NCBI GenBank assembly: GCA_964454905.1
Contig: CAYVTR010000002.1
Span: 6,803-70,802 of the forward strand
Length of the DNA stretch: 64,000 bases
Source: an uncultured Woeseia sp.
GTDB lineage: Bacteria; Pseudomonadota; Gammaproteobacteria; Steroidobacterales; UBA11654
Direction of reading: 5' to 3'
Numbering within the stretch: position 1 is the stretch's first letter; every line of letters starts with the position of its first letter. The notes beneath the pieces were generated by a model. It did not search any database, was not told the origin of the DNA, and saw only the letters and a program-made list of their open reading frames with translations. This document shows, one piece after another, positions 1 to 64,000 of this stretch. Both the position numbers and the translations under genes were made by a program.

Positions 1-714
1 TTGATCCAGATTAGCAACAATATTGCCATGAGAGAGCATAACGCCTTTAGATAACCCAGTTGTTGCTCCGGTGTATTGTAAAAAAGCTAAATCATCAATT
101 GAAATTGCCGTTTCATTAAAATCAGCGCTCGGCCTTTTGAGCATGGAGGTAAAACGTAAAGTATTAGAGATGTTGTATCTTGGAACTAATCGTTTGACAT
201 ATTTCATGACAAAATTCATAAATCTGCCTTTGATGGCTCCCTGATAGTCACCGATTTTAGTAATAATTACATGTTCAATTGTGACATTGTCTAAAACGGG
301 TTGAAGAACATGAGCAGAATTTTCGAAAATAACAATAGCTTTTGCACCCGAATCTCTTAACTGATGTTCCAGTTCTCTCGGCGTATAGAGTGGATTAACA
401 TTGACAACAATCAAGCCAGCTCTTAAGGCGCCAAATATTGCCACTGGGTATTGAAGAAGGTTAGGCATCATCATCGCAATTCTATCGCCTTTTCTCAAAC
501 CAAGAACATTCTGCAAATAAGCAGCAAAACTTTTGGAATCTTTAGCGACTTGTTCATATTTCATTGAAACGCCAAAATTAACAAATGCTTCATACGAAGC
601 ATAATCAGTCTCTGCTTGATCCAAAAGTTTAACCAGCGTGCCTCTGGGGTCAAACACTAACTCTTCCGAAGCACCTTCCGGATAATTTTCTAACCAAGGT
701 TTCTTTCTATTCAT
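1..714 (-). CDS. fadD: long-chain-fatty-acid--CoA ligase (AMP-forming), N-terminal 238 codons; the rest lies outside the window
   Basis: The ORF is open to the window edge, with its ATG at 714..712. My translation MNRKKPWLENYPEG...MMPNLLQYPVAIFGALRAGLIVVNVNPLYTPRELEHQL...LAFLQYTGATTGLSKGVMLSHGN is collinear with the E. coli FadD N-terminus and includes the AMP-binding motif. It is absent from the ORF track because it has no stop inside the window. Confidence 0.85.
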   Translation of the reverse strand, partial: MNRKKPWLENYPEGASEELVFDPRGTLVKLLDQAETDYASYEAFVNFGVSMKYEQVAKDSKSFAAYLQNVLGLRKGDRIAMMMPNLLQYPVAIFGALRAGLIVVNVNPLYTPRELEHQLRDSGAKAIVIFENSAHVLQPVLDNVTIEHVIITKIGDYQGAIKGRFMNFVMKYVKRLVPRYNISNTLRFTSMLKRPSADFNETAISIDDLAFLQYTGATTGLSKGVMLSHGNIVANLDQ

Positions 715-830
715 AATCTTCAATGAAATTTTATTATCATTAATCTAACTCAGGGCGATCAATTTTTCACGTTATTAGTTGCATCAAGATGATCAAAAGT
801 TCATTATTTGCTCCTTAGTGGTTAAATGAA

Positions 831-3089
831 ATGGATAAATCTAGATTTCCAAATTTTTATCAAATGCCTATCAAAGAACGAATCGAAGCGGTCTTTGAGA
901 GAGGGCTAATTACTGAAGACGATTACCAGGCATTAAAAAATCAGCAGCAGCAACTAGATATAGATACTGCTGATAAAATGATAGAAAATGTCATTGGCGT
1001 TTTAGGGATACCAATTGGTCTGGGCTTAAATTTTTCTATCAATAAGAAAGACTATATTGTCCCCCTTGCTGTAGAAGAACCTTCAATCGTCGCTGCATTA
1101 AGTTCTGCTGCAAAAATAGCAAGAACAGGTGGCGGTTTTCAAGCAACAAGCACCGACCCCATTCTTACAGGACAAATCCAAGTGGTTAATATTCAAAACA
1201 TAGAACAAGCCAGAAACAATTTGTTATCTCGACAAGAAGAAATACTCAATCTTGCTAATAGTTTTCACCCAAGAATGGTTGCCAGAGGTGGGGGAGCAAT
1301 TAGTTTTAATATAAAAACCTACCCTATGGAATCATTTGATGGTGAGATGCTCATTATTGATTTACATGTCAACACCATGGATGCCATGGGTGCAAATCTA
1401 GTGAATAGCATGTGTGAAGGTGTGTCTTCATTAATTGAAACCATTACCGAAGGTGAGGTGTTTCTCAGAATTTTATCAAATTTAACAGATCAGTCACTTG
1501 CTTCTGCATCAGTAAAAATTCCACTTCAATCCTTAGCGATTGATGGCTATCAAGGTGAGCGAGTAAGAGACGGGATTATCATTGCATCTGATTTTGCACA
1601 CGCAGACCCTTACAGAGCATCCACACATAATAAAGGCATAATGAATGGCATTGATGCATTAGCACTCGCCACGGGTAATGATTGGAGAGCAATCGAAGCC
1701 GGCGCGCATGCATACGCAGCCCGATTAGGCCGATACTCAGCCCTATCGAAGTGGTCAATTGATAATGATGGAGATTTAGTTGGGCACATTGAATTACCTA
1801 TAAAAGTAGGCATTGTTGGAGCTCTAATTGAGTCTAATCCTGCGGTTGCTTTAAATTTAAGAATTCTCAATATCGAATCAGCTACTGAATTGTCTAGTGT
1901 AATGGCGGCTGTGGGCTTAGCACAAAATTTTTCCGCCCTAAAAGCATTGGCAACCGATGGCATACAAAAAGGCCATATGACATTGCATGCAAGATCAGTT
2001 GTAAAAGCAGCTAATACCCCTCATGACCTTTTTGATCAAGTGCTGGAAAAAATTATCTTGAGTGGAGAAATTAAAGTATGGAAGGCTAGAGAAATATTAG
2101 AAAAGTTGCAACATGTACCCCCTAAAGTACCTGCAAAGAAATCAGTTAAACAATCAGTATCTGATTCAATAGAAGGCATTGGACATGGGAAAGTGATTCT
2201 TCTAGGCGAACACTCTGTAGTGTATAACCGACATGCAATTGCTGTTCCAGCACCATTGAATATAAGGGTCAAAATTGAAGACATCAAAGATCAAATCCTC
2301 TTACTTATACCCTCTTGGGGAGTGGAGTATCAATTGGATAAAAACCCTGATAAAAGACAGTCGTTCGAGAAACCAGCAGGTCTTATTTTGGATAAACTTG
2401 GCCTAAATGATCGAGGAATGAAGATAGAAGTCTTTGCTGACATCCCAAGAGGTATGGGTCTTGGTGGGTCTGCTGCCATAGCTGTTGCAATTATTAAAGC
2501 ATTAAACAACCATTTTGATTTAAGGCTTAAGAATGAAGAAATTAATCAAATGGCCTTTGAGTCAGAAAAGATTGCCCATGGAAATCCCAGTGGAATCGAT
2601 AACACCATAGCTACCTTTGGCTTTCCCCTTATATACAGAACTGGAGAAAAACCATTGGTTGAACCTTTGAATATCAATGATCCGTTTTCTTTGGTAGTAG
2701 GCTTCTCAAAAAAAGAAGGTTTGACTGCAACAACAGTAAATAAAGTTAGAGGACTTTGGAAGAGAAACACTAATCTTTTTGAAAAGATTTTTGATGAAAT
2801 TGATGCTTTAGTCATTCAATCAATTCAGGCCATTCAAAATAATGATTTTGAGTTACTTGGTCAGTTAATGAATCTTAATCATGGTTTATTAAATACCCTT
2901 CAAGTCTCAACACCAGAGCTTGAACGACTGGTTATGATTGCTAGAGAGTCTGGTGCATTAGGAGCAAAATTAACTGGTGGTGGTGGTGGCGGAGCAATGA
3001 TTGCATTATGCGACAATGTGACCGAAACTCAAGACGCAATAAAATCAGAAGGGCTTGAAACCCTGACATTCGACATCACGAATTCATGA
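831..3089 (+). CDS. bifunctional class II HMG-CoA reductase / mevalonate kinase (single fused ORF)
   Basis: The N-terminal ~430 aa carry class II HMGR motifs (ENVIGVLGIP, EEPSIVAA, DAMGANLVN, HNKGIMNGIDA). The C-terminal ~300 aa carry GHMP mevalonate kinase motifs (GKVILLGEHSVVY, GMGLGGSAAIAVA, KLTGGGGGGAMIAL). A Pro/Lys/Ser-rich linker joins the two halves. Confidence 0.85.
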   Translation: MDKSRFPNFYQMPIKERIEAVFERGLITEDDYQALKNQQQQLDIDTADKMIENVIGVLGIPIGLGLNFSINKKDYIVPLAVEEPSIVAALSSAAKIARTGGGFQATSTDPILTGQIQVVNIQNIEQARNNLLSRQEEILNLANSFHPRMVARGGGAISFNIKTYPMESFDGEMLIIDLHVNTMDAMGANLVNSMCEGVSSLIETITEGEVFLRILSNLTDQSLASASVKIPLQSLAIDGYQGERVRDGIIIASDFAHADPYRASTHNKGIMNGIDALALATGNDWRAIEAGAHAYAARLGRYSALSKWSIDNDGDLVGHIELPIKVGIVGALIESNPAVALNLRILNIESATELSSVMAAVGLAQNFSALKALATDGIQKGHMTLHARSVVKAANTPHDLFDQVLEKIILSGEIKVWKAREILEKLQHVPPKVPAKKSVKQSVSDSIEGIGHGKVILLGEHSVVYNRHAIAVPAPLNIRVKIEDIKDQILLLIPSWGVEYQLDKNPDKRQSFEKPAGLILDKLGLNDRGMKIEVFADIPRGMGLGGSAAIAVAIIKALNNHFDLRLKNEEINQMAFESEKIAHGNPSGIDNTIATFGFPLIYRTGEKPLVEPLNINDPFSLVVGFSKKEGLTATTVNKVRGLWKRNTNLFEKIFDEIDALVIQSIQAIQNNDFELLGQLMNLNHGLLNTLQVSTPELERLVMIARESGALGAKLTGGGGGGAMIALCDNVTETQDAIKSEGLETLTFDITNS

Positions 3090-3664
3090 CCACAGACAAT
3101 CTACCGTCCGACAACCAAGAAGATATGCTAATACTGGTTGATTCGTCTGACAATGAAATAGGGTTTCTTTCTAAATCAGAGTGTCATATGGGTTCAGGAC
3201 GATTACATCGAGCCTTTTCAGTCTTTATTTTTAACAGTTCAGGAGAAGTTCTTATTCAAAAACGGAGTTCTCACAAAGAACTTTGGGGACTTCACTGGTC
3301 CAATAGCTGTTGCAGTCATCCTAGAAAAAACGAAAACATTGAGAGTGCGGTTAACAGACGCTTAGCAGAAGAATTAACGATTCAATGCCCCGTTCACTTT
3401 CTATACAAATTCACCTATCAAGAACATTTTGAGAACGTCGGAAGTGAGAATGAACTTTGTTATGTTTATGTGGGACTTTTCGATGGTGAAATCAAAGAAA
3501 ATCCCAATGAAGTTGCTGAGTATAAATTTATAAGTCCTAAAAAACTTGATCAAGAGATACAGGCTACCCCTGATAACTTCACACCATGGATGAAAATGGA
3601 GTGGAGCACTATCTTGGACAATTATAAGAGTGATATTGAAAATAAAATTGCTTTAAGGCTTTAG
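3086..3664 (+). CDS. idi: isopentenyl-diphosphate delta-isomerase, type 1 (Nudix)
   Basis: LHRAFSVFIFNSSGEVLIQKRSSHKELWGLHWSNSCCSHP aligns with the E. coli Idi core. The start overlaps the upstream stop (ATGA). Confidence 0.85.
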   Translation: MTTDNLPSDNQEDMLILVDSSDNEIGFLSKSECHMGSGRLHRAFSVFIFNSSGEVLIQKRSSHKELWGLHWSNSCCSHPRKNENIESAVNRRLAEELTIQCPVHFLYKFTYQEHFENVGSENELCYVYVGLFDGEIKENPNEVAEYKFISPKKLDQEIQATPDNFTPWMKMEWSTILDNYKSDIENKIALRL

Positions 3665-3668
3665 ATCA

Positions 3669-5426
3669 TCAGAACTGATCTTCTGTTAAAGTCATGGTCG
3701 AGACTGACCCTGACATTAATGATTTCGAATACGCCTCCACAAGCGGTAAAGATTGCTCGATAAAAAAAGTGGATGAAACAAGTTTTGCCTCATAGAATTC
3801 TACATCTTCAGAGTTTTTAAGATTCTTTATAGCCAATGCTGCTGAACGAGTTGCTATCCATCCCCCGATAAAAGTGCCCATCATCATCAAAAAATTATAA
3901 CTTGCTGAACCCGCTAAGAAAGGATCCTTGGGTTGTTCTTGCAAAATATAATTAAGGGACTTTTCAACCACAGCAATTGAATGAGTCATCGATTCTTTAA
4001 TTAACCGAAGACGTTGCTTATTAGAATCTAGAGCGTTAATCTCTGAGGAAATATCAGCAATCAATTCTCTCAATTCTTGGCCTTGATCTCCAATGACCTT
4101 TCGACCAATCAGATCATTAGCTTGAATGCCAGTGGTGCCTTCATAAATTGAGGTAATTCTGGAATCTCTAAAATGTTGTGCAGCACCGGTTTCTTCTATA
4201 TAACCCATGCCTCCATGTATTTGTAATCCAATGGAGGTGATCTCTTGACAAATTTCACTACACCAGCCTTTTGTTATCGGGGTTAACAAATCAGCCCTTT
4301 TAGAATGCTCTTGGTCGGAGACAGCTAAATCAATTTCTAATGTAGTGACATACACAAACACTCGCATGATTTCTATGTGTGATCTCATCTTTAATAACAT
4401 TCGCCTGACATCAGGATGATGAATAATCGTTGTTCGCCCTTTTTGGCCATGAGCTTCACCTTGAACCCTGTCTTTAGCATAAGTGAGCGCTTGCTGATAG
4501 GCTCGTTCTGCAATAGCCACGCTTTCACAAGCCACCCCAAGTCTTGCATCGTTCATCATCGTAAACATACAAGAGAGACCTTGATTCACTTCACCAACCA
4601 AATAACCTGTTGCACCCTCAAAATTCATAACACAGGTTGCACAACCATGAATGCCAAGCTTATGTTCTATAGACACTGCTTCAAGAGAATTTCTTTCGCC
4701 TAAACTTCTGTCCTCATTCACCAAATACTTAGGCACTAAGAACAAGGAAATACCTTTCACCCCTTCAGGTGCATCAGGCAACCGAGCAAGAACCATGTGG
4801 ATTATGTTCTCAGACAAATCATGCTCACCCCAAGTGATAAATATTTTCTGTCCCGTGATCTTGTAATGGTCACCATTTGGAACAGCGCTGGTGTTTAGTG
4901 CTGAGAGATCAGAACCAGCCTGGGGTTCAGTTAAAACCATGGTTCCTGAATACTCTCCTGCTATGAGTTTCTTTAAAAATAGGTCCTTTAACGATGGCTC
5001 AGCATGAGCTCCAACCGCTCGAACCACTGAATTTGTTAGCAACACTAAATGAGCCCATGAAAAATTGGCTGCCATAACCATTTCATTAACTGGCATGGAC
5101 ACTAAACTCGGTAAGCCTTGCCCTCCAAATTCTGGGTTACAACTTAAAGTGGGCCAACCTCCAGAAACATAAGCCTCATAGGCTTCTTTGTAACCTCTAG
5201 GAACACTAACCTGTCCTTTCTCTAATGAAACACCTATTCGATCCCCATCAACATTTGTTGGCGCTATAACTTCAGATGCAATTTCTGCTGCACTATTGTA
5301 TATGGATGCTAGAAATTCCTTGTTAATCTCTTGATCAAACCCTTCTATATTTTTTAACTGCTCAAGACCGATAAACTGATCCAATGCAAATAGCATATCT
5401 TTGATAGGTGGTTCAAAATGGCTCAT
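3669..5426 (-). CDS. dmdC: large (585 aa) acyl-CoA dehydrogenase of the DmdC type; candidate 3-methylmercaptopropionyl-CoA dehydrogenase
   Basis: Family hallmarks are TEPQAGSDLSAL and GQKIFITWGEHDLSENIIHMVLARLPDAPEGVKGISLFLVPK, plus a long C-terminal extension. The gene starts 1 nt after the dmdA stop. The substrate assignment rests on context only. Confidence 0.65.
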   Translation of the reverse strand: MSHFEPPIKDMLFALDQFIGLEQLKNIEGFDQEINKEFLASIYNSAAEIASEVIAPTNVDGDRIGVSLEKGQVSVPRGYKEAYEAYVSGGWPTLSCNPEFGGQGLPSLVSMPVNEMVMAANFSWAHLVLLTNSVVRAVGAHAEPSLKDLFLKKLIAGEYSGTMVLTEPQAGSDLSALNTSAVPNGDHYKITGQKIFITWGEHDLSENIIHMVLARLPDAPEGVKGISLFLVPKYLVNEDRSLGERNSLEAVSIEHKLGIHGCATCVMNFEGATGYLVGEVNQGLSCMFTMMNDARLGVACESVAIAERAYQQALTYAKDRVQGEAHGQKGRTTIIHHPDVRRMLLKMRSHIEIMRVFVYVTTLEIDLAVSDQEHSKRADLLTPITKGWCSEICQEITSIGLQIHGGMGYIEETGAAQHFRDSRITSIYEGTTGIQANDLIGRKVIGDQGQELRELIADISSEINALDSNKQRLRLIKESMTHSIAVVEKSLNYILQEQPKDPFLAGSASYNFLMMMGTFIGGWIATRSAALAIKNLKNSEDVEFYEAKLVSSTFFIEQSLPLVEAYSKSLMSGSVSTMTLTEDQF

Positions 5427-5427
5427 T

Positions 5428-6552
5428 TTAAGCTCTTTGAAACCATGGAAGATCCACTACAGTGGCTGTTAATTCTTGTTCAGGAGAAGAGATAATTATT
5501 TCACTGCCACTCCTAGCATGTGCAATATCAACAATTATGTAACATATGTTCTTATTTAGTCTTGGTGAATATACTAATGCATGCATAGAGCCAACTTTTT
5601 TATTATCAATTAAAACAGGCCAATGCTCATCGTTAAAAACTGTGATAGGTTTACCTTCTATTTCTGCCCCTATTAGTTTCTTTGCTGGTCCTCGAAGATG
5701 AATCTCCCTAAGTGCCTCTTTGCCAATAAAATCATCTCTTTGATCAAGATCAACCGTCCAGTCTAAGCCAACTTCATAGGGGTTATTTGTTCTGTCCATA
5801 TCTGCCAAATAACTGAGTATTCCGGCTTCAAGCCTGAGTATTATATTTGGTGTGCCTGCACTAATATTTAAATCTTGTCCTGCTTGCCAAAGTATTTCCC
5901 ATAATTCATCACCTTTAGAATGATCTCTAAGAAAGATTTCATAGCACCTTTCCCTACTGTAGCCCATTCTAGCAATAACCATTGGGATGCCTTCATAAGT
6001 TAGTTCCCTGAATTTATAAAAACTCAATTCGCTAACCCAATCACCAAAAACTTCAGACATTAATTTTGTCGAATTGGGTCCTTGAACTTGTAACGGTGAC
6101 ACATCAGGCTCAGTAATTTCGACGTCATAATTATATCCTGCTGCAATACCCTGGGTCCATAATAGAGAATCTCCATCAGCTAAAGAAAACCAATAATGAT
6201 CTTCATCAATTTTTAACATAACCGGGTCGTTAATAAATCCTCCCCTGAAATCTAGAAAAGGAGCATACATCGCCTGGCCTTTAGAACATTTCTTGATGTC
6301 CCTAGGTGTTAAAAATTGGGACAGCGACTCAGCATCAGGACCCTTAATTTCAACTTGACGCTCACAAGCTACATCCCAAAGCTGAACCCCATTAACTAAG
6401 TTGTTGTAATCCTCCAATGTCCCCTTAAAACTGATGGGCATATACATGTGGTTGTAAACCGAAAAAGCGTCCGCACCATATTTCATGGTTGAATCAAAAT
6501 ACGGTGATTTCCTTACTCGAGGACTAAAAACTATTTTCGATGTTTTGTACAT
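5428..6552 (-). CDS. dmdA: GcvT-family aminomethyltransferase; dimethylsulfoniopropionate (DMSP) demethylase-like
   Basis: SPRVRKSPYF...SVYNHMYMP...EDYNNLVNGVQLWDVACERQVEIKGPDA...TPRD...YAPFLDFRGGFINDPVMLK...EPDVSPLQVQGP matches the DmdA pattern as I recall it. I chose the start at Met20 of the track ORF (MYKTSK), which gives 374 aa. Confidence 0.7.
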   Translation of the reverse strand: MYKTSKIVFSPRVRKSPYFDSTMKYGADAFSVYNHMYMPISFKGTLEDYNNLVNGVQLWDVACERQVEIKGPDAESLSQFLTPRDIKKCSKGQAMYAPFLDFRGGFINDPVMLKIDEDHYWFSLADGDSLLWTQGIAAGYNYDVEITEPDVSPLQVQGPNSTKLMSEVFGDWVSELSFYKFRELTYEGIPMVIARMGYSRERCYEIFLRDHSKGDELWEILWQAGQDLNISAGTPNIILRLEAGILSYLADMDRTNNPYEVGLDWTVDLDQRDDFIGKEALREIHLRGPAKKLIGAEIEGKPITVFNDEHWPVLIDNKKVGSMHALVYSPRLNKNICYIIVDIAHARSGSEIIISSPEQELTATVVDLPWFQRA

Positions 6553-6721
6553 AATAAAGTGCAGATAATAATACTGAATAATACATAAGATTTCGAATCT
6601 GATCGGCAATAAATAGGGCTGGACTATTGATCTCCTTTTTATCTAGACTGTAGATGCTTTAAAATCATTAGGAAAAAAAGTTCTAAAAAATAAAGACAAT
6701 ATCGACTGGACAAATTTTATA

Positions 6722-8230
6722 TTGACTGTGCTGGTAACCCTTTCAATATTAATACCTATGTTTGTTGCGCCCATGGCGACGAATCAATTACTCAATCAGG
6801 CCTATGAAATTGTTGCAAGCAATTTAGGTGCGGTCTATTTAGGAATGGGACTGTTGACACTACTGTTTCTGTTAACCCTAGCAATGAGTCGTTTCGGTAA
6901 TATCAAATTGGGTAAAAAAGATGAAGCACCTGAGTACGGAATCTTTGGTTGGTCCTCGATGTTGTTTTGTTGTGGTATAGGTGCTTCTTTGGTTTTATAT
7001 GGGACCACTGAATGGGTGGACTACTATCTAAAACCTCCCTTTGGAGCTGAACCAAAATCTAGTGAAGCGATCGCTTGGGCATCAACCTATGGAATGTTTC
7101 ATTGGGGCATTATTGGTTGGTCTATATATTGTCTTCCAGCGGTAGCCATTGGCTATAGTTATCACACCAGAAACTCAGGTAGTTTAAAAACGAGCACGGG
7201 TTGTGAAGCAATCTTAGGGAATCAAGGAAGCGGCAACCTAGCTAGATTAATAGATCTCGTTTACATGGTTGCACTTGTGGGAGTCTTGGGAGCCGGACTA
7301 GGTCTTACCTCTCCAGTAGTCAGTGCGACTATAACTGAATTCTTTTCAATCGAGCAAAATCTAATCATCACTGTTTCATGCCTCTTGGTTTGTATAGTTA
7401 TCTATTCAATCAGCCTTTATTTTGGTTTGGAAGAAGGCATTCAACGGCTCAGTAAATTCTGTGCCTATATGGCCTTTTTTGTATTGATATACATCTTAAT
7501 ATTTGGACCCACTCTCTTCTTAATAAAAAACTCTTATGAGAGTTTAGTTTTTATGGCCAAAAATTTTATCAGTATGAGTCTTGGTCCGCCACCAATAGGC
7601 AAGTCTGAGTTCTCAAAAGCATGGACAATATTTATGTGGGCATGGTTCTTTGGGTTGGGGCCATTTGTTGGCATCTTTATCGCAAGAATCTCTAGAGGCA
7701 GAACCATTCGTACAATGATACTTGGAACTCTAGGGTACGGAACAATGGGATGCTCATTATTTTTTATGATCATGGGCAATAATGCTATTTATCTTGAAAC
7801 CAATGGAATCATGCCTATCGTCGAGATTTGGAGCAATGAAAGTCCAGCCGTTATGGTCTCTCAAAGTATTTCTGGAATGGTCTTGGGTAAATGGATACTT
7901 CCTTTTGTGGGTGTTTTTTGTCTTGTCTTTATGGCCACAACTTTTGACTCAGGGGCTTATACACTAGCTTCATCGATCACTAAAAAAATGAGAGCTGGAG
8001 AAAATCCAGAAATCTGGAATAGAATATTCTGGGCATTCTTCATTGCCCTACTGCCACTAGCGCTACTAATAGGAGCTGCCGACTCTCCTGAATTACAAGG
8101 AATTGATAAATTAAGACCCTTTCAAACAATTGTGCTTTTAATCTCACCACCGCTGCTGATTGTGTATATAATCATGGCGATTGGATTAATGAAAAGTATT
8201 TTTGAAGACACAAAAACAGAGGATTTATGA
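6722..8230 (+). CDS. BCCT-family (betaine/carnitine/choline) transporter; candidate DMSP/betaine importer
   Basis: It has about 12 hydrophobic segments and the BCCT signature WTIFMWAWFFGLGPFVGIFIARISRGRTIR, plus RFGNIKLG. The start is TTG as given in the track and is uncertain. Confidence 0.85.
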   Translation: MTVLVTLSILIPMFVAPMATNQLLNQAYEIVASNLGAVYLGMGLLTLLFLLTLAMSRFGNIKLGKKDEAPEYGIFGWSSMLFCCGIGASLVLYGTTEWVDYYLKPPFGAEPKSSEAIAWASTYGMFHWGIIGWSIYCLPAVAIGYSYHTRNSGSLKTSTGCEAILGNQGSGNLARLIDLVYMVALVGVLGAGLGLTSPVVSATITEFFSIEQNLIITVSCLLVCIVIYSISLYFGLEEGIQRLSKFCAYMAFFVLIYILIFGPTLFLIKNSYESLVFMAKNFISMSLGPPPIGKSEFSKAWTIFMWAWFFGLGPFVGIFIARISRGRTIRTMILGTLGYGTMGCSLFFMIMGNNAIYLETNGIMPIVEIWSNESPAVMVSQSISGMVLGKWILPFVGVFCLVFMATTFDSGAYTLASSITKKMRAGENPEIWNRIFWAFFIALLPLALLIGAADSPELQGIDKLRPFQTIVLLISPPLLIVYIIMAIGLMKSIFEDTKTEDL

Positions 8231-9135
8231 TTACTAACATAAAAACCCTAGAACAAACTTTACAAGCTAATGAGTTTGCTATTACTGCAGAAATCCCGGC
8301 ACCCATTAGTGCCTCAGCTGCAGAGATGGAAGAAAAAATTGATTTATTAGCAGGTCATGTTCATGCCATCAATGTCACTGATAACCCTGGCGCAACTGCG
8401 CATATGTCAAGCCTTGCTGGTTGCAGCATTGTACGAAATAAAGGGATTGATCCTATTTTTCAGGTGACCTGTAGAGATCGAAACAGGTTAGCTATACAAA
8501 GTGATCTCATGGGAGCATCAGCTCTTGGTGTCAACAATGTTTTAACGTTGGCAGGTGATCCAGTAAAAAATGGGGATCACCCAGATGCAAAGGCTGTTTT
8601 TGATATCAACTCTAAAAAGATTTTATCAATAATGCAGTCAATGAATGATCTTGGCGAAACCATGTCAGGACGAGAACTACAAACCAAATCAAATTTTTTT
8701 CCAGGCGGTGCAGCCATTATCCATGAACCAGAAAATAATTGGAATCCAGTAACTCTCAAAGACAAAGTCGATCATGGGGCTAAATTTATACAAACTCAGT
8801 TTTGTTATGACGTTGATTTACTCAGAGAGTATATGAAACATATTGTTGATTCAGGTTTATCAGAAAAACTTTTCTTTATTATAGGCATCGGGCCTTTGAG
8901 AAGTGATAAATCAGCAAAATGGATGAGAGATAGGCTATTTGGAACCGTCATACCAGAAAGCATTGTTCAAAGGATGGAGCAGTCAGAAAATCAAATTGAG
9001 GAAGGCGTTGCTATTTGTGCTGAACTTATTAATCAATTTGAAGAAATTGATGGAGTCCATGGTGCCCACCTCATGGCCCCTAGAAATCTTTCTGCAATTG
9101 CACCAACTGTCAAACAGGCAGGGATAAAGATATAA
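8227..9135 (+). CDS. methylenetetrahydrofolate reductase, non-canonical (acetogen/actinobacterial-like MetF, COG0685)
   Basis: NVTDNPGATAHMSSLAGCSIV...FQVTCRDRNRLAIQSDLMGASALGVNNVLTLAGDPVKNGDHPDAKAVFDI is typical of this MetF subtype. The ATG overlaps the BCCT stop (ATGA). Confidence 0.75.
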   Translation: MITNIKTLEQTLQANEFAITAEIPAPISASAAEMEEKIDLLAGHVHAINVTDNPGATAHMSSLAGCSIVRNKGIDPIFQVTCRDRNRLAIQSDLMGASALGVNNVLTLAGDPVKNGDHPDAKAVFDINSKKILSIMQSMNDLGETMSGRELQTKSNFFPGGAAIIHEPENNWNPVTLKDKVDHGAKFIQTQFCYDVDLLREYMKHIVDSGLSEKLFFIIGIGPLRSDKSAKWMRDRLFGTVIPESIVQRMEQSENQIEEGVAICAELINQFEEIDGVHGAHLMAPRNLSAIAPTVKQAGIKI

Positions 9136-9142
9136 TTAGATT

Positions 9143-10435
9143 TTAAGATTTACTGTCCAAGAAATCTTTTAACCTATAAAACAGCATTCCTAATGACATT
9201 GCTGGACCAGAAAACCATTTACCGCCTGGTAATTGAATATGTTTCACACGAGACAATGTATCAATCATATCCCATTCATTACTTATCGCTGAAGCAATAA
9301 TCTTGGCTGCCATATGAGTGGGCCCTACTCCATGACCAGAATAGCCTTGAGAGTAAAAAATGTTCTCGGTTAGCCGCCCTAATTGGGGAATCCGATGAAT
9401 GGTAACGGCAACATTGCCAGCCCAAGCATAATCTATCCTTACATCATTAAGATCAGGAAATACATTTAACATCCGCTTTCTCAAATTTTGATCAATATTT
9501 TTAGGCTCAGCACCAGAATAATTCCATCGTCCCCCAAAAAGAAGCCTGTGATCGGGCGAAAGCCGATAGTAGTCCAAGATAGTATTTAAATCACAAACGG
9601 CCATATCACCAGAGATAAGTTGCTTTGCCCTCTCATTGCCTAAAGGTTCTGTGGCAATAATGCAGCTGTTTGCTGGCATAATCATCCGTCTTAGTTTTGG
9701 GTTTAATGTTCCAATATAGGCATTACCAGCTAACACTAGATGCTCAGTCTTTATAGACCCGTGTTCAGTTTCTATTAAAACCTCACTCCCTGGATTAATC
9801 TTTAATGCTTTTGTTTGCTCATAAATCGATACCCCAAGATCAGCTGCTGCCTTGGCTTCGCCCAAACATAGATTTAAAGGATGGAGATGACCACTTCCTG
9901 AATCAATCATACCTCCAATATAATTTGAAGAACCAACATAATTTTTTATTTGATTCTTGTCTACAAGAGTTAAATTATGCTGATAACCTCTTCGCTCCCA
10001 CTCCTCTTTTCTTATAATTAACTCATCCATTTGGGAATTATTTAGGGCTACCTCTATGAAGCCTTCCTTCAAATCGCATTGTATTCCAAATTCTTCTATG
10101 GTCTGCCTAACCAGATCAGTGCAATCTGCCCCCAGTTTCCAAACAGATTGAGCAATGTCGTCACCCCAACTTTCAAATTTATCACTAAAAGTAAAGCCAG
10201 AAATTAATTGTCCTCCATTCCGTCCACTTGCACCCCAACCTATTCTTGCAGCATCAATCAAAACCACCTCATATCCTTTTTTTGCAAGATTTATTGCTGT
10301 ATTCACTCCTGTAAACCCACCGCCGACAATACAAACTTCAGAGGAAATATTTTCTTTTAGTTCAGGGTAATTTTTAGAGTTATTTATAGTAGCTGCATAG
10401 TAAGAAGGAACATGCTCTATTTTTATGTTTTCCAT
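9143..10435 (-). CDS. FAD-dependent oxidoreductase, gamma-glutamylputrescine oxidase (PuuB)-like
   Basis: The N-terminus SYYAATINN...VCIVGGGFTGVNTAINLAKKGYEVVLIDAARIGWGASGRNGGQL resembles E. coli PuuB and shows a DAO-family dinucleotide fold. Confidence 0.75.
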   Translation of the reverse strand: MENIKIEHVPSYYAATINNSKNYPELKENISSEVCIVGGGFTGVNTAINLAKKGYEVVLIDAARIGWGASGRNGGQLISGFTFSDKFESWGDDIAQSVWKLGADCTDLVRQTIEEFGIQCDLKEGFIEVALNNSQMDELIIRKEEWERRGYQHNLTLVDKNQIKNYVGSSNYIGGMIDSGSGHLHPLNLCLGEAKAAADLGVSIYEQTKALKINPGSEVLIETEHGSIKTEHLVLAGNAYIGTLNPKLRRMIMPANSCIIATEPLGNERAKQLISGDMAVCDLNTILDYYRLSPDHRLLFGGRWNYSGAEPKNIDQNLRKRMLNVFPDLNDVRIDYAWAGNVAVTIHRIPQLGRLTENIFYSQGYSGHGVGPTHMAAKIIASAISNEWDMIDTLSRVKHIQLPGGKWFSGPAMSLGMLFYRLKDFLDSKS

Positions 10436-10519
10436 TTGTTATATTTTTTTAAATGATAATTTTTTTGCTTTAATAAACAGTGTAATATTGATTTATTGAT
10501 CAATTAAGGATTGTACATA

Positions 10520-12064
10520 ATGGCCAGAAGAAGAACCAGAAGAAGTCAACAGACCCCTATTGACAATGAAGTCATTAAACCTGTTGTAGAAAAAGGAATG
10601 ATTGGTGGAAAGTTTAAGCCATTATCCGATCATGATATAGAACAAATTCATCAAACAACTTTGGATGTTTTAGAAAACATTGGGATGTCAAACCCCCTGC
10701 CCCAATTAAAGGAAATAGCACTTAAAAATGGGTGTACGTTTACGGACCAAGGTCGCCTTCTCTTTCCAAGATCATTGGTAGAGGACGTTATTGCTAGAGC
10801 AGGCAGAGATTTTGTTATGTATGGGAGAGACCCAAAAGATGATATAGACATGTCTGATCAAAAAGTTCATCTCTATGGTGGAGGAGAAGCGGTCACCATG
10901 CTTGACTTAGGCGCAAAAAAATACAGATCATCAACAATCAATGATGTGTACGACATTGCTAGATTGGTTGATTATCTTGAGCATGTTCATAGTTATTCCA
11001 GAGTGGTTGTGGCAACTGAGTTTAGCGACCTATTAAAAACAGATATCAACACGGCCTATGCAAGTGTTGTAGGGACAACGAAACACACTGCTTTGACTTT
11101 TGCTAGTGGGGAACACGTGAAACCAACAATTGAAATGCTGGACATGATTGCAGGTGGTGAAGGTAGGTTCTTAAAACGACCCTTCTGTCATGGCGGGGGA
11201 TGTACGGTAGTGTCCCCTCTTCGCTATGGAACAGATAATTGCGAAGTAGCTGTAGCCTCAATCGATTTCAATGCACCAATATGGGTTGTAATTGCGCCTC
11301 AATCTGGAGCAACTGCTCCGGCAGCATTAGCGGGCTCTCTAGTGCAGGTTCTAGCAGAAACATTGGCGAGCTTATTATTGATTGATCTTATAAAACCAGG
11401 TCATCCTGTAATTTTTGGTCCATGGCCTTTTGTCACAGACCTTAGAACCGGGTCCTTTTCAGGAGGCAGCGGTGAAGAAGCTTTGATGAGTGCAGCAGCT
11501 GCCCAGATTACCAATCATTATGGTCTGGCTAGCTCTGTCGGTGCTGGCATGACAGATTCAAAAAGTCCTGATGCACAAGCAGGTTATGAAAAAGGTATAA
11601 CTGTTGTAATGGCTGCGTTAGCTGGGTGTAACAATGTTTCTGAATCTTCTGGGATGATGGCAAGCCTTATGGGTTATTCATTTGAATCTCTGGTGATTGA
11701 TAATGAAATGCTCGGGATGGTTATGAGAACAGTTAGAGGTATTGAGGTCAATGAAGAAACTCTGTCCTATAGAGCAATAAAAGACACGGTAGAGGGAGAA
11801 GGTCATTTTCTAAGGGATCCTCAAACACTTTCATTAATGAAAACTGAATATCTATATCCAACTCTCGCTGACCGCAGTACCCAAGAAGAATGGGAAGCTG
11901 AAGGTTCGCCAGATATACGACAAAGAGCTGAAAAAAGAGCTAGAGAAATCTTGAATTCACACTATCCTGTCTACATTGATGATGCCACTGACAAAAAAGT
12001 AAGGGACACATTCCCTATCGAAATTTCTAGAGACGTTATTAAGCCTACCAAAGATCGATTCTAG
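10520..12064 (+). CDS. MttB-superfamily (trimethylamine methyltransferase family) methyltransferase, non-pyrrolysine, paralog 1
   Basis: The uninterrupted ORF has no in-frame TAG. Family-typical blocks are LDVLENIGM, FPRSLVED, GGC..VSPLR, APQSGATAPAALAGSLVQ, TDSK..DAQAGYEK and HFL..PQT. I moved the start to the ATG at 10520 (MARRRTRR). Confidence 0.85.
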   Translation: MARRRTRRSQQTPIDNEVIKPVVEKGMIGGKFKPLSDHDIEQIHQTTLDVLENIGMSNPLPQLKEIALKNGCTFTDQGRLLFPRSLVEDVIARAGRDFVMYGRDPKDDIDMSDQKVHLYGGGEAVTMLDLGAKKYRSSTINDVYDIARLVDYLEHVHSYSRVVVATEFSDLLKTDINTAYASVVGTTKHTALTFASGEHVKPTIEMLDMIAGGEGRFLKRPFCHGGGCTVVSPLRYGTDNCEVAVASIDFNAPIWVVIAPQSGATAPAALAGSLVQVLAETLASLLLIDLIKPGHPVIFGPWPFVTDLRTGSFSGGSGEEALMSAAAAQITNHYGLASSVGAGMTDSKSPDAQAGYEKGITVVMAALAGCNNVSESSGMMASLMGYSFESLVIDNEMLGMVMRTVRGIEVNEETLSYRAIKDTVEGEGHFLRDPQTLSLMKTEYLYPTLADRSTQEEWEAEGSPDIRQRAEKRAREILNSHYPVYIDDATDKKVRDTFPIEISRDVIKPTKDRF

Positions 12065-12069
12065 AGTTC

Positions 12070-13629
12070 ATGTCAGCTCAAAAGCGAAGAAGTGGTGGCA
12101 GCAAAGCTAGAAGGGCAATTCGCCAAGGTAAAGCAAAGAAAGCGGTTGTTCACCCTGGGCTTGAAACCGGTAACTACAAACCATTGAGTGAGCATGATAT
12201 TAAAAAAATACATGCTACGGCACTAGACGTTCTAGAAAATATTGGCATTAGTGATCCTATACCAGGAATTCTTAATCACACACTTGATAAAGGATGCATC
12301 CTAGGTGATGACAACCGACTAAAATTTCCTAGATCTTTAGTTGAAGATCTTTTAGATATTGCTCCTAAAGACCATCTTATGTATGCCATAAACCCCAAAT
12401 ATGATTATATGGTGTCTGGAAACAAAACTTACTTATCCACATCCGGTGAGCCAATTTCCATATTTGAATATGAATCTCAATCATTTCGTCCTACAACATT
12501 GGTGGATATTTATGATGCTGCAAGGCTTTGCGATCAATTAGAACATATTCATCAGTATGGACAACCCTTTGCAATAACAGAATATAGCCAAGACAAATTT
12601 ACTCATGATATTAATGCTGCTTATGCTGCTTTAGCTGGAACACAGAAAGGGATAGGGCTTGCTGTGGATAATGTTGAACATATTGATCCTCTAATTAATC
12701 TCTTCGACACTTTTCTTGGAGGAGAAGGAGAATATATAAAACGACCTTTCGCTGAAATTGGGGGATGCCCAATAGTTTCTCCTCTAAGGTTTGGAAAAGA
12801 TAATGCTGAAGTCATGGTTAAGTTGGCTGAGATGGGCCTTTACATTGGTGTCTGTACAGCTCCTCAGACCGGTACTACAGCGCCTGCTTCTTTGGCAGGG
12901 AGTCTCGTTCAATCATTTGCCGAAACCCTTGCCTGTCTTTGTGTGGTCAACCTCATTAAACCAGGGTCATATTGTGATTTTGAAATGTGGCCATTTATAT
13001 CTGATCTTAGAACAGGCGCGTTCACCGGTGGTAGTGGTGAGCAAGCCTTAATCATGGCAGCAACAGCTCAAATGTGTAATTTTTATGGGCTAGTTTCTAG
13101 CGTTGCATGCGGGATGACGGACTCAAAAACAATGGATGCACAAGCCGGCTACGAAAAAGCAATAACAACCACAGCCGCAATGCTTGCTGGAGGAAACATT
13201 GTTTCATCATATGCTGGAGCAGTTGGAAGCATAATGGGATGGTCATTTGAGGGAGCGATTATTGACAATGATATGTCTGGAAATATACAAAGGTTAGTGA
13301 AAGGCATTGAGGTTAATGATGAAACATTATCCTATGATGTTATCAATGACGTTGTCTATGGAGATGGACACTATCTCAAACATCCTCAAACAATTAACCT
13401 AATGGAGTCTGAATTTTTATACCCTAATTTAGCAAATAGACAAACCACACAAGAATGGGAAGAATCTGGAAAGCAAACCATTTATGACGCTGCACATCTA
13501 AGGTTAAAACAAATGATGAAGAATTATTATCCAGAATATATAAATAAAAAAATTGATGACAAAATAAGATCTGAATTTCCAATTCGACTAGAAAAAGAAA
13601 GGATGAAACCAAATCTTGACTGGAAATAG
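12070..13629 (+). CDS. MttB-superfamily methyltransferase, non-pyrrolysine, paralog 2
   Basis: It shares the same conserved blocks as paralog 1 and is about half identical to it by eye. It starts 5 nt after paralog 1 ends. Confidence 0.85.
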   Translation: MSAQKRRSGGSKARRAIRQGKAKKAVVHPGLETGNYKPLSEHDIKKIHATALDVLENIGISDPIPGILNHTLDKGCILGDDNRLKFPRSLVEDLLDIAPKDHLMYAINPKYDYMVSGNKTYLSTSGEPISIFEYESQSFRPTTLVDIYDAARLCDQLEHIHQYGQPFAITEYSQDKFTHDINAAYAALAGTQKGIGLAVDNVEHIDPLINLFDTFLGGEGEYIKRPFAEIGGCPIVSPLRFGKDNAEVMVKLAEMGLYIGVCTAPQTGTTAPASLAGSLVQSFAETLACLCVVNLIKPGSYCDFEMWPFISDLRTGAFTGGSGEQALIMAATAQMCNFYGLVSSVACGMTDSKTMDAQAGYEKAITTTAAMLAGGNIVSSYAGAVGSIMGWSFEGAIIDNDMSGNIQRLVKGIEVNDETLSYDVINDVVYGDGHYLKHPQTINLMESEFLYPNLANRQTTQEWEESGKQTIYDAAHLRLKQMMKNYYPEYINKKIDDKIRSEFPIRLEKERMKPNLDWK

Positions 13630-13724
13630 GTCTTTAATAAGATTATCATTCTACACAACACTGATTTGAACCAGATTGCAGGTGCCTAAATATTGCTAAA
13701 GCGGGGTTAAAATAAGATTTCGAT

Positions 13725-13760
13725 AAAACCTGTTTAGCAAAAGCTATCAGGTTTTTTTTT
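13725..13760 (+). terminator. intrinsic terminator or attenuator hairpin between mttB paralog 2 and metF
   Basis: AAAACCTG-TT-TAGC-AAAA-GCTA-T-CAGGTTTT forms an extended hairpin that runs into a T9 tract. The hairpin ends 14 nt before the metF ATG. Confidence 0.55.
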
Positions 13761-13773
13761 GGAAAAAGATTTT

Positions 13774-14619
13774 ATGATTAAGGACATTTCATTTGAGTTC
13801 TTTCCTCCAAGAACAGAGAAAATGGAGCAGAACCTAAAGCAAAACATAGGAAAGTTAATGGAACTATCTCCTAAATTTGTATCTATTACCTATGGTGCAG
13901 GAGGGACCACTCGAGATAAAACTCATAAAATCATCTCTAAGTTAATAAGTGAAACCGATCTCAATGTTGCTGCCCATTTAACCTGTGTCAATTCAAGTAT
14001 AAATGAAATTGATGAGGTTATAGAAAGCTACACCTCCATAGGGGTTAAACACATTGTTGCTCTTAGAGGTGATATGAAAGATTTAGGTCCATTTACCCCT
14101 CATCCTAAAGGTTTAAATAGTTCAATTGAGCTAGTCAGACATATTAAAGGCAAAAGCAACATAAAAGTTTCTATTAGCGGTTATCCTGAGCCACATCCAG
14201 AATCCCAAGGAATTTCGACAGATATTAACTTTATTAAATCTAAAATTGATGCTGGGGCTGATCAAATAATTACTCAATTTTCCTTTCAAGCTGAAAATTA
14301 TATTAAATATAGAGATACATTAGTTAACCAAGGCATTAATATACCGATTATTCCTGGGATTATGCTTATTAAGAGCTTTAAAGGAATAAAGAATATGAGT
14401 AATAAAGTTGGCATAAATGTACCAAATTGGGTTGATAAAACCATTGAAAGAGAAACAGAAGAAACTCAAAAAGTAATAGCTGAGGATTTTGCTAGAACCC
14501 AATCATCTGTATTAGAAAGCAATGGATTTGAGCAACTTCACTTTTATACCTTAAATGAATCTAAGATTATGAAAAACATTGCTAAACACCTAGGCTTTTA
14601 TAAAAAAAGTACTATATAA
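13774..14619 (+). CDS. metF: 5,10-methylenetetrahydrofolate reductase, canonical E. coli-type
   Basis: SFEFFPPRTEKMEQNL, SITYGAGGTTRDKTH, AAHLTCV, ALRGD and ITQF are classic MetF blocks. I chose the ATG at 13774 rather than the TTG at 13759. Confidence 0.85.
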   Translation: MIKDISFEFFPPRTEKMEQNLKQNIGKLMELSPKFVSITYGAGGTTRDKTHKIISKLISETDLNVAAHLTCVNSSINEIDEVIESYTSIGVKHIVALRGDMKDLGPFTPHPKGLNSSIELVRHIKGKSNIKVSISGYPEPHPESQGISTDINFIKSKIDAGADQIITQFSFQAENYIKYRDTLVNQGINIPIIPGIMLIKSFKGIKNMSNKVGINVPNWVDKTIERETEETQKVIAEDFARTQSSVLESNGFEQLHFYTLNESKIMKNIAKHLGFYKKSTI

Positions 14620-14635
14620 ATAAAAAAGAATAATC

Positions 14636-15679
14636 ATGATAACAATCGAATCTCAGATAAAAGAAAAAGGTTATCTACTAGCAGATGGTGCTACTGGAAC
14701 AAACTTATTTGACATGGGATTAGAGTCAGGTTATTCCCCGGAATTTTGGAATCTAGAATTCCCTGAGCGTGTAAAAGCTAACCATGAAAATTTTATACGT
14801 GCTGGATCAGACATTATCTTAACCAACTCGTTTGGAGCAAATAAATATAGACTGGCCCTTCATGATGCTGAAAACAAAGTAGAAGATTTAAATTTTGAGG
14901 CAGCGAGACTTGCAAAAGAATCAACTGATACATTTGAAAAACCTGTTTTTATCGCAGGCTCAATAGGCCCAACTGGTGAAATATTAGAACCATTAGGCAC
15001 ATTAACTAAAAAAGATGCTCAAGCAGCTTTTAAAAAACAGGCGTCAGCATTGAAAGACGGTGGTGCTGACCTACTATGGATTGAAACCATGTCCTCAGAA
15101 GAAGAAATGGAAGCCGCTTTATTAGGAGCCAAAGAGTCGTCATTACCCATCATTTGTTCTTATAGTTTTGATACTCATGGTAAATCCATGATGGGTCTAG
15201 AACCCTCACAGCTTGCAGAGCTTGCCAGAAAGTACTGTCCAGATGTTATTGGTTATGGAGCAAACTGTGGTATAGGGGCTTCTGAGTTAATTGGTTCTTT
15301 AATTTGCTTTAAAACCTCTAACAAGAATGAAGATCTGTTGCTTGTGGCTAAGGGTAATTGTGGTGTTCCTGAATTTAAGGGAGATGCCATAGTCTATAAT
15401 GGAACCCCGGAAATGATGGCAAAGTATGCTCGACACGCTAGAGATATGGGTGCATCTATTATAGGCGGATGCTGTGGCACCACCCATGTTCACATAAAGG
15501 AAATGTCAGAGGCATTACAATCGTATAAACCCTTAATAGAAAAAATAGATCTAGATTCTATTATTGAAGATTTGGGACCCATGACCGTTGGAAATAAGGA
15601 AATGATAAATAATTATCTCAACCCAGGCTCAACACAAACAAAAGCAACAAGAGAAAGAAAAAGAAAAAGAAGAAGATGA
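14636..15679 (+). CDS. homocysteine S-methyltransferase domain protein (stand-alone MetH Hcy-binding module; BHMT-like alternative)
   Basis: Supporting motifs are LLADGATGTNLF, ILTNSFGAN, GANCG and the GGCCGTTHVH zinc-ligand cysteines. The C-terminus is polybasic: TRERKRKRRR. Confidence 0.8.
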   Translation: MITIESQIKEKGYLLADGATGTNLFDMGLESGYSPEFWNLEFPERVKANHENFIRAGSDIILTNSFGANKYRLALHDAENKVEDLNFEAARLAKESTDTFEKPVFIAGSIGPTGEILEPLGTLTKKDAQAAFKKQASALKDGGADLLWIETMSSEEEMEAALLGAKESSLPIICSYSFDTHGKSMMGLEPSQLAELARKYCPDVIGYGANCGIGASELIGSLICFKTSNKNEDLLLVAKGNCGVPEFKGDAIVYNGTPEMMAKYARHARDMGASIIGGCCGTTHVHIKEMSEALQSYKPLIEKIDLDSIIEDLGPMTVGNKEMINNYLNPGSTQTKATRERKRKRRR

Positions 15680-15743
15680 ATGACTTTTGTAGCTAAAACG
15701 CTTGACCTGAAGTACTATATATTCGAAAAATTGGAGTTAGATA

Positions 15744-16430
15744 ATGCCAGAAGAATTTGATGATATTATACTTTCAGAACTCGATGATCAAGAACTCACA
15801 GAGCAGATGCATGAAGACCTCTATGATGGTTTAGCTGAAGAAATTGCTGAAGGAACGCAAATCTTATTAGATAGAGGATGGGAAGCAACTGAAGTATTAG
15901 ATAAAGCTCTAGTTGAGGGTATGGTCGTTGTGGGTGATGATTTCCGTGATGGAATTTTATTTGTCCCAGAGGTTTTATTGGCAGCCAATGCAATGAAAGC
16001 AGGCATGGCTTTATTGGAACCGATTCTGTCAGAATCTGGAGTAGAACCAATTGCCACAATGGTGATCGGAACTGTCAAGGGTGATATCCATGACATTGGC
16101 CAAAAACTGGTAGGAATGATGATGGAAGGCGCTGGCGTTGAAGTCTTCAATCTTGGCGTTAACACCGACGTCGATGAATACATTAATGCTCTTGAAGAAC
16201 ATAATGCAACAATTCTTGGAATGTCAGCATTGCTCACCACAACCATGCCCTATATGAAAGTAGTGGTTGATGAATTAAAAGCAAGAGGAATCAGAGACAA
16301 ATACATCATTATGGTTGGTGGCGCACCTTTGAACGATGAATTTGCTGAACACGTTGGAGCAGATGCTTATTGCATGGATGCTGGTAGCGCTGTAGAGACT
16401 ATGAAAAAGTTAGTTGCTGCTAACAATTAA
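15744..16430 (+). CDS. corrinoid (cobalamin-binding) protein with B12-binding cap and Rossmann domains
   Basis: Supporting motifs are DxHxxG (GDIHDIGQKLV), SALLTTTM and MVGGAPL. The N-terminal 37 aa are strongly acidic (15 D/E, no K/R). Confidence 0.85.
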   Translation: MPEEFDDIILSELDDQELTEQMHEDLYDGLAEEIAEGTQILLDRGWEATEVLDKALVEGMVVVGDDFRDGILFVPEVLLAANAMKAGMALLEPILSESGVEPIATMVIGTVKGDIHDIGQKLVGMMMEGAGVEVFNLGVNTDVDEYINALEEHNATILGMSALLTTTMPYMKVVVDELKARGIRDKYIIMVGGAPLNDEFAEHVGADAYCMDAGSAVETMKKLVAANN

Positions 16431-16432
16431 TA

Positions 16433-17023
16433 ATGACCGAAAAATTACTTATTATTGCTTGTGGGGCACTGGCATTCGAACTAAATCAACTAAAAAAACT
16501 CAACTCTTGGAATCATGTGAGTATCAAGTGTCTTGATGCAGAACTTCATAATACTCCTAAATTAATACCCGAGAAAGTCAGAGAAAAATATCTGACTTTG
16601 AAAGATGATTTCTCAAAGGTTTTTATCGCCTATGCTGATTGTGGTACAGGCGGATTACTAGATAATGTTCTAAAAGAATATGGTCTTGAAAGACTAGAGG
16701 GTGCCCATTGTTATGAGTTTTATTCAGGGCAAAGAAATTTTACTCATTTTACTGAACAAGAACTTGGCACATTTTACTTAACCGATTTTCTGGTCAAACA
16801 TTTCGAAAGATTGGTAATAGAAGGATTGGGTATGGATCAACATCCAGAATTAAAAAATGATTATTTCAAACATTATAAGAAAGTTATCTATTTAGCTCAG
16901 TCTAGATCAAAATCATTACAGCAAGATGCTAAAAAATATGCAGATTTTCTAGACTTAGATTACTCTTTTTATTACACAGGTTTAGATAATCTAGAATCGC
17001 AATTAAATCAGTCGGTTAACTAA
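16433..17023 (+). CDS. DUF1638-like protein (accessory protein of split corrinoid methyltransferase systems)
   Basis: LLIIACGALAFEL...AYADCGTGG fits DUF1638 as I recall it. The gene sits between the corrinoid protein and the pterin-binding gene. Confidence 0.6.
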   Translation: MTEKLLIIACGALAFELNQLKKLNSWNHVSIKCLDAELHNTPKLIPEKVREKYLTLKDDFSKVFIAYADCGTGGLLDNVLKEYGLERLEGAHCYEFYSGQRNFTHFTEQELGTFYLTDFLVKHFERLVIEGLGMDQHPELKNDYFKHYKKVIYLAQSRSKSLQQDAKKYADFLDLDYSFYYTGLDNLESQLNQSVN

Positions 17024-17322
17024 TGGGTAAAATGATTACAATTTATTGGAGAGATATTCCTTCACACGTGATCTATAAGCTCGGCAGAGAAAAATATAAA
17101 AAACAGCTTAACCCTAAATTCGAGACCGCTATTGATAGAGCCGCAATGAGAGCGGGTAAAGGCTCGAGTGATGCCTATATGTCAGAATGGCGGAGAGAAA
17201 CAGTTGCCATGCAAGGAAACCCTCAAGAGTTGGTAGATAACCTAGTGAATGAATTAGAAAATCAATTTACTGATGAGGTTCTTGAAAAAACGATTAAGGC
17301 CAAAGGAATAAAACCAAAATAG
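17023..17322 (+). CDS. small conserved protein (99 aa), possibly of the 'virulence factor' domain family seen beside split-MetH genes
   Basis: It is coupled to DUF1638 through a TAATG overlap. The family assignment is from memory only. Confidence 0.4.
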   Translation: MGKMITIYWRDIPSHVIYKLGREKYKKQLNPKFETAIDRAAMRAGKGSSDAYMSEWRRETVAMQGNPQELVDNLVNELENQFTDEVLEKTIKAKGIKPK

Positions 17323-17331
17323 GATTACATT

Positions 17332-18210
17332 ATGCCGCGAACAATTATAAGCTCCAATACAAAAGAAATCATTATTGATCCAGATCAACCATTCGTGATC
17401 ATTGGCGAGAGAATCAATCCAACAAATAGAAAATTGCTCGCAGCAGAAATGAAAGTAGGCAATCTTGAAAGAGTTGAACAAGATGCTATGAGCCAAATCA
17501 ATGCAGGCGCACAAATATTGGATGTTAATGCGGGAGTTCCATTAGCTGATGAACCAAAAATTTTGGCAGACTCAATTAAATTAATTCAGAGTATATCTGA
17601 TGTCCCACTGTGCATCGATTCTTCAATAGTCGAGGCCTTGAAGTGTGGTCTTGAAGCTTATCAAGGTAAAGCACTGTTGAACTCAGTAACTGGTGAAGAG
17701 GAACGATTAGAAACTGTTCTACCTTTAGTGAAACAATTTGGATGTGCTGTTATTGGAATATCTAACGATGATTCAGGTATATCTGAGGATATCAACGTTC
17801 GTTTTGAAGTTGCAAAAAAGATAGTTGAACGAGCCATGGATCATGGGATCCCCAAAGAAGATGTCATAATTGATCCTTTGGTTATGCCGATAGGTGCTAT
17901 CAATGATGCCGGAAAACAGGTTCTAGAGTTGATAAAGAAATTACAGAATGAATTACAAGTCAATACCACCTGTGGTGCTTCTAATTTAAGCTTTGGTCTC
18001 CCAAATCGACATGGATTAAACACAGCTTTTATTGCCATGGCAATAGCCAATGGTATGCCCTGTGCAATCACCAATCCATTAGAAAAAGAGATAATGCAAT
18101 CCATTAGAGGGGCAAATGTCGTTATGGGGCATGATCCTGAATGTTCTGATTGGATTATGCATTACCGAGAACCCAGAGAGAAAAGAAGCAGAAGAAAAAG
18201 AAGATCTTAG
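17332..18210 (+). CDS. pterin-binding domain protein; methyltetrahydrofolate:corrinoid methyltransferase (MetH pterin module / AcsE-MtrH-like)
   Basis: Supporting motifs are IIGERINPTNRK, LDVNAG, CIDSS, NSV and a DHPS-like TIM barrel pattern. The C-terminus is polybasic: REPREKRSRRKRRS. Confidence 0.8.
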   Translation: MPRTIISSNTKEIIIDPDQPFVIIGERINPTNRKLLAAEMKVGNLERVEQDAMSQINAGAQILDVNAGVPLADEPKILADSIKLIQSISDVPLCIDSSIVEALKCGLEAYQGKALLNSVTGEEERLETVLPLVKQFGCAVIGISNDDSGISEDINVRFEVAKKIVERAMDHGIPKEDVIIDPLVMPIGAINDAGKQVLELIKKLQNELQVNTTCGASNLSFGLPNRHGLNTAFIAMAIANGMPCAITNPLEKEIMQSIRGANVVMGHDPECSDWIMHYREPREKRSRRKRRS

Positions 18211-18221
18211 CTTCATATCCT

Positions 18222-20225
18222 ATGGCTCAGATGAATAAAAAAGAGTACAAAATTGCATTCATGCCATCAGGAAAGAGAGGCTCCTTTCCAGAGGGAACAA
18301 CTATTCTAGATGCCTCTAGAGCACTTGGTGTTGATTTAGATTCTGTTTGTGGGGGCAGAGCAATTTGTGGGCGTTGCCAGATAGAATTAACCGAAGGTAA
18401 ATTTGCAAAACATGGTATTGAATCCAAAGCAGATCATTTATCTGGGGTAACAAAGGCAGAAAAAAAATACGAAAAAAGAAAATCATTGGATAAAAAGCGA
18501 AGATTAGGCTGTCAATCAAAACTTCTTGGAAACGTGGTCATTGATATTCCTCCGGAAAGTCAGCTGCATCAACAAATAGTTCGTAAAGATTTTGAAGCCA
18601 CTGATATTTTCATCAATCCAATAACAAGACTCTACTATATTGACTCCAAAATCAATGCAGCCACAAATCTTGAAGAAGCAGTAAAAGAAAGACTGAGAAA
18701 TGACTGGTCTTTGAACATAGAGTCTATAAATTGTGCCTCAAAAACTCTTAGTGATGCCATCAAAGATTCTTCCCAGGGGTTTACGGTTGCGGTTAGAGAT
18801 CAGAAAAATTTGGTAGGGGTTTGGCCAGGGTTAATTGAAACCATTTACGGTACTGCAATTGACATTGGATCAACCACAATAGCAGTGAATTTATGTGACT
18901 TAAAAAATGGAAAAGTGCTCTCCAGTCAAGGATCGATGAATCCTCAGATAAGGTTCGGGGAAGATCTCATGAGCAGAGTTTCTTATTGCATGCAGAATCC
19001 TGGGTCTCAAACTGAACTGACAAAGGTGGTGCGTGAAGCGGTTAATGACCTTATAGCAAAAGCTTGTTCTGAGGCAAATATTGAAACTAGTTTGGTGATG
19101 GAGACTACAGTTGTTGGCAATCCAGTAATGCATCATCTGTTTCTTGGGTTTGATCCGGTCCCACTAGGTGTCGCACCTTTTAAGCTTGAAACTAGTGACG
19201 CGCTGACTCTTAAGGCTTCTGATTATGGGATGGATATTCATCCCCAAGCTGAAATTTATGTTCTGCCATGCCTAGCAGGGCATGTTGGAGCAGATGCTGC
19301 TGCTGTGATTCTCACCGAAAAACCCTATGATCAAAAGACAATGAATCTCATTGTGGATGTGGGAACCAATGCAGAAATAATTGTTGGCAATCAGGATCAA
19401 ATTTTAGCTGCCTCAAGTCCGACTGGCCCAGCTTTTGAGGGAGCTCAAATTAATTCGGGACAACGAGCCGCTCCGGGTGCAATAGAGAGAGTTAGAATTG
19501 ATCCATTAACCCTAGAAGCCCGTTTCAAAGTGATAGGTTCAGATTTATGGTCTGATGATCCTGATTTTAGTGAAAACATTGAATCAATTGGTATAACAGG
19601 GATCTGTGGATCTGGGATTATTGAAGCTGTGGCCGAAATGTACTTGTCCGGAATTATTTCTTCAGATGGATTAATGAATGAAGAAATGGCCAAAGAGAAT
19701 CAATATCTTTTTAAAAATGGCAGAACTTATTCCTACGTGCTCTATGAGGGTGAGCAGAAAATAATCGTTACACAAAATGATATCCGAGCAATACAACTAG
19801 CTAAAGCAGCATTGTATGCTGGTGCAAAATTGTTAATGGATAAATTAGCAATCAAGAAAATAGACAAAATCAGATTTGCTGGTGCTTTTGGAAGCCATAT
19901 TGATGTGAAATATGCGATGGTTTTAGGTCTTATACCTGATTGTGACCTAGATGAAGTAAGTTCAGCAGGGAATGCAGCGAGCACAGGTGCAAGAATGGCA
20001 CTTCTGGATACAAAAAGTAGAAATGAAATAGAAAAACAGGTGAAAAAGATAGAAAAAATAGAAACTGCCATAGAACCTCTATTTCAAGAATATTTTGTTG
20101 GCGCTATGTCGGTACCTCATAACACTGATCCTTTTAATGAGTTGAGTAAAATCATAAAATTGCCTGAAAAGAAAAAAGCAAAGACCAATAGAAAGAGAAG
20201 AAAAAAAAGAACATCTGATCTATAA
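18222..20225 (+). CDS. RACo-type reductive activator of corrinoid proteins (2Fe-2S ferredoxin domain + ASKHA ATPase, DUF4445/COG3894)
   Basis: The N-terminus has plant-type ferredoxin cysteines (CGGRAICGRCQIEL). ASKHA motifs are IDIGSTTIAV, VDVGTNAEI and GICGSGIIEA. I chose the ATG at 18222 to avoid overlapping the upstream gene. The C-terminus is polybasic: KKKAKTNRKRRKKRTSDL. Confidence 0.8.
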   Translation: MAQMNKKEYKIAFMPSGKRGSFPEGTTILDASRALGVDLDSVCGGRAICGRCQIELTEGKFAKHGIESKADHLSGVTKAEKKYEKRKSLDKKRRLGCQSKLLGNVVIDIPPESQLHQQIVRKDFEATDIFINPITRLYYIDSKINAATNLEEAVKERLRNDWSLNIESINCASKTLSDAIKDSSQGFTVAVRDQKNLVGVWPGLIETIYGTAIDIGSTTIAVNLCDLKNGKVLSSQGSMNPQIRFGEDLMSRVSYCMQNPGSQTELTKVVREAVNDLIAKACSEANIETSLVMETTVVGNPVMHHLFLGFDPVPLGVAPFKLETSDALTLKASDYGMDIHPQAEIYVLPCLAGHVGADAAAVILTEKPYDQKTMNLIVDVGTNAEIIVGNQDQILAASSPTGPAFEGAQINSGQRAAPGAIERVRIDPLTLEARFKVIGSDLWSDDPDFSENIESIGITGICGSGIIEAVAEMYLSGIISSDGLMNEEMAKENQYLFKNGRTYSYVLYEGEQKIIVTQNDIRAIQLAKAALYAGAKLLMDKLAIKKIDKIRFAGAFGSHIDVKYAMVLGLIPDCDLDEVSSAGNAASTGARMALLDTKSRNEIEKQVKKIEKIETAIEPLFQEYFVGAMSVPHNTDPFNELSKIIKLPEKKKAKTNRKRRKKRTSDL

Positions 20226-20305
20226 ATTACCTTGAATAAAATCTCTGCAGAATAAATAATTTTGTGATAAATTTCTGCCATCACTACCCTAAACTTTCTT
20301 CTATT

Positions 20306-21511
20306 ATGGAAAAACTAGAACAACTAATTAATAACCAGGTCAAAGACTGGTCTCTAGATCAAGAATTTTATAAAGACAAAGAAATTTATGATCTAGAGAT
20401 TGAGAAAATCTACATGAATTCTTGGCTATTGGCTGGACATGAATCTCAAATTCCAAACACAGGTGATTATTTTCTTTTCAATCTGTTATCAGAATCAGTA
20501 ATTATCATCAGAGGTAAAGATGGTGTGATCAGGGCCTTTATGAATGTTTGCAGGCACCGTGGCTCTCACATTTGCTTAGAAAGTCAAGGCAATGTGAAAC
20601 GATTGACATGCCCCTATCATGCATGGACTTATAACTTGGAAGGCGCTCTAGTGGCTGCTCAGAATTTGAGCAATAAAATAGATAAAGAAAATCTTAGTCT
20701 GCATAACTGCTCAATAGATGTTATTGAAGGGCTGATACTGATTAATTTTGCAGATAATCCTTCATCACTTGCGATGATGAAACAAGAATTATCAGAACCA
20801 ATGCAAATGTTCGGAATGAAAGATCTGAAAATAGCTGCGCATAGAAATTATTCTATTGAAGCCAACTGGAAACTCACAGTCGAAAATTACAATGAATGCT
20901 ATCATTGTGCTCCAGCTCATCCAGAATATGCAAAATCGCACAGCCTAAAATATGATGAATCGAGTAACGAATATCAATCAGCTCAAAAAGCAATGATGGA
21001 AACACTTGCTGCATGTGGTATGAAAGATTACGAGATTAACGCAGATTATGTCGATCGAATTGCATCACAAGAGCAATATGCCTATGGCCGCTATGCATTG
21101 TATGGTGGATACATTACTGGCAGTGAAGATGGCAAAGCCCTCGCTCCTCTGATAGGTGAAATCACTGAATATAATCCGGGTGCTTCTGACTTCTGTCTTG
21201 GTCCTGTTAGTTTCTTACTGGCCTACAGCGATCACGTGGTTGCCTATGTCTTTACTCCAGTTACTCATCAAACTAGTCAGTGTGACGTTTATTGGATGGT
21301 TGATAAAGACGCCAAAAAAGACAAAGACTATGATCTTGAACGTCTAATCTGGTTATGGGATGTCACCACTAAAGCAGATGAGAGAATCATTGAGAATAAT
21401 CAAAAGGGCGTTAACTCTAGAAAATATACTTCAGGGCCTTTTTCTGAGAAGGAATCAACAGAAAAACGATTTATCAGCTGGTATCTTGATCAGCTAAGAG
21501 AAACTTTATAG
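20306..21511 (+). CDS. Rieske [2Fe-2S] non-heme-iron oxygenase alpha subunit (GbcA/CntA/Stc2-like N-demethylase candidate)
   Basis: The Rieske motif is CRHRGSHIC...CPYHAWTY and the mononuclear iron motif is ENYNECYHCAPAHPEY. I chose the start at MEKLEQL. Confidence 0.8.
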   Translation: MEKLEQLINNQVKDWSLDQEFYKDKEIYDLEIEKIYMNSWLLAGHESQIPNTGDYFLFNLLSESVIIIRGKDGVIRAFMNVCRHRGSHICLESQGNVKRLTCPYHAWTYNLEGALVAAQNLSNKIDKENLSLHNCSIDVIEGLILINFADNPSSLAMMKQELSEPMQMFGMKDLKIAAHRNYSIEANWKLTVENYNECYHCAPAHPEYAKSHSLKYDESSNEYQSAQKAMMETLAACGMKDYEINADYVDRIASQEQYAYGRYALYGGYITGSEDGKALAPLIGEITEYNPGASDFCLGPVSFLLAYSDHVVAYVFTPVTHQTSQCDVYWMVDKDAKKDKDYDLERLIWLWDVTTKADERIIENNQKGVNSRKYTSGPFSEKESTEKRFISWYLDQLRETL

Positions 21512-22333
21512 CCTTTCATCATGCCATCTGAGATGGTCTTCAATAAAGCTGGCAATAAAAAAATAACTATGATCATAACCCTCATGTTCCCTTAACTGAA
21601 TAGGAATGCCTTTCTGTGTGCAAGCATCAGCAAGGAGTTCAGGCTTAAGGTATTGATCAAGAAACTCATCATCCAAGCCTTGATCCACTAAGATATCTGA
21701 ATGCCAACCTCTATCTAATATTAACTCTGTGGAATCATACTGGAACCAATCCAACATTTGCTCACCTAAATAAGCAGCAAATGCATTTTCCCCCCAACCT
21801 ACTTTTGTTGGCGAACAAATGGGTGCAAATGCTGAAACTGATTTAAACAATCTAGGATTTTTGATAGCTATCGTTAACGCGCCATGACCGCCCATAGAAT
21901 GACCGAATATTCCTGTTTTATTTGTATCAATGGGGAAATTACTGCCTATTGTTTCCATGAGGTCCTTAGTGATGTATGAATACATATTAAAATGCTTTTT
22001 CCATGGAGACTCGGTTGCATCTAGATAGAATCCTGCACCTTGTCCTAGAGCATAATTTTCATCGTCGGGAACACCCTCACCTCTTGGACTTGTGTCCGGC
22101 GAGACAATAATCATTTTCAATTCAGAGGCAATGCGTTGAACACCTGATTTAATTCTAAAATTCTCTTCTGTACAAGTTAAACCAGATAACCATATTAAGG
22201 TTTTAAGTTTTTCAGATGGATGCTCTTCTGGAACAAAAACAGAGAAGGTCATGTCGCATTGAGTTGAATCAGAATAATGTGAACAAACTTGGTGATTACC
22301 GTTGAAAATCTTATTGCTTTGAACAATCTCCAT
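21506..22333 (-). CDS. fghA: S-formylglutathione hydrolase (esterase D)
   Basis: MEIVQSNKIFNGNHQVCSHYSDSTQCDMTFSVFVP aligns with the E. coli FrmB N-terminus, and the nucleophile elbow is GHSMGGHGAL. Starting at 22333 removes the overlap with the upstream gene. Confidence 0.85.
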   Translation of the reverse strand: MEIVQSNKIFNGNHQVCSHYSDSTQCDMTFSVFVPEEHPSEKLKTLIWLSGLTCTEENFRIKSGVQRIASELKMIIVSPDTSPRGEGVPDDENYALGQGAGFYLDATESPWKKHFNMYSYITKDLMETIGSNFPIDTNKTGIFGHSMGGHGALTIAIKNPRLFKSVSAFAPICSPTKVGWGENAFAAYLGEQMLDWFQYDSTELILDRGWHSDILVDQGLDDEFLDQYLKPELLADACTQKGIPIQLREHEGYDHSYFFIASFIEDHLRWHDERL

Positions 22334-22338
22334 TGGAA

Positions 22339-24216
22339 TTAATTGACTCTTTTCCCAAACAGAAAAATCACTATCCAAACCAAAAGAATACCCACAGGAA
22401 TCATTATCATTGGTGGCCACCCGTATCCTGTTGGAATGGTTCCTATTAACAAGGCAATTGATGCAACTACTATTGCATAAGGAAACTGCGTCGCAACATG
22501 ATCGATATGGTTACATCCAGAAGCCATAGAAGACATGATGGTGGTGTCAGAAATTGGTGAACAATGATCTCCCCAAACTGCTCCACACAAAACACAAGCC
22601 ACTGAGGAATAGATAATATACATGTGTTCAATATCTGCCATTCCATTTAAAAAGAGTACTTGCCATGCCAAAGGAATAACAATGGGGTAAAAAATACCCA
22701 TTGTGCCCCAACTGGTTCCTGTGGCAAAAGCTGTGGCTGCAGCTAAAATAAAAATTATGGTTGGAACTAAAGGCACAGGAAGAAACTCGCCTAAGATGGA
22801 GACAAGGTATTGGGCTGTCTGCAGTATTTCTGTGGTTTGACCTAAAGACCATGCCATGATTAAAACAATAATGGCAAAAATCATAAATTTCACCCCTTCA
22901 TACCAAGACTGAACTGTTTCTTCCAAGCTTAATAAGCCTTGAGATATGGTTAAAACAAAAGCTGTCATCACCCCTATTAATGAACCCCATAAGAGAGCTT
23001 GGTACGCATCCGCTGATCCGATAATATCCTGAATTGAATCACCTTCTCCGGTTGCATATAACCCACTAATGACACTGATAATAAAGATCAAAATTGGAAA
23101 AAAGGCATTAATTGCTCTTGCTCTTGAAGGATCTTTAGGTTTTAGCTGTTTTGATTCTGCCTCATTCGTGTATCCCATTGAAGCTCCTTGAACCGATTTA
23201 TCATTGCCTTGCCTAGCAGCAATCTCGTACTGATACATTGCTGAAAAATCTCTACCTGACCCAGCAATTGTAAAAACAAACGCCAACATAAATATTGGGT
23301 AAAAACTGTACACTATTGAATTCAGATAAATTGAGTAAGCTGACTGATCGATGGCATCAATCTGTCCTACTGAGACATCGATCATTCCTATTTGATAACC
23401 CACCCATGTTGTGATTAAGGCTATGCATGCAACTGGTGCAGCAGTGGCATCAACAAGAAACGCTAACTTTGCTCTAGAGATCTTCAGCTTATCAGTCACT
23501 TTCCTCATGGTATTACCAACAACCAATGTGTTTGCATAATCATCAAAAAAGATAGCCAGACCAAGGGATGAAGTAATTAACTGGCCTCTTTTAGCTGAAG
23601 TGGTAAAACCTGTCAGAGAATTGACAATGCCTTGCATGCCACCATTTTTTGAAATAATTCCCACTAATCCACCAATCATAAGACTAAAAATTATTACTGC
23701 AGCATGGTCAGGATCAGCTAAAGCTTGTTTGACATACTTTGAAACAACCTCCAAGAAACTTTGCCATAAAACACCTAACTCAAGTCCTAAGATTGCAAAA
23801 GAGCCGACCCACACTCCTAAAAAAAGAGCAGGAATCACACTTCTAAAAAAAAGTGCAACCAAAATTGAAACCAAAGGAGGCAATATTGATAGCCAACCCC
23901 ACAGAACATTAATCTTTTCTGAAGCTATTCTTTTTTGGTCTAAGAGTAATTCTAAATTGTTATCGGATGTTCCTTCTATTAGAAGATATTCAAAATTCAG
24001 TTCATTACTATTACATACTGTGGGTTCAAAAAAGAAATCATTAATTTTTAATTGATGTCCACATGCTTGCTGCTGATCAAAGCCACTAACAGAGACTTCA
24101 AAAGGCACGCTTGTAAGAACGACCTCAGGAACTTCAATTGTTGGCGCACTTTCAACCTGAGTTACAAAAAAACTACTTAGACAGAAGATTAAAGTGGCTA
24201 TTTTTTTTATATTCAT
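22339..24216 (-). CDS. NhaC-family Na+/H+ antiporter-like transporter with a signal peptide and a ~100-aa N-terminal extracytoplasmic extension
   Basis: It is a polytopic membrane protein of 625 aa whose NhaC-like core is my recollection of the family. A signal-like N-terminus (MNIKKIATLIFCLSSFFVTQVESA) is followed by a soluble segment before the first TM. Confidence 0.6.
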   Translation of the reverse strand: MNIKKIATLIFCLSSFFVTQVESAPTIEVPEVVLTSVPFEVSVSGFDQQQACGHQLKINDFFFEPTVCNSNELNFEYLLIEGTSDNNLELLLDQKRIASEKINVLWGWLSILPPLVSILVALFFRSVIPALFLGVWVGSFAILGLELGVLWQSFLEVVSKYVKQALADPDHAAVIIFSLMIGGLVGIISKNGGMQGIVNSLTGFTTSAKRGQLITSSLGLAIFFDDYANTLVVGNTMRKVTDKLKISRAKLAFLVDATAAPVACIALITTWVGYQIGMIDVSVGQIDAIDQSAYSIYLNSIVYSFYPIFMLAFVFTIAGSGRDFSAMYQYEIAARQGNDKSVQGASMGYTNEAESKQLKPKDPSRARAINAFFPILIFIISVISGLYATGEGDSIQDIIGSADAYQALLWGSLIGVMTAFVLTISQGLLSLEETVQSWYEGVKFMIFAIIVLIMAWSLGQTTEILQTAQYLVSILGEFLPVPLVPTIIFILAAATAFATGTSWGTMGIFYPIVIPLAWQVLFLNGMADIEHMYIIYSSVACVLCGAVWGDHCSPISDTTIMSSMASGCNHIDHVATQFPYAIVVASIALLIGTIPTGYGWPPMIMIPVGILLVWIVIFLFGKRVN

Positions 24217-24219
24217 ACA

Positions 24220-25521
24220 CTAGTTATATTTATATAACTTGCCTCCCTTGATCACTACATTGATATTTTCTAAAGCCTGAATATTTAGCAATGGATTATC
24301 TCTTACTGCCACTAAATCTGCAAAAAATCCTTCCTTTATTTGTCCAACCTGTTTGTTCATGCCAATTACTTCTGCGGCATGGAGTGTCGCGGATTGTATG
24401 GCTTCTATATTATTCATGCCGTACTTAACCATATATTTAAATTGCTTAGCATTATCTCCGTGTGGATAAACCCCAGCATCTGTACCGTAGACTATGATTA
24501 CTCCAGATTCATGAGCTTTAGTAAAATTTTTTCTTTGCAGACCTGTGGTTTCTCTATTTTTCCTCAAAAATTCTTCTGGCCAATTTTCAGCTACTCCCAC
24601 GGTATTAATATAATCTCCATTATAAATATCCATGGATAAAGCAACACCCTTTGTTTTTGCTAGATTTATACCTTCATTATCAATAAGAGATGCATGTTCG
24701 ATGCTGTCAACACCAGCCAATATTGCCTGTTTAATTGATAAAGCTCCATGAGCATGTGCTATTACCTTTATATTTGCTTTCTTAGCTTGATCGACAACAG
24801 CAACAATTTCCTCTGGATTCATTTCTGGGCTACCTGGAAGGCTGTCATAAGCTAGAACTGCTCCTGAAGCGATGATTTTGATTTGATCAGCACCCCCATC
24901 GATGGCTTGTTGGGCTCTTGCTCTAAAATTATCAGTGCCTTTTGTGACACCTCTTTGGATTTGATCAGGGATATCTCCCTGATACCCAGGGACAGCAACA
25001 TCACCACCACCTCCAGGGATGGTCAAATAATAACCGGAAACTCTCATTCTAGGACCCGTTGTTCTTCCAGTATTAATTTCATCTCTGAGTTTTTTATCCG
25101 TCCAAGCAACATAAACACCTAGATCTCTGACCGTGGTAAAACCAGCGAGCAATGTTTTATTTGCATTGACCCTGCCTATCATTAATTGCTCTTCTTGAGA
25201 TCTGTCATAAAACTCAATCAGATCCCCTACTAAGTTCTCTGAGATATGGGTATGCATATCGATTAATCCAGGTAAACAATAATGCTTTGATAAATTCAAC
25301 ATATCTTTATTTTGATCTCGATTTACTTTGGCCTCAGGAATAATTTGGATAATTTTTTCAGAACTAGGATCCATATGAATCAGAGCACTTTCGATCCATT
25401 GTCCAGTTTTTGTATCGAGTAATTTTCCACAGTAAACCTGAGTAAGATCTGTGGCTTTTATAAACGATGAAAAAGACATAAGACAGATAAACAAGATCTT
25501 TTGAGCCTTATAATATTTCAT
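24220..25521 (-). CDS. exported metal-dependent amidohydrolase
   Basis: It has a signal peptide, the LPGLIDMHTHI metal-binding motif and later HAHG / IEH blocks. Confidence 0.75.
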   Translation of the reverse strand: MKYYKAQKILFICLMSFSSFIKATDLTQVYCGKLLDTKTGQWIESALIHMDPSSEKIIQIIPEAKVNRDQNKDMLNLSKHYCLPGLIDMHTHISENLVGDLIEFYDRSQEEQLMIGRVNANKTLLAGFTTVRDLGVYVAWTDKKLRDEINTGRTTGPRMRVSGYYLTIPGGGGDVAVPGYQGDIPDQIQRGVTKGTDNFRARAQQAIDGGADQIKIIASGAVLAYDSLPGSPEMNPEEIVAVVDQAKKANIKVIAHAHGALSIKQAILAGVDSIEHASLIDNEGINLAKTKGVALSMDIYNGDYINTVGVAENWPEEFLRKNRETTGLQRKNFTKAHESGVIIVYGTDAGVYPHGDNAKQFKYMVKYGMNNIEAIQSATLHAAEVIGMNKQVGQIKEGFFADLVAVRDNPLLNIQALENINVVIKGGKLYKYN

Positions 25522-25587
25522 TAGCGCCTCATATCATTGAATCAATTATTTGTTATTCAGAAGATACATATAGATTACAATATCTAG

Positions 25588-26535
25588 ATGCAATCATTAC
25601 CAACTATCATAGCAACTTCTGTAGTAAGAGGAAGCCAACAGGGCGAAAGTCACGGTGGCATCTATCTTGCTGATTTTGAAAATCAGGTTGCCAATATTAT
25701 GGTTGATTGGGATGATTCTGGAATTGATTTTACTGGACGTGGTTGGGATCGAGGTTTGCGTGGTATTGAATTCAGTGGGGATGAAATTTTTGTAGCGGCC
25801 AGCGATGAACTCTTTGTTTATGATCAAGAATTTAATATTAAGCGTTCTTATAAAAATGATTTTTTAAGGCATGCCCATGAAATTAATAAATTTGAAAATC
25901 TTTTATTTGTTACCTCGACGGGCTATGACAGCTTATTGGTCTTTGATCTTAATCGCGATGAATTTACAAGAGGGATTCATTTAAGAAAAGGCATTAATGG
26001 ATGGAAATCTCAGCTCTTTGATCCTTTGTCTAACGATGGTCCTGAGATGGCAAACAATCTTCATCTAAATAATGTTCGATGTTCTAAAAAAGGTTTATTT
26101 GTAAGCGGTCTCAGAACTGATGCACTTATCTACATGGACAGCGATCTTAATGCCAAAGAATATTGCTCTCTGCCTAAAGGCACGCACAACGCAAGACCCT
26201 TCAAACAAGGAGTTCTTTTTAATGACACAAACAGTGATAGTGTCAGAGCTGTGGGTCGAGATGGAGAAGAAACCAATTTTCAAATTCCTACTTATGATGA
26301 AGCTGAGCTAACACACACAAATTTAGATGATAGTCGTATTGCCCGCCAAGGTTTTGCAAGGGGCTTATGCCTAGTTGATCAAGAGCTAATCGCAGTAGGC
26401 TCTTCGCCGTCCACCATCAGCTTATTTCACTTGGAGGAAAAAAAGAGAATTGCGAGTGTAAATTTAAGCATGGACATCAGAAATGCAATACATGGATTAG
26501 AGGTATGGCCTTATGAAAGGTTATTGGATCGTTAG
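25588..26535 (+). CDS. hypothetical protein, possibly a beta-propeller fold
   Basis: This is a long ORF with repetitive beta-strand-like segments. I recognise no motif with confidence. Confidence 0.5.
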   Translation: MQSLPTIIATSVVRGSQQGESHGGIYLADFENQVANIMVDWDDSGIDFTGRGWDRGLRGIEFSGDEIFVAASDELFVYDQEFNIKRSYKNDFLRHAHEINKFENLLFVTSTGYDSLLVFDLNRDEFTRGIHLRKGINGWKSQLFDPLSNDGPEMANNLHLNNVRCSKKGLFVSGLRTDALIYMDSDLNAKEYCSLPKGTHNARPFKQGVLFNDTNSDSVRAVGRDGEETNFQIPTYDEAELTHTNLDDSRIARQGFARGLCLVDQELIAVGSSPSTISLFHLEEKKRIASVNLSMDIRNAIHGLEVWPYERLLDR

Positions 26536-26797
26536 ATGCGAATATCATAATCAGGAAGCTTTTGAGCTATATGCGAAAGCAGCGACCTCGATTGTTACAA
26601 AGCATGGTGGTAAATTCTTAGTCCGTGGCGGAAATCACATCAAAAAGGAGAATGCAAAACTTGAAAGGACTGTTTTGGTGGAATTTCCTAGTTATGAAAT
26701 TGCACAATCGGTATATGATGGAGATGAATATCAGAATGCTATTAAGCATATCAAGAATTGCTCATTGAGAGATTTTGTTATTTCGGAGGGCTCATGA
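26513..26797 (+). CDS. DUF1330 domain protein
   Basis: MKGYWIVRCEYHNQEAFELY...VLVEFPSYEIAQSVYDGDEYQ fits DUF1330 (dimeric alpha-beta barrel). It overlaps the upstream ORF by 23 nt. Confidence 0.65.
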   Translation: MKGYWIVRCEYHNQEAFELYAKAATSIVTKHGGKFLVRGGNHIKKENAKLERTVLVEFPSYEIAQSVYDGDEYQNAIKHIKNCSLRDFVISEGS

Positions 26798-28194
26798 ATT
26801 ATAAAAAATTGACAGTTATCTTGAGTCTTATTCTATCCATTGAAATAGTCGCTCATCCAAGTCTTATTATTGAGAATATCACCCTCATTGACGCAGAAAA
26901 TCCTGTTCGATTTAACCAAACAGTACTCATTGAAGATGGAAAAATACAATCGATTATTAATCCTAATGAAAGAAGAAAAGAGCAGAATAACCATACAATA
27001 ATTGACGGGAGTGGAAAGTTTCTTATACCCGGTTTATGGGATGCCCATGTGCATCTGACCTTTATTCCTGAAATAGATCATGAAACCTATTTCAATTTAT
27101 TTCTAAAAAATGGAATCACCAGTATTAGAGACACAGGAGCTGTTATCGAAAAACTCCAACCATCACTGAATTACATCAAAGAAAACCCCAATAAAACACC
27201 CAGGTTGTTTTATGCGGGTCCGCTGATTGATGGTAGAGATCGTGTTTATAAAGGAAAGGAACCTGGATTCCCTGAACTTTCTATTGGTATTGATGAGAGC
27301 TCAAATATTGAAAATGTCGTCAATGGTCTCTTGGACAATGGTGTCACTTTTCTAAAATCGTATGAAATGCTCTCAAAAGAGACCTATCTGGAGCTATTGC
27401 AAATTGCCAAAAAAAATAACCTTAGAGTCACTGGACATATACCTCTTAGTATTGATCTTGAGGAAGCCATTGAGGCTGGTCTTGGTGGTATGCAACATGT
27501 CAGAAATATGGATCTTGCCTGCTCACTCGATGCCCCAGAATTGCTGACTAAAAGAAGAGCGCAACTTGAAAATGCAGATGTCATTGCAGGCTCTGCTCTG
27601 AGAACACAAATACATTCAGCTCAAAGATACTATTCAATTGGCAATCATGACCCTAAGAGATGTTTAAAGATCATTAAAAAATTATCAGCTTTTGGGGTTT
27701 TTCAAACACCAACCCTCACCATCAATACTCTTGATTCAAGAAGATTTTATGCTGACCCAGAGTGGAGAGAGACCTACCAGTACCTTCCTGAAAAAGCGAG
27801 AAACAACTGGGATGAAGGTTCAATAGAATCTACCAATCTAGCAGTTACTGACAATGCCTTAATATTTGATAAGTGGAGCTTAGATCTGGTCAATATAATG
27901 AACCAAGAGGGAGTAAAAATCATAGCGGGAACAGATACTCCGATTGGCTATCTCACACCTGGCTTTAGTCTACACAAAGAACTTGAATTGCTCTTCGAAG
28001 CTGGAATGACGGCACGGGAAGTACTGCGTTCAGCAACCATCACTCCTGCCGAATTTCTTAACATGGAAAATCAGATGGGAACTATAGTTGAAGGTAAGTT
28101 AGCAGACCTAGTTATACTAAATAGTAATCCTTTGGAATCCATCAGCAATACTCAAGATATTCACATGGTTATTTCCAAAGGAATAATTCAATGA
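26794..28194 (+). CDS. exported amidohydrolase-family protein
   Basis: It has a signal peptide (MNYKKLTVILSLILSIEIVA) and IPGLWDAHVHL. I chose the ATGA-coupled start at 26794. Confidence 0.75.
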   Translation: MNYKKLTVILSLILSIEIVAHPSLIIENITLIDAENPVRFNQTVLIEDGKIQSIINPNERRKEQNNHTIIDGSGKFLIPGLWDAHVHLTFIPEIDHETYFNLFLKNGITSIRDTGAVIEKLQPSLNYIKENPNKTPRLFYAGPLIDGRDRVYKGKEPGFPELSIGIDESSNIENVVNGLLDNGVTFLKSYEMLSKETYLELLQIAKKNNLRVTGHIPLSIDLEEAIEAGLGGMQHVRNMDLACSLDAPELLTKRRAQLENADVIAGSALRTQIHSAQRYYSIGNHDPKRCLKIIKKLSAFGVFQTPTLTINTLDSRRFYADPEWRETYQYLPEKARNNWDEGSIESTNLAVTDNALIFDKWSLDLVNIMNQEGVKIIAGTDTPIGYLTPGFSLHKELELLFEAGMTAREVLRSATITPAEFLNMENQMGTIVEGKLADLVILNSNPLESISNTQDIHMVISKGIIQ

Positions 28195-28301
28195 AAAAAA
28201 TAACTGAGAGTCAAAAAGCCCGTAATGATTCTTTCATACTATTAATTATTTTACTGATCGTTTCATATTTTATATTTAATATAAGTTAAGAGGAAAACTA
28301 G

Positions 28302-28901
28302 ATGAAAAATATTATTAAAATGGATGAGTTCGTGCACCAAAGTATCTGGTACAAAAATTTGTTAGAAAATCCAACTGAAATCGCAGCCTTGTTTCCTTGT
28401 AGCACTGAAACAGGCAAGCTCATGACAGCGCATCTTGAAGGAATGGATGAAGGTTATATTTTGGAGCTAGGCTCGGGTATGGGGGCTATCACCGAATGTA
28501 TCCTGCAAAGGCAAGTTCCAGAAGATAAGCTAATATTGATTGAAAAGAATAAAAACTTTGCCGACTATCTTAGTCATAAATACAGAAAGGCCAATGTCTT
28601 TGCAAAAGATGCTGCAAATGCAAAGACATTACTTGAAGCCCAAGGAATCTGTGAAGTGAGACACATTGTTTGTAGCCTGCCATTTGTGATTATGCAACAA
28701 GAACAACAGTTGTCTATTTTAGATGTAATTTTTAAACTACTGCATCCACAAGGTTGCGTCTCCATGGTTACCTATTTTATTCGTTGCCCAATATCAAAAA
28801 AGGTTTTGGACCAATATAATAAAAGCTCCGAGCTATTTGGATTTACTATGAAAAATATACCTCCAGCATACGTTTATCAAATAAAGAATGGCCATAGATA
28901 A
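28302..28901 (+). CDS. class I SAM-dependent methyltransferase (phospholipid N-methyltransferase/COG3963-like)
   Basis: The SAM motif I is ILELGSGMGAIT. An AGGAAA RBS lies 6 nt upstream of the ATG. Confidence 0.65.
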   Translation: MKNIIKMDEFVHQSIWYKNLLENPTEIAALFPCSTETGKLMTAHLEGMDEGYILELGSGMGAITECILQRQVPEDKLILIEKNKNFADYLSHKYRKANVFAKDAANAKTLLEAQGICEVRHIVCSLPFVIMQQEQQLSILDVIFKLLHPQGCVSMVTYFIRCPISKKVLDQYNKSSELFGFTMKNIPPAYVYQIKNGHR

Positions 28902-28902
28902 T

Positions 28903-29367
28903 ATGAAAAAAATAATACTAATATCAGCATTACTGTTCAGCTTTAATGGTTGGTCACTCTCCGAATATCGACCCTATGATGAGACGGCTGATGCTCATCA
29001 GAATATCGCTGAAGCAGTCAAGCTAGCAAAAAAATCAGATAAACATATTTTGCTTGAAATGGGTGGCAATTGGTGTCCAGATTGTAGAACTCTTGGAGCA
29101 TATCTTGCCAGGGAAGATATCAAAGCATGGCTAGATGATCGTTTCATTTTGGTTCCCGTTGATGTGGGTGAATGGGATAAAAATATAGATATTGCTGAAC
29201 GCTATGGAAATCCTATCAGCGAAGGAATTCCTGCTCTTGTTGTGCTGGATAAAAATGAAAATGTAGTCTTTGCCACACTTGCAGGTGAGTTGGCCTCGGC
29301 TAGAAATATGAGCGGAGATGACTTGATTGAGTGGTTGAAAATCAAGATAGAACCCTTTTTGAATTAA
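28903..29367 (+). CDS. exported thioredoxin-fold protein
   Basis: It has a signal peptide (MKKIILISALLFSFNGWS) and a WCPDC CxxC motif. Confidence 0.7.
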   Translation: MKKIILISALLFSFNGWSLSEYRPYDETADAHQNIAEAVKLAKKSDKHILLEMGGNWCPDCRTLGAYLAREDIKAWLDDRFILVPVDVGEWDKNIDIAERYGNPISEGIPALVVLDKNENVVFATLAGELASARNMSGDDLIEWLKIKIEPFLN

Positions 29368-30161
29368 TGGATCATATCAAAAAACTAAAAATAGTTATCA
29401 CTGCTGGCGCATCGGGTATCGGTGCTGAAATTGCAAAAACTCTTTCTGAGGCTGGCGGTCAAGTGATCATTTGTGATAAAGATCAATCCAGACTAGATGC
29501 ATTCACTCAAAATAATCCTAATGTAATTGCCGTGAAGGCTGATGTATCAGATGAAGAAGAGGTCTTATCTCTTTTTGCTACAGTCAAAGAGCATTTCGGA
29601 GAAATCAATGTATTAATCAATAACGCCGGCATTGCAGGACCTTCAGCTAAGCTTGAAGATACCGATTTTAAAGACTGGCAACAGACAATCAATATCAATT
29701 TAAATGGAGCATTCCTTTGTAGTAGGTCTGCAATTCCTCTACTGAAACTCTCTGGTGGTGGATCAATTATTAATATTGGCTCCACTTCATCATTCATGGG
29801 AACACCTCTCCGCTCCTCATATGCAGCCTCAAAATGGGGATTAATTGGTTTGACAAAAACTTGGGCTATGGAATACGGAGTAGATAATGTTCGGATCAAC
29901 ACGATCTGTCCAAGCTCGGTTAATGGAGAGAGAATTGAGCGTGTTATAGAACGAGAAGCAAACTATCGAAATACTTCACCAGAGGAAATCAAAGACACTT
30001 ATCTTCGTCAAACTTCGCTTAAAACTTTTATTGATGCCGAAGAGATTGCGGGAATGATAGTATATCTGCTGTCACCACTGGCAAAAAAAATCACGGGTCA
30101 AATGCTGGTCATTGATGGGCACACAGAAAGCTTATCAATGATTGAAATGGAAGGAGAATAG
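29367..30161 (+). CDS. short-chain dehydrogenase/reductase (SDR)
   Basis: Supporting motifs are TAGASGIG, NNAG and YAASKWG (YxxxK). It is TAATG-coupled to the upstream gene. Confidence 0.85.
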   Translation: MDHIKKLKIVITAGASGIGAEIAKTLSEAGGQVIICDKDQSRLDAFTQNNPNVIAVKADVSDEEEVLSLFATVKEHFGEINVLINNAGIAGPSAKLEDTDFKDWQQTININLNGAFLCSRSAIPLLKLSGGGSIINIGSTSSFMGTPLRSSYAASKWGLIGLTKTWAMEYGVDNVRINTICPSSVNGERIERVIEREANYRNTSPEEIKDTYLRQTSLKTFIDAEEIAGMIVYLLSPLAKKITGQMLVIDGHTESLSMIEMEGE

Positions 30162-30164
30162 ACA

Positions 30165-31145
30165 ATGCAAGCAGCATGGTATGCAGCAATTGGTTCAGCT
30201 GAAGAAGTGCTTCATGTTGGAGAAGTAGATGATCCTTCTCCACTGGCAGGCGAAGTCCTTGTTGAAATTAAAACATCGGGTGTCAATCCTTCTGATGTAA
30301 AAACCAGAGCTGGGGCAAGAGGAGAATTACAATTTCCTCGAATCATTCCTCATTCGGATGGTGGTGGAATTATTATTAAGGTCGGTGAAGGAGTCAGTGA
30401 AGATCGGGTTGGCGAACGAGTATGGATATGGAACGGGGCTTTTGGAAGAGCTCAAGGAACCTGTGCCGAGCAGATGGCACTCCCCTCGTCTCAAGCGATT
30501 GCTATGTCTGAGAATGTTTCATTTGAAACTGCAGCTTGCTTAGGAATTCCAGCCGCAACCGCTTATTACGGCGTTTTCTCTGATGGTTCAGTAGAAGATC
30601 AAACTATATTAATTACTGGAGGTGCAGGAGCTGTAGGTAATCTAGGCATTCAACTGGCAAAATGGTCAGGGGCAGATGTTATCTCAACAGTCAGTAGTGA
30701 TGATAAAGCAACTGTCGCTAAAGCCGCTGGAGCAGATCTTGTGGTGAACTATAAAACCGGTAATGTCATCGAGGCCGTCAATGATTTCACAAAAGGTCAA
30801 GGGGTTGACAGAATACTTGAGGTTGAATTTGGTGGAAATCTATCCGTCAGTGAACAGGTAATAAAAAATAATGGCGTCATTGCAGCTTATGGTTCTGTTG
30901 CTGAAGCCAATCCTTCTCTGCCGTTTTATAATTTAATGTTCAAAGGCGTCAAGTTAAATACTTATCTCATCTATATTGTTTCAGAAAAAGATCGAGATGA
31001 TATTAATAAAGGAATTACTTCCGCTCTCAGTGACAGCGCACTCACGCCCATCATCGCTGAATCCTTTAACTTGTCTGAAATTATTAATGCGCATCAATCA
31101 CTTGAAGAAGGCTCTGTCATCGGCAATGTTGTGATTAACATTTGA
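30165..31145 (+). CDS. zinc-independent MDR-family NADPH:quinone oxidoreductase-like protein
   Basis: Supporting blocks are GEVLVEIKTSGVNPSD, ITGGAGAVGNLGIQLAK and a 326-aa MDR layout. Confidence 0.75.
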   Translation: MQAAWYAAIGSAEEVLHVGEVDDPSPLAGEVLVEIKTSGVNPSDVKTRAGARGELQFPRIIPHSDGGGIIIKVGEGVSEDRVGERVWIWNGAFGRAQGTCAEQMALPSSQAIAMSENVSFETAACLGIPAATAYYGVFSDGSVEDQTILITGGAGAVGNLGIQLAKWSGADVISTVSSDDKATVAKAAGADLVVNYKTGNVIEAVNDFTKGQGVDRILEVEFGGNLSVSEQVIKNNGVIAAYGSVAEANPSLPFYNLMFKGVKLNTYLIYIVSEKDRDDINKGITSALSDSALTPIIAESFNLSEIINAHQSLEEGSVIGNVVINI

Positions 31146-31152
31146 GTAAATA

Positions 31153-32703
31153 ATGAGACAAATAGTTCAGCACCTTATCACTCTGATGCTCTTTCTTAGC
31201 CCTGTAAAAGCAACACTTGCAGAGGTGGGGGTATCAATTAACCTGCACAATTCACAAATTAAAGGAGTCTTTGACAGTGACAATGAACTGTTTATCTTCA
31301 GAGGCATCCCTTATGCCGTACCCCCGATTGGAGATTTACGATGGACATCACCTGTTCCTTTATCACCAGACCCAGAAGTTATCAATGCTCAAACCTTTAA
31401 ACCGGCCTGTATGCAAGATGAATACACCACCGAATGGTACCAAGATGTTGCCGAGTTGTTTGGCAACCCTCGCTCTGTTTTTCAACACGTTGATGAAGTC
31501 AGTGAAGATTGTCTCTATCTCAATATATGGACAAATTCCCTTGACCCAACCAGTAAAAAGCCCGTCATGGTTTGGGTGCATGGGGGAGCAGACACAGCGG
31601 GGTGGTCTTACGAACCAAATTACTTAGGACATCATCTTGCCCGTAAAGATGTGGTGGTGGTCTCTATTAATTACAGATTAAATATTTTTGGCTTCTTCAC
31701 ACACCCAGATATGCCCAACCAGACTGGGAACTTTGGTCTTGAAGATGAAATTATGGCATTGCAGTGGGTCAAGGATCATATTTCATCTTATGGGGGTGAT
31801 TCTGAAAATATTACCTATTTTGGCGAATCAGCAGGTGGGGCTCATGTTTCCTATTTAATTGCCTCCCCAAAAGGTAGAGATTTGTTTAAAAGAGGAATCA
31901 TCCAAAGCGGTGCCTATAATTTATTCAACTGGATATCAAAAGATAAGGCACAAGAGTTGGGAGTGAGAACGCAAACTACTTTAAATGCACCTGACTTACA
32001 GGCTATGAAAAGGTTAACTGCAGAAAGTCTTTTGTCTGCTTCTATCAGTCTTAACTATCCCTTCAGACCAAACATCGATGGTGAATTGATACCGAATAAT
32101 TTGACTCAATTACTTGATCAGGGATCATTCAATAATGTTGATCTCATGATCGGTAGCAATAAAAATGAAGATTATATGTACATCAATGAAGCAGTCACAG
32201 AAAACAATATTAATCGGCTAATTGAGAATTACTATCCAGAGCATCAAGACAAATTACTATCATTGTTGGACTTAGAAGACCCGAGACTTGCCATGGATCA
32301 CCTGACAACTAATCAAAGAACGCTTTGTCCCTCAGTTTTTATTGCCAGATCTCTTGCGAAGAATGGAAATAATGTCTATCAATACCATTTTACTCGAATG
32401 CGAGAAGGCAGTGAAAGGATATTGTCTTATCATGGCGCTGAAATCCCCTATGTATTTAATACCCATGATGAATGGCTGCCAACCAATGAAGATGATGATC
32501 AGCTGACAGAGGTGATGATGGAATACTGGGTCGAATTTGCAAAAAAAGGAACACCTAATTCAATCAATAATCCAACATGGAAAGAATTTGGTACTGAAGA
32601 AAATTACTTGATATTGGACCTACCTATAGAGAATTCATCAAAACTAGAAAATGAGTTTTGCGAAATAATGATTGATGAATTAATTAAAAGATCATCAAGC
32701 TAA
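31153..32703 (+). CDS. exported type B carboxylesterase/lipase
   Basis: It has a signal peptide, YLNIWT, VMVWVHGGA and the nucleophile elbow FGESAGGAH. Confidence 0.8.
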   Translation: MRQIVQHLITLMLFLSPVKATLAEVGVSINLHNSQIKGVFDSDNELFIFRGIPYAVPPIGDLRWTSPVPLSPDPEVINAQTFKPACMQDEYTTEWYQDVAELFGNPRSVFQHVDEVSEDCLYLNIWTNSLDPTSKKPVMVWVHGGADTAGWSYEPNYLGHHLARKDVVVVSINYRLNIFGFFTHPDMPNQTGNFGLEDEIMALQWVKDHISSYGGDSENITYFGESAGGAHVSYLIASPKGRDLFKRGIIQSGAYNLFNWISKDKAQELGVRTQTTLNAPDLQAMKRLTAESLLSASISLNYPFRPNIDGELIPNNLTQLLDQGSFNNVDLMIGSNKNEDYMYINEAVTENNINRLIENYYPEHQDKLLSLLDLEDPRLAMDHLTTNQRTLCPSVFIARSLAKNGNNVYQYHFTRMREGSERILSYHGAEIPYVFNTHDEWLPTNEDDDQLTEVMMEYWVEFAKKGTPNSINNPTWKEFGTEENYLILDLPIENSSKLENEFCEIMIDELIKRSSS

Positions 32704-32705
32704 AA

Positions 32706-33401
32706 ATGTCCTTAAGGGTTATTGGTGCTGGATTTGGAAGAACTGGAACGCTTTCATTAAAAGTTGCACTTGAAAAGCTTGGCTTTGGACCGTGTCATCA
32801 CATGAAGGAAGTGATGAAAAATCAAGACCAAACAGAATGGTTCCACAGAGCATCAAAAGGTAAGAAAGTTGATTGGCATAAGGTGTTTGAGAAATATCAA
32901 TCTGCTGTGGATTGGCCTGCTGCTGCTTATTATCAGGAATTAGCTAATGAATTTCCTGATGCAAAAATAGTGTTGGGTGTCAGAGATGTTGATGCTTGGT
33001 ATCAGAGCGTTAGCGAAACAATTTATACAGTGGTACCTAACTTCCCGAAATGGCTAAGATTGATTTTACCGAGAGCTAATAAAGTAATGGATATGATTGA
33101 TAGAACAATTTGGATCGGTGAATTTTCAGGACGTTTTGAAGATAAAGAGTTTGCTGTTGATGTTTTCAATAAACACATTGAATTAGTGAAGACAGTTTTT
33201 CCTGAGGAAAGGCTGCTGATTCATTCAGCCAAGGATGGATGGCAACCATTGTGTGATTTTCTAGGAGTACCAGTTCCAGATGAACCGTATCCATGGCTTA
33301 ATGAATCTATTAGTTTTAAACGAAATTTGAGAATCATCAAAGCTGTAAAATGGATGCCTGTAGTTCTAGTGATCATCTTATTACTATGGCTTCTCTACTG
33401 A
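32706..33401 (+). CDS. sulfotransferase-family protein (Sulfotransfer_4-like) with a C-terminal membrane anchor
   Basis: The N-terminal P-loop-like segment is VIGAGFGRTGTLSLKVALEKLGFGPCHHMKEV. The C-terminal hydrophobic tail is WMPVVLVIILLLWLLY. Confidence 0.6.
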   Translation: MSLRVIGAGFGRTGTLSLKVALEKLGFGPCHHMKEVMKNQDQTEWFHRASKGKKVDWHKVFEKYQSAVDWPAAAYYQELANEFPDAKIVLGVRDVDAWYQSVSETIYTVVPNFPKWLRLILPRANKVMDMIDRTIWIGEFSGRFEDKEFAVDVFNKHIELVKTVFPEERLLIHSAKDGWQPLCDFLGVPVPDEPYPWLNESISFKRNLRIIKAVKWMPVVLVIILLLWLLY

Positions 33402-33542
33402 CCTAAAGTTATTTTCAAGTCGTAAATAACCCTACTAAAAGCAAACCTATCATTCCTAACATCATTGCTAACCCTAGAAGTATGACTTTCTTCATTTAGT
33501 TTTCCTGTTTAAGTTTGCAGTTATCATGAATGTATTAAGTAA

Positions 33543-34145
33543 TTAGGGTTTTCTATGAAAATAAATTGATAGCTTATAGAGAATTGGGGTCATCAACAAC
33601 CAGGGTATTTGACTTTGCAGACTTATGGTTCTGTCATTAAAATAGAATAAGACTGGATTGAACCATGGCCCTGTTGGGGCGAAAGGTGCCCATGAGAGAT
33701 TTTTTCCTACAGCCAGTTGATCGTAATACAGAAACATCTCAACAAAAATATTCTGACCTATACACAAAATTAACAGGATCAAGAACGCCTGCCAACTCCA
33801 GCTATCAAGTATTGACTGCTCTTTGGCCAATAATTTAGATGTAATGAAGAGCCCCCCGAGACAAACTGTGCCTGCATCACCTAAGGAGTTCATTAACCAG
33901 TTGATATTTTTTGGAATAAAATGATTCAGTATTTCAGATCTTCGTATATCAACAGGATCGCCCGAGACCCAACCATAGGTAAACCATAACTCCCATCCCA
34001 ATGCACAGATCAGGAAAGAATAGATATAAATTTTTAGTATTGATGTCGGTAGTTCATTTCTTCTTTTCAGAGTCAGAAGTACGATAATAGGAATAAGAAC
34101 ACTCAAATAAACCACAACAATAATTCTTAATTCAGCAAAAGTCAT
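33543..34145 (-). CDS. hypothetical integral membrane protein (~5-6 TM)
   Basis: Support comes from the hydrophobicity pattern only. Confidence 0.5.
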   Translation of the reverse strand: MTFAELRIIVVVYLSVLIPIIVLLTLKRRNELPTSILKIYIYSFLICALGWELWFTYGWVSGDPVDIRRSEILNHFIPKNINWLMNSLGDAGTVCLGGLFITSKLLAKEQSILDSWSWQAFLILLILCIGQNIFVEMFLYYDQLAVGKNLSWAPFAPTGPWFNPVLFYFNDRTISLQSQIPWLLMTPILYKLSIYFHRKP

Positions 34146-34217
34146 ATGAGCAAAATATTTTTAGAAATAGGGATCAAGGCGAAATCCTCGAATTGATTAC
34201 CCAACTTATTCATGCAA

Positions 34218-35588
34218 TTAAATAGATCTCAAATACCACTCGAAGTCTTTATTGCTGATTTGCGAGGCAAAGCGATCCAATTCACAACGCCTTGATCTTA
34301 AGAACAGATCACTGTATCCATTACTCAGATATTCATTTAAGACGCTGGCATTTTCAAAAGCATCCAATGCCTTATCCCATTTAACAGGCAATGTAATCTC
34401 AGGGTCTATGACTTCTCCTTCAGCGATCATTTTTGGAGGAGTAATCTGATTTTTTAATCCGTAATGTATTCCTGCAAGAACGCAAGCCATCACTAAATAA
34501 GGGTTAGCATCAGCGCCTGCGGCACGATGTTCAATTCTCACATTATCACTATCGGATAAAGGGATACGAATTGAGAGGTTTCGATGATTTGGACCCCAGT
34601 TTGGAGTTATGGGAGCAAAAAACCCAGGCTGAAATCGTCGGTATGAATTAGCATTTGGACAAAATATAGCCATCCCCTCTTCCATCGTTTGAGCTAGACC
34701 ACCAACAGCGTGTTCAATATTCTGATTAAAGTTTGTTTCTTGCTTAGAATCTGTTTGAAATAGAAGATCTCCTTTTTCATTTTTTAAGCTGATATGAATA
34801 TGCATCCCTGAACCTGCAGTCTTCATGAATGGTTTAGCCATAAAAGTAGCGCCCAAGCCAAATGATTTAGCAGTCTCACGAACTGCTCGTCTCAAAAGTA
34901 TGGCATGATCAGATGCCAATAACGGGTCATCGACATGATGTAGGTTGGTTTCAAATTGACCTCTTGAAAATTCTGATATTATCGTACCCGTGGGGATATT
35001 CTGTATTTCACAGGCTTTTTTTAATTGATTAAAAAATGGATCTAACTCTCTTAAATCTTCCATGGAATAGACTTGTGGTCCTTCGTCTTGAAGAATTGTG
35101 CCAGGTAAGGGTCCGTGTCTTGGATTAATGCTCAATGCATCTTTGTCTTGAATTAAATAAAACTCTAATTCAACCGCTACTGTTGCTCGAAAACCATCTG
35201 CTTCAAACTTTTCGATAACATCTCGAAGAATATTGCGACTCTCATTGGAGTAATGTTTCCCATTTCGATCAAACATGGTGATCATGGCTTGAGCTGCAGG
35301 TTTTTCCAACCAAGGAATAGAGCTCAGTGAATTGGCAACAGGTTTTGCAGTAACATCAGGGTCACCATCATCAGTTCCCAGAATTAGACCATCGATAACA
35401 TCACCGCTCGAATCAAGCAGATGTGTTGCCGCTGGAAAATTAATACCTTTACTAAACAGAGTCTTTGCTTCTGAAACATCCAAGCGTTTCCCTCGAATGA
35501 TTCCGTTCATGTCTGGAACCAGAAGCTCTAATATTTCCAGATCAGGATGAGATTCTAGAAAAAGATTTAATTCATCAAGACCGGACAT
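34218..35588 (-). CDS. glutamine synthetase-family ligase (PuuA/PauA gamma-glutamyl-polyamine synthetase-like; GmaS is an alternative)
   Basis: It is 456 aa with GS catalytic-domain blocks (GSGMHIHISL, NSYRR, RIEHRAAGADANPYL). Confidence 0.75.
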   Translation of the reverse strand: MSGLDELNLFLESHPDLEILELLVPDMNGIIRGKRLDVSEAKTLFSKGINFPAATHLLDSSGDVIDGLILGTDDGDPDVTAKPVANSLSSIPWLEKPAAQAMITMFDRNGKHYSNESRNILRDVIEKFEADGFRATVAVELEFYLIQDKDALSINPRHGPLPGTILQDEGPQVYSMEDLRELDPFFNQLKKACEIQNIPTGTIISEFSRGQFETNLHHVDDPLLASDHAILLRRAVRETAKSFGLGATFMAKPFMKTAGSGMHIHISLKNEKGDLLFQTDSKQETNFNQNIEHAVGGLAQTMEEGMAIFCPNANSYRRFQPGFFAPITPNWGPNHRNLSIRIPLSDSDNVRIEHRAAGADANPYLVMACVLAGIHYGLKNQITPPKMIAEGEVIDPEITLPVKWDKALDAFENASVLNEYLSNGYSDLFLRSRRCELDRFASQISNKDFEWYLRSI

Positions 35589-35589
35589 A

Positions 35590-36405
35590 TTATGAGCTTG
35601 TTTTATTGATAAATTCTTTTCGCCATTCCTTAGCAGCTTTCAGCCCTTTGTCTTTAAGGACTTTATAAAATGCTTTGGCTTCATCATTATCTGCTGTTTC
35701 ATATAAAACATCTGCTTCCAAGGCGTCCAATAAAGCTTCACGCATGCCTCCTATCTCTAATGTTCTATTAATCGCTCGCTTTGTGATTTCTACACAGAGA
35801 CGATCATTTGATGCTATGGTTTCAGCCATCTCCAAGCCGGCCTTATCAAGTTCTGATTCTTTGACAACTTGATTAATTAAACCCATCTCATAGATCCGCT
35901 GAGACGGTATGTTGATTCTTCCTGTCAAAAGTAATTCTTTTGCCAATTTAGGGCCTGTTAACCAAGGCAGTAACATAGCTACAATGCCACTTGCAATTGA
36001 AACCTCAGGCTCTCCAAACATCGCATTTTCTGCAGCTATAGTGACATCACAGGCTAGGGCCATCTCCATAGCGCCCCCAACACAATGCCCTTGAACGACA
36101 GCAATAGTTGGTTTTGTGGAATCCCAGAAACGCATGATGGTGTTAAAATCATCCTCTAGGGCTGCGCGCATCTCACTGTCCTCTTCCGTATCCCAAACCT
36201 CGTCATTAAGATCAAACCCAGCAGAAAATGATTTCCCTGCTCCCTTCAACACAATGGCACGAACATTGAAGTTATCCTCTGCTTCGTCCATAGCCTTGTT
36301 AATTGCTTCAAGCATGCTTGTGTTAATCGCATTTAATTTATCGGGTCTATTCAGTGTCAGCACTGCAATAGGTCCGTCGACCTCATAAATTAAGGTGTCA
36401 TTCAT
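35590..36405 (-). CDS. enoyl-CoA hydratase/isomerase (crotonase) family protein
   Basis: Supporting blocks are LTLNRPDKLNA, GAGKSFSAGFDL and GHCVGGAMEMALACD. Confidence 0.85.
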   Translation of the reverse strand: MNDTLIYEVDGPIAVLTLNRPDKLNAINTSMLEAINKAMDEAEDNFNVRAIVLKGAGKSFSAGFDLNDEVWDTEEDSEMRAALEDDFNTIMRFWDSTKPTIAVVQGHCVGGAMEMALACDVTIAAENAMFGEPEVSIASGIVAMLLPWLTGPKLAKELLLTGRINIPSQRIYEMGLINQVVKESELDKAGLEMAETIASNDRLCVEITKRAINRTLEIGGMREALLDALEADVLYETADNDEAKAFYKVLKDKGLKAAKEWRKEFINKTSS

Positions 36406-36411
36406 TAGCGC

Positions 36412-37932
36412 TTATCCCAAGTTATACCAAATGGATTTACTTTGCGTATACCCGAGCACGGATTCAAAACATGAATCTTTGGTGTTCCCAGATTGTTTGT
36501 ACCCGCCAAACTCAAAGGTCATATCACCTACGTCATAACAGTTGATATAAACCATTCCTGATTCAATAGCTCTGGCCATGTTATGAGCTCTGCTTACATT
36601 ACTTGTCCACACAGAAGCACACAGTCCATAGATGGTGTCATTAGCCATGCTTATGACTTCATCTTCAGTATCGAACGGTATAATTGAAGCCACAGGTCCG
36701 AAGATTTCCTCTCTCCCGATGGTCATGTCATTGCTAACATCTGAAAACAGAGTTGGTTCGACAAAGCATCCTGCTTCAAGGCCATCCGGTACACCGCCAC
36801 CAAATTTCAATGTGGCGCCTTCAGATTTTCCTGATTCAATAAAACCGAGCACTCTTTTTTGAGCTTGCGCGGTAACCAATGGACCCATGTTAGTCTCAGG
36901 ATCGAGTGGATCACCCGGAGTGTATGCTCCTTGTCCTTTCGCAATAAATTGATCAACAAAATCAGCATAGAGAGCGCGTTCAACATAGATCCGAGATCCA
37001 GCATTACAGACCTCGCCCATGTTCGCATAAATAGAGTCATAGGCTGTGTCAATGGCTTGATCCATATTAGGCAAGTCAGCAAAAAAGATCATGGGTGACT
37101 TACCGCCAGTTTCCAAGCTGACCTTTTTCATATTAGATTGGCCTGCATACTCAAGAAGTAATTTTCCAACCTCGGTTGATCCAGTAAAACCAATTTTTGA
37201 AACATCCGGGTGAAGCGCTAAGGCTTTACCTGCAACTTCTCCAAGACCGCTGACCACATTAAGAACCCCTGGAGGTCCGCCTGCTTCAACAAACAGTTCT
37301 GCTATCTTTATACAGGAATGTGGGGAATGCTCATCAGGTTTCAGAACCACAGAGTTTCCCGCTGCTAAAGCCGGAGCTATCTTCCATACTCCCATCAGCA
37401 GAGGATAATTCCATGGTGAAATACAACCCACCACACCGAATGGTTCTCGCACTGAAAGGTTTAATGCGCTGTCATGCGTGTTGGCAACTTTTCCATACAT
37501 TTTATCAATACACTCAGCCATGAACTTAATATTGACTGCCGAAGCCGGCACATCAACATTCAAACAATCGCTAATGGGTTTGCCCATGTTCAGGGTCTCC
37601 AAAAGTGCTAGTTCTGCAGCATTTTGATTAACAAGATCTGCAAACTTCATCATGATTCCCATGCGTTTTCTTGGGGCCATTTTCAACCAAGATCGAGCTT
37701 TATAACTTTCTTTAGCTGCGGCTACGGCCTTGTCTATATCTTTTTCTGTGCCTGCAGCAACAGTTGCACAAACTTCATTGGTTGCTGGGTTAATAACTTC
37801 GAACTTTCCACCGTCAGAGGCGTCCACATATTCACCATTAATAAAGAGTCTGCCTTCAATTTTATTTTCAGCCTCACTGGCTAGTTTGCTCCAATCCTCT
37901 TTGGAATATTTTCTTGCGCTTCTTGCGTCCAT
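36412..37932 (-). CDS. NAD(P)-dependent aldehyde dehydrogenase, PuuC/PauC-like
   Basis: The N-terminus LFINGEYVDASDGGKFEVINPATNE resembles PuuC. The catalytic blocks are ETGGKSP and EVCNAGSR. Confidence 0.8.
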   Translation of the reverse strand: MDARSARKYSKEDWSKLASEAENKIEGRLFINGEYVDASDGGKFEVINPATNEVCATVAAGTEKDIDKAVAAAKESYKARSWLKMAPRKRMGIMMKFADLVNQNAAELALLETLNMGKPISDCLNVDVPASAVNIKFMAECIDKMYGKVANTHDSALNLSVREPFGVVGCISPWNYPLLMGVWKIAPALAAGNSVVLKPDEHSPHSCIKIAELFVEAGGPPGVLNVVSGLGEVAGKALALHPDVSKIGFTGSTEVGKLLLEYAGQSNMKKVSLETGGKSPMIFFADLPNMDQAIDTAYDSIYANMGEVCNAGSRIYVERALYADFVDQFIAKGQGAYTPGDPLDPETNMGPLVTAQAQKRVLGFIESGKSEGATLKFGGGVPDGLEAGCFVEPTLFSDVSNDMTIGREEIFGPVASIIPFDTEDEVISMANDTIYGLCASVWTSNVSRAHNMARAIESGMVYINCYDVGDMTFEFGGYKQSGNTKDSCFESVLGYTQSKSIWYNLG

Positions 37933-37951
37933 TTTTAGTTCTCCTTCAATT

Positions 37952-40039
37952 TTAATTATTCCGCTGATGCAACGATATCAATGCATCAACCGCTATACAA
38001 TTATCTTTCCCCAATATTACGGGATTTATATCAATTTCACATATCTGCTCTTGGAGCTCAACTGCTATTAGTGAAAACTTTGAAGCCATCTGGGCAAATG
38101 CATCAATGTCAACTGGATCTGATCCACGATAACCTTCAAGCAGTGTTTTCATTTTCAATGATTCTATTGCTTGTTTTGCTTTATTATTAGAAAAAGGCGG
38201 CATCAGTGTCACTGCATCGTTCAATGCTTCAGCATAGTACCCTCCAAACCCAATGGTCACCATGGGTCCAAGTTGCTTATCTGTGGTCATACCTAAGATC
38301 ATTTCAACTCCATCTGATTCTATCATTGGAGCTAACAACGCATCGCCAGGTAATTTCTGCTGGAGCTTATTATAAGATTCTAGAAGCTGCTCCTCTGAGT
38401 TAATAGCGAGAAATACGCCGTCAAGCTCTGACTTATGTAAGGCCTCTTCTAGTGCTGTCTTTAAGACTAATGGAAATTGCATTGATCTTGATTGATCTAT
38501 CAACTGATCTCTATCTCCAACAATATGGCTCTCGTTGGAATTAATGCCAAGCTCAGCAAACATTTTCAATGCCTCACTCTCTCCGATATAACTTCTTTCG
38601 CTGAGATCTTGTTTATACTTTTCTAAAATTGACCGGGGTAGCTCTTCATTAATAGTACCTTTGGTTGACAAAAAGTCTCTGAAGTTATGCATGCATCGCA
38701 CTCCTGCTAAGAAAGAGTAGACGCCATCAATTATAGGCATTCCTGCATGAGTTGACTCAGCTACTAATGGATCAGAACCAGTCCCCTGACGATTGGAAAC
38801 AAGAAAAATAGGCTTACCAGATTGTTCATTAGCCTGTTTCATAAAATCAATATATTCTGGGTAGATCCTACTAATGGGTCCGCGATCCATAGCGATTGCC
38901 CCCATTGAAGCATCCGGATCCATTAACATGGCTATAATTGAATCAATCATAATCTGATCAGAATCTCCCAATCCTCTACCCCAAGCATCCAGTGGGTTAA
39001 CTGCAGGTAATCCAGGATCCAATATATCTGCCAGATTTTCGACAGTATCTTGGCTTAACTCAGCAAACTCTACGCCCTGTTGATCAGCTAAATCAATGAT
39101 CAATTGTCGTTCTCCACCTGAATCATGAATGGATACCAATCCTCCGTTTGTTAATTGATAGGGTTGTGCAAACATTATTAAAGTTGTTGCAAGTTCGTCC
39201 ATATCATTAACTCGCTGAATTCCGTATTTATTAAACAAAGCGTTATAACAATCATCTTCGCCAGACAGACCTCCAGAATGTGAAACGGTCAACTCAGCTG
39301 AGCGAGCTGTTTTACCTGTTTTTAAAATAACAATGGGAATCCTTTTTTCTATGGCTAACTCAAAAGCTTTAATCATAACCTTGGGTTTTCTAATAGTTTC
39401 CAAGAACAACCCTACGACTCTGGTGCTCGGCTGATGCAAAGCGTATTCGAGATAATCTTCAGCGCCGGTCGTTAATTCTTGGCCGGATGAAACCCCTAGA
39501 TTCAAATTGATACGCTCGTCACAATCAATAATTCCCGCAAGACCAGAGCCAGATTGACTAATTAAACAAATACCACCGGATTGATGATTAGGCCGGGTGT
39601 CAAAACCATTAGCCCAAACACTCTTTTCAATATTAAAAAAGCCCGTACCGTTTGCACCGCATAAAAGGACATTTGCGTCCTTTAATCTTGCTTCTAGTCG
39701 ATCTTTTAAAACGGGCGTGGAATCATCGTCAATTACCAACATAGATAATATAGTCATAGCCTGAACACCTGCCTTGATTGCCGCATCGACCAGCCCTTCA
39801 AGTCTTTGATCAGAAACTGCGAAAATAGCGTGCTCAACTGGTTCAGGTAAAGATTGGAAATCTGGAAAACATGGGACATCCAATACTTGGTCGTATTTTG
39901 GATTGATGCCATACAAATTACCCTCGTATCCTCCATGGAGAAGATTTTTTAATAATCTACTACCGACCCCCGCTGAGGTTGACGCGCCGACAACGGCGAT
40001 GCTTGCTGGGTTTAACAGAGGGTTTAAACGATGTGACAT
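37952..40039 (-). CDS. ADP-forming acyl-CoA synthetase (fused CoA-binding + ATP-grasp domains; acetate--CoA ligase family)
   Basis: Supporting features are LNPASIAVVGAS, a succinyl-CoA-ligase-like flavodoxin domain, a C-terminal ATP-grasp domain and a length of 695 aa. Confidence 0.75.
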   Translation of the reverse strand: MSHRLNPLLNPASIAVVGASTSAGVGSRLLKNLLHGGYEGNLYGINPKYDQVLDVPCFPDFQSLPEPVEHAIFAVSDQRLEGLVDAAIKAGVQAMTILSMLVIDDDSTPVLKDRLEARLKDANVLLCGANGTGFFNIEKSVWANGFDTRPNHQSGGICLISQSGSGLAGIIDCDERINLNLGVSSGQELTTGAEDYLEYALHQPSTRVVGLFLETIRKPKVMIKAFELAIEKRIPIVILKTGKTARSAELTVSHSGGLSGEDDCYNALFNKYGIQRVNDMDELATTLIMFAQPYQLTNGGLVSIHDSGGERQLIIDLADQQGVEFAELSQDTVENLADILDPGLPAVNPLDAWGRGLGDSDQIMIDSIIAMLMDPDASMGAIAMDRGPISRIYPEYIDFMKQANEQSGKPIFLVSNRQGTGSDPLVAESTHAGMPIIDGVYSFLAGVRCMHNFRDFLSTKGTINEELPRSILEKYKQDLSERSYIGESEALKMFAELGINSNESHIVGDRDQLIDQSRSMQFPLVLKTALEEALHKSELDGVFLAINSEEQLLESYNKLQQKLPGDALLAPMIESDGVEMILGMTTDKQLGPMVTIGFGGYYAEALNDAVTLMPPFSNNKAKQAIESLKMKTLLEGYRGSDPVDIDAFAQMASKFSLIAVELQEQICEIDINPVILGKDNCIAVDALISLHQRNN

Positions 40040-40047
40040 AAATTAGT

Positions 40048-41238
40048 CTAGTATAGTTCTGCAGGTGTTGTTCTTTTCCTGTCAGGGTCAAAGAATGGTT
40101 TAGTAACAATTGTTGCCTCTTCCATGACTTTATTCCACTCCAAGTCTTTCTGATAGTAGATCTCAGCAACAATTTTATCCTTTCCTTTTTTCCAAGGATC
40201 ATGAAGTGTAGCAAAAGCAATATTTGCTTTGGCACTGGGAGAAAACATAGCAGAAGTGACATTGCCTATTTTCTTTCCTGATTGATTATACAGATAGGAG
40301 CCTTCTGCAGGTTTGTTGCCATTAACATTAAGTTTTACAAAAGTGTATCGAGAACCCCTTTTCTTTTCTTCTAACAAGGCCTGTCTTCCATTAAAAACTG
40401 GCTTCGATAAATCCACCAACCAAGATAAACCTAATTCGAAAGGTGACCTGGTTGAGCCAGGCCTAATAGCATCCTCAGCTACCATAAAATCTTGGCCTGG
40501 GACTAGTAAGCCAGCCTCGATTCTAACTAAATCTAAGGCATCTAAACCGAATGGATGTATACCATATATTTCACCTTTATCGAATAAAACATCCCAGAAA
40601 TCTAAAGCCACTTCATTAACCATGCAAACCTCATAGCCGAGATCGCCACTGAATCCAGTTCTTGAAATCATAATCTCTTGACCCTGAAAATCATAATGTT
40701 TGATATCAAACGGTTTTAAGTGCTCAATTCCCTCAAAACCCATAGCTTTTAAAATGCTACAAGATGTTGGACCTTGAACTCCTAAACAAGCGATATCATC
40801 AGTAATTTCCTCAATCTTTACATCAAACCCAATCGCAGCTATTCCAAGATTATCAAGCTGTCTTTCTACGCATAGAAGCCAATATTCGTTCTCCCTAATA
40901 TGAAAAACAGTTCCATCATCTAGAACTTGGCCTTGCTCATCACACCAAACGACATAACCAACACGTCCAATAGCAATTTTATCCATATCTCTGGTGAAGA
41001 AACGATTCACAAACTCAGCAGCATCAGGTCCGGTTATTTTTTGCTTCACCATTGGTGTGTAATCTATAACCCCTGTCGTGTTTCTTACGGCAAAATACTC
41101 GAGATCCGTTCTAAAGTAATTTGTTGAAACTGTATAATCTTTCCATCGTGTCCATTCATTAAGGATATTCAATTCAGAGGTTCTTTCATGGAATGGGGTT
41201 TTGTAAACCGATTTCTTGTAATGATCTTGTTGCAACAT
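40048..41238 (-). CDS. GcvT-family aminomethyltransferase-like, folate-binding protein
   Basis: It shows GcvT-fold blocks (GVIDYTPM, ITGPDAAEFVNR, GVQGP, ISRTGFSGDLGYE, RIEAGL). I chose the start at MLQQDH, 1 nt after the upstream stop. Confidence 0.75.
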   Translation of the reverse strand: MLQQDHYKKSVYKTPFHERTSELNILNEWTRWKDYTVSTNYFRTDLEYFAVRNTTGVIDYTPMVKQKITGPDAAEFVNRFFTRDMDKIAIGRVGYVVWCDEQGQVLDDGTVFHIRENEYWLLCVERQLDNLGIAAIGFDVKIEEITDDIACLGVQGPTSCSILKAMGFEGIEHLKPFDIKHYDFQGQEIMISRTGFSGDLGYEVCMVNEVALDFWDVLFDKGEIYGIHPFGLDALDLVRIEAGLLVPGQDFMVAEDAIRPGSTRSPFELGLSWLVDLSKPVFNGRQALLEEKKRGSRYTFVKLNVNGNKPAEGSYLYNQSGKKIGNVTSAMFSPSAKANIAFATLHDPWKKGKDKIVAEIYYQKDLEWNKVMEEATIVTKPFFDPDRKRTTPAELY

Positions 41239-41239
41239 C

Positions 41240-42808
41240 TTATGACTCCCTACTGATGATTTCATTTGCTGCATTTCTCCCAGCAAGCCCCATCAATCCC
41301 CCACCAGGATGACAGCCAGCTCCACAAAGATATAGGGACTCAATGGGTGCCGTATATTGTGCCATCCCAGGAATAGGTCTTAACATCAAGAATTGGTCAA
41401 AAGTTAATTCTCCATGATGCCAATGACCGCCAGTTATTCCGTATTCTTTCTCAAAATCTACAGGTGACAATAACTCAGCATGCACAATTAACTTCTTGAT
41501 ACCCGGCGCCATGTTTTCTAATTGATTAAGGCAATTTTCTAGGATCTTTGGTTTTGAATCATCCCAGCCGTCTTTCAAGTGATAAGCTGTGTTATTTACG
41601 ATTGCAGATAATACATGACGACCTTTTGGTGCCAAAGTATCATCATGAATCGATGGAATAATAATCTCCATGGGTAACTCATCTGAGTATTGACCATATT
41701 TTGTAAAATCATGGGCTAATTCTAAATATTTCATACTCGGTGCATTAATGATTCTATGGCCTAGATCTTCAGGCTCAACTCCTTTAAAAACAGGCAAACC
41801 TGATAAAGCTAAATGCAGCTTAGAGGTATTACCTCGCATTCTAATATTGCTGATTTTATGGACCACAGCAGGCTCTAAATGCTTCGGTCCAACTAAACAC
41901 ATGAATGTGCTCCGTGGGTCAACTCCAGACACCACAATATCAGCTTGGGCTTTATCACCATTCTCTAAGATAAGACCTTTCACTTTATTGTCACTATCCA
42001 GATCAATTTGTTTAATTGGAGTATTCAAATGGAGAGTAACACCTGCACTCTCAGCAGCTTTTTGAAGTGCTTGCGAGTAAGCACTCATTCCACCTTTCGG
42101 AATAGCATAACTGCCTTGGACTCCATTAAGGTCACCGGTTAGTTGATGCATATAAGTAATTACACTGTTATTTGTTCTTGGCCCCATTCGATTGCCTAAC
42201 AAAGCATCAAGTGCAATGGAGCCTTTAATATGGTCATGTTCGAAATATTCATTGAGAACGTCATAAATATTAATCGCAATAAACTTCAGCATATTACTCA
42301 TAGAATCCTTGCCCATAGTTCTCAGGTTCCACCCAAGTTTCATCAGAGTTTTCAGATCTTTTCTATCCTCTGAGCCTAATCTTGGTGGTGTCGATTGATA
42401 AGTTTTTTTGAAAAATCCAGAAAGCTTTTTCATGCTGCTTCTGAATTCTTTATATTGATCTTGCTCTCTTAAAGTAATATCGTCTCCGCTGACCTTATCG
42501 TCATCAAAAATCAAGGCATTACCCTTAGGATTTATCGACACAGTTTTTAGCCCGCTGGCCGCATATGAAAGACCATGTTTCTTAAGTTGTAGAAACTTCT
42601 GAATTCCAGAATCATTTTGATGCAATAAATGGGCACCGCCTGGAACTGTATATCCGTCTGTTATTTCTCTAGTTGAAGCCATACCACCGATTTCGGAACG
42701 TGACTCATAAAGATCCACTTTAAAGCCCGCCTTAGCTAGATATGAACCACAAATTAAGCCGTTATGACCTCCTCCTATAATCGCTATATTTTTATTTTTC
42801 CTAGTCAT
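41240..42808 (-). CDS. phytoene desaturase (CrtI)-family NAD(P)/FAD-dependent oxidoreductase, paralog B
   Basis: The dinucleotide-binding N-terminus is IAIIGGGHNGLICGSYLAKAG and the C-terminus is CGAGCHPGGGLMG. The start is taken at MTRKNK. Confidence 0.75.
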   Translation of the reverse strand: MTRKNKNIAIIGGGHNGLICGSYLAKAGFKVDLYESRSEIGGMASTREITDGYTVPGGAHLLHQNDSGIQKFLQLKKHGLSYAASGLKTVSINPKGNALIFDDDKVSGDDITLREQDQYKEFRSSMKKLSGFFKKTYQSTPPRLGSEDRKDLKTLMKLGWNLRTMGKDSMSNMLKFIAINIYDVLNEYFEHDHIKGSIALDALLGNRMGPRTNNSVITYMHQLTGDLNGVQGSYAIPKGGMSAYSQALQKAAESAGVTLHLNTPIKQIDLDSDNKVKGLILENGDKAQADIVVSGVDPRSTFMCLVGPKHLEPAVVHKISNIRMRGNTSKLHLALSGLPVFKGVEPEDLGHRIINAPSMKYLELAHDFTKYGQYSDELPMEIIIPSIHDDTLAPKGRHVLSAIVNNTAYHLKDGWDDSKPKILENCLNQLENMAPGIKKLIVHAELLSPVDFEKEYGITGGHWHHGELTFDQFLMLRPIPGMAQYTAPIESLYLCGAGCHPGGGLMGLAGRNAANEIISRES

Positions 42809-44417
42809 CGTTTTCCGCTTCTGGAACAATATTCTTTCGCCTTAAATCAAACAACATCTCTCTAGCTGCATTGGCTCCAGGGGCAGCCATAACTCCGCCC
42901 CCAGGATGGGTACTAGATCCACACATGTAAAAGCCTTTTACTGGACCTCGAAATTGTGCATAACCAGGGAATGGTCTATTGAAGAACATTTGATCCATGG
43001 TTAATTCGCCTTGGAAAATATTACCTTCTGTTAAGCCAACCTCATCCTCAATGTCTTGAGGTGTTCTTATTTCTGCATGAACAATCAGGTCTTTAAAATT
43101 TGGACTGTAGGCACCTATTTGATCAATAACAGTTTTACCAAAACCTTCTCGATCTTGATCAGTCCACTCACCGGTTGCTAGTTTTGGTGGTGCGTACTGG
43201 ACAAACACTGACATATAGTGCTTACCAGGAGGTGCCATTGTTGGATCTGTCATAGTTGGAATAAGGGTGTCACAATAAGGATCTTGTGACCAACGACCAT
43301 TCTTCCAATCATCATAAGCTCTCTCGATTCTTTCCAATGAATCAATAAAATGCATATCCGCATATATAAGCGGGTTATTTTTTCCCAGAGCTGGAAACTC
43401 AGGGAGACCGTCTAGAGCAATATTTAACTTACCTGAGGACCCATTGAATTTATAATTATCAACTTGTTTGAGTAATTTTTCACTGAGATCTTGAGGGTCG
43501 AACAGATCTTGATAGGTGCGTCTAGCATCTAAATTAGATACAACATTCTTAGCATAATATTCATCGCCATTAGCTAAAACAACGCCAGTGGTTTTGCCAT
43601 TCTTAACTTGAACTTGAGTGACTTCTGCATTGGTTAGAATTTCACCTTGATGCTCCTGGAGAGCGCCTGCAAGTGCTTTGGAAACTGAGCCCATGCCGCC
43701 TCTTGCAAATCCCCAAGAACCAATACTGCCATCAACTTCTCCCATGTAATGATGCAACAAGACATAGGCAGTTCCTGGAGAATATGGACCGAGAGCGGAG
43801 CCAATAATCCCACTGCCTGATAGAGCAGCTTTAACAATATCTGACTCGAAATACTCTTCCAAGTATTCAGCCGCACTCATGGTATAAAAACGTATTGTGT
43901 CGTAAATAGTTTGTTCACCTAGCCCGTATAATCGCTTGAATAAATACATTAATTCTCCAAGGTCTTTAGGTTTGAAAGAAGTGGGATCGGGAGGTGTTCT
44001 CAGTAGCAGGGGTTTAATAAATCGACACTGTTTGGACACATCTCTACCGAATCTAACGTAAGCATCAGCATCCTTTTTAGAAAAGCGTCCGATCTCTCTT
44101 CTTTGTAAGTCATGATCGGAATAACCACCAAAAATATTTCCATCTTCCATGAAGGTCACACTACCTCCATAGGCAATAACCTGTAACCCGTGTTTTTGTA
44201 AATTTAGATCTCGATATATTTCAGGTCTTAATAAACTACAAACATAAGAACAATTTGAATAGGTCCAACCATCATGCAACTCTCGGCTCACAGCAGCACC
44301 ACCGATGTAATCATTTTTCTCTAAGACAAGCACCTTCAGACCTGACTTAGCTAAATAAGCAGCATTGGTCAAACCATTATGGCCTGCTCCGATAACTATA
44401 GCGTCATACTTATTCAA
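42801..44417 (-). CDS. phytoene desaturase (CrtI)-family NAD(P)/FAD-dependent oxidoreductase, paralog A
   Basis: The N-terminus is DAIVIGAGHNGLTNAAYLAKSG and the C-terminus is CGSSTHPGGGVM. It is paralogous to the downstream gene. Confidence 0.75.
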   Translation of the reverse strand: MNKYDAIVIGAGHNGLTNAAYLAKSGLKVLVLEKNDYIGGAAVSRELHDGWTYSNCSYVCSLLRPEIYRDLNLQKHGLQVIAYGGSVTFMEDGNIFGGYSDHDLQRREIGRFSKKDADAYVRFGRDVSKQCRFIKPLLLRTPPDPTSFKPKDLGELMYLFKRLYGLGEQTIYDTIRFYTMSAAEYLEEYFESDIVKAALSGSGIIGSALGPYSPGTAYVLLHHYMGEVDGSIGSWGFARGGMGSVSKALAGALQEHQGEILTNAEVTQVQVKNGKTTGVVLANGDEYYAKNVVSNLDARRTYQDLFDPQDLSEKLLKQVDNYKFNGSSGKLNIALDGLPEFPALGKNNPLIYADMHFIDSLERIERAYDDWKNGRWSQDPYCDTLIPTMTDPTMAPPGKHYMSVFVQYAPPKLATGEWTDQDREGFGKTVIDQIGAYSPNFKDLIVHAEIRTPQDIEDEVGLTEGNIFQGELTMDQMFFNRPFPGYAQFRGPVKGFYMCGSSTHPGGGVMAAPGANAAREMLFDLRRKNIVPEAENDD

Positions 44418-44418
44418 T

Positions 44419-45732
44419 TCATTCCCCTTCTAGTGATCTCTCAAGAGCGGCTTCAAAAGCAGTCAAAGTAGGCTGCAGTGCATCCTTAGCATGAGCTTCG
44501 CATATAAACCACGGCTCTCTCGGATCGAACTCGCATAATACCCCATCTTCGAGCAATTCTTCAGCAAGTTTTTCATAAAACGGGTAGTTCGAACCCTTGA
44601 AATCTCGTGCGTTTGTCGGTGCAGATTCAGATAAAAATAAACCGGACATTGATGGGTGACCTGTAAAGCAATGTGCAACATTGTGGTTTGACAAAATTTT
44701 ACTGAGTCCGTCTCTCAAATCAGTGCCGTATTGATTAACTGTTTCTAGAGCATTAGTGTTCTGCAGAATATCTAAGGTTTTATTGGCTGCTGAAATAGCA
44801 ACGGAATGTGCAGTAAACGTTCCCCCATGAAGAACTCCTCCATATTTAATTGAACGCATTAGTTCTTCTTTGCCACAAACGGCGGCTATTGGATAACCGT
44901 TTGCAATGGATTTAGCAAATGTGCATAAATCAGCCTCGACTCCATAAAGTTCCTGAACACCCCCTTTAGCTACTCTAAACCCGGTTTTAACTTCATCAAT
45001 TATTAAGACAACATTGTATTGATCACACAGCGAACGTACTGCATTTATATATTCTTGTGTTGCCCCAATAGAGCAACAATTTCCCAAGATGGGCTCAATA
45101 AGCAAAGCGCCTATATCGTTATGCTTTTCTTTTAGTAAATCTTCCAAACGAGAGGCGTCATTCATCGGAACAAGGTGCAAAAGCTCTCCATTATGCTTTG
45201 GTATCCCTTGGCTTGAAGAAGCCAGAACTGGAGAACCTGCAGTGGGGTCCCATTCATCCAAATCAATATCCCAAAGAACTGCATCTGAAACACCATGATA
45301 ACCACCTTCAATCATAATAAATTCATCTCTTTTAGAGTAAGCTCTTGCAACTCTTAAAGCGGCCATAACAGCTTCTGTACCTGAATTGGAATAACGAACT
45401 AATTCTGCTGAAGGAACCATGGCTGATATCTTATTCGCCACTTCATATTCCAGTTCAGTAGCAAGAGCAAAGACTCCACCAATCTCTATACCTTCTCTTG
45501 CTGCTTGATCAACTCTGGGGTCTGCGTAACCAAGGATATAAGGTCCATAGGCCAATCGATAATCGATATATTCATTATCATCTAAATCCCACAACCTGCA
45601 TCCTGATGCATGGTCTATGTATATTGTTTCATCATCTCCCCAATATCTGAAATTGGAAGTTACTCCCAACGGGAGCTTATTGATGGCTTTTTTAAAATGT
45701 TTGTTACTTTTTTCTAACGATCTTTTACTCAT
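44419..45732 (-). CDS. class III PLP-dependent aminotransferase (glutamate-1-semialdehyde aminomutase-like)
   Basis: Supporting blocks are NSGTEAVMAALRVARAY, LIIDEVKTGFRV and AKSIANG (PLP lysine region). I chose the start at MSKRSLEK. Confidence 0.8.
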   Translation of the reverse strand: MSKRSLEKSNKHFKKAINKLPLGVTSNFRYWGDDETIYIDHASGCRLWDLDDNEYIDYRLAYGPYILGYADPRVDQAAREGIEIGGVFALATELEYEVANKISAMVPSAELVRYSNSGTEAVMAALRVARAYSKRDEFIMIEGGYHGVSDAVLWDIDLDEWDPTAGSPVLASSSQGIPKHNGELLHLVPMNDASRLEDLLKEKHNDIGALLIEPILGNCCSIGATQEYINAVRSLCDQYNVVLIIDEVKTGFRVAKGGVQELYGVEADLCTFAKSIANGYPIAAVCGKEELMRSIKYGGVLHGGTFTAHSVAISAANKTLDILQNTNALETVNQYGTDLRDGLSKILSNHNVAHCFTGHPSMSGLFLSESAPTNARDFKGSNYPFYEKLAEELLEDGVLCEFDPREPWFICEAHAKDALQPTLTAFEAALERSLEGE

Positions 45733-45918
45733 ATATCTTCTCTGTTTCTGTCCTGCATTCAGGAATAATTGAACTTTTATGGACACGTGCCGCGTCTAAG
45801 GAATACAGATTAGTTTCTTGTATAAATGATATTGAAACGAGAATTTAGTAGATACATCATATGATGATATGGTATCCAAAAGAAAATCAGTTGAAAAGGA
45901 AAATCGTGTGGATCAATA

Positions 45919-46836
45919 ATGCGAAAAACATCAGACATAATTAAAGCGGTTGATACGATCTCAGTTGAGGCCAATGGGATTGAATTTGAAGTCGACACCC
46001 AGGGCGAGGGTGAGAGACTGGTGCTTTGCCTGCATGGCTGGCCCGAACATAGCATCACCTGGAGGTTTCAAATGCCCTACCTAGCGAGTTTGGGCTACCG
46101 AGTCTGGGCACCAAATCTACGAGGCTACGGAAATACCAATGCGCCCAAAGGAATGAAACATTATCAGTTAGAGATACTCATGGAGGATGTGGCAGCGCTC
46201 ATAAAGGCTTCGAATGCAAAAGAGGTAATAGTTCTAGCCCATGATTGGGGTGCTTTGATAGCATGGCATTTCGCCATGCGATATCCCGACGCCATCAATC
46301 GCCTAGTAATCTGTAATGTGCCTCATCCCGCTCCTTTTCTTAAGGCAATGACGAAGGGCTTTGAGCAACTGTTTCGATCCTGGTATGTTCTCTTCTTCCA
46401 GTTGCCTTGGTTGCCAGAAATGATATCGAGAAACATCTCGGCTGGAAGACTAATCAGAGGTGGCGCTGCTACTCGCAGGAATTATCCAGATGAAGTTGTG
46501 GCATTGTTCGATGAAAATGCATCCCGCCCTCAAAACCGAACTGCAATGATTAATTATTATCGTGCCTTACTACGCGGTGGCGGTCTTTACAGACAGTGGA
46601 AGCTTGGCTTCCCAAAGATCGAAGTGCCAACACTGATGCTTTGGGGTGAAAAGGATATTGCACTGTCGATGACTAGCACATTGGGCACAGAGGAGCATGT
46701 GGAAGATTTCAACATCCGTTATTTTAGGGGGATTTCGCACCATGTTCAGCAAGATGCTCCCGAAGAAGTTAATGCAATGCTTAATGCTTTTCTGGCAAAT
46801 GAAACAGTGCCAGAATACTTAGATATTAAGATCTAA
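45919..46836 (+). CDS. alpha/beta hydrolase, epoxide hydrolase/haloalkane dehalogenase-like
   Basis: Supporting motifs are LCLHGWPEHSITWR and the nucleophile elbow AHDWGALIAW. Confidence 0.75.
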   Translation: MRKTSDIIKAVDTISVEANGIEFEVDTQGEGERLVLCLHGWPEHSITWRFQMPYLASLGYRVWAPNLRGYGNTNAPKGMKHYQLEILMEDVAALIKASNAKEVIVLAHDWGALIAWHFAMRYPDAINRLVICNVPHPAPFLKAMTKGFEQLFRSWYVLFFQLPWLPEMISRNISAGRLIRGGAATRRNYPDEVVALFDENASRPQNRTAMINYYRALLRGGGLYRQWKLGFPKIEVPTLMLWGEKDIALSMTSTLGTEEHVEDFNIRYFRGISHHVQQDAPEEVNAMLNAFLANETVPEYLDIKI

Positions 46837-46909
46837 TTTACAATTTTTTAATAACATCTGATTTTTAATCAGAGTAATATTAGTTTTCATCAATGTTGTG
46901 GAGAAAGAC

Positions 46910-48073
46910 ATGCATATAAATTTGCCAGAAAATACTAAGCATTGGATAGCAATAGCTGAGAAGTTTCTGGAAACAACTCAACCCTGGGAGGTTGAAGCAG
47001 AGATGAATGAAGGAAAAGTTCCGGATGAAGTCGATCAAAAACACCGTCAAATGGCAATTGATTTGGGTCTATCCAGTATGGATATACCAAAAGATATTGG
47101 TGGACAACAATTAAGCAATTTAGAACAAGTGGCTGTATGGGAAGTTCTAGGAAGAAGTACTAATGCACTCACATGGTGCTTTTCAGAACCTCAAGCTTGG
47201 ATGTTGGAGGCGTGTAATCAACAGCAAATTGATAAGTACATTCTTCCTCTCATGGATGGAAGAAAACATGAGTGTTATGCGATCACAGAACCTGAATCAG
47301 GATCAGAATTGGATGTGGGCGCTACTGCAAAAAAAGTTGAAGGCGGATATATAGTCAATGGGGAAAAATGGTTTGTTACAGGTGCAAATCATGCAGACTT
47401 CTTTTTCATCCAGGCAGTTATTCAAGATGGGGAGGATAATATTGGCGATGCATTTTTCTTCTTGGACATGGATCAAGAAGGAATTGAGCATGTGAGAACA
47501 CCTCTTTTTTCTCATACTTTTGATAGTCATCATCCAATTTATAAATTCAATAATGTATTTATTCCAGAGGAGAACCTGATTGGCAATGAAGGAGATGGAA
47601 TGACCTTCTCATTAGCCTGGTTTAGAAGAGAGAGGTTAATGATTGCTGCAAGGTGCTGTGGAGCCGCAGCAAGATTAATCGAGGAAGCTACTGAATTTAG
47701 TAAAGATCGTAAAGTTAAGGGTGGCATGTTGGCTGAGCAACAGGCAATTCAATTTATGCTGGCAGACAGTGTGACAGAACTTTGGGCATCCAGATTGATG
47801 CTTTATGAAACTGCCAAAGCTCATGATCGTGGCGATGATATTAAAGCTCTACATTATCGATGTTCAGCGGTCAAATTATTCGCCTCTGAAATGGCCAATA
47901 AAGTGGCAGATCGAGTGGTACAAATTTTTGGCGGTAGAGGTTATATGAGAGAATTTACAGCTGAACGCTTCTATAGGGAACTAAGAGTTGACCGAATATG
48001 GGAAGGGACTTCTGAGATACAACGACTTATCATTGCCAGAGGTTTAATAAATAAGGGCCTGAAAAAGTTATAA
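46910..48073 (+). CDS. acyl-CoA dehydrogenase (~387 aa)
   Basis: Supporting blocks are YAITEPESGSE, GEKWFVTGA and the C-terminal GGRGYMREFTAERFYRELRVDRIWEGTSEIQ. A GGAG RBS lies 7 nt before the ATG at 46910. Confidence 0.85.
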   Translation: MHINLPENTKHWIAIAEKFLETTQPWEVEAEMNEGKVPDEVDQKHRQMAIDLGLSSMDIPKDIGGQQLSNLEQVAVWEVLGRSTNALTWCFSEPQAWMLEACNQQQIDKYILPLMDGRKHECYAITEPESGSELDVGATAKKVEGGYIVNGEKWFVTGANHADFFFIQAVIQDGEDNIGDAFFFLDMDQEGIEHVRTPLFSHTFDSHHPIYKFNNVFIPEENLIGNEGDGMTFSLAWFRRERLMIAARCCGAAARLIEEATEFSKDRKVKGGMLAEQQAIQFMLADSVTELWASRLMLYETAKAHDRGDDIKALHYRCSAVKLFASEMANKVADRVVQIFGGRGYMREFTAERFYRELRVDRIWEGTSEIQRLIIARGLINKGLKKL

Positions 48074-48102
48074 TTTAACCCTCTTTATCAGGAGTTAAAG
48101 TT

Positions 48103-49005
48103 TTGGATCAAAAACCATCTATTTTGGACTGGATTTATATTCTTGGACTATCGGCTGTTTGGGGAAGTGCCTTTGTTTTTATAAGAATCGCAGCTCCTGA
48201 ATTAGGCGCTGTTGGCTTGGTCTTCTTGAGGTTAATTATTGCTTCATTCCTTTTAGGTATTATTTTTCTTAAAAAGCATCATTGGTTTATTTTTAAGAAA
48301 AACTTATTGCCCATCATAGTTATTGGTGCAACTAATGTTGCTCTCCCTTTTTATTGTTTTTCTTATGCAGCGTTGCATATTAACGCAAGCTCTATGGCAG
48401 TCATTAATGGTAGCACTCCATTATTTGCTTTCCTCTTTTCAATGCTTATTTTAGGGTTCAAATTTAGAATCATACAATTTAGTGGGATAGTGATAGGCTT
48501 GGCTGGCTTAGTTATCTTTGTTGGGTTCGAATCACTAGATTTTAATCTATTGCCTATATTAGCTGCAACAATGGGCGCTGCTTTTTATGGCATCTCAATG
48601 GTTTATATCTATAAACTCAATATAGTTGATACAAAAGCAATGGCAGCTATCACGATGATCATAGCAACGGTTTTAATTAGCCCCTTTTTATACTTTGAGC
48701 CGCTTAACCTAGTGGGATTAAATACAAAAGCTCTCTTCAGTATTCTCTTTTTAGGGGTTTTTTGTACTGGTTTAGCTTATGTCCCCTACTTTATTTTAAT
48801 CAAGAATATTGGTCCTATTAGCACCTCAATTATCGCCATGTTAGTCCCACTCTTTGGTATGCTTTGGGCTTATCTTTTGCTAAAAGAAACAATAACATTG
48901 ACAATGCTGGGTGGTTGTTTGTTGATTATTATGGGCGTGCTTCTGACTAATTTAAGTGGGAATGAAAGCTCAAAAAATCTTAATAAGAATTTAGATAATC
49001 TATAA
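48103..49005 (+). CDS. DMT-superfamily (EamA-like) transporter
   Basis: It has ten hydrophobic segments in a two-EamA-repeat layout. The TTG start is preceded by an AGGAG RBS. Confidence 0.7.
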   Translation: MDQKPSILDWIYILGLSAVWGSAFVFIRIAAPELGAVGLVFLRLIIASFLLGIIFLKKHHWFIFKKNLLPIIVIGATNVALPFYCFSYAALHINASSMAVINGSTPLFAFLFSMLILGFKFRIIQFSGIVIGLAGLVIFVGFESLDFNLLPILAATMGAAFYGISMVYIYKLNIVDTKAMAAITMIIATVLISPFLYFEPLNLVGLNTKALFSILFLGVFCTGLAYVPYFILIKNIGPISTSIIAMLVPLFGMLWAYLLLKETITLTMLGGCLLIIMGVLLTNLSGNESSKNLNKNLDNL

Positions 49006-49019
49006 TCTTTATTCTAATA

Positions 49020-50114
49020 ATGATGAAAATTTTTAAACTAACATTTTTAATACTTCTGATTGCTCAGGCATCGCATTCTGAGGGGGTTGTTAGTTTCTAT
49101 AATTGGGCCGATTATATTGGCGAGAATACGATTGAAAACTTTGAAGAAGAATATGGAATTAAGGTCAATTATGATACTTATGACTCCTCTGAAATTGTCG
49201 AAGCAAAGCTTTTAAGCGGTAATTCTGGATATGATCTCGTTATGCATTCAGCCATGTACTCCAAAAGATTAATGCCAGTTGGAATTTTTCATAAGATAGA
49301 TAAATCAAAAATAAAAAATTTCGAATTAATCAACCCTGAGCTCTTGAAAATGCTGAGTGTGTTCGATCCTGACAACAAAATGATGATTCCTTACAGCTAC
49401 GGATCCACAGGTATTAGCTATAATGAGGATATGATTCTTGAAAGATACCCCGATGCTCCTATCGGTAGTGGGGCCATGCTGTTTGATCCTGAAGTAGTCT
49501 CTAAATTTGCAGACTGTGGAATTAGTGTTCTAGACTCGCCAACCGATGTGGTGCCAACGGCTCTTATGTACTTAGGTTATCCCGATGATTCAAGAGATCC
49601 AACAGCACTCAGAGAAGCAGAAGATTTATTACTAGGAATCAGACCCTATATTAAAAAATTTACCTCGTCGACAATGCTTAATGATTTGCCAAACGGAGAC
49701 TTATGTATGGCCCAAAGTTGGGCGGGAGACTATGCCACAGCTAAAATGAGATCTGAGGAAGCTGGAAAAGAAATTAACCTTAAATACTTCGTGCCCTCAG
49801 AAGGCAGTCTAATGTGGTTGGACATCATGGTCATCCCCAATGATGCACCAAACCTAGAAAATGCCTATTTATTAATGGATTACTTGACGAGACCAGAAGT
49901 TAGTGCGGATTTTGTCAATCTAACACACTATGCCAGTCCTCTTCCATCTGCTGATAAATTCCTTAAAGATGGTGTCAGGGAAGATCCTGCAATATATCCG
50001 ACGCCTGAGATCATGAACCGTTTATCACTTACCCCAGTAGATCCACCAAATTACAATAGAATGAAAACCAGAATATTTACCAGATTCAAAACCAATCAAA
50101 AAAGAAAGCAATAA
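49020..50114 (+). CDS. periplasmic polyamine (spermidine/putrescine) ABC substrate-binding protein, PotD/PotF family
   Basis: It has a signal peptide, FYNWADYIGENTIENFEEEYGIKVNYDTY and typical PotF-family blocks. Confidence 0.8.
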   Translation: MMKIFKLTFLILLIAQASHSEGVVSFYNWADYIGENTIENFEEEYGIKVNYDTYDSSEIVEAKLLSGNSGYDLVMHSAMYSKRLMPVGIFHKIDKSKIKNFELINPELLKMLSVFDPDNKMMIPYSYGSTGISYNEDMILERYPDAPIGSGAMLFDPEVVSKFADCGISVLDSPTDVVPTALMYLGYPDDSRDPTALREAEDLLLGIRPYIKKFTSSTMLNDLPNGDLCMAQSWAGDYATAKMRSEEAGKEINLKYFVPSEGSLMWLDIMVIPNDAPNLENAYLLMDYLTRPEVSADFVNLTHYASPLPSADKFLKDGVREDPAIYPTPEIMNRLSLTPVDPPNYNRMKTRIFTRFKTNQKRKQ

Positions 50115-50126
50115 ACGAGAAAAAAT

Positions 50127-51227
50127 ATGAGTGAAAATCCACAGGCATTTATTCAAATAAGGGAAATTAGTAAGCATTTTGGTGATGTCATTGCTGTCAA
50201 CAAAGTAGATCTCGACATTAAGAAAGGAGAGCTCTTCTCAATTCTTGGTGCCTCTGGTTCCGGTAAAACCACATTATTAAGAATGATGGCAGGACTCGAA
50301 ATCCCAACTGAGGGTAAAATTTTTATTGACGGAATCGACATGACCAATGTCCCACCCTATAAACGTCCTGTGAATATAATGTTTCAAAGCTATGCTCTGT
50401 TTCCTCACATGACAGTTTTTGACAATATAGCCTACGGACTAAGAAAAGAGGGTATAACCAAGGTAAAGATTGATGACAAAGTCAGGAAAATGCTCGCCCT
50501 GGTAAAACTCTCTGATTATGGGAAAAGAAAACCTAATCAATTATCAGGGGGTCAATCTCAACGAGTGGCGCTTGCAAGATCACTAATTAAGGAACCAAAG
50601 GTACTGCTTCTTGATGAACCCCTAGCTGCTTTGGATAAAAAATTGAGACAAAGCACTCAATTTGAACTTATGGACATACAAGAAGAACTCGGCGTCACTT
50701 TTGTGATCGTCACCCATGATCAAGAAGAAGCCATGACTCTCTCAGACCGAATAGCAGTAATGGAGGAAGGTGAATTCGTACAGATTGGAACGCCAAATTC
50801 AATCTACGAGCATCCTAACAGTAAATTTGTTGCGGACTTTATCGGAAACATCAACATGTTTGATGCCAAGGTTATCAGTTCTGGTGAGCAAGGATTGAAT
50901 ATAACCTGTAAAGCACTGGGCGGTAATATTGTCATAAAAAATTCCAGTCAAACTATTCATGCAACAGATCTTTCAGTTGCGCTAAGACCTGAGAAGGTAA
51001 TCATTGAAAAGCAACAACCAAGTAATGAAAATATAGATTATGTGTCTGGGGTTGTCGAAGATTTTGGATATTTTGGAAATCTTTCAATCTTTCGAGTGAG
51101 GACCACCAACGGAGACATCATCCAAGTCAGTAAACAAAACAGAGTCAGGATAGAGGATACAATCACATGGGAAGATCAGGTCTATCTATCTTGGGAGCCA
51201 GAAAGTCTAATTGTATTGGATAAATAG
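50127..51227 (+). CDS. polyamine ABC transporter ATP-binding protein, PotA/PotG family
   Basis: It has Walker A (GASGSGKTT), LSGGQSQR, Walker B (LLLDEPL) and a C-terminal TOBE-like domain. Confidence 0.85.
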   Translation: MSENPQAFIQIREISKHFGDVIAVNKVDLDIKKGELFSILGASGSGKTTLLRMMAGLEIPTEGKIFIDGIDMTNVPPYKRPVNIMFQSYALFPHMTVFDNIAYGLRKEGITKVKIDDKVRKMLALVKLSDYGKRKPNQLSGGQSQRVALARSLIKEPKVLLLDEPLAALDKKLRQSTQFELMDIQEELGVTFVIVTHDQEEAMTLSDRIAVMEEGEFVQIGTPNSIYEHPNSKFVADFIGNINMFDAKVISSGEQGLNITCKALGGNIVIKNSSQTIHATDLSVALRPEKVIIEKQQPSNENIDYVSGVVEDFGYFGNLSIFRVRTTNGDIIQVSKQNRVRIEDTITWEDQVYLSWEPESLIVLDK

Positions 51228-52150
51228 TGTCTGGATTACTGATAAATGTAGATAATTCATTCAGAGAAAGGCTCTGGAAAAATCTTATTATTGCCATACC
51301 GTATTTTTGGCTTCTGTTGTTCTTCTTGGCGCCCTTCCTTATTGTTCTAAAAATTAGCCTAGCTGACCCAATCGTTGCACAACCGCCATTTACTCCTTTG
51401 CTTCAGGAGAGTGATGACGGGGTTATGTCGATCTACGCCACCTTCAATAATTACAAGTACCTCTTTCAAGACTCTCTCTATTTTGTGACTTATCTTAGTT
51501 CAGTCAAATTAGCGTTTATTTCTACTGTTCTTGCACTACTGATTGGTTACCCGATTGCATATGGCATTGCCAGATCACCACAACCCACTAGAAATGTCCT
51601 ACTCTTACTAGTGGTTATCCCTTTTTGGATTTCATTTCTTCTCAGAGTTTATGCCTGGATGGGTATATTGAAAACAAAAGGGTTACTGAACGGATTTTTA
51701 CTCTGGACAGGGATCATTAATGAACCCTTGGAACTTCTCTACACAGATACGGCTGTCTACATTGGTATGATTTATTCATATTTGCCATTCATGATTCTTC
51801 CACTTTATGCAAACCTTGAAAAATTGGATATAAGATTGCTTGAAGCAGCATCAGATTTGGGAGCCAAAAGATGGGAGGTATTCAAAGATGTCACGCTTCC
51901 TCTTTCAATGCCTGGAATCATTGCAGGATGCTGTTTGATGTTCATACCCGCCATTGGTGAATATGTTATTCCAGCCTTGTTAGGTGGTGCTGATACATTA
52001 ATGATTGGTAGAGTGTTGTTTGATGAGTTCTTCTTAAACAGAGACTGGCCGGTAGCTTCAGCTGTGGCAATTGTTCTGGTGCTTTTGTTGGTGTTACCAA
52101 TAGTCTATTTTCAAAAAAGACAAAATCAGGAACTTTTGAGCGAATCATGA
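51227..52150 (+). CDS. polyamine ABC transporter permease, PotB/PotH family
   Basis: It has a six-TM layout and the EAA loop LEAASDLGAKRWEVFKDVTLP. The GTG start abuts the upstream stop. Confidence 0.8.
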   Translation: MSGLLINVDNSFRERLWKNLIIAIPYFWLLLFFLAPFLIVLKISLADPIVAQPPFTPLLQESDDGVMSIYATFNNYKYLFQDSLYFVTYLSSVKLAFISTVLALLIGYPIAYGIARSPQPTRNVLLLLVVIPFWISFLLRVYAWMGILKTKGLLNGFLLWTGIINEPLELLYTDTAVYIGMIYSYLPFMILPLYANLEKLDIRLLEAASDLGAKRWEVFKDVTLPLSMPGIIAGCCLMFIPAIGEYVIPALLGGADTLMIGRVLFDEFFLNRDWPVASAVAIVLVLLLVLPIVYFQKRQNQELLSES

Positions 52151-52959
52151 ACCAAAGATCCACATTCATATTCTCCATGCTATGTTTTGGCTTTGCGTTC
52201 CTCTATATTCCAATTGTTTTAGTCATCATCTACTCATTTAATGATTCAAAACTAGTTACTGTTTGGGGTGGCTGGTCGATGAAGTGGTATATGGAATTGT
52301 TTAATAATGAAAATATTCTTAACGCTGCCCTATTAAGCTTTAAAATCGCAGCAATCACAGCAACCTGTGCAACTATTTTTGGGACAATGGCGGGCTTGGT
52401 ATTAGCAAGATTAAGGCAATTTAGAGGACGCATGCTCTTCACTGGAATGATTGCTTCTCCGTTGGTGATGCCAGAAGTAATAACCGGTTTGTGCTTATTG
52501 CTTCTTTTTGTCAATCTTCAAAATCTTATTGGCTGGCCTAGTCAAAGAGGCATGAACACAATCACGATTGCACACATTACCTTCTCCATGGCTTATGTCG
52601 CCGTGATTATCCAGTCTCGATTAACAGAAATTAATGAATCACTAGAAGAAGCTGCAATGGATCTTGGAGCAAGGCCAGCTAGAGTAATATGGGATATTAC
52701 CCTACCGATTATCTTCCCCGCTATGGTTTCAGGATGGTTGCTCGCATTTACTCTTTCTCTTGATGACTTAGTGATCTCAAGCTTTGTATCTGGACCCGGA
52801 GCCACGACCTTGCCGATGCTCATTTTTTCTAAAGTTAGATTAGGAGTCTCGCCCGATATCAATGCATTAGCTACTATATTAATCCTCGTGGTTGCTTTAG
52901 GGGTTAGTGTTGCTGGATGGATAATTCATCGTCAAAAACAATCTAAACCTATATCCTAA
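52147..52959 (+). CDS. polyamine ABC transporter permease, PotC/PotI family
   Basis: The EAA loop is EEAAMDLGARPARVIWDITLP. It is ATGA-coupled to the upstream gene. Confidence 0.8.
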   Translation: MNQRSTFIFSMLCFGFAFLYIPIVLVIIYSFNDSKLVTVWGGWSMKWYMELFNNENILNAALLSFKIAAITATCATIFGTMAGLVLARLRQFRGRMLFTGMIASPLVMPEVITGLCLLLLFVNLQNLIGWPSQRGMNTITIAHITFSMAYVAVIIQSRLTEINESLEEAAMDLGARPARVIWDITLPIIFPAMVSGWLLAFTLSLDDLVISSFVSGPGATTLPMLIFSKVRLGVSPDINALATILILVVALGVSVAGWIIHRQKQSKPIS

Positions 52960-52981
52960 GCGCTCTTAATTTAATTTTATT

Positions 52982-54991
52982 ATGGCTAAAGACGATATTT
53001 CAGCATTAAAAGCCTCCTTTGAGAGAGCTAAAGCATTTCTCAATGCAGGTGATGCCAAAATGGCTGAAAAAATTTGTCGATCTTCATTGAATGAAATTTC
53101 AAGTGGTGACCCAAACCTGCAAGTGTTACTTTGTGTTTCCCTTATCCGTCAAGGGCGTTCCGGGTCAGCAGTGAAAAGATTAAAACATGCCCTAAGAATG
53201 TTCCCAGATTTTCCACAAGCACACGAGGAACTCGGCAATGCTTTATTAGCCCAGAATAAACCAGAAAAGGCTATTGACTCTTTTAGAAAAGCCATAGAAT
53301 TAAATCCAGAAAACCCAAATGCCCTTATAAAGTTAGGAAAAATATACTCAGCTCTTGGCAGAAAAGAAGAAGCTGAAGAATCCTATAAATCAGCTTTGGC
53401 TCTAGATCCAATTCAGGAACAACTGGCCACTGCCACTCAATTGTTTTCCAGAGGTGAAGTTGAGAAAGCAGAACAACTATGTAGAGAGGCATTGAAGAAA
53501 AAACCTGACGATGTTAACGGACTTCGTCTACTTGCATCAATTGCTTCAAAGATGGAACAAAAAGAAGATGCAATTGTTCTTCTTGAAAGAGCTGTGGAAC
53601 TAAAACCCAAATTTGCAGGGGCTTGGGCTGATTTAGCTGAATCATATTCTGAAATAGAGAACTATGGAAAAGCATTAGATGCCGTTCAACGAGTTATTCA
53701 ATTACAACCAGAGTTGCCGTTTGGCTTTATGATTCGAGGAAGCATTCTAGGGAAAATGAGTGATCATGATGGAGCTTTGCAATCATACAAAGATGCTTTG
53801 GATATTGAACCAGATCATATGGGCAGTAACATGGGTCTTGGTAATGTATTAAAAACTGTTGGTAGATATGATGAGTCTGTCACTGCGTATAAAAAATGTA
53901 TTGAAATCCAACCCTTATTTGCAGAAGCCTACTGGAGCTTAGCTAACCTTAAAACATATAACTTTGATGATTCTGAAATTCTAGAAATGGAAAAGTATGT
54001 AACAAATGACGTGATGCCAATCAGCAATAAAGCCTTTTTCCATATTGCTCTTGCTAATGCTAAAGAAAAACAAAAAAAGTATGAAGAAGCATGGGAGCAT
54101 TTTGAAACAGGGAATAACTTTAGAAGGCAAGAAGAAGTTTATGATTCTGTGCAAACTCAAGTAACACATGATCAACTGATTGAAGTATTTAATGAAGAGC
54201 TTGTTCAGTCTACAAAAGGTAAAGGATGTCAAAGTGATTCGCCAATTTTGATTGTTGGACTTCCCAGGTCTGGCTCTACATTGATTGAACAAATTTTGGC
54301 AAGCCACTCGAAAGTTGAAGGAACAAAAGAATTGCCTGATCTATCTTTACTTGCTAGAAAATTAACTCAATCAAGACCTCAAGGTGTCAAATATCCTTAT
54401 GCAGTCAAGGACATGTCAGATAATGAGTTAAGTGAATTTGGTGAGGATTATTTAACCACTACTAAGAGATACAGAACCAACAAACCATATTTCATTGATA
54501 AAATGCCAAATAATTTTGCAAACATCGGCTTTCTAAAGATGATATTACCTAATGCTAAAGTTATTAATGCTCAACGTAACCCTCTGGATAGTTGCATCAG
54601 CTCCTATAAACAACTCTTCTATAAGGGTCAATCATGGAGCTATGATCTTTTTGAGATTGCAGAATATTATCTTGAATACCAAAGAATTATGGATCATTGG
54701 CATACTATATTTCCTGGAGAGATTCTTGATTTAAAATATGAAGCTCTAATTAATGATCAGAAATCAGAAACAGAGAGACTACTAAAATATTGTGGATTAG
54801 ATTGGGAAGAAGCATGTTTGAAATTCTATGAAACCAAACGATCCATCAATACAGCAAGCTCAGAACAAGTCAGGAAGCCTCTTTATAAAGGAGCAATGTA
54901 TGCTTGGAAAAATTATGAAAGCCATATTGGAACTTTAATATCTACACTTCAACCCATAATTGACGGATTAGATAAAGAAAATCAGAACTAA
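52982..54991 (+). CDS. TPR-repeat protein fused to a C-terminal sulfotransferase domain
   Basis: The N-terminal ~330 aa are TPR-like repeats. The C-terminal domain has the PAPS-binding P-loop (LIVGLPRSGSTLIEQILASH) and a downstream RNPLDS block. Confidence 0.75.
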   Translation: MAKDDISALKASFERAKAFLNAGDAKMAEKICRSSLNEISSGDPNLQVLLCVSLIRQGRSGSAVKRLKHALRMFPDFPQAHEELGNALLAQNKPEKAIDSFRKAIELNPENPNALIKLGKIYSALGRKEEAEESYKSALALDPIQEQLATATQLFSRGEVEKAEQLCREALKKKPDDVNGLRLLASIASKMEQKEDAIVLLERAVELKPKFAGAWADLAESYSEIENYGKALDAVQRVIQLQPELPFGFMIRGSILGKMSDHDGALQSYKDALDIEPDHMGSNMGLGNVLKTVGRYDESVTAYKKCIEIQPLFAEAYWSLANLKTYNFDDSEILEMEKYVTNDVMPISNKAFFHIALANAKEKQKKYEEAWEHFETGNNFRRQEEVYDSVQTQVTHDQLIEVFNEELVQSTKGKGCQSDSPILIVGLPRSGSTLIEQILASHSKVEGTKELPDLSLLARKLTQSRPQGVKYPYAVKDMSDNELSEFGEDYLTTTKRYRTNKPYFIDKMPNNFANIGFLKMILPNAKVINAQRNPLDSCISSYKQLFYKGQSWSYDLFEIAEYYLEYQRIMDHWHTIFPGEILDLKYEALINDQKSETERLLKYCGLDWEEACLKFYETKRSINTASSEQVRKPLYKGAMYAWKNYESHIGTLISTLQPIIDGLDKENQN

Positions 54992-54993
54992 CT

Positions 54994-55560
54994 TTAACTC
55001 AATGATTTTGCTTTAGCTTTTATAGCTGGAGGCATGTAGTCGAAAATAAAAGTAATTCTATCCTCATCGCCTCGATTCATAACACTGTGGGTGGACTGGT
55101 TGTTAACTTCATAAGCCTTACCAACCTTTAGATGAAATGGTCGACCAGCTATTGTAAATCTGACATGATCATTAGTTGTTATTGGAATATGTATACGGTG
55201 TGCAACATGAAAGGAAGGATGTTTATCTGTGTGTGGAGTAATCCTCTCACCAGCAAATAACTTGGCAGCCATAGCTCGAATAATCATGCCTCCTGGCTTA
55301 TAATGTTTATTAATAATCTGATCCATTAGTGGCACAGCAATATCTGCAAGATAATCCCAAGCGACCTCTTTTGAAACAGTCATCTCAGGCCAACCATCGC
55401 AAAAAACCAGCACCAAAGAACTGGTTTTTTTATGCACATCAAACATCTCCTGACGACTTATGTTTTCATTCCAAGTCTTATCATCAAGAGATAAGATTCT
55501 ATCTCTTAAAGGCATATAATCTATATCACCAAGTTCCTTTAATGGTTCATCTATGTTCAC
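54994..55560 (-). CDS. aspartyl/asparaginyl beta-hydroxylase-family (cupin) Fe(II)/2-oxoglutarate oxygenase
   Basis: ITPHTDKHPSFHVAHRIHIPITTN...NNQSTHSVMNRG is typical of the Asp_Arg_Hydrox family. Confidence 0.7.
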   Translation of the reverse strand: MNIDEPLKELGDIDYMPLRDRILSLDDKTWNENISRQEMFDVHKKTSSLVLVFCDGWPEMTVSKEVAWDYLADIAVPLMDQIINKHYKPGGMIIRAMAAKLFAGERITPHTDKHPSFHVAHRIHIPITTNDHVRFTIAGRPFHLKVGKAYEVNNQSTHSVMNRGDEDRITFIFDYMPPAIKAKAKSLS

Positions 55561-55887
55561 AATTCACACCTAAAGCAATTATTTATAAGAAGTTTACTTA
55601 AAGATTTAACCTCTGTAAAAAAGAAACATTTATTTATTGCAACATTAATCAGAATAAAACCAATATTTATTAGCCATTAGTAACAACTTAAACAACTACC
55701 AGATCTCAATATGTTGTTATATTGCAACAAAGAATACATTTGAGCTTAGAAATAACAAAAAAAGACTGTGGATTAATGCTTGTATTATGCTTATTATCAT
55801 ATAGTATCTTTATGGAATATGCCTTTGGCTATGGCTATGGGCGCGCCATATTTAATATAGAAATTTTTTAAACTAGGGAAAAAAATT

Positions 55888-58284
55888 ATGTCAACACTAA
55901 CTAGGACTCAAAAAGTTACATCAGTAGCAGCTGCGGTCTCTGCAGCATTAGCTGGCTACACGACAACACAGGCACAGCTAGAAGAAATTGTAGTAACAGC
56001 TACAAAGAAAGCTGAAAGCCTTCAAGATATTGCCGGTAATGTTCAAGCAATCACTGAAGATCAACTTAAAAAAGCTCAAGTCGTCAATATGGAGGATTAT
56101 GCAAAACTAATCCCAAGTATGAGTTATGTTAATTACACTCCTGGAACCGGTAAAGTTTACTTCCGTGGTATTGCAGACGATAACGGCACCTTTATATCTG
56201 AGGAATCAACAGCCCTATACATCGATGAACAGCCAGTTACACAATCTGGTATGGCGGTTGATGTAAGAATGGTTGATATAGCTCGTATTGAGGCACTTTC
56301 AGGCCCGCAAGGAAGTCTATATGGGTCAAGCGCACAATCGGGAACCATTAGAATTATTACCAATAAACCAGACCCTAGCGGATTCTCAGCCAGTGCTGAT
56401 ATGACCCTAAGAGCGTCAGCAACATCCCCTAGAAATGAAGACAGCTGGGACATACAAGGTATGGTTAATATTCCAATATCTGATAATTTCGCTATCCGTG
56501 CTGTTGGCTTTACAGCTGAAGATGGCGGTTATGTTGATGTTGTAGAGGGTACTAGTGCTAGATTTGGTCTTAATAAAAATACAGATTTTAACCCTTTAGC
56601 TGTTCGAGAAGATGTTAACACCTTCAAATCATCTGGTGGAAGAATCTTTGGTAGATGGGATACTGGGGGTGGTTATGTTCAGGCTGGACTCTCAGCGCAA
56701 AATAACAGTGCAGATGGTTACAACTATTTTGACCAAAGCGTGGGCGATCTTCAAAGAATTTCATTCTATGATGAACCAAGAGATGATGATTGGACTCAAC
56801 TGTCGTTGACGGTAGAGCATGATCTTGGCTTTGCTAAGTTAATATCCGCGACATCTTATTTCGATAGAGACGTTTATTACGTAAATGACAGATCTGTCTA
56901 CTCAATGTACTTTGGTACTTTCTGTTATTACTACAATGGAGCGCCAGCAGGTTGGAGTAAGTACTGCTTCCAACCAGTAGGAACCGCGTATTGGTATAAT
57001 GACGTTCCTGGGTTTAATGAGTTGTATCAATGGAACTCGTCAAAAACTCAAGAGTTTAGATTATCTAACCAAACTGATGATCTTGACTGGGTGGTAGGTC
57101 TTTTCTACCAAGAACGAGAAGAAGGATGGGACTTCTTCACTCAAACAGTTGACTACAGAAATTCAGTGGGTTTTCAAAATCGCTTGAATTATATCACTTA
57201 CTATTTACCTGATAGACTTCCGCTTGCACCAACTGATGTTTGGTGGGCATCTTACGATAGAACGGAATGGGAAACTATGGCAGTGTTTGGTGAAATCAAC
57301 TATCGGTTTGATGAGAATTGGGAATTAACAGTTGGTGGGAGATATTTTGATCGTTCAGCTGATAAAACTTATTGGGTAGAAAACCCAAAAGGTGCATTAA
57401 CTGCTGATGGAATTCTACCTAAGAATAAGAGAGATAATCCAAGTAATACAGACTTCGTGCCTAAAGTAAGCATTAAATATAATGTCAATGATGACACTAT
57501 GGTGTATGCCCTTTATTCAGAAGGCTACCGACCAGGTGGCGTAAATAGAGGAAGATCTTCTGCTCCTATTTATCCTGATTCATATGAAGCTGACTTCTTA
57601 GATAACATGGAAATCGGTGTTAAATCCACACTTATGGACGGCCGACTAAGATTAAATGCTACTTATTTCACAATGGATTGGGATAATTATCAAATAGAGT
57701 TAGTTGATCCAAGTAATTTGCCTTGTGGATCCGCGGGGGCTTACCCTGCACCACAGTGCGGACAGCCTTGGCAGAAAGTTGTAGCTAACCTTGGTTACGC
57801 TGGGTCTGATGGACTCATGCTAGAGGTTCTAGCTGCTATTGGAGACAATACTGAGTTAGGTTGGAACTCTCAATGGGTAGACGCAAAAACTGTCACAGCA
57901 TTAGCTGATGGAAGCGCTCCAGCTGGCTCTAGAATGCCACAAGTTCCAGAGTTTAAAACTAATCTTTGGGTTGAGAAATCAATAAATATCAGTGCATTTG
58001 GAGGGACTGAAGGGTTTGTAAGAGCCTCAGTGAGTCATACAGGTGATACCGTTAGTGCCGTACAACCTGCTTATCAATTCATTCAAAAATCATACACCGT
58101 TGCGGATGCTAAAATGGGCATTCTAGGTGATGATTGGGAACTCAATTTCTTCATCAATAATATAACTGATGAAAGAGCAGAAATTGCAGTTAATGATTGG
58201 TTTTTTGACTTCTTCTTTGGTCGTGCTAGACAATACACTAACCGACCAAGAGAAATGGGAATTAGATACACCAAACGTTGGTAA
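55888..58284 (+). CDS. TonB-dependent outer-membrane receptor
   Basis: It has a signal peptide, a plug domain (EEIVVTATKKAESLQDIAGNVQAI...FRGIA), a long beta-barrel and a terminal aromatic residue (...RYTKRW). Confidence 0.85.
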   Translation: MSTLTRTQKVTSVAAAVSAALAGYTTTQAQLEEIVVTATKKAESLQDIAGNVQAITEDQLKKAQVVNMEDYAKLIPSMSYVNYTPGTGKVYFRGIADDNGTFISEESTALYIDEQPVTQSGMAVDVRMVDIARIEALSGPQGSLYGSSAQSGTIRIITNKPDPSGFSASADMTLRASATSPRNEDSWDIQGMVNIPISDNFAIRAVGFTAEDGGYVDVVEGTSARFGLNKNTDFNPLAVREDVNTFKSSGGRIFGRWDTGGGYVQAGLSAQNNSADGYNYFDQSVGDLQRISFYDEPRDDDWTQLSLTVEHDLGFAKLISATSYFDRDVYYVNDRSVYSMYFGTFCYYYNGAPAGWSKYCFQPVGTAYWYNDVPGFNELYQWNSSKTQEFRLSNQTDDLDWVVGLFYQEREEGWDFFTQTVDYRNSVGFQNRLNYITYYLPDRLPLAPTDVWWASYDRTEWETMAVFGEINYRFDENWELTVGGRYFDRSADKTYWVENPKGALTADGILPKNKRDNPSNTDFVPKVSIKYNVNDDTMVYALYSEGYRPGGVNRGRSSAPIYPDSYEADFLDNMEIGVKSTLMDGRLRLNATYFTMDWDNYQIELVDPSNLPCGSAGAYPAPQCGQPWQKVVANLGYAGSDGLMLEVLAAIGDNTELGWNSQWVDAKTVTALADGSAPAGSRMPQVPEFKTNLWVEKSINISAFGGTEGFVRASVSHTGDTVSAVQPAYQFIQKSYTVADAKMGILGDDWELNFFINNITDERAEIAVNDWFFDFFFGRARQYTNRPREMGIRYTKRW

Positions 58285-58302
58285 TATTTTTCAGTAAATA
58301 AT

Positions 58303-58337
58303 AAAAAAGCCCCTGCAAAGGGGCTTTTTTATTTTCT
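58303..58337 (+). terminator. rho-independent terminator after the TonB-dependent receptor gene
   Basis: AAAAAGCCCCT-GCAA-AGGGGCTTTTTTATTTT forms a perfect GC-rich stem with a tetraloop and a T-tract. Confidence 0.85.
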
Positions 58338-58384
58338 AAAGCAATATACAATGTTTTGAAATGTTTTTTATTTAAGGCAATACA

Positions 58385-59836
58385 ATGATTGGAACAGGAC
58401 CATACGATTCACTAAGAGATTTTATGGAAGCAATTGAGGCACACGGACATGTCATTCGAATAGAGGCTATTGACCAAGATGCTTATGAGCTAACTGGTTT
58501 TATGTACAAACTCATTGATAAATATGGATGGCTTGGTGCTCCATCGGTGATAGTAGAGAAAGTAAAGATCTCAGGTGAATGGGTTGATGGACCAATCATC
58601 ATTAATCAATATGGCATGGGCGCTCATGAAGCAATGGCTGTAGGCGTACCTCTTGATGAAATTGAAGACGGAGAACACATTCTTAATTACAAGAAAGCAC
58701 TGAGCAAGATGATTGAGGTAGGAGATATTACTCCTATTGAAACAACAGAAATTGATAAAAAAGATGCCCCAAGTAAAGAAGTTATCCTTAAAGAAGATGA
58801 AATTAATATTTTAGATTTTCCATTTATTCAAACCAATCCTGGTGATAATGGCAGATTCATCAACACTGGTAATCTTGTAACTATTGACCCAGAAATGGGT
58901 AGAAATGTTGGCACCTATCGAATGCAAATTAAGGGGCCAAAAAAAATTGGTATCAGTCCAGAGAAGAATCAAGATGGTTGGAAATCCTTGATGAACACTG
59001 AAGGAGATGTTGCACAAGCAGTTGTTGTATTGGGTACTGACCCAATTGTTTTTGCCATGAGCAGTTCTAAAACTGCTAGAACTGAGCAAGATGAACTTGA
59101 AATTGCTGGAGGATTTAAAGGTAAGCCAATTGAAGTCGTCAAATGCGAGAACAGTGATATCCTGGTACCGGCTAATGTGGAAATGATTATTGAAGGTGAA
59201 ATCCCACTCAATGACTTTGAACCAGAAGGTCCTTTTGGAGAAATGTATGGCTACATGGGAAAGCCACATGAAGAAACGTTCTATATGAACATCAAAACAA
59301 TTACACATCGGCTTAACCCAATGGTTGTTAATCAATTCACTGGAATTACTAGGGGTTTTGTTACCTCTCCCGGAGAAGCAGCTTCAATAAGAGGATTTTC
59401 TAAATTCATGCCTGAATTAAGAGGTTTTCATATCCCAATAGATCATGTGGGTTTTCTGTTTCTTAGTATTGAAAAAACCAGGCCTCATCAGGGAATAGAG
59501 CTTGCTGAGAAATTCAATTTCTTGCCTATAGGAAAAATTGTTATTGTCGTCGATGAAGATGTTGATATACATAACTCCAAAGAAGTTTTTCAAACTGTTG
59601 GTGCAAGATGGCAACCGTATCCGAGCGCTAAAATAATTGAGGATACTGCTGGTTTCTTTTTAGATCCCAGTGCTGTGGTAAGAGGCAGATCATCTAGAAT
59701 TCTCATTGATGCAACAAGGCAACTACCAGAAGAAAACGGTCCATCCCCATATCCAAAATTAAATAGAGAACTTCTAGTTGAACATACTCCAGAAATCTTT
59801 GATTTAGTAAAAGAAAAATGGGGACACTTAATATAA
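58385..59836 (+). CDS. UbiD-family (prenylated-FMN-dependent) decarboxylase
   Basis: It is 483 aa with UbiD-like blocks (GTYRMQI, EGPFGEMYGYMG) and the overall family layout. Confidence 0.75.
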   Translation: MIGTGPYDSLRDFMEAIEAHGHVIRIEAIDQDAYELTGFMYKLIDKYGWLGAPSVIVEKVKISGEWVDGPIIINQYGMGAHEAMAVGVPLDEIEDGEHILNYKKALSKMIEVGDITPIETTEIDKKDAPSKEVILKEDEINILDFPFIQTNPGDNGRFINTGNLVTIDPEMGRNVGTYRMQIKGPKKIGISPEKNQDGWKSLMNTEGDVAQAVVVLGTDPIVFAMSSSKTARTEQDELEIAGGFKGKPIEVVKCENSDILVPANVEMIIEGEIPLNDFEPEGPFGEMYGYMGKPHEETFYMNIKTITHRLNPMVVNQFTGITRGFVTSPGEAASIRGFSKFMPELRGFHIPIDHVGFLFLSIEKTRPHQGIELAEKFNFLPIGKIVIVVDEDVDIHNSKEVFQTVGARWQPYPSAKIIEDTAGFFLDPSAVVRGRSSRILIDATRQLPEENGPSPYPKLNRELLVEHTPEIFDLVKEKWGHLI

Positions 59837-59849
59837 AAAGGAGATTAAT

Positions 59850-60809
59850 ATGTCCAATGAATCTGATTTAAAAGCTTTTGAGAGTGGAGATATTCTTGTT
59901 GGTGCAACTATACTAAATAATGCTGATGATGACCATGCAGGTGACGGACGAATTATCCAATATGATAATAATCTTAACTTAAAGGGAACACTTTGGACTC
60001 AGAACACCACTCACTTAGTGGGCGGTCTCAAGTTTGACAAGGACAACCATCTTTGGGCTTTTGATAGTCAAAACTACTCGGTTTTAAAGGTAGCTCCTAC
60101 AGGTGAACAAATTGACCGCATAGACTTTGGGGCTCGGTCGTTTTCTAATGCCTGCTTTAGTAACAGTGGCGATGTTTTTCTGGGAGAACATCTTGTTGGT
60201 GATGAATCAAATAATAAGGCACTTGAAGGACCAAGAAAACTGGGTACAGTTCTGCCCTTTATGCCTGATACTAATAGATATGGTGATGGTAATTTGTATA
60301 AATTCTCATCAGATGGTGATCTCAAAGAAACTTTTGAAACAGAAACACATGGCGGCATGCCAGGATTTTTAGGGGTTACCTCATCTGCCATTGATCCAGA
60401 TGAATCAAAAATCGTTTATATCTCTGAATTGGGTAACCGAATCTTTCAATACGATATTGTTAATAATCAACAAATGGATGATTTAATCACTTTTGAGCCT
60501 GACAGTGGCAATCTTGTTATTGCTATAAGTTATGCACCGAATGGTGGTTTTTATTCCATTAAAGCCAACTTTAGAGAAGGTTTTGCTCTCTGCCAACATG
60601 ACCCACACTCTGGCGGAATTATTAAAGAAACAATATTACCAGGGCCTGGATGGGCAACACTTTGTCTTTCCAATGATAATGAAACAGCTGTTATTGGTAA
60701 TTTCTTCAACGGGCAAATTGGAAAATTTATTATTGATACCGGAGAAATAACTGCTTCAGCAGAAACTAATGTGGAACGGTCATTAGCAGGAATAGCCGAG
60801 TTTAATTAA
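59850..60809 (+). CDS. hypothetical protein, probably a beta-propeller fold
   Basis: It is a long ORF 13 nt after ubiD-like with repeated strand-turn segments. It has no diagnostic motif. Confidence 0.5.
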   Translation: MSNESDLKAFESGDILVGATILNNADDDHAGDGRIIQYDNNLNLKGTLWTQNTTHLVGGLKFDKDNHLWAFDSQNYSVLKVAPTGEQIDRIDFGARSFSNACFSNSGDVFLGEHLVGDESNNKALEGPRKLGTVLPFMPDTNRYGDGNLYKFSSDGDLKETFETETHGGMPGFLGVTSSAIDPDESKIVYISELGNRIFQYDIVNNQQMDDLITFEPDSGNLVIAISYAPNGGFYSIKANFREGFALCQHDPHSGGIIKETILPGPGWATLCLSNDNETAVIGNFFNGQIGKFIIDTGEITASAETNVERSLAGIAEFN

Positions 60810-60816
60810 TGCGAAG

Positions 60817-61626
60817 CTACCATGGAATAGTTTTGCCATTATAATTGACATAAGCAGCGGTGTTATCCACAGTTATATTTTCAATATTACGAATCATATC
60901 AGCTACAGCAACTTCCGGTGGTCGCATAGGAAAAGGAAGGCCGGTCATAAAGTCAGTGTCGGTAGCCCCTGGATTTACCATTCCTACAGCTATGCCTCTG
61001 CTCTTAAGCTGAAGAGCAAGATTAACCATTAACATATTTAACGCTGTCTTGCTTGATCGGTAAAAAAATAAACGGGCTCCACGTTTGAAAGCCTTGTCTA
61101 TTGATCCTTCGCTACTAGACACCGTAATAATTTTTTTCAGTTGACTATCCTTAACATGAGGGTAAAAAGCCTCTGCCATTTTCATAGGTCCTATTGTGTT
61201 AACTGCTAACACATCTTCATAAACCTTGTAATCCATTGTGCCAAAAATTTGGTTACTTGATCCTCCAGAGATCCCTGCATTATTGAGTAGTACATCTATT
61301 GGAGTACCGCTAAGCTGAAGCGCCAGTTCATCAATTCTATTATGATCAACAACATCCAATTGCATAATAATTAAGTGATCTGGGTAATTCTTCTTTAGAT
61401 TATTTAATTCATCTGCTCTATCTGGGTTACGGCAAGTCGCAATAACTTTCCAACCTTTCTGTAAATATTGTTTTGTAAATTCTAGTCCAATCCCACGGTT
61501 TGCACCTGTAATCAAAGTGGTGGGAGCATATTCCGTTTCTTCTGATCTGAGTTGATCATTGAATGTTAGCCCTACAAATAGAGTAACGGTGAGAAAGACC
61601 GTAAGTAATTTTGATAGATTATTCAT
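60817..61626 (-). CDS. SDR-family oxidoreductase with an N-terminal signal/anchor
   Basis: Supporting motifs are ITGANRGIG, NNAG and YRSSKTA (YxxxK). The hydrophobic N-terminus is LLTVFLTVTLFVGL. Confidence 0.8.
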   Translation of the reverse strand: MNNLSKLLTVFLTVTLFVGLTFNDQLRSEETEYAPTTLITGANRGIGLEFTKQYLQKGWKVIATCRNPDRADELNNLKKNYPDHLIIMQLDVVDHNRIDELALQLSGTPIDVLLNNAGISGGSSNQIFGTMDYKVYEDVLAVNTIGPMKMAEAFYPHVKDSQLKKIITVSSSEGSIDKAFKRGARLFFYRSSKTALNMLMVNLALQLKSRGIAVGMVNPGATDTDFMTGLPFPMRPPEVAVADMIRNIENITVDNTAAYVNYNGKTIPW

Positions 61627-61661
61627 GTTTTTTTATTGCTTCATTTTAAATGTATAAACAT

Positions 61662-62774
61662 TTAACTCAATGGAATTTTATCAAGTACCCAACCTTTTTG
61701 TTTTTTTCGCTCTGGTGAAGGAATGGCAAATGCTTTTTTGCCGGTGTCTTGCTTGACAGCTTCGGTGTTAATTTTCCATCCCTTTTTCTGCCATCCTGAA
61801 AGAAGTTTTCTGTATTTAATGCAAGGTTCATCTGCTGGCACTAGAAATTCTTTGATATTAGAGCTTGGGGTTAACACCGGTTCTAATTGCTCAAGTACAG
61901 TAATATCCTGTTCTGCAATGACCATACAACGATCTGCTATTGGTTTATCCATATTCGGGTCAAGCATCATTTTTCTCATATTGACTAAAAAGATTTTTAC
62001 ATGGTCTTCTTCGATTGGACACTCAAACATGTATTGTCTAAATTCTGAATTCTCATTAAAAACAATATAGGTCCACATTTGATTAGGACCAACAATACCA
62101 GAACCTGCCATTCTTTTATCGCTAGCCTCTTTTATCTGTGGCCCTTCTTTCTTTGAAGCTGGGGATTTAAAAGCATGCCAAAAACCAAAGCCCCATTTTT
62201 TTGGTCCGAACATATTGTCGACAAATTTAAGTTCGTTGACCTGATAATCCTCATCTTCGCCTTCATGGCCATGGGTTGGATGAACAAATTCGTTATGTGC
62301 AGCATCTAATCCGTTTTCAATTGACCGTTCAAAATTAATTTTTGCCTCATAAGTTAATAGATTAGCTCGCCAATTTTTTTCGTCTTCAAGTTCAGCAATC
62401 GGCATAATAGGAGGTCTTTTGCCCTGTTCTAGATCACCCAAGAACGCAAAAACAATACCGTATTTTTCCTCTGTAGGATAAGCATCTATTCTTGTCCTTT
62501 TCGGAATTTTTGCGTCCTTGCCTAAAGAAGGTATACGTTTACATGCACCATCACCATCAAATCTCCATCCATGATATGGGCATTGAATACAATCATCTCT
62601 TACAACCCCACCAGATAAAGATCCGCCTCTATGAATACAAGTGTCACTTAAAGTATGTGGAACCCCTTTAGAATCTCTGAAGGCAACAAAATTCTGACCA
62701 AGCATTCGGACTCTCTTGGGCTCATCTTTCAACTCTTCACTGAGACTTACCGGATACCAAAAATTGATATACAC
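61662..62774 (-). CDS. Rieske [2Fe-2S] non-heme-iron oxygenase (VanA/KshA-like monooxygenase component)
   Basis: The Rieske motif is CIHRGGSL...CPYHGWRF and the iron motif is DAAHNEFVHPTH. Confidence 0.8.
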   Translation of the reverse strand: MYINFWYPVSLSEELKDEPKRVRMLGQNFVAFRDSKGVPHTLSDTCIHRGGSLSGGVVRDDCIQCPYHGWRFDGDGACKRIPSLGKDAKIPKRTRIDAYPTEEKYGIVFAFLGDLEQGKRPPIMPIAELEDEKNWRANLLTYEAKINFERSIENGLDAAHNEFVHPTHGHEGEDEDYQVNELKFVDNMFGPKKWGFGFWHAFKSPASKKEGPQIKEASDKRMAGSGIVGPNQMWTYIVFNENSEFRQYMFECPIEEDHVKIFLVNMRKMMLDPNMDKPIADRCMVIAEQDITVLEQLEPVLTPSSNIKEFLVPADEPCIKYRKLLSGWQKKGWKINTEAVKQDTGKKAFAIPSPERKKQKGWVLDKIPLS

Positions 62775-62922
62775 ACACTACTCCTTTCAAACTACATAAA
62801 TTTACAACAGACTCATATTTTAATCCAATTTCTTTATTAGTAGAATACGAAATATAAAGCAAAAAGGATTTTTACTGATATATTGTTTTATATCAATTTA
62901 AGTGACAAGAAGAGGTAGTAAT

Positions 62923-63534
62923 ATGGCAATGATGCAAGGAAACAATAAACCAAAAAATCAAGGCAAACCAACTGGCAGGCCTCCATTAGAGGCTATGACA
63001 GCTGACAATCTAGCTCCACCCACTGGCATGGAAGGCAGAGAAGAAGATTTAGCCACAGCCATGCAGATTTTAGTTAAAACAATGAAAATTCAAATACCTT
63101 ATCCTCATGACACTAATGATGCTTTACTCAAAGCACATTTGAATGCGATTCAATTTGCGAAGAACAATAATTTACTGGAAGCATATGTTGAACATGACCT
63201 TAATACCATGAAACCTTTGCTTGAGCGCACAAAAGCTATGATAGAAGCCTCTGGCGATAAAGAGTTAGCACTGGTGATGAATTTCGAAAGAACTGGATGT
63301 TTTTTTCAAATGTTTCTTGACCCACATGCTGAGCCAGGGAAAAGAACGTTTACCTTCCCGTTTAGAAAAGTTCTGAATGCTGCAAAAGGTTTAGGACAGT
63401 TTGATCTAACTGAAGAAGAGATACTTGATAAATGGTGGCGACCCAGATATTTGGGTTACGGAAAAGCAGTCGGAGTGGAACTAAAGATCTCAGACATGGA
63501 TGAAGATGGAAAAATAACTGTTGAGTTAGCATAA
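62923..63534 (+). CDS. hypothetical protein
   Basis: The ORF has an AAGAGG RBS before the ATG at 62923. I recognise no domain. Confidence 0.45.
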   Translation: MAMMQGNNKPKNQGKPTGRPPLEAMTADNLAPPTGMEGREEDLATAMQILVKTMKIQIPYPHDTNDALLKAHLNAIQFAKNNNLLEAYVEHDLNTMKPLLERTKAMIEASGDKELALVMNFERTGCFFQMFLDPHAEPGKRTFTFPFRKVLNAAKGLGQFDLTEEEILDKWWRPRYLGYGKAVGVELKISDMDEDGKITVELA

Positions 63535-63539
63535 TTCTT

Positions 63540-64000
63540 ATGAAGCCAGCGCCCAAAACCTCAAAACCAAGCTATATTCCGACAAGAGAAGAGATCATAA
63601 AAGCTGCTGCAGACCTAATACCTAAATTAAGAGACAGAGCTGAAGAAGCTGAAGATCTTCGTATGATGCCTGATGAAAATGTCAAAGACATGAAAAAGGC
63701 TGGGATACATAAAATATTTACTCCAAAGCGCTATGGTGGTTTTGAAATGGATTGGGGCACTCAAGTAGATGTTGCCAGAGAACTGGGTAAAGGGTGTGCA
63801 TCAACATCATGGATGTCTTCAGTGGTTATGTCGCATTCATGGAACTTAGGGCGATTCCCTGCTGAAGCACAAGAAGAATTCTGGCCATCATGTCCTGACG
63901 CAATTATCGCCACTGCTTTTGCTGGAGGCGGCGAAATGAAAGAGACAGAAGGCGGATACATTCTTAATGGACTATGGAGATTTGCTAGCGGGGTAGATCA
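63540..64000 (+). CDS. acyl-CoA dehydrogenase-fold flavin-dependent monooxygenase (two-component, group D-like), N-terminal part; continues past the window
   Basis: My translation is MKPAPKTSKPSYIPTREEIIKAAADLIPKLRDRAEEAEDLRMMPDENVKDMKKAGIHKIFTPKRYGGFEMDW...GGYILNGLWRFASG. The pattern is typical of HpaB/DszC-like oxygenase N-termini. The ORF is open to the window end, so it is absent from the track. Confidence 0.6.
   Translation, partial: MKPAPKTSKPSYIPTREEIIKAAADLIPKLRDRAEEAEDLRMMPDENVKDMKKAGIHKIFTPKRYGGFEMDWGTQVDVARELGKGCASTSWMSSVVMSHSWNLGRFPAEAQEEFWPSCPDAIIATAFAGGGEMKETEGGYILNGLWRFASGVD

Follow-up and report, generated by a model that had tools for sequence, protein, structure and literature searches.

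The genome of an uncultured Woeseia sp. carries one open reading frame in which a class II HMG-CoA reductase (HMGR) is joined in frame to a mevalonate kinase (MVK). Its stop codon overlaps the start of idi, a gene for type 1 isopentenyl-diphosphate isomerase (IDI; Table 1). The stretch analysed, here called the window, comprises 64,000 nucleotides. Comparison of sequences identifies the fusion as a real, common and under-annotated domain architecture. We consider it highly probable that this one polypeptide holds two independently folded and competent enzymes of the mevalonate pathway working in the biosynthetic direction, that it belongs to a widespread fusion family with a single origin and that it forms an operon with idi. 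The N-terminal reductase would convert HMG-CoA to mevalonate and the C-terminal kinase would convert mevalonate to mevalonate 5-phosphate, the two being joined by a flexible linker of ∼ 20 residues. Fusion and idi would be transcribed together, and the ATGA overlap probably couples their translation, so that the three activities would be made in a fixed ratio. The role we propose is the supply of IPP and DMAPP, not mevalonate catabolism, despite the 'degradative' label carried in databases.

Table 1. Features at the start of the window (positions in nucleotides of the window; residues are those of the encoded protein).
Feature	Position	Strand	Basis
FadD-like acyl-CoA ligase (AMP-binding) gene, divergent, runs off the window	1–714	-	L081
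Intergenic region, 116 bp, presumed promoter region, between the divergent FadD-like gene and the fusion	715–830	.	gene positions in L081
Bifunctional class II HMG-CoA reductase / mevalonate kinase ORF, stop codon included	831–3089	+	ORF list, Pfam, NCBIfam
HMG-CoA reductase domain, class II, residues 1–427	831–2111	+	TIGR00532, 1qax alignment, Foldseek
Interdomain linker, residues 428–450, Pro/Lys/Ser-rich	2112–2180	+	pLDDT, alignment of 44 fused proteins
Mevalonate kinase domain, GHMP family, residues 451–752	2181–3086	+	TIGR00549, PDB relatives
idi, type 1 isopentenyl-diphosphate isomerase, 192 aa	3086–3664	+	NF002995, TIGR02150

The ORF listing of the window gives the fusion as a single uninterrupted frame of 752 amino acids, in which Pfam places HMG-CoA_red at residues 14–387 (E = 5e-106), GHMP_kinases_N at 518–595 and GHMP_kinases_C at 665–734. 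An earlier note on this DNA had claimed an in-frame fusion with both halves complete, a Pro/Lys/Ser-rich linker at about nt 2115–2180 and an overlap between the fusion stop and the idi start. The ORF together with the Pfam and NCBIfam matches bears out the first claim, the linker was recovered with slightly wider limits, and the overlap is present in the sequence and recurs in relatives. Within nt 3080–3091 (gaattcATGAcc) the idi ATG (3086–3088) overlaps the fusion TGA (3087–3089), giving ATGA at 3086–3089. A stop/start overlap of 4, 8 or 11 nt is possible at 21 of 31 related loci, and idi lies downstream of the fusion in 32 of 43 fused loci. The idi product scores above the cut-offs of NF002995 (169.4 bits, cut-off 127) and TIGR02150 (144.3 bits, cut-off 105.8). 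Its translation contains the motifs NSCCSHP and ENELC, which we take to be the equivalents of Cys67/His69 and Glu114/Glu116 of E. coli Idi.

By profile, catalytic residues and fold the N-terminal half is a class II HMGR, and reductase activity is predicted. It matches TIGR00532 with 403.6 bits over residues 1–387 (cut-off 259.95) and PF00368 with 355 bits, as against only 47.7 bits with TIGR00533, the model for class I (cut-off 441.8). Residues 4–423 align to residues 5–422 of Pseudomonas mevalonii HMGR (PDB 1qax; E = 1e-113, ∼ 46–49% identity), onto which the AlphaFold model superposes with a Foldseek TM-score of 0.90 (normalised by target) and an rmsd of ∼ 3 Å. Other solved or known class II enzymes named as comparators are those of Delftia, Burkholderia and Streptococcus pneumoniae. 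E83, K268, D284 and H382 align with the catalytic Glu83, Lys267, Asp283 and His381 of the P. mevalonii enzyme. E83, DAMGAN (184–189), K268, D284 and H382/H386 are kept in all 44 fused sequences, except that D184 is Asn in one; the C-terminal flap, with His382/His386, lies inside the domain as delimited here. The position of P. mevalonii Asp146 is occupied by His in 42 of the 44 fused sequences, the window protein included, and by Gln in two; position 148 is Lys or Arg in 30 of the 44 and Arg152 is invariant. Asp146, which corresponds to D154 in R. pomeroyi (PMC12292504), is the NADH determinant of the P. mevalonii enzyme. NADPH, or both cofactors, may be used by the fused enzymes.

The C-terminal half matches the mevalonate kinase model TIGR00549 with 252 bits (cut-off 163, residues 452–726), while the NCBIfam models for phosphomevalonate kinase (PMK), galactokinase, homoserine kinase, IspE and diphosphomevalonate decarboxylase (MDD) all score far under their cut-offs on it. 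GHMP motifs I, II and III are found as GKVILLGEH (453–461), GLGGSAA (543–549) and KLTGGGGGG (713–721), with D590 as the catalytic Asp. K454, E460, S547, D590 and the whole of motif III are kept wherever a fused sequence extends over the position (42–44 of 44; truncated sequences have gaps towards the C-terminus). Relatives in the PDB are the MVKs of Leishmania major (2hfs, E = 2.5e-42) and Methanosarcina mazei, with TM-scores of 0.80–0.86; mevalonate phosphorylation is the predicted activity. The linker sequence HVPPKVPAKKSVKQSVSDSIE spans residues 428–448 of the linker segment, and pLDDT values below 50 at residues 429–445 predict that it is disordered. Among the 44 fused proteins the linker varies from ∼ 3 to 40 residues and has no sequence conservation, and the frame is always kept.

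In the AlphaFold prediction (pTM 0.51) both domains are folded and the linker is disordered; the domains show neither a confident contact nor a fixed packing against each other, and the model offers no support for a physical tunnel between them. Compared with an 81%-identical homologue, dN/dS is 0.033 for the HMGR half, 0.056 for the MVK half and 0.24 for the linker, which is 43% identical between the two proteins; these ratios are rough, as dS is saturated (∼ 2.8). Judged by this comparison, purifying selection acts strongly on each half.

In most members of the family the fusion is the third gene of an operon MDD-PMK-(HMGR::MVK)-IDI, with FPP synthase (FPPS) and HMG-CoA synthase (HMGS) alongside. 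As a rule it is embedded in a full mevalonate cluster (FPPS, (SQS), MDD, PMK, fusion, IDI, HMGS), and MDD and a PMK-like gene stand directly upstream in 34 of 43 fused loci. For Wenzhouxiangella, a carrier of the fusion, both the mevalonate pathway and a squalene synthase have been reported (PMC7691419). HMGR, MVK and IDI are the pathway members present in the window. As the earlier note had stated for HMGS, PMK and MDD, none of these was found there, nor were thiolase and FPPS, in a Pfam search of all its 53 ORFs with a length of 150 aa or more; in tblastn of the window with 34 MDD, 34 PMK, 14 FPPS and 2 HMGS queries, idi and the MVK half itself were the only matches. The missing mevalonate genes are likewise absent from 10 kb upstream and ∼ 7 kb past the window end, and no other mevalonate or MEP gene lies within about 81–84 kb of contiguous sequence. 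The arrangement MaoC-ECH-FadD-like(-)-fusion-idi is conserved in two relatives (L002 and L003, 51% and 62% G+C); since it is common to relatives of very different G+C, this detached arrangement of fusion and idi is old. Base composition is not anomalous. On contig L081, which encodes the identical protein, the AMP-binding gene occupies 8223–9884 (-) and the fusion starts at 10001. At 710–737 (+) the window has a weak sigma-70-like match; in the promoter and terminator scan, sites were no more frequent than in shuffled sequence. The window contains no tRNA or rRNA gene.

We assume that the window lineage has a complete mevalonate pathway. In this lineage and its nearest relatives fusion and idi have become separated from MDD, PMK and HMGS, which would be encoded elsewhere in the genome. 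Alternatively, the pathway could be partial or relict: IPP would come from the MEP route, PMK, MDD and HMGS would be lacking, and the pair would be a leftover or serve another purpose, such as supplying mevalonate 5-phosphate to some other process or taking HMG-CoA from leucine-type acyl-CoA catabolism next door. The solitary position of the pair in 81–84 kb and the persistence of its detached arrangement in both relatives speak for this reading, as does a search that took as query the MDD of a marine relative with low G+C: the best 120 homologues did not include the MDD of the window lineage, which is weak negative evidence. Candidates among these homologues were chosen by amino-acid composition and a neighbour-joining (NJ) tree, and seven were inspected. 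Six were rejected as belonging to canonical clusters of other lineages. The seventh (L099, 56% G+C) belongs to a split cluster, FPPS-SQS-MDD with neither PMK nor fusion after it, and cannot be tied to the window; it does show that split clusters exist. The contigs of P0364 and P0099 are equally long (41,559 bp) by chance and do not represent one contig. Strong purifying selection on both halves between sub-lineages that are 81% identical, with the catalytic residues intact, would be unexpected for a relic. We know of no use for mevalonate 5-phosphate without PMK or a phosphomevalonate decarboxylase. The neighbouring genes are better read as genes of fatty-acid and DMSP catabolism: NCBIfam scores a FadD-like protein at 762 bits and a DmdA-like protein at 404.7 bits, both just under the cut-offs, and the third is a generic enoyl-CoA hydratase. 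The conserved synteny led us to consider whether the fusion is functionally linked to these acyl-CoA genes; this was set aside, as NCBIfam gives no leucine or HMG-CoA enzymes among them, and is kept only as a reading of low probability. Taken together, we regard a partial or relict pathway as improbable, and this abundant uncultured marine gammaproteobacterium probably makes its isoprenoids via mevalonate.

A biosynthetic role is suggested because no HMG-CoA lyase is encoded in the window and the NADH-determining Asp146 is replaced. It is, in our judgement, very improbable that the protein is instead a catabolic or salvage enzyme, with the reductase running oxidatively from mevalonate to HMG-CoA as in P. 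mevalonii, or with the kinase salvaging external mevalonate. Such a reading could appeal to the closest solved structure, which is that of the catabolic P. mevalonii enzyme, to the nearby genes for acyl-CoA catabolism (FadD-like ligase, enoyl-CoA hydratase, MaoC dehydratase and acyl-CoA dehydrogenase) and to the name 'HMG-CoA reductase, degradative' given by NCBI, UniRef and JGI. This name, however, is merely the label of TIGR00532 for class II enzymes and describes the first half of the fused proteins only. An HMGL-like domain is absent from all 53 window ORFs searched with Pfam, Asp146 is changed to His nearly throughout the family, and in relatives the fusion gene lies between PMK and IDI, with MDD, HMGS and FPPS nearby. 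Moreover, a mevalonate-consuming kinase fused to a mevalonate-oxidising enzyme makes no catabolic sense. The fusion may commit the class II reductase to the biosynthetic direction, a role with which the absence of Asp146 is consistent.

The fusion is widely distributed among Gammaproteobacteria and is found in Calditrichota, Acidobacteria, Myxococcota, Balneolaceae and Actinobacteria as well. In-frame fusions were found in 43 GTDB species representatives of several phyla, cultured isolates among them, to which the window protein is 45–62% identical over its full length. Its 90%-identity cluster has 301 members. The best 120 profile-search matches all have the same three domains and a length of ∼ 750 aa (one has 1131 aa); cultured carriers among them include Dyella, Dokdonella, Wenzhouxiangella, Litchfieldella and Cryobacterium. 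The architecture, which the earlier note had implied to be unusual, is therefore common. That note had also named a frameshift or missed stop as a source of error, and HMGR and MVK are indeed separate neighbours in some genomes: in Oceanobacillus, Virgibacillus and Paucisalibacillus the two genes occupy different frames, and in Archangium they share a frame but are divided by a stop. An assembly or sequencing artefact joining mvaA to mvk is nevertheless excluded for practical purposes by the identical protein on 17 metagenome contigs with conserved neighbours from several ENA and JGI assemblies, by the in-frame fusions of 43 other species, those of Cryobacterium coming from isolate genomes, by RefSeq fusion proteins of Dyella, Dokdonella and Wenzhouxiangella, by linkers that vary in length with the frame always kept, and by purifying selection.

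The earlier note had further allowed that the architecture might already be common and characterised. The first part stands and the second does not: literature searches for an HMGR–MVK fusion found no paper describing one and no enzyme assay for any family member, and no PDB chain covering both halves was found. A 2026 review of bacterial isoprenoid synthesis lists thiolase–HMGR (MvaE, AACT/HmgR) and IspDF as the only fusions (PMC13001223). Each enzyme alone is textbook material, whereas the family is a natural and widespread fusion of two consecutive mevalonate steps. With the 'degradative' name, automated pathway reconstructions may miss the mevalonate kinase and misjudge the direction of the pathway.

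Channelling of mevalonate is plausible, and proximity of the two active sites may be of benefit. Class II HMGR forms dimers, as does mevalonate kinase, and for this reason the fused protein could form a higher-order complex. We speculate, tentatively and as an unlikely extension of the biosynthetic reading, that such a complex passes mevalonate directly from reductase to kinase, which would make the class II reaction effectively irreversible, and that feedback inhibition of the kinase by isoprenoid phosphates is perhaps relayed to the reductase. Less likely than such a complex is that the detached pair of the window clade is fed by HMG-CoA from acyl-CoA catabolism instead of by HMGS. Further fusions, HMGR-MVK-IDI (P0122, P0124) and PMK-HMGR-MVK (P0435), suggest that the partners are tied together functionally. 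Were the complex to form, it would be a bacterial solution to flux control in the mevalonate pathway, with the triple fusions as further steps to a natural mevalonate 'metabolon'. For metabolic engineering, where artificial fusions of mevalonate enzymes have already been built, the family offers a natural scaffold on which proximity or channelling and stoichiometric expression can be tested.

Compared with known systems, the kinase half matches the mevalonate kinases of L. major (2hfs), M. mazei (4hac/6mde) and Staphylococcus aureus (2x7i) over their full length at ∼ 30–33% identity and shares GHMP motifs I–III and the catalytic Asp, but it is not free-standing, its N-terminus being tethered to HMGR. 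With the class II HMGR of P. mevalonii (1qax) the window protein shares catalytic residues, DAMGAN motif, flap domain and fold; it differs in a 325-residue C-terminal extension (linker and MVK) directly after the flap and in residues 146/148, which are His/Arg in place of the Asp/Leu of the NADH-specific enzyme. Unlike the P. mevalonii mvaAB type, the fusion has neither an adjacent HMG-CoA lyase nor Asp146. MvaE of Enterococcus faecalis (7m1z) is also a natural bifunctional mevalonate-pathway protein with a class II HMGR, but its partner is an N-terminal thiolase, so that the non-adjacent steps 1 and 3 are joined, whereas the partner here is C-terminal and catalyses the next step (3 and 4). 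Pfam finds no thiolase domain in the window protein, and its HMGR begins at residue 1.

The closest counterparts are the canonical clusters (L089, L091, L094, L098 and those of Wenzhouxiangella, Dyella, Dokdonella, Woeseiaceae, Calditrichaceae and Cryobacterium), which encode the same three-domain protein at 45–62% identity and, downstream of it, an idi whose start overlaps the fusion as in the window. They have MDD and PMK upstream and HMGS downstream of the fusion, which the neighbourhoods of the window lineage, L002 and L003 do not. In an NJ tree (no bootstrap support) 46 fused HMGR domains, the window protein inside, form one clade, whose sister is the HMGR of Bacillaceae with adjacent unfused genes. 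These mvaA-mvk pairs (Oceanobacillus, Virgibacillus; L044–L047, L049, L052) have the gene order of the fused clade (HMGR, MVK, MDD) but consist of two ORFs in different frames, and their MVK is ∼ 30–33% identical to the fused MVK half. The fusion family probably arose once, from an adjacent pair like these, and the passage from adjacent genes through a fusion to triple fusions, spread across phyla, would be a clean case of an operon becoming a fusion, together with lateral transfer of a whole pathway.

The earlier note had proposed, from the sequence alone, an in-frame fusion of HMG-CoA reductase (HMGR) to mevalonate kinase (MVK), coupled to idi; all the features it described are present in the sequence, and where it placed them, as judged by ORF, Pfam and NCBIfam analysis (see table). 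Pfam locates HMG-CoA_red at residues 14–387 of the fusion (E 5e-106), GHMP_kinases_N at 518–595 and GHMP_kinases_C at 665–734. The NCBIfam equivalogs TIGR00532 (class II HMGR; residues 1–387, 403.6 bits, cutoff 260) and TIGR00549 (mevalonate kinase; residues 452–726, 252 bits, cutoff 163) agree, and no other GHMP kinase model of NCBIfam, nor its class I reductase model, comes anywhere near its cutoff. The Pro/Lys/Ser-rich stretch marked in the note is the beginning of a linker (residues 428–450, nt 2112–2180), which ranges from ∼ 3 to 40 residues across an alignment of 44 fused sequences and is not conserved. The start of idi lies within the stop codon of the fusion (ATGA at 3086–3089); 21 of 31 loci allow a stop–start overlap of 4, 8 or 11 nt.

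Features of the window around the HMGR–MVK fusion
Feature	Position (nt)	Strand	Remarks
FadD-like acyl-CoA ligase	1–714	−	upstream, divergent from fusion; 762 bits (cutoff 884)
HMGR::MVK fusion ORF	831–3089	+	752 aa, no interruption
idi, type 1 IPP isomerase	3086–3664	+	192 aa; NF002995 169 bits (cutoff 127), TIGR02150 144 bits (cutoff 106)
DmdC-like acyl-CoA dehydrogenase, DmdA-like aminomethyltransferase, BCCT transporter	3669–8230		convergent, downstream of idi
Large catabolic island (methylated amines, glycine betaine)	after BCCT transporter gene		downstream
Two tandem MttB-family methyltransferase genes	10511–13629	+	517 and 519 aa
Corrinoid methyl-transfer module	13759–20225	+	beside MttB genes
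UbiD-family decarboxylase	58385–59836	+	

The fusion is real. Seventeen contigs (up to 167 kb, from several marine metagenome assemblies of ENA and JGI) encode the identical 752-aa protein among the same neighbours. Clustering at 90% identity puts it in a group of 301 members, and more than 100 other clusters, 74–81% identical to it, match it in length and in their three domains. Of 80 related loci on GTDB contigs (one genome per species), 43 proved on a stop-to-stop check to hold HMGR and MVK in a single in-frame ORF, Cryobacterium isolate genomes included. When 35 fused sequences were made into a profile, its best 120 matches all had the three domains and about 750 aa (one has 1131 aa); among them are proteins from Dyella, Dokdonella, Wenzhouxiangella and Litchfieldella in RefSeq/UniRef. 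A frameshift or missed stop, the first of the conditions that the note had named as fatal to its proposal, is excluded.

By every sequence and fold criterion the N-terminal half is a class II HMGR and the C-terminal half a mevalonate kinase, and both are predicted to be active. The HMGR half aligns end to end with the Pseudomonas mevalonii enzyme 1qax (residues 4–423 to 5–422, E 1e-113), and the equivalents of the catalytic residues Glu83, Lys267, Asp283 and His381 are kept in all 44 fused sequences; the Asp of the DAMGAN motif is Asn in one of them. In the MVK half, GHMP motif I (G453-K-x4-G-E-H461), motif II (GLGGSAA, 543–549), motif III (KLTGGGGGG, 713–721) and the catalytic Asp590 are kept in each of the 44 that covers these positions. 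An AlphaFold2 model (67-sequence alignment) has a mean pLDDT of 79.9, with both domains well folded and residues 429–445 below 50. In Foldseek the N-terminal half resembles class II reductases (TM 0.90), the C-terminal half the mevalonate kinases of L. major and M. mazei (TM 0.80–0.86); sequence and structure searches of the PDB found no chain spanning both halves. Since the pTM is only 0.51, the HMGR domain is not confidently placed relative to the MVK domain, and the predicted structure gives no support to a fixed interface between them. It is plausible that the fusion channels mevalonate and commits the reductase to the biosynthetic direction.

Database names for the ∼ 750-aa fused proteins at NCBI, UniRef and JGI are ‘hydroxymethylglutaryl-CoA reductase, degradative’ or ‘hydroxymethylglutaryl-CoA reductase’. 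They omit the kinase half and imply the wrong direction, ‘degradative’ being simply the label of TIGR00532. The NADH determinant of P. mevalonii HMGR is Asp146. Its counterpart in the Ruegeria enzyme, which prefers NADH, is Asp154; there D154K brought a 53.7-fold gain with NADPH (PMC12292504). In the window protein this site reads His146 and Arg148. His occupies position 146 in 42 of the 44 fused proteins, Gln in two and Asp in none; Lys or Arg stands at position 148 in 30, and Arg152 is invariant. These residues would fit a biosynthetic role, with NADPH or both cofactors in use. Pfam scans of the window's 53 ORFs of at least 150 aa found no HMG-CoA lyase; with both lyase and Asp146 absent, the fusion does not fit a catabolic mvaAB-type system.

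ORFs around the 43 fused loci were clustered to survey their neighbours. Directly upstream in 34 lie diphosphomevalonate decarboxylase (MDD; TIGR01240, 300 bits) and a GHMP kinase resembling phosphomevalonate kinase (PMK); idi is directly downstream in 32. The related contigs L089, L091/92, L094 and L098 carry the full set: FPP synthase (FPPS, minus strand), at times squalene synthase, next MDD, PMK, the fusion and IDI, with an HMG-CoA synthase of 487 aa (HMGS, minus strand) at the end. Squalene synthase, squalene-hopene cyclase and HpnH occur in the vicinity of some fused loci. The note had thus overestimated the rarity of the architecture, which is common and found mostly within a complete mevalonate cluster. 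The PMK assignment is made mainly because of operon position, the representative (from locus L023) scoring 135.5 bits against TIGR01220, under the cutoff of 165.7. This second operon gene is a divergent GHMP kinase (e.g. L042 9015–9983, L091 10975–11946), often without a precomputed Pfam match. For Wenzhouxiangella, a carrier of the fusion, the mevalonate pathway and squalene synthase have been reported, the fusion being unmentioned (PMC7691419). On the metagenomic contig L099 (JGI 3300010883, 56.5% G+C), nt 4878–8305 hold FPPS (minus strand), squalene synthase and MDD, after which an unrelated gene on the minus strand takes the place of PMK and fusion. The cluster therefore also comes in split form; no link between L099 and the window lineage could be made.

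In the window the fusion and idi stand apart from other mevalonate genes. No HMGS, PMK, MDD, thiolase, FPPS or MEP gene was found in the window, in the 10 kb upstream or in the ∼ 7 kb past its end, no isoprenoid-synthesis gene besides the pair was detected within it, and the lineage's MDD was not identified among the best 120 MDD homologues. Comparison of the window gene with that of L090 (81% identical) gives dN/dS values of 0.033 (reductase), 0.056 (kinase) and 0.24 (linker), which are rough since dS is saturated; purifying selection this strong on the kinase half speaks for the existence of a consumer of mevalonate 5-phosphate. The detachment is old and clade-wide, because the order MaoC–ECH–FadD-like(−)–fusion–idi is common to the window lineage and its closest GTDB relatives, L002 and L003 (62% identity; G+C 51% and 62%). 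The G+C of the fusion region (0.38–0.39) equals the window mean and so gives no sign of recent acquisition.

Genes of DMSP/fatty-acid catabolism flank the pair on both sides. Upstream, enoyl-CoA hydratase and MaoC dehydratase precede the FadD-like ligase (covered by nt 7008–9884 of L081, a contig with the identical fusion protein). Downstream, the DmdC-like dehydrogenase has 585 aa and the DmdA-like protein scores 404.7 bits (cutoff 410). The mechanical ORF at 5428–6609 (−) has 393 aa from a TTG start, 374 or 352 aa in gene calls on identical-fusion contigs, and is probably too long at its N-terminus. Within the first MttB gene, the Rfam pyrrolysine insertion element PYLIS_3 matches at 11549–11648 (55.5 bits, cutoff 38). 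This ORF has no in-frame stop, which makes it a non-pyrrolysine MttB homologue, and the match probably reflects coding-sequence similarity. The corrinoid module consists of MTHFR, a protein with a homocysteine S-methyltransferase domain, DUF1638, one B12-binding and one pterin-binding protein, and a RACo-like reductive activator that has a 2Fe-2S domain; it resembles a system leading from glycine betaine/methylamine to tetrahydrofolate, here in a marine gammaproteobacterium. For the UbiD-family decarboxylase, a prenylated substrate and a role in quinone synthesis are possible.

In a neighbour-joining tree of 83 HMGR domains, drawn without support values, all 46 fused sequences form one clade, sister to Bacillaceae in which mvaA adjoins an unfused mvk in a different frame. 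This suggests a single fusion event, from an adjacent gene pair, with later spread, presumably together with the operon, to Gammaproteobacteria, Calditrichota, Acidobacteria, Myxococcota, Balneolaceae, Methylomirabilota and Actinobacteria.

Longer versions also appear among predicted proteins and may be either real genes or gene-calling merges. Pfam and BLASTP against the operon's PMK and IDI assign the database-called proteins P0122 (952 aa) and P0124 (928 aa), each representing a 50%-identity cluster, as HMGR–MVK–IDI, and P0435 (1131 aa; NCBI MAG, Pseudomonadota) as PMK–HMGR–MVK. Class II HMGR is C-terminally fused to other isoprenoid enzymes in six further proteins (P0150, P0160, P0169, P0171, P0174 and P0183), the partners being polyprenyl synthase; polyprenyl synthase plus squalene/phytoene synthase (1162 and 1453 aa); squalene synthase plus an HpnA-like epimerase; an epimerase alone; and squalene-hopene-cyclase-like repeats. 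We know of no description of class II HMGR fused to polyprenyl synthase, squalene synthase, epimerase or cyclase repeats.

The window protein belongs to a large HMGR::MVK family, held in public databases under the name of its first domain only. The enzymes are known; the architecture is undescribed in the full-text literature searched, which leaves out most subscription journals, yet it is abundant in databases. A review from 2026 on the diversity of isoprenoid pathways in bacteria gives only AACT-HmgR and IspDF as fusions (PMC13001223), and Hoshino and Gaucher (PMC6107057) trimmed unrelated fused parts from their alignments and say nothing more on fusions. The family is of practical value for genome annotation and metabolic engineering. 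It differs from the catabolic mvaAB system in having neither the lyase nor Asp146. It also differs from MvaE, whose partner domain is a thiolase, absent from the window fusion, and in which the partner sits at the opposite end of the reductase and catalyses a different step.

Follow-up and report, generated by a model that had tools for sequence, protein, structure and literature searches.

Does a single corrinoid protein serve both methionine synthesis and methyl-group catabolism in the uncultured marine gammaproteobacterium from which this DNA derives? An earlier note on the locus had argued for such a hub from a list of genes for two MttB-type methyltransferases, a split methionine synthase and a reductive activase. 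Profile searches across the window (the whole 64-kb stretch of DNA that was analysed) returned family matches for every part, and all genes of that list are real open reading frames that match the predicted families strongly, which confirms the observation of the gene set (Table 1). Identical metagenome contigs supplied the gene calls by which boundaries were corrected: MttB1 begins at 10520, MetF at 13774, the activase at 18222 instead of 18150 and the Rieske gene at 20306, and the BCCT start is taken from the same calls. Besides, the functional island reaches further upstream than first described and takes in the DmdA-like gene, the BCCT transporter and a second MTHFR. The identical 15-gene order was found again on at least eight independent ocean metagenome contigs, and 38 of 61 informative loci drawn from five bacterial groups (Alpha-, Beta- and Gammaproteobacteria, Acidimicrobiia and Chloroflexota) share the core string MtgC-DUF1638-PF13769-MtgD-RACo, so the arrangement is not due to chance. 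We consider it quite probable that the locus harbours a modular cobalamin methyl-transfer system of the MtgBCDE type, built around a shared carrier.

Table 1. Genes and regulatory elements of the locus, with window positions and supporting matches.
Feature	Position	Strand	Evidence
DmdA-like GcvT-family aminomethyltransferase	5428..6552	-	NF009133 DMSP demethylase 404 bits, just under cutoff 410
BCCT-family betaine/choline/carnitine-type transporter	6758..8230	+	TIGR00842 383 bits
Divergent MTHFR (MetF2-type; MTHFR2)	8227..9135	+	PF02219 family; NF006396 C-terminal half 217 bits
DAO-family FAD amine oxidase/dehydrogenase, divergent from MttB1	9143..10435	-	PF01266 229 bits
MttB1, non-pyrrolysine MttB-superfamily methyltransferase	10520..12064	+	PF06253 347 bits
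MttB2, paralog of MttB1	12070..13629	+	PF06253 306 bits
Sigma-70-like promoter match just 5' of riboswitch	13616..13643	+	TTGACT-16-TAAGAT, 9/12 positions, consensus match only; weak evidence
SAM-II-like riboswitch aptamer	13655..13716	+	Rfam sub-threshold in window: SAM_alpha 20.6, SAM-II 21.2 bits
Intrinsic terminator (expression platform)	13725..13760	+	ends 14 nt 5' of metF ATG
Canonical MetF (methylene-THF reductase)	13774..14619	+	PF02219 277 bits; TIGR00676 290 bits
MtgE, homocysteine-binding Zn methyltransferase module	14636..15679	+	PF02574 220 bits; NF005718 423 bits, above cutoff 338
Conserved mtgE-mtgC intergenic block	15680..15743	+	AAGTACTATATAT.CG.AAAATTGGAG
MtgC, stand-alone corrinoid (B12) carrier	15744..16430	+	PF02607 and PF02310
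DUF1638 protein	16433..17023	+	PF07796 100 bits
PF13769 small protein, 99 aa	17023..17322	+	PF13769 63 bits
MtgD, pterin-binding methyl-THF:corrinoid methyltransferase	17332..18210	+	NF005719 354 bits, above cutoff 259
RACo/RamA-like reductive activase ([2Fe-2S] ferredoxin, middle, ASKHA ATPase)	18222..20225	+	PF00111, PF17651, PF14574
Rieske non-haem-iron oxygenase, Stc2/GbcA-like N-demethylase (O2-dependent neighbour)	20306..21511	+	GbcA model NF058607 320 bits, cutoff 670

MtgC, the sole B12-binding gene product within the window, carries the motifs D114xH116xxG119, S161xL163 and G192G193 and keeps 66-74% identity across the five bacterial groups, while the models for anaerobic MtgC and for MetH all scored under their cutoffs. 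Any metH, metE or further corrinoid protein genes that the genome may have would lie outside the 64-kb view. In MtgE, the residues C211, C279 and C280 are present, and MtgD matches MeTr and MetH Fol domains at 135-153 bits. The activase contains the domains Fer2, Raco_middle and RACo_C_ter together with C43, C49, C52 and C97, and aligns with RACo (PDB 3ZYY; 300 bits) over residues 8-634 of 667. The DUF1638 gene adjoins mtgC in 56 of the 61 loci. The PF13769 gene lies beside DUF1638 in 45 and upstream of (MTHFR2-)MtgD in 42 of them, forms an in-frame fusion with MtgD in one (L084), and has a counterpart in the Sinorhizobium meliloti cluster annotated as 'virulence factor'. Its AF2 model is confident (pLDDT 94.7), and a search of the PDB with this model found no structural match. 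The 99-aa protein is thus a conserved but uncharacterised and previously unreported member of the gene string.

Among the flanking genes, the DmdA-like gene is syntenic in all relatives, and the stop of the BCCT gene overlaps the start of MTHFR2. The best NCBIfam matches of the DAO-family protein, pipecolate oxidase (199 bits) and Phn_aa_oxid (193 bits), are both far under their cutoffs. In the PDB, the best match of the Rieske protein is stachydrine demethylase Stc2 (223 bits to 3VCA/4QUP), ahead of CntA (170 bits), and its gene has no reductase partner beside it.

The terminator that had been noticed after MttB2 is real, but it is not a plain terminator, as it belongs to a SAM-II-like riboswitch before metF-mtgE. 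The core known from the Rfam SAM-II and SAM_alpha families is conserved, and homologous aptamers in relatives score 28-35.7 bits (Rfam gathering score, 36). In stem P1 (13658-13661 with 13682-13685), three of four pairs have compensatory changes and 96.7% of cells are paired, compared with at most 40% in slid controls; the outermost P1 pair is an A-C mismatch in the window. The pseudoknot of AACC (13669-13672) with GGTT (13705-13708) covaries to GCC/GGC in two loci (L106 and L107). All relatives keep the terminator hairpin (-12.9 kcal/mol, z = -3.98, with U9 behind it) directly 5' of metF or mtgE. Its TTTAGCAA (13733-13740) complements the aptamer strand TTGCTAAA (13693-13700) exactly, which makes a possible antiterminator pairing. 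With MetF and MtgE, and possibly the downstream genes too, placed behind this element and its putative ligand-binding aptamer, the methionine branch would probably be off when SAM is plentiful. If the terminator also governs mtgC, mtgD and the activase gene, SAM would stop the shared modules, a poor fit with high-flux catabolism. The block between mtgE and mtgC, which is kept between lineages whose MtgE proteins are only 68-73% identical, contains a promoter-like match (15702-15731) and is possibly an internal promoter or a translation signal.

The segment from mttB2 to mtgC is a variable cassette with or without metF: sister populations with flanks of 86-92% identity share only 68-70% in MtgE, and metF is missing both in the sister population (L001-L004 and L101-L105) and in each of the 80 MtgC loci from other taxa. 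The MetF within the cluster is of the E. coli type (3FST, 217 bits) and placed behind the riboswitch, so it is more likely biosynthetic than methyl-oxidising, and the route of C1 oxidation via this enzyme that had been proposed is not borne out. The counterpart of the MetF2-type enzyme linked to methyl oxidation, and a likely candidate methyl-THF oxidiser, is instead the divergent MTHFR upstream of MttB1, which reaches only 37 bits against the best solved MTHFR and has homologs (41-44% identity) between the PF13769 and MtgD genes in nine loci.

A charge pattern runs through the cluster. MttB1 begins with MARRRTRR and MttB2 with MSAQKRRSGGSKARRAIRQGKAKK (net +10 in 25 aa), MtgE ends with TRERKRKRRR, MtgD bears a C-terminal extension (EKRSRRKRRS) that MeTr lacks, and the activase tail beyond the 3ZYY match, KKKAKTNRKRRKKRTSDL, is likewise polybasic, whereas MtgC has a net charge of -32 and a pI of 4.05. 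At least five Lys/Arg among the last 15 residues were counted in 16/16 MtgE proteins and in fractions of 0.90 for MtgD and 0.80 for RACo, compared with at most 0.09 for MtgC, DUF1638, PF13769, MTHFR2 and DmdA-like proteins, and an RRSGGRxxR-type N-terminal motif is common to MttB genes of both clades. This pattern fits one shared carrier, and the Arg/Lys-rich termini probably let these partners dock in turn on the acidic MtgC cap region.

Taken together, the neighbouring genes of the locus supply every part of a B12 methyl shuttle for methionine synthesis, and probably for the removal of methyl groups from nutrient amines as well. The single, very acidic MtgC would cycle between Co(I) and methyl-Co(III); MtgD would exchange methyl groups with tetrahydrofolate in either direction and MtgE would pass them to homocysteine, giving methionine, so that MtgD, MtgC and MtgE together would form a split methionine synthase. 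Oxidised Co(II) would be re-reduced by the RACo-type activase together with DUF1638. Methyl groups most likely reach the same carrier through MttB1 and MttB2, which would take them from one or two imported methylated compounds; these may enter via the adjacent BCCT transporter. The methyl group could then go to homocysteine, or via MtgD to methyl-THF, which MTHFR2 would oxidise.

The two MttB paralogs share 50% identity, and MttB1 matches MttB (7XCL, 212 bits) and MtgB (9YCE, 207 bits) in the PDB. The pyrrolysine codon position is ATG (11549-11551; M344) in MttB1. Comparison with the site of D. hafniense MtgB revealed that Y97, R312, H348 and F356 are absent from both proteins (PMC13080624), the site positions being occupied by G122, S339, E375 and L383 in MttB1 and by Gly, S344, M349, S380 and I388 in MttB2. 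MttB1, a predicted methyl donor to Co(I), belongs to a clade without the MtgB betaine site. Since the betaine-binding Tyr/Arg/His, which D. hafniense MtgB keeps, are missing, glycine betaine is not supported as a substrate, and the quaternary-amine substrate of the earlier note cannot be assumed.

The hub may be real and yet draw its methyl groups from something other than an acidic quaternary amine; candidates are trimethylamine, choline and other methylamines that are cationic or neutral. All characterised non-Pyl MttB members conserve R312, whose salt bridge holds the carboxylate or phosphate of the substrate (PMC13080624); both window proteins have Ser there, with H348 replaced by Glu in MttB1 and Ser in MttB2, and F356 by Leu and Ile, respectively. 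The Gly/Ser-or-Gly/Met-or-Ile/mostly-Glu/Leu pattern holds throughout the clade in alpha- and gammaproteobacteria, and the Pyl-position block GxGMTDSKxxDAQAGYEK resembles true MttB. However, alphaproteobacterial clade members adjoin genes for betaine ABC transporters and for DMGDH-like flavoproteins of 800 aa, a setting that suggests substrates akin to betaines, the BCCT transporter is of a type typical for betaines, and other residues could bind a carboxylate. Moreover, MtgB1 of R. pomeroyi, which glycine betaine induces, has MttB matches of 56-58% identity in Arctic96BD-19 single-cell genomes, which would matter here if MtgB1 is of the same clade. We hold a non-acidic donor to be rather unlikely; if true, the system would be an aerobic, pyrrolysine-independent B12 route for these donors and not a pathway for glycine betaine. 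Slightly less likely still is a housekeeping split methionine synthase with the MttB genes as neighbours and no catabolic C1 flux. MtgC, MtgD, MtgE, the activase, DUF1638 and PF13769 would then make methionine with methyl-THF from the in-cluster MetF, and the MttB proteins would at most scavenge methyl groups for it, as a modular betaine-homocysteine-type methyltransferase. The SAM-responsive-type riboswitch and canonical MetF directly 5' of mtgE-mtgC point this way, as do P. inhibens genetics, by which MtgC, MtgD, MtgE, a RamA-like protein and DUF1638 are needed for methionine synthesis (Price 2018, PMC5764234), and the placement of MtgE in a family annotated as Bhmt in S. meliloti; the cluster itself contains none of the C1-oxidation genes folD, fhs and purU.

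Such a restricted role is hard to square with the MetF2-type second MTHFR, the BCCT transporter and the DmdA-like gene immediately upstream, or with R. pomeroyi, whose mtgC and mtgD mutants are methionine auxotrophs that cannot use glycine betaine, even when supplied with methionine (PMC12478193). Two MttB paralogs and the conserved MttB-mtgC adjacency in other gammaproteobacteria suggest more than trace scavenging, and the mtgE-mtgC intergenic block may allow SAM-independent expression of the shared modules. It is more improbable again that MttB1 and MttB2 are functionally unrelated to the methionine-synthase operon, using a corrinoid protein encoded elsewhere or none, with their position due to gene-order shuffling. 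The promoter-like site, riboswitch and terminator between mttB2 and metF would agree with this, as would the variable cassette and the alphaproteobacterial loci in which the same MttB clade occurs without any corrinoid gene. Against it, MttB enzymes need a corrinoid partner, for which the window offers MtgC alone; MttB1 orthologs (59-62% identity) lie directly upstream of mtgC, with no cassette between, in two other gammaproteobacterial MAGs (L016 and L035); and MttB1/2 share the Arg-rich N-terminal motif with cluster-embedded MttB proteins, in parallel to the MtgE, MtgD and RACo tails. Stand-alone MttB genes in single-MtgC alphaproteobacteria are, besides, what a shared carrier predicts.

The shared-carrier reading, which we thus favour, has close precedents. 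The split methionine synthase with DUF1638 that the earlier note named from a roseobacter is indeed on record (Price et al., 2018; PMC5764234), and its idea of one corrinoid carrier as a branch point matches the MtgBCDE model shown genetically in R. pomeroyi, in which one carrier serves methionine synthesis and methyl-group catabolism (PMC12478193). Published genetics and proteomics (PMC12478193, PMC5764234) speak for this reading. The hub is therefore plausible, but it has been described before (Mausz et al.; experiments in other marine bacteria demonstrated this system in 2025). Nor does the co-encoding of all parts stand out as had been thought, since the S. meliloti cluster, named as MtgBCDE (PMC12478193), already co-locates them. 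The window proteins are orthologous to that cluster, with the same gene set at 41-68% identity (MtgC 68%, MtgD 56%, activase 53% to the ASKHA protein, MtgE 49% to bmt, DUF1638 42%, PF13769 42%, and MTHFR2 41% to the cluster-embedded MTHFR), except for the MttB genes: the S. meliloti MttB is only 25-28% identical to MttB1/2 and keeps the betaine-binding Tyr/Arg/His that they lack. In contrast to the window-type proteins, RACo, MeTr and MtgB of anaerobes have no polybasic extensions, and the activase, although matching 3ZYY, differs from anaerobe-type RACo by its added tail. The locus is a further example of the published system with some new details, and not a new kind of system.

Every element named in the earlier note, from the two PF06253 MttB-superfamily paralogs (MttB1 and MttB2) to the RACo/RamA-like activase, was recovered by ORF listing and profile searches of the window, with start codons corrected from the gene calls on identical public contigs. 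The corrinoid carrier MtgC carries the hallmark residues D114xH116xxG119, S161xL163, and G192G193, and the homocysteine module MtgE carries C211, C279, and C280. For the activase, Pfam identified all three RACo domains (N-terminal ferredoxin, middle, and C-terminal ASKHA ATPase), its cysteines form the motif C43-x5-C49-x2-C52...C97, and it matches RACo (PDB 3ZYY) over the full length with 300 bits. Its scores stay below the equivalog cutoffs for both AcsV (352 vs 800 bits) and RamA (125 vs 500 bits), and it is therefore a RACo family member of neither of these two named subtypes. No MetH-type PF02965 domain was found in any cluster protein by Pfam search. From mtgC through the activase gene, the intergenic gaps are 0-11 nt or the genes overlap, which is typical of one operon. 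The Rieske oxygenase and the DAO-family flavoprotein are O2-dependent enzymes for amine demethylation/oxidation and may handle product amines or parallel substrates.

Features of the locus and of other parts of the window (window positions)
Feature	Position	Strand	Evidence or remark
Fused class-II HMG-CoA reductase/mevalonate kinase (752 aa), then type-1 IPP isomerase	831-3664	+	
DmdA-like GcvT-family gene	5428-6552	-	upstream, beyond the range of the earlier note
BCCT transporter	6758-8230		upstream, beyond the range of the earlier note
MTHFR2	8227-9135		overlaps stop codon of BCCT transporter; beyond the range of the earlier note
DAO-family flavoprotein	9143-10435	-	divergently oriented
MttB1	10520-12064	+	PF06253, 347 bits
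PYLIS_3 match in mttB1	11549-11648	+	55.5 bits vs 38
MttB2	12070-13629	+	PF06253, 306 bits; 50% identity to MttB1
mttB2-MetF gap	144 nt	+	
SAM-II-like element	13648-13716		SAM_alpha and SAM-II long loop, below gathering scores
Terminator hairpin	13725-13755		-12.9 kcal/mol, z = -3.98
MetF	13774-14619	+	
MtgE, homocysteine S-methyltransferase module	14636-15679	+	NF005718, 423 bits (cutoff 338)
mtgE-mtgC spacer	15680-15743	+	64 nt
MtgC, cap + Rossmann corrinoid protein	15744-16430	+	PF02607 + PF02310
DUF1638	16433-17023	+	PF07796
PF13769 protein, 99 aa	17023-17322	+	
MtgD, pterin-binding module	17332-18210	+	NF005719, 354 bits (cutoff 259)
RACo-type activase, [2Fe-2S]/ASKHA	18222-20225	+	PF00111, PF17651, PF14574
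Rieske oxygenase, Stc2/GbcA-like	20306-21511	+	
Possible amine or polyamine catabolic operon	34218-45786 and 49020-52959	- and +	
Second GcvT/Tdm-like aminomethyltransferase	40048-41286		within the possible amine/polyamine operon

Outside the Mtg cluster, i.e. the locus encoding MtgC and its partners, the window includes mevalonate-pathway genes, which are unusual for a gammaproteobacterium. Besides, two gene groups that may form an amine or polyamine catabolic operon encode a glutamine-synthetase-like ligase (gamma-glutamylputrescine synthetase-like), an enoyl-CoA hydratase, a PuuC-like aldehyde dehydrogenase, an ADP-forming acyl-CoA ligase, two CrtI-family flavoproteins, and a class-III aminotransferase, and adjoin a PotFGHI transporter. 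This putative operon may provide a further THF-linked demethylation route.

Numerous contigs from ocean metagenomes, up to 167 kb long, encode exact copies of the window proteins, with all 15 genes in unchanged order, and several sampling campaigns contributed identical contigs. In the metagenome search with MtgC, where all 8,000 scored candidates passed E <= 1e-20, the best 120 of these 8,000 were all about 90% identical or more. The window population is widespread in open-ocean metagenomes, and the locus is neither a chance arrangement nor an assembly artefact. A sister population with about 90% identical MtgC keeps the gene order without metF, while its MtgE is only 68-70% identical, compared with 86-92% for the flanking genes. 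The absence of metF and the divergence of MtgE between conserved flanks point to the mttB2-mtgC segment as a variable cassette. In addition, an MtgC profile scan of species-representative genomes yielded at least 80 loci for comparison from the matches listed, among which MtgC is 66-74% identical in Gamma-, Alpha-, and Betaproteobacteria, Acidimicrobiia, and Chloroflexota, and 67-69% identical to the Rhodobacteraceae homologs. Synteny was determined by tblastn of the window proteins against 80 loci and counted in those 61 for which 5 kb or more of sequence follows mtgC. MtgC and DUF1638 are adjacent in 56 of the 61, DUF1638 and the PF13769 protein in 45/61; the order PF13769-(MTHFR2)-MtgD, where MTHFR2 denotes the divergent, MetF2-type MTHFR, occurs in 42/61, and the complete string MtgC-DUF1638-PF13769-(MTHFR2)-MtgD-RACo in 38/61. 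The mtgE-mtgC-DUF1638 neighborhood is present in alphaproteobacterial loci as well. In two loci on metagenome contigs from a more distant lineage (L106, 2198-5873; L107, 210-2576), the arrangement is riboswitch-(metF)-mtgE-DUF1638-PF13769-mtgD-activase; mtgC is missing between mtgE and DUF1638, so that the corrinoid protein must be encoded elsewhere in this lineage.

The small PF13769 protein is as conserved in this gene string as MtgD and the activase, and contains the invariant motif WRDIP...F..A.DRAAMRAG...Y...W.R. Its confidently predicted fold (pLDDT 94.7, pTM 0.84), with the order beta-beta-beta-alpha-alpha-beta-alpha-alpha, has no relative among solved structures according to a structural search, and the protein is absent from the main text of Mausz 2025. 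The fixed position upstream of (MTHFR2-)MtgD suggests that it works with the folate branch. In one Acidimicrobiaceae MAG (L084, 11332-12672), PF13769 and MtgD share a single 445-aa frame connected by an Arg/Thr-rich linker, which may be a natural fusion hinting at a functional link, or may have arisen from stop-codon loss or a sequencing error.

The earlier note had assigned MetF to C1 oxidation. This is no longer our preferred reading, because MetF is an E. coli-type enzyme (217 bits to 3FST) located behind a SAM-II-like riboswitch; further evidence against such a role comes from its absence in sister populations and in all other Mtg clusters. As an E. coli-type, riboswitch-controlled enzyme, MetF probably supplies methyl-THF for methionine. 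MTHFR2 is divergent, its best solved match reaching 37 bits, and is on sequence comparison orthologous to the MTHFR found inside other Mtg clusters, corresponding to MetF2 of Mausz et al. Homologs of MTHFR2 lie between PF13769 and MtgD in nine loci; in the window, MTHFR2 is found 1.4 kb upstream of mttB1, away from mtgD.

The control element in front of metF had been described as a terminator following MttB2. The hairpin and the U-run are real, but they are part of a SAM-II-like riboswitch. The upstream element of the window scores 20.6 bits against Rfam SAM_alpha (RF00521, gathering score 36) and 21.2 bits against SAM-II long loop (RF01726, gathering score 44), and homologous elements on related contigs reach 24-35.7 bits vs the gathering score of 36. 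The core UGAUUUGA...GAUUGCA...GCUAAAG is kept. Like SAM-II, the element combines the core UGAUUUGA, GAUUGCA, and UUGCUAAAG with a P1 helix, a loop-to-3'-tail pseudoknot, and a position upstream of methionine-pathway genes, whereas it differs in its short P1 (3-4 bp), the coupled intrinsic terminator, and the gammaproteobacterial host. In all 14 leaders compared (12 distinct), the element precedes metF or mtgE and is followed by a hairpin and U-run ending 1-61 nt before the start codon. P1 varies from GCAC/GUGC to ACAC/GUGU and GCGU/ACGC, with changes on both sides in three of the four pairs, and the pseudoknot pairs vary from ACC/GGU to GCC/GGC, both reflecting few independent events. P1 cells are paired in 96.7%, compared with 15.6-39.6% when the partner is slid, and the outermost P1 position of the window aptamer is mismatched (A-C). 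Automated pair counting was confined to P1 and the inner stem, and the pseudoknot pairs were counted by hand, as MAFFT misaligned the 3' half of the aptamer in L106 and L107. A regex search detected no SAM-II core in 80 Mtg loci of other taxa, its matches being confined to the window lineage and its relatives.

Within the terminator, TTTAGCAA (13733-13740) is fully complementary to the strand TTGCTAAA (13693-13700) of the aptamer, and the corresponding pairing comprises 5-7 bp in most variants and only 3 bp in two sister-population loci (L101 and L104). We infer a simple SAM-off antiterminator/terminator switch from this pairing. Sequence and covariation of the riboswitch suggest that SAM closes the metF-mtgE branch through it. 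In the spacer between mtgE and mtgC, the block AAGTACTATATAT.CG.AAAATTGGAG is kept although MtgE of the lineages is only about 70% identical, and a consensus match revealed a promoter-like sequence. Conserved block and promoter-like match together suggest that the shared modules could be expressed independently of SAM; the block may act as a promoter within the cluster or at the level of translation, decoupling them from the riboswitch. Besides, a stand-alone mtgE/bhmt-like gene with the same riboswitch-plus-terminator leader and no Mtg neighbors was observed on two further metagenome contigs (L108, 3904-3980, and L110), and its product is 58-60% identical to the window MtgE. With 35.7 bits against SAM_alpha, this leader misses the threshold by 0.3 bits, suggesting that the Rfam model slightly under-calls the marine variant.

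For MttB1 and MttB2, the earlier note had assumed a quaternary amine as methyl donor. In the glycine-betaine site of MtgB from D. hafniense (DhMtgB), Y97 and F356 provide cation-pi contacts and R312 and H348 bind the carboxylate (Picking 2026, PMC13080624). R312 is shared by every characterised member without pyrrolysine, all of which act on acidic quaternary amines (PMC13080624). Pairwise and multiple alignments place G122, S339, E375, and L383 of MttB1, as well as Gly, S344, S380, and I388 of MttB2, at the positions of Y97, R312, H348, and F356, respectively; the last three positions fall within an ungapped stretch with DSK, DAQAGYE, GxN, and SxE as anchors, while the Y97 region is less certain. 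MttB1 and MttB2, 29% identical to DhMtgB, lack the residues of its glycine-betaine site, and glycine betaine is therefore unsupported as a substrate by the pocket. This cautions against labelling every marine PF06253 gene as a glycine-betaine methyltransferase.

A pyrrolysine-dependent enzyme was considered as well, since Rfam PYLIS_3 matches mttB1 above its threshold. However, ATG (M344) occupies the position of the PYLIS_3 UAG and of the X in 7XCL. Methionine occupies the pyrrolysine position in both MttB1 and MttB2, both reading frames are intact, and the TIGR02369 scores of 396 and 345 bits fall below the cutoff of 525. The insertion element was thus rejected, and the match is attributed to coding-sequence homology with no in-frame UAG. 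PYLIS_3 matches above the gathering score also occur in the sister-population locus L101 (1750-1849 and 3315-3417), and the model readily misleads automatic annotation where MttB genes are without pyrrolysine.

Y97, R312, and H348 are retained in the MttB proteins encoded within the Mtg clusters of S. meliloti, other Rhizobiales, Acidimicrobiia, and Chloroflexota, whose identity to DhMtgB is 38-45%. The S. meliloti cluster MttB is DhMtgB-like (45% identity) with all three residues retained, in contrast to MttB1 and MttB2, which are without them and only 25-28% identical to it. The clade of MttB1 and MttB2 is characterised by Gly at Y97, Ser/Gly at R312, Met/Ile at the pyrrolysine position, mostly Glu at H348, and Leu at F356. 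It includes the MttB of two further gammaproteobacterial MAGs, in which its gene immediately precedes mtgC (59-62% identity), and stand-alone genes located on replicons of roseobacters and rhizobia (40-49% identity), and a paralog on the R. pomeroyi megaplasmid other than MtgB1/MtgB2 (SPO2108/SPO2134), 40% identical to MttB1, belongs to the same clade. In the plasmid records where this clade forms stand-alone catabolic modules (L114-L116, L118, and L119; Roseovarius, R. pomeroyi megaplasmid, Mesorhizobium, S. meliloti, and Leisingera), mttB was never accompanied by its own corrinoid protein gene, and the neighbors include LysR regulators, 800-aa FAD oxidoreductases, Rieske oxygenases, and betaine/polyamine-type ABC transporters.

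Arg/Lys-rich termini are present exactly on the proteins expected to dock on MtgC: MARRRTRR at the N-terminus of MttB1 (10520-10600), MSAQKRRSGGSKARRAIRQGKAKK at that of MttB2 (12070-12145), and TRERKRKRRR, EKRSRRKRRS, and KKKAKTNRKRRKKRTSDL at the C-termini of MtgE (15640-15676), MtgD (18170-18207), and the activase (20160-20222), respectively. MtgC itself has a net charge of -32 and a pI of 4.05, with a charge of -11 in the first 25 residues (N-terminus 15744-15850). No such basic termini were found in the MetF, MTHFR2, DAO, DUF1638, Rieske, and DmdA-like proteins of the window. In loci from other taxa, five or more K/R among the 15 C-terminal residues are present in 16/16 MtgE, in a fraction of 0.90 of MtgD (n = 49) and 0.80 of activases (n = 44), compared with 0.00-0.09 for MtgC, DUF1638, PF13769, MTHFR2, and DmdA-like proteins; the median net charge of MtgC in these loci is -21, and an N-terminal RRSGGRxxRxxxR-type motif is common to MttB of both clades. 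The pattern of basic tails and an acidic carrier is conserved across five bacterial groups. The solved anaerobic homologs are without polybasic extensions: RACo (3ZYY) has 9 residues beyond the aligned core vs 33 in the window activase, the methyltransferase MeTr (2E7F) stops at residue 278 of the 292 of the window MtgD, and DhMtgB starts at residue 31 of MttB1. The main text of Mausz 2025, Price 2018, and a literature search gave no mention of polybasic termini. We surmise that these termini act as tethers by which the partners are brought, one after another, to the acidic cap region of MtgC. MttB carries the same type of tag as the methionine-synthase modules, which bears on the possibility, named in the earlier note as a refutation, that the homocysteine and pterin modules do not interact with the MttB proteins.

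Taken together, a methylated compound would enter via the BCCT transporter, and MttB1 and MttB2 would use it to methylate Co(I)-MtgC, as family membership, synteny, and the tail signature suggest. MtgD would equilibrate methyl-Co(III) with methyl-THF, in line with genetics in R. pomeroyi, and methyl-THF would be oxidised by MTHFR2, as proteomics elsewhere suggests. Homocysteine would be methylated by MtgE and Co(II) repaired by the activase and DUF1638, in analogy to P. inhibens genetics and, for the latter step, the biochemistry of RACo homologs, whereas MetF may feed the methionine branch when the methyl donor is absent. Going further, the N-terminal peptides of MttB and the C-terminal peptides of MtgE, MtgD, and the activase might compete for docking on the acidic cap region of MtgC, a mechanism absent from anaerobic corrinoid systems; the PF13769 protein might be a further obligatory subunit acting with MtgD; the SAM-II-like element might set the split between methionine synthesis and methyl oxidation; and the clade of MttB1 and MttB2, without the acid-binding Arg of all characterised non-Pyl members, might demethylate a non-acidic methylamine, for instance TMA or choline. 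That all four propositions hold jointly is rather unlikely in our estimation. If MttB1 and MttB2 did act on such a compound, the ocean would harbour an aerobic B12 route independent of pyrrolysine that has so far gone unrecognised.

The riboswitch, the PF13769 protein, the polybasic, putative docking termini, and the distinct MttB pocket are unreported features of the locus, and riboswitch control, an unstudied small protein, candidate docking peptides, and an altered pocket offer experimental openings on a topical system. The locus points to the B12 dependence of an abundant, streamlined marine gammaproteobacterium for methionine, and probably also for methylated osmolyte use. Its contiguity makes the complete system a convenient starting point for heterologous reconstitution.

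The locus is a member of the MtgBCDE kind, the window proteins being orthologous to that system as judged from their sequences. The idea of one corrinoid carrier serving both methionine synthesis and C1 catabolism, put forward in the earlier note, is right in outline but not new, as the dual role was tested experimentally in Ruegeria pomeroyi DSS-3, the one organism for which it is known. There, methionine prototrophy as well as growth on glycine betaine depend on both MtgC and MtgD (Mausz, PNAS 2025, PMC12478193). On N-osmolytes, PF06253 proteins (MtgB), a MetF2 paralog, a RamA-like protein, and DUF1638 are induced in this strain, MetF2 most strongly and as the proposed oxidiser of methyl-THF (PMC12478193). 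Both systems share PF06253 proteins, a stand-alone MtgC, MtgD, MtgE, a RamA/RACo-like activase, DUF1638, a MetF2-type MTHFR, and an aerobic marine host. In contrast to the scattered genes of R. pomeroyi, those of the window are contiguous, mtgE included, and a canonical metF and the SAM-II-like riboswitch are added. According to the same study, mtgC occurs in SAR116, SAR324, and SUP05-type bacteria, most mtgC carriers are without MetH and MetE, neither of which is listed for the incomplete Arctic96BD-19 single-cell genomes in Dataset S2, and mtgE usually lies away from mtgBCD in marine taxa (PMC12478193).

Phaeobacter inhibens makes methionine via three separate MetH-like proteins together with a ferredoxin+DUF4445 'RamA-like' protein and DUF1638, and its methionine prototrophy requires both this activase and DUF1638 (Price 2018, PMC5764234). 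The homocysteine, B12, and pterin modules are separate proteins there as in the window, whereas that study dealt with methionine synthesis only and described no MttB link, PF13769 protein, or riboswitch (PMC5764234). The anaerobic systems, D. hafniense MtgB/MtgC/MtgA and Eubacterium limosum MtpB, MtcB, MtyB, and MthB, follow the same MT1-corrinoid protein-MT2 logic, and several MttB paralogs share one corrinoid protein and an ATP-dependent activase, as is probable for the window, but they have no homocysteine branch. Against the anaerobic MtgC models, the window MtgC stays under the cutoffs (189 vs 370 bits and 172 vs 310 bits), and it likewise falls short of that of the MetH model.

Co-location of all parts, which stood out in the earlier note, has a precedent in the S. 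meliloti cluster, cited as fully co-located and with bmt/Bhmt (Barra et al. 2006) reinterpreted as MtgE (PMC12478193); S. meliloti also has MetH (PMC5764234). All parts lie within about 18 kb there: bmt, MttB, a cobalamin-binding protein, DUF1638, a 'virulence factor' (PF13769), MTHFR, a methyl-THF:cobalamin methyltransferase, and the ASKHA activase. The S. meliloti locus differs from the window in a MetV-like protein beside its MTHFR, in interspersed unrelated genes, and in being without canonical metF and SAM-II-like element. Between the two loci, MtgC is 68%, MtgD 56%, the activase 53%, and MtgE/bmt 49% identical, and DUF1638, PF13769, and MTHFR2 are 42%, 42%, and 41% identical, respectively.

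Follow-up and report, generated by a model that had tools for sequence, protein, structure and literature searches.

Gene Content of the Locus

The window, i.e., the whole stretch of 64,000 nucleotides from an uncultured Woeseia sp. that was analysed, harbours a compact set of genes for corrinoid-dependent methyl transfer (Table 1). Judged from its gene content, the cluster belongs to a system known from earlier work, MtgBCDE/RamA/DUF1638, which acts as a split methionine synthase and as a glycine-betaine demethylase. The content is identical to that of the MtgBCDE systems of Ruegeria pomeroyi and Phaeobacter inhibens (PMC12478193, PMC5764234), the common set being a stand-alone cap plus B12 carrier, a non-Pyl MttB, MtgD, MtgE, a ferredoxin-ASKHA activase, DUF1638, MetF2, and a BCCT transporter. 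The window adds a member from the Gammaproteobacteria, with every part, mtgE among them, in a single operon-like cluster. That the system serves both glycine-betaine demethylation and methionine synthesis is known solely from genetic work on these two species (PMC12478193, PMC5764234).

Table 1. Features of the methyl-transfer cluster, with charged termini where present (positions are those of the window).
Feature	Position	Strand	Pfam match	Charged terminus
MttB-family methyltransferase paralogue 1 (MtgB-like client)	10520..12064	+	MTTB, E = 1e-103	N-terminus MARRRTRRSQ, 10520-10552
MttB-family paralogue 2	12070..13629	+	MTTB	N-terminus MSAQKRRSGGSKARRAIRQGKAKKAV, 12070-12147 (26 residues, 10 K/R, no D/E)
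MetF (methylene-THF reductase), cluster member without polybasic tail	13759..14619	+	PF02219	
MtgE, homocysteine S-methyltransferase module	14636..15679	+	PF02574, residues 14-294; linker from ~residue 296	C-terminus TRERKRKRRR, then stop, 15647-15679
MtgC, corrinoid carrier (cap + B12-binding domain)	15744..16430	+	PF02607, residues 20-92; PF02310, residues 106-215	N-terminus MPEEFDDIILSELDDQELTEQMHEDLYDGLAEEIAEG, 15744-15854 (37 residues, 15 D/E, no K/R, net -15)
DUF1638 (tail-less, negative control)	16433-17023	+	PF07796	
PF13769 small protein (tail-less, negative control)	17023-17322	+	PF13769	
MtgD, pterin-binding methyl-THF:corrinoid methyltransferase	17332..18210	+	PF00809	C-terminus REPREKRSRRKRRS, then stop, 18166-18210
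RACo/RamA-type reductive activase (2Fe-2S + ASKHA)	18222..20225	+	PF00111, PF17651, PF14574	C-terminus KKKAKTNRKRRKKRTSDL, then stop, 20169-20225

Both MttB ORFs are full-length, lack an in-frame stop, and cover positions 5-490 and 1-491 of the 500-position MTTB profile, which assigns them to the non-pyrrolysine family PF06253; the ATG of the first copy (10520) is preceded by AAGGA 9 nt upstream. The MtgC translation contains GDIHDIG, the DxHxxG motif of a stand-alone B12 carrier. This protein is 66-73% identical to orthologues from Rhodobacterales, Rhizobiales, and other taxa and 40-50% identical to anaerobe-type corrinoid proteins; assigned by percent identity, it is a member of a proteobacterial/actinobacterial MtgC clade, apart from the cap-Cob domains of MetH and from the MtgC of anaerobes.

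The separate pterin-binding MtgD and homocysteine-binding MtgE align to the Fol and Hcy modules of MetH, and the Hcy, Fol, Cap, and Cob modules of the two systems are homologous. In MetH they are joined by covalent linkers and alternate in access to one cobalamin, and the same alternation is expected in the split system; in the window, in contrast, they are distributed over three ORFs that are set apart by stops and intergenic DNA. The AdoMet reactivation domain PF02965 is absent from the window modules in the Pfam search, a RamA-type activase being present instead. The identification as a fused MetH was rejected, given three ORFs rather than a single Hcy-Fol-Cap-Cob-AdoMet polypeptide and the lack of PF02965.

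Charged Termini in the Window

The original prediction listed basic termini on the five enzymes expected to dock on the carrier, hereafter clients, and an acidic terminus on the carrier itself; all six were recovered at their coordinates with the same residue counts, and the domain identities were confirmed by Pfam. The enrichment of basic ends was evaluated on the 53 ORFs of the window (106 termini), each terminus being scored by the K/R content of the richest 10-residue window within its outermost 30 residues: at least five K/R occur in 5/5 client termini vs 4/101 other termini (Fisher p = 1.2e-6), and at least seven in 3/5 vs 0/101. Over its N-terminal 20 residues MtgC is the most acidic protein of the window (net -9, the runner-up being -5).

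The client cores are acidic (-14 to -24), as in the orthologues, and the tails contribute a charge of +5 to +10. No such ends were detected in the remaining genes of the cluster (two MetF, DUF1638, Rieske, PF13769); the C-terminal 12 residues of the MetF at 13759..14619 have a net charge of +3 with no K/R run. The absence of tails in cluster genes regarded as non-docking is thereby borne out, while the label itself is doubtful for DUF1638, which genetics ties to B12 reactivation (PMC5764234). Its tail-less state despite this tie speaks against docking by tails, and DUF1638 may well dock without one.

A Tat signal peptide, in which an RR motif precedes a hydrophobic h-region and an AxA cleavage site, was considered for the MttB N-termini and discarded, as no hydrophobic stretch follows the RR and both MARRRTRRSQQTPIDNEV and ...RRAIRQGKAKKAVVHPGLETGNYKPLSE enter the conserved MTTB core directly.

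Conservation of the Tails in Orthologous Loci

Orthologues were collected from 80 loci of three phyla (Gamma-, Beta-, and Alphaproteobacteria, Acidimicrobiia, and Chloroflexota; median GC 65%). A polybasic C-terminus, defined as five or more K/R within 10 consecutive residues of the final 30, is present in 20/21 MtgE (95%, e.g., ...RERRGRRRA), 44/45 MtgD (98%), and 43/45 RamA (96%). Among neighbours it is found in 0/63 DUF1638, 1/53 PF13769 (2%), 10% of MetF (n = 10), and 8.8% of other ORFs (n = 691); a high tail frequency is confined to client families among 48 recurrent neighbour families. The genes annotated by NCBI on pSymB of S. meliloti, a tractable model, show the same pattern. Since it is kept in orthologues of three phyla, the terminal pattern is far beyond chance, and, as read from these sequences, the tails are a conserved, selected trait of all the enzyme classes for which docking on the carrier is expected, the neighbouring non-clients being without them. 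The segments beyond the domains of tailed clients comprise 15-101 residues and are R/A/G/P-rich, with a G/A/P-rich linker before the Arg cluster in MtgD; such a composition at variable length is a signature of disorder, and the client tails are probably intrinsically disordered. What is kept in the tails is composition and charge, whereas length and sequence vary.

In the MttB-type clients the charge is located at the opposite end. A basic N-region is present in 41/43 MttB homologues of related loci, or in 34/41 when full-length homologues are scored; for example, the orthologue of the first copy in locus L024 begins MRRGRQSRQ. The earlier description of this region as a run of charge is incomplete in that a motif, RRxGGRxxRxAxR, is conserved in about half of the copies: R..GG..R lies upstream of the core in 24/43, and RRSGG...R is found within the N-terminus of the second window copy. 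Three homologues without the basic N-region carry ...GRRARAGRRRQR-type C-tails instead, and the others without a full one are truncated or show the motif in a weaker form. An MttB subfamily with its tail moved to the opposite terminus agrees with an electrostatic element that can sit at either end.

Plain chance had to be weighed, as had artefacts of composition or annotation (purine-rich AT tracts, a Shine-Dalgarno-like stretch serving the next gene, or wrongly called starts and stops), given that the window tails are encoded by AGA/AAA/AAG runs and that another frame of the same tract reads KKQKKKK. However, the orthologue tails total 799 Arg and 82 Lys, with CGN codons for 739 of the Arg, and are retained in genomes of 60-72% GC (median locus GC 0.65). 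The purine-tract explanation, raised as a caveat in the original prediction, is ruled out because the tails are mostly written in CGN Arg codons in GC-rich genomes; moreover, the stop codons are unambiguous, the same ends occur in the annotated S. meliloti genes, and the Fisher test in the window gives, rounded, p = 1e-6. Chance and artefact can both be regarded as already refuted.

The Acidic Region of the Carrier

The N-terminal 37 residues of MtgC have a net charge of -9 to -20 in all 80 orthologues of the clade, with a median of -13.5 vs -1 in 80 anaerobe-type relatives, and the rest of the protein is alike in charge (-7 vs -5). The window MtgC has a net charge of -32 (pI 4.05), of which -17 lies outside the N-terminal 37 residues. 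Residues 8-37 form a strictly conserved motif (80/80 orthologues). In the AlphaFold2 model (pLDDT 91), helices 15-27 and 31-43 are part of the cap, residues ~8-37 belong to cap helices 1 and 2 with pLDDT ~96, and values below 50 are limited to residues 1-4. The acidic "handle" was originally pictured as a disordered extension; according to the model and the strict conservation of the motif, residues ~8-37 belong instead to the ordered cap helices, and the handle is no floppy extension.

The acidic region is mostly ordered cap with strictly conserved hydrophobic positions, and its conservation may reflect the function of the cap and not the binding of tails.

Co-Variation of Tails and Carrier

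The tail scores of the anaerobe-type outgroup, based on small samples, are 0-2 for RamA (n = 8), 1-3 for MtgE (n = 2), and 2-6 for MtgD (n = 10), and the majority of the 80 metagenomic anaerobe-type relatives lack both the tail and the acidic N-region. Five outgroup loci with a mildly acidic corrinoid cap have short KR ends on MtgD (5/5) and on MttB (the three loci with a scored copy), an intermediate group shows weak forms of both features, and some outgroup MtgD end with 5-6 K/R though their corrinoid protein has no extension. The Spearman correlation between handle charge and tail score is -0.76 for MtgD, -0.64 for RamA, -0.51 for MtgE, and -0.46 for MttB, statistics that ignore kinship and, between clades, reflect two or three changes in evolution. 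Inside the clade the values are -0.48 for MtgD (p = 8e-4), -0.28 for RamA (p = 0.06), and 0.02 for MtgE. The anticipated co-occurrence of tails with an acidic carrier is seen as an association between clades (rho -0.46 to -0.76, kinship ignored); inside the clade it is weak, and MtgE tails do not follow the charge of the handle. On these alignments, the tails appear to co-vary with the acidity of the carrier N-region strongly between clades, through few events and with kinship ignored, and weakly within the clade.

Comparison with Solved Systems

The anaerobic systems MttB-MttC, MtaB-MtaC, MtgB/MtgC of D. hafniense, and AcsE-CoFeSP-RACo belong to homologous families, and in them too the carrier is a protein of its own that docks on TIM-barrel methyltransferases. 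The main contacts of the solved MttB-MttC complex come from the cap domain, and MtaC docks on MtaB by an N-terminal extension (PMC9842639). The solved anaerobic members are devoid of basic tails: AcsE/MeTr (2e7f, 2yck), RACo (3zyy), and D. hafniense MtgB (9yce) stop at the domain boundary, with the RACo of C. hydrogenoformans ending 9 residues past the last aligned position and MtgB, lacking the N-terminal extension, beginning at query residue 35. Likewise, the carriers 1y80, 7xcn_M, and 4jgi have no acidic N-extension and begin at about MtgC residue 20. The expected contrast with anaerobe and fused systems is upheld by these structures and by four natural fusions of outgroup-type corrinoid domains, which display neither feature.

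With respect to human MetH, MtgD residues 11-281 align to residues 361-652 and MtgC residue 20 to residue 673; between the equivalents of 652 and 673, the free polybasic MtgD C-tail and the free acidic MtgC N-terminus replace the MetH linker. Docking domains of modular PKS/NRPS and charged disordered tails that steer protein encounters (fly-casting, electrostatic steering) offer a parallel in which short elements, at the C-end of one module and the N-end of the following one, stand in for a covalent link and composition is conserved rather than sequence. Unlike in PKS/NRPS docking, many clients would here share one acidic receptor, apparently an ordered helical surface, and, unlike folded docking helices, the client tails are nearly pure Arg/Gly runs whose binding is a proposal. 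Charge-complementary termini are not mentioned in the MtgBCDE papers (PMC12478193, PMC5764234), and no description was found in the literature searched.

Proposed Electrostatic Docking and its Alternatives

Taken on sequence evidence, the pattern points to an apparently undescribed electrostatic docking device in a known split B12 methyl-transfer system. The best explanation, given about an even chance of being correct, would be the electrostatic recruitment of clients to the acidic MtgC cap. MtgC, one small carrier, shuttles methyl-cobalamin among separate enzymes; in the clade of the window each client has gained a short, probably disordered Arg/Lys-rich tail, at the C-terminus in MtgD, MtgE, and RamA and at the N-terminus in the MttB-type enzymes (C-terminus in one MttB subfamily), and the carrier a 19-residue N-terminal extension together with a strongly acidic surface on cap helices 1-2. 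The tails would most likely exert a long-range attraction pulling the acidic, mutually repelling client cores to the acidic cap, raising encounter rates and keeping the carrier close to its clients. The tail of MtgD and the N-terminus of MtgC are located exactly at the site of the covalent Fol-to-Cap linker of fused MetH and would therefore serve as its non-covalent substitute. The tails would bind MtgC rather than another polyanion, with faster turnover as a result, and binding to the cap could aid uncapping or shield cob(I)alamin in aerobes.

To our knowledge, poly-Arg tails bind any polyanion, which counts against an MtgC-specific reading, and the tails might bind a general one (RNA/ribosomes, DNA, polyphosphate, or acidic membrane), co-localising the pathway enzymes, e.g., within a condensate or close to the BCCT transporter, with MtgC being acidic for independent reasons. 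Variation of the tails in length and sequence favours this rather unlikely explanation, as does the resemblance of Arg/Gly-rich tails like GRRGGRRRR to RGG-type segments, which bind nucleic acid; however, it leaves unexplained both the localised acidic region gained by the tail-less carrier in the same clade and the tail-less DUF1638, PF13769, and MetF of the same operon, and the tails lack the hydrophobic/aromatic residues typical of membrane anchors.

A role within the own protein, where the tails would offset an acidic core (solubility, pI) or fold back as an autoinhibitory/regulatory element with no shared partner, agrees with the opposite charges of cores and tails, but it is improbable: outgroup homologues have equally acidic cores and are mostly tail-less, the acidic neighbours Rieske (-18) and MetF_a (-10) are tail-less as well, and the MttB tail switching termini is hard to square with a specific fold-back site. 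Quite improbable is also that the tails address a different shared partner, such as DUF1638 or the PF13769 protein, a factor for B12 loading, or an acidic face elsewhere on MtgC. DUF1638 and PF13769 are indeed conserved (blastp assigns 67 and 53 ORFs to them in the 80 loci) and MtgC is acidic beyond the handle too; nevertheless, in the window PF13769 is basic (pI 9.4) and DUF1638 only mildly acidic (-5), and the clade-specific charge change is confined to the N-terminal 37 residues of MtgC.

Electrostatic recruitment to the MtgC cap can be extended, rather tentatively, to a poly-arginine "address tag" that is portable: within the aerobic MtgC clade, an Arg-rich disordered end at either terminus might direct any enzyme that bears it to the acidic cap helices of the one carrier, replacing the covalent linkers of MetH. 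If this were true, new methyl-donor enzymes could plug into the same carrier, and recruitment would be coupled to uncapping via the cap, limiting the exposure of oxygen-sensitive cob(I)alamin.

The Gene Cluster and Its Identity

The genes considered here occupy 6.7-21.5 kb of the window as one co-directional group (see the table) and constitute an MtgB/MtgC/MtgD/MtgE system that includes DUF1638 and a RamA-like activase, in which MtgC is the corrinoid carrier and its predicted clients are two MtgB-like MttB proteins (MttB1 and MttB2), the pterin-binding MtgD, the homocysteine-binding MtgE, and the RamA/RACo activase. Genetic work on Phaeobacter inhibens identified the same system as a split methionine synthase (PMC5764234), and in Ruegeria pomeroyi it was described as acting both in methionine synthesis and in glycine-betaine demethylation (PMC12478193), so that the gene system itself is already known. 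Close homologues of the corrinoid protein, at >=90% identity, carry annotations as MAGs of marine Gammaproteobacteria. Elsewhere the window contains a PotF-like ABC uptake system and another Rieske-type ORF (49020-52959; 61662-62774), which, together with the BCCT transporter, the MetF-like gene, the FAD oxidoreductase, and the Rieske oxygenase of the cluster, suggest a broader quaternary-amine/polyamine catabolic neighbourhood.

Features of the cluster, divergent C-tailed MttB genes, and single-chain fusions
Feature	Source	Coordinates (nt)
BCCT transporter, second MetF-like gene, divergent FAD oxidoreductase	Window	6722-10435
MttB-family methyltransferase 1	Window	10520-12064
MttB-family methyltransferase 2	Window	12070-13629
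MetF	Window	13759-14619
Homocysteine S-methyltransferase (MtgE)	Window	14636-15679
Cap + B12-binding corrinoid protein (MtgC)	Window	15744-16430
DUF1638	Window	16433-17023
PF13769 small protein ("Virulence_fact"), 99 aa, between DUF1638 and MtgD	Window	17023-17322
Pterin-binding methyltransferase (MtgD)	Window	17332-18210
2Fe-2S/ASKHA RACo-type activase	Window	18222-20225
Rieske oxygenase	Window	20264-21511
C-tailed divergent MttB	Locus L038	12235-13755
C-tailed divergent MttB	Locus L074	6272-7795
C-tailed divergent MttB	Locus L001	16802-18322
Cap-B12 single-chain fusions	Proteins P0224, P0249, P0246, P0223, P0218, P0155, P0196, P0237	

Charged Termini in the Window

The original prediction was that basic ends of the clients act as electrostatic leashes to an acidic handle of the carrier, and every terminal sequence on which it was based is present in the translations at its position and with its residue counts. 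The ends of 53 ORFs were scored by the largest number of Lys/Arg per 10-residue window within the terminal 30 residues, a score of at least 5 being considered polybasic; this confirmed the enrichment, with 5/5 predicted client termini polybasic versus 4/101 other termini of the window (Fisher p = 1.2e-6). In particular, three client C-tails score 8 and every other terminus of the window scores 6 or less. The most acidic N-terminus is that of MtgC, with a net charge of -9 over 20 residues, followed by one of -5; the whole protein has a net charge of -32 and a pI of 4.05, and the client cores without their tails are acidic too (-14 to -24 for the window proteins).

Among the few polybasic termini outside the cluster is that of the ORF at 41240-42829 (-), which begins MFQKRKTMTRKNKNIAIIGGG and whose basic N-terminus is probably an over-extended start before a Rossmann GxGxxG motif. 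With a TTG at 18150 as start, the RACo ORF would gain an upstream extension (18150-18222) that overlaps the MtgD tail and reads its purine tract in another frame as REKKQKKKK; the extension is probably untranslated because orthologues align only from the ATG at 18222.

Conservation of the Client Tails

An alignment of the MtgC clade was obtained from a 50%-representative protein search, in which several "long" matches were over-called ORFs, and led to 80 genomic loci fetched with 10-kb flanks from Gamma-, Beta-, and Alphaproteobacteria, Acidimicrobiia/Actinomycetota, and Chloroflexota. Among the orthologues assigned by blastp of the window proteins against all stop-to-stop ORFs of these loci, whose C-ends are unambiguous, the C-end is polybasic in 20/21 MtgE, 44/45 MtgD, and 43/45 RamA; all of them score at least 4, with a median of 6, and typical ends are ...RERRGRRRA, ...RGRRGGRRRRRG, and ...GGRRRRRATA. 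Polybasic C-ends occur in 0/63 DUF1638, 1/53 PF13769, and 1/10 MetF neighbours, and in 8.8% of 691 other ORFs, many of which are obviously spurious Arg-rich ORFs of GC-rich DNA that inflate this background, so that the real contrast with the clients is larger. Clustering of all neighbour ORFs of the 80 loci gave no further recurrent family with a high tail frequency; being single-linkage, it fused MtgD, RamA, and PF13769, produced off-frame shadow families, and is only a coarse check of specificity. The folded domain and the Arg cluster are separated by 15-101 residues in MtgD, by 26-52 in MtgE, and by 15-47 in RamA, and the intervening segment is rich in Arg, Ala, Gly, and Pro; segments of such variable length and composition, followed by an Arg cluster, have the signature of a predicted disordered linker with a charge patch. 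The PF13769 ORF is kept at the same place or nearby in 53/80 related loci and in Sinorhizobium meliloti pSymB; its product is tail-less and, in the window, basic (pI 9.4).

As regards the MttB-type clients, a basic region directly precedes the conserved core in 41 of 43 homologues from the 80 loci, with a recognisable RRxGGRxxRxAxR motif in 24/43. The Pfam MTTB profile extends into this region, and the S. meliloti MttB-like chain 4YYC spans the N-extension of the window protein, its residue 22 corresponding to MttB2 residue 8. Three divergent MttB paralogues (loci L038, L074, and L001) begin at the core itself (MRPxL...) and carry at the C-end a Pro/Ala-rich linker followed by GRRARAGRRRQR, GRRGRAGRRRSIS, or GGRRGRRGRRRRG; since they lack the basic N-terminus and possess a poly-Arg C-end, the tail has moved to the other terminus. 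The requirement of a tail at either end is what would be predicted for a disordered electrostatic element, and this independence of the end argues against a role in enzyme fold or active site. This divergent subfamily is found in Woeseiaceae and other Gammaproteobacteria, and at each of the three loci it is accompanied by another MttB paralogue whose tail is, as usual, at the N-terminus.

The same pattern of tails and acidic carrier is present in the NCBI-annotated genes of S. meliloti pSymB (2212911-2237558), where the C-ends are ...ARERRRRA in Bmt/MtgE, ...GGRRGGRAARAGVARAE in MtgD, and ...GSGRRRRRSRE in the ASKHA activase, and the N-termini are MSDVTEQGAAEGGGRRARGEGRGAAARRASR in the MttB-family protein and MADDEIILEDLSDEELVQQMHDDLYDGLKEEIEEG in MtgC. 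The MtgE homologue is annotated as "betaine--homocysteine S-methyltransferase (bmt)" yet bears a client-type Arg tail; this cluster also includes a ferredoxin, a formyl transferase, and a split MTHFR.

The Acidic N-Terminus of the Carrier

The MtgC segment equivalent to window residues 1-37 is acidic in 80/80 orthologues (net -9 to -20, median -13.5), with L10, L13, L18, Q21, D25, Y27, G29, and E33 invariant, I8, D15, E17, M22, H23, L26, L30, and I34 nearly so, and residues 2-7 variable yet acidic. This segment had been regarded as a disordered extension, a view contradicted by the AlphaFold2 model built on a 40-sequence alignment (mean pLDDT 91.3), in which pLDDT falls below 50 at residues 1-4 only and is ~96 at residues 11-40; helices 15-27, 31-43, 48-68, and 74-98 form the four-helix cap. 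The model and the solved relatives (1Y80, MttC 7XCN, 4JGI), which begin at about MtgC residue 20, would divide the handle into three parts: a short floppy acidic tip, a clade-specific and mostly ordered extension of 19 residues, and the very acidic cap helices 1 and 2. Because it is ordered and strictly conserved, the acidic region may serve a cap function.

MtgD residues 11-281 align to human MetH 361-652 and MtgC residue 20 to MetH 673, which places the MtgD tail (282-292) and MtgC 1-19 exactly where MetH has its Fol-to-Cap linker; this linker is covalent in MetH, whereas in the split system two ends of opposite charge are found there. There are precedents for partners being recognised through the cap and N-terminus of the carrier, as proposed for MtgC: in the solved MttB-MttC complex the main protein contacts come from the cap domain, and the carrier MtaC has an N-terminal extension that docks into a groove of the methyltransferase MtaB (PMC9842639).

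Co-Variation of Tails and Carrier Charge

A second set comprised 80 metagenome loci whose corrinoid protein is of the anaerobe type and shares 45-50% identity with MtgC. These carriers have no N-extension and a median net charge of -1 in the equivalent region; the remainder is about equally acidic in both sets (-5 versus -7 in the MtgC clade), so that the extra negative charge of MtgC is confined to the N-terminus. Their RamA/RACo homologues stop at the domain (tail score 0-2, n=8). Scores are 1 and 3 for the two complete MtgE-like proteins and 2-6 for the MtgD-like ones, and most MttB homologues have no N-extension. The solved anaerobic homologues fit this pattern: in AcsE/MeTr (2E7F, 2YCK) and in RACo of C. 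hydrogenoformans (3ZYY) the chain stops with the domain, and that of D. hafniense MtgB (9YCE) starts opposite MttB2 residue 35. In five loci (L098, L106, L118, L124, and L142) the carriers lack the N-extension and have a mildly acidic "LYxGE"-type helix 1 (net -1 to -5), with short K/R-rich ends in MtgD (YKKRLK-type) and, in L098, L106, and L118, in MttB (MAKKRRGP-type); these loci represent an intermediate state and may be an evolutionary precursor of the full pair of tail and handle.

Over both sets, with an outgroup that is small and phylogenetically non-independent and with kinship ignored, Spearman rho between N-terminal charge of the carrier and tail score is -0.76 for MtgD, -0.64 for RamA, -0.51 for MtgE, and -0.46 for MttB. 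The association is seen between clades; within the MtgC clade, again ignoring kinship, it persists for MtgD (-0.48, p = 8e-4), is weak for RamA (-0.28, p = 0.06), and disappears for MtgE (~0). These correlations are supportive and not conclusive, because they effectively reflect two or three evolutionary transitions with shared ancestry uncorrected. Natural fusions of corrinoid domains with MttB, Hcy, pterin, and URO-D modules have neither poly-Arg nor an acidic extension at the junction, which is only weak evidence since they fall in outgroup corrinoid clades.

Interpretation and Alternative Explanations

The preferred reading, to which about half of our confidence is given, is that clients of this clade carry disordered Arg-rich tails and that the acidic N-terminal region of the MtgC cap attracts them. 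Such an attraction would offset the mutual repulsion of the acidic cores and hold the carrier close to its clients, replacing the covalent linkers of MetH by non-covalent contacts; it could also limit the exposure of cob(I)alamin, and engagement of the cap by a tail could help uncapping. The MtgC clade may be largely aerobic and the outgroup largely anaerobic. A weakness of the electrostatic reading is DUF1638, which has no tail despite being genetically tied to B12 reactivation (PMC5764234). The tails might instead bind a generic polyanion or membrane, which is unlikely, although it is the foremost of the competitors; intramolecular charge compensation or autoinhibition is more doubtful, and a different partner shared by the tails is slightly less probable still. 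If the tails bind something else, their strict conservation over three phyla would still need explaining.

That the tails are an artefact is highly improbable. The original caveat of AT-rich purine tracts is removed by the orthologues, which keep the tails at a GC content of 38-72% (median 65%); of the 799 Arg residues in these tails, against 82 Lys, 739 have CGN codons. The same evidence, with the 64-nt spacer after the MtgE tail, excludes tail DNA acting as a Shine-Dalgarno-like ribosome-binding site of the next gene. A Tat signal at the MttB N-termini was rejected for the absence of an h-region, and mis-called starts were discarded: where a start is called has no bearing on a C-tail, and orthologues as well as the NCBI annotation of S. 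meliloti back the MttB starts.

Significance

Terminal basic tails or an acidic carrier N-terminus are not mentioned in PMC12478193, bioRxiv 10.64898/2025.12.19.695462, PMC5764234, PMC9842639, and PMC13080624, and a keyword search of the literature outside subscription sources returned nothing on charged termini of this system; the system is known, whereas its charge-complementary termini are conserved, lend themselves readily to testing, and appear to be undescribed. MtgBCDE has only recently been recognised as a major pathway by which marine and soil bacteria demethylate glycine betaine and make methionine, and the question addressed is how, in oxygenated cells, four or more separate enzymes efficiently share one free carrier. 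End-independent poly-Arg on every client, combined with an acidic carrier cap, offers a concrete and cheaply testable mechanism; the tail signature could flag new MtgC clients in genomes and may provide a design principle for engineering split B12 enzymes.
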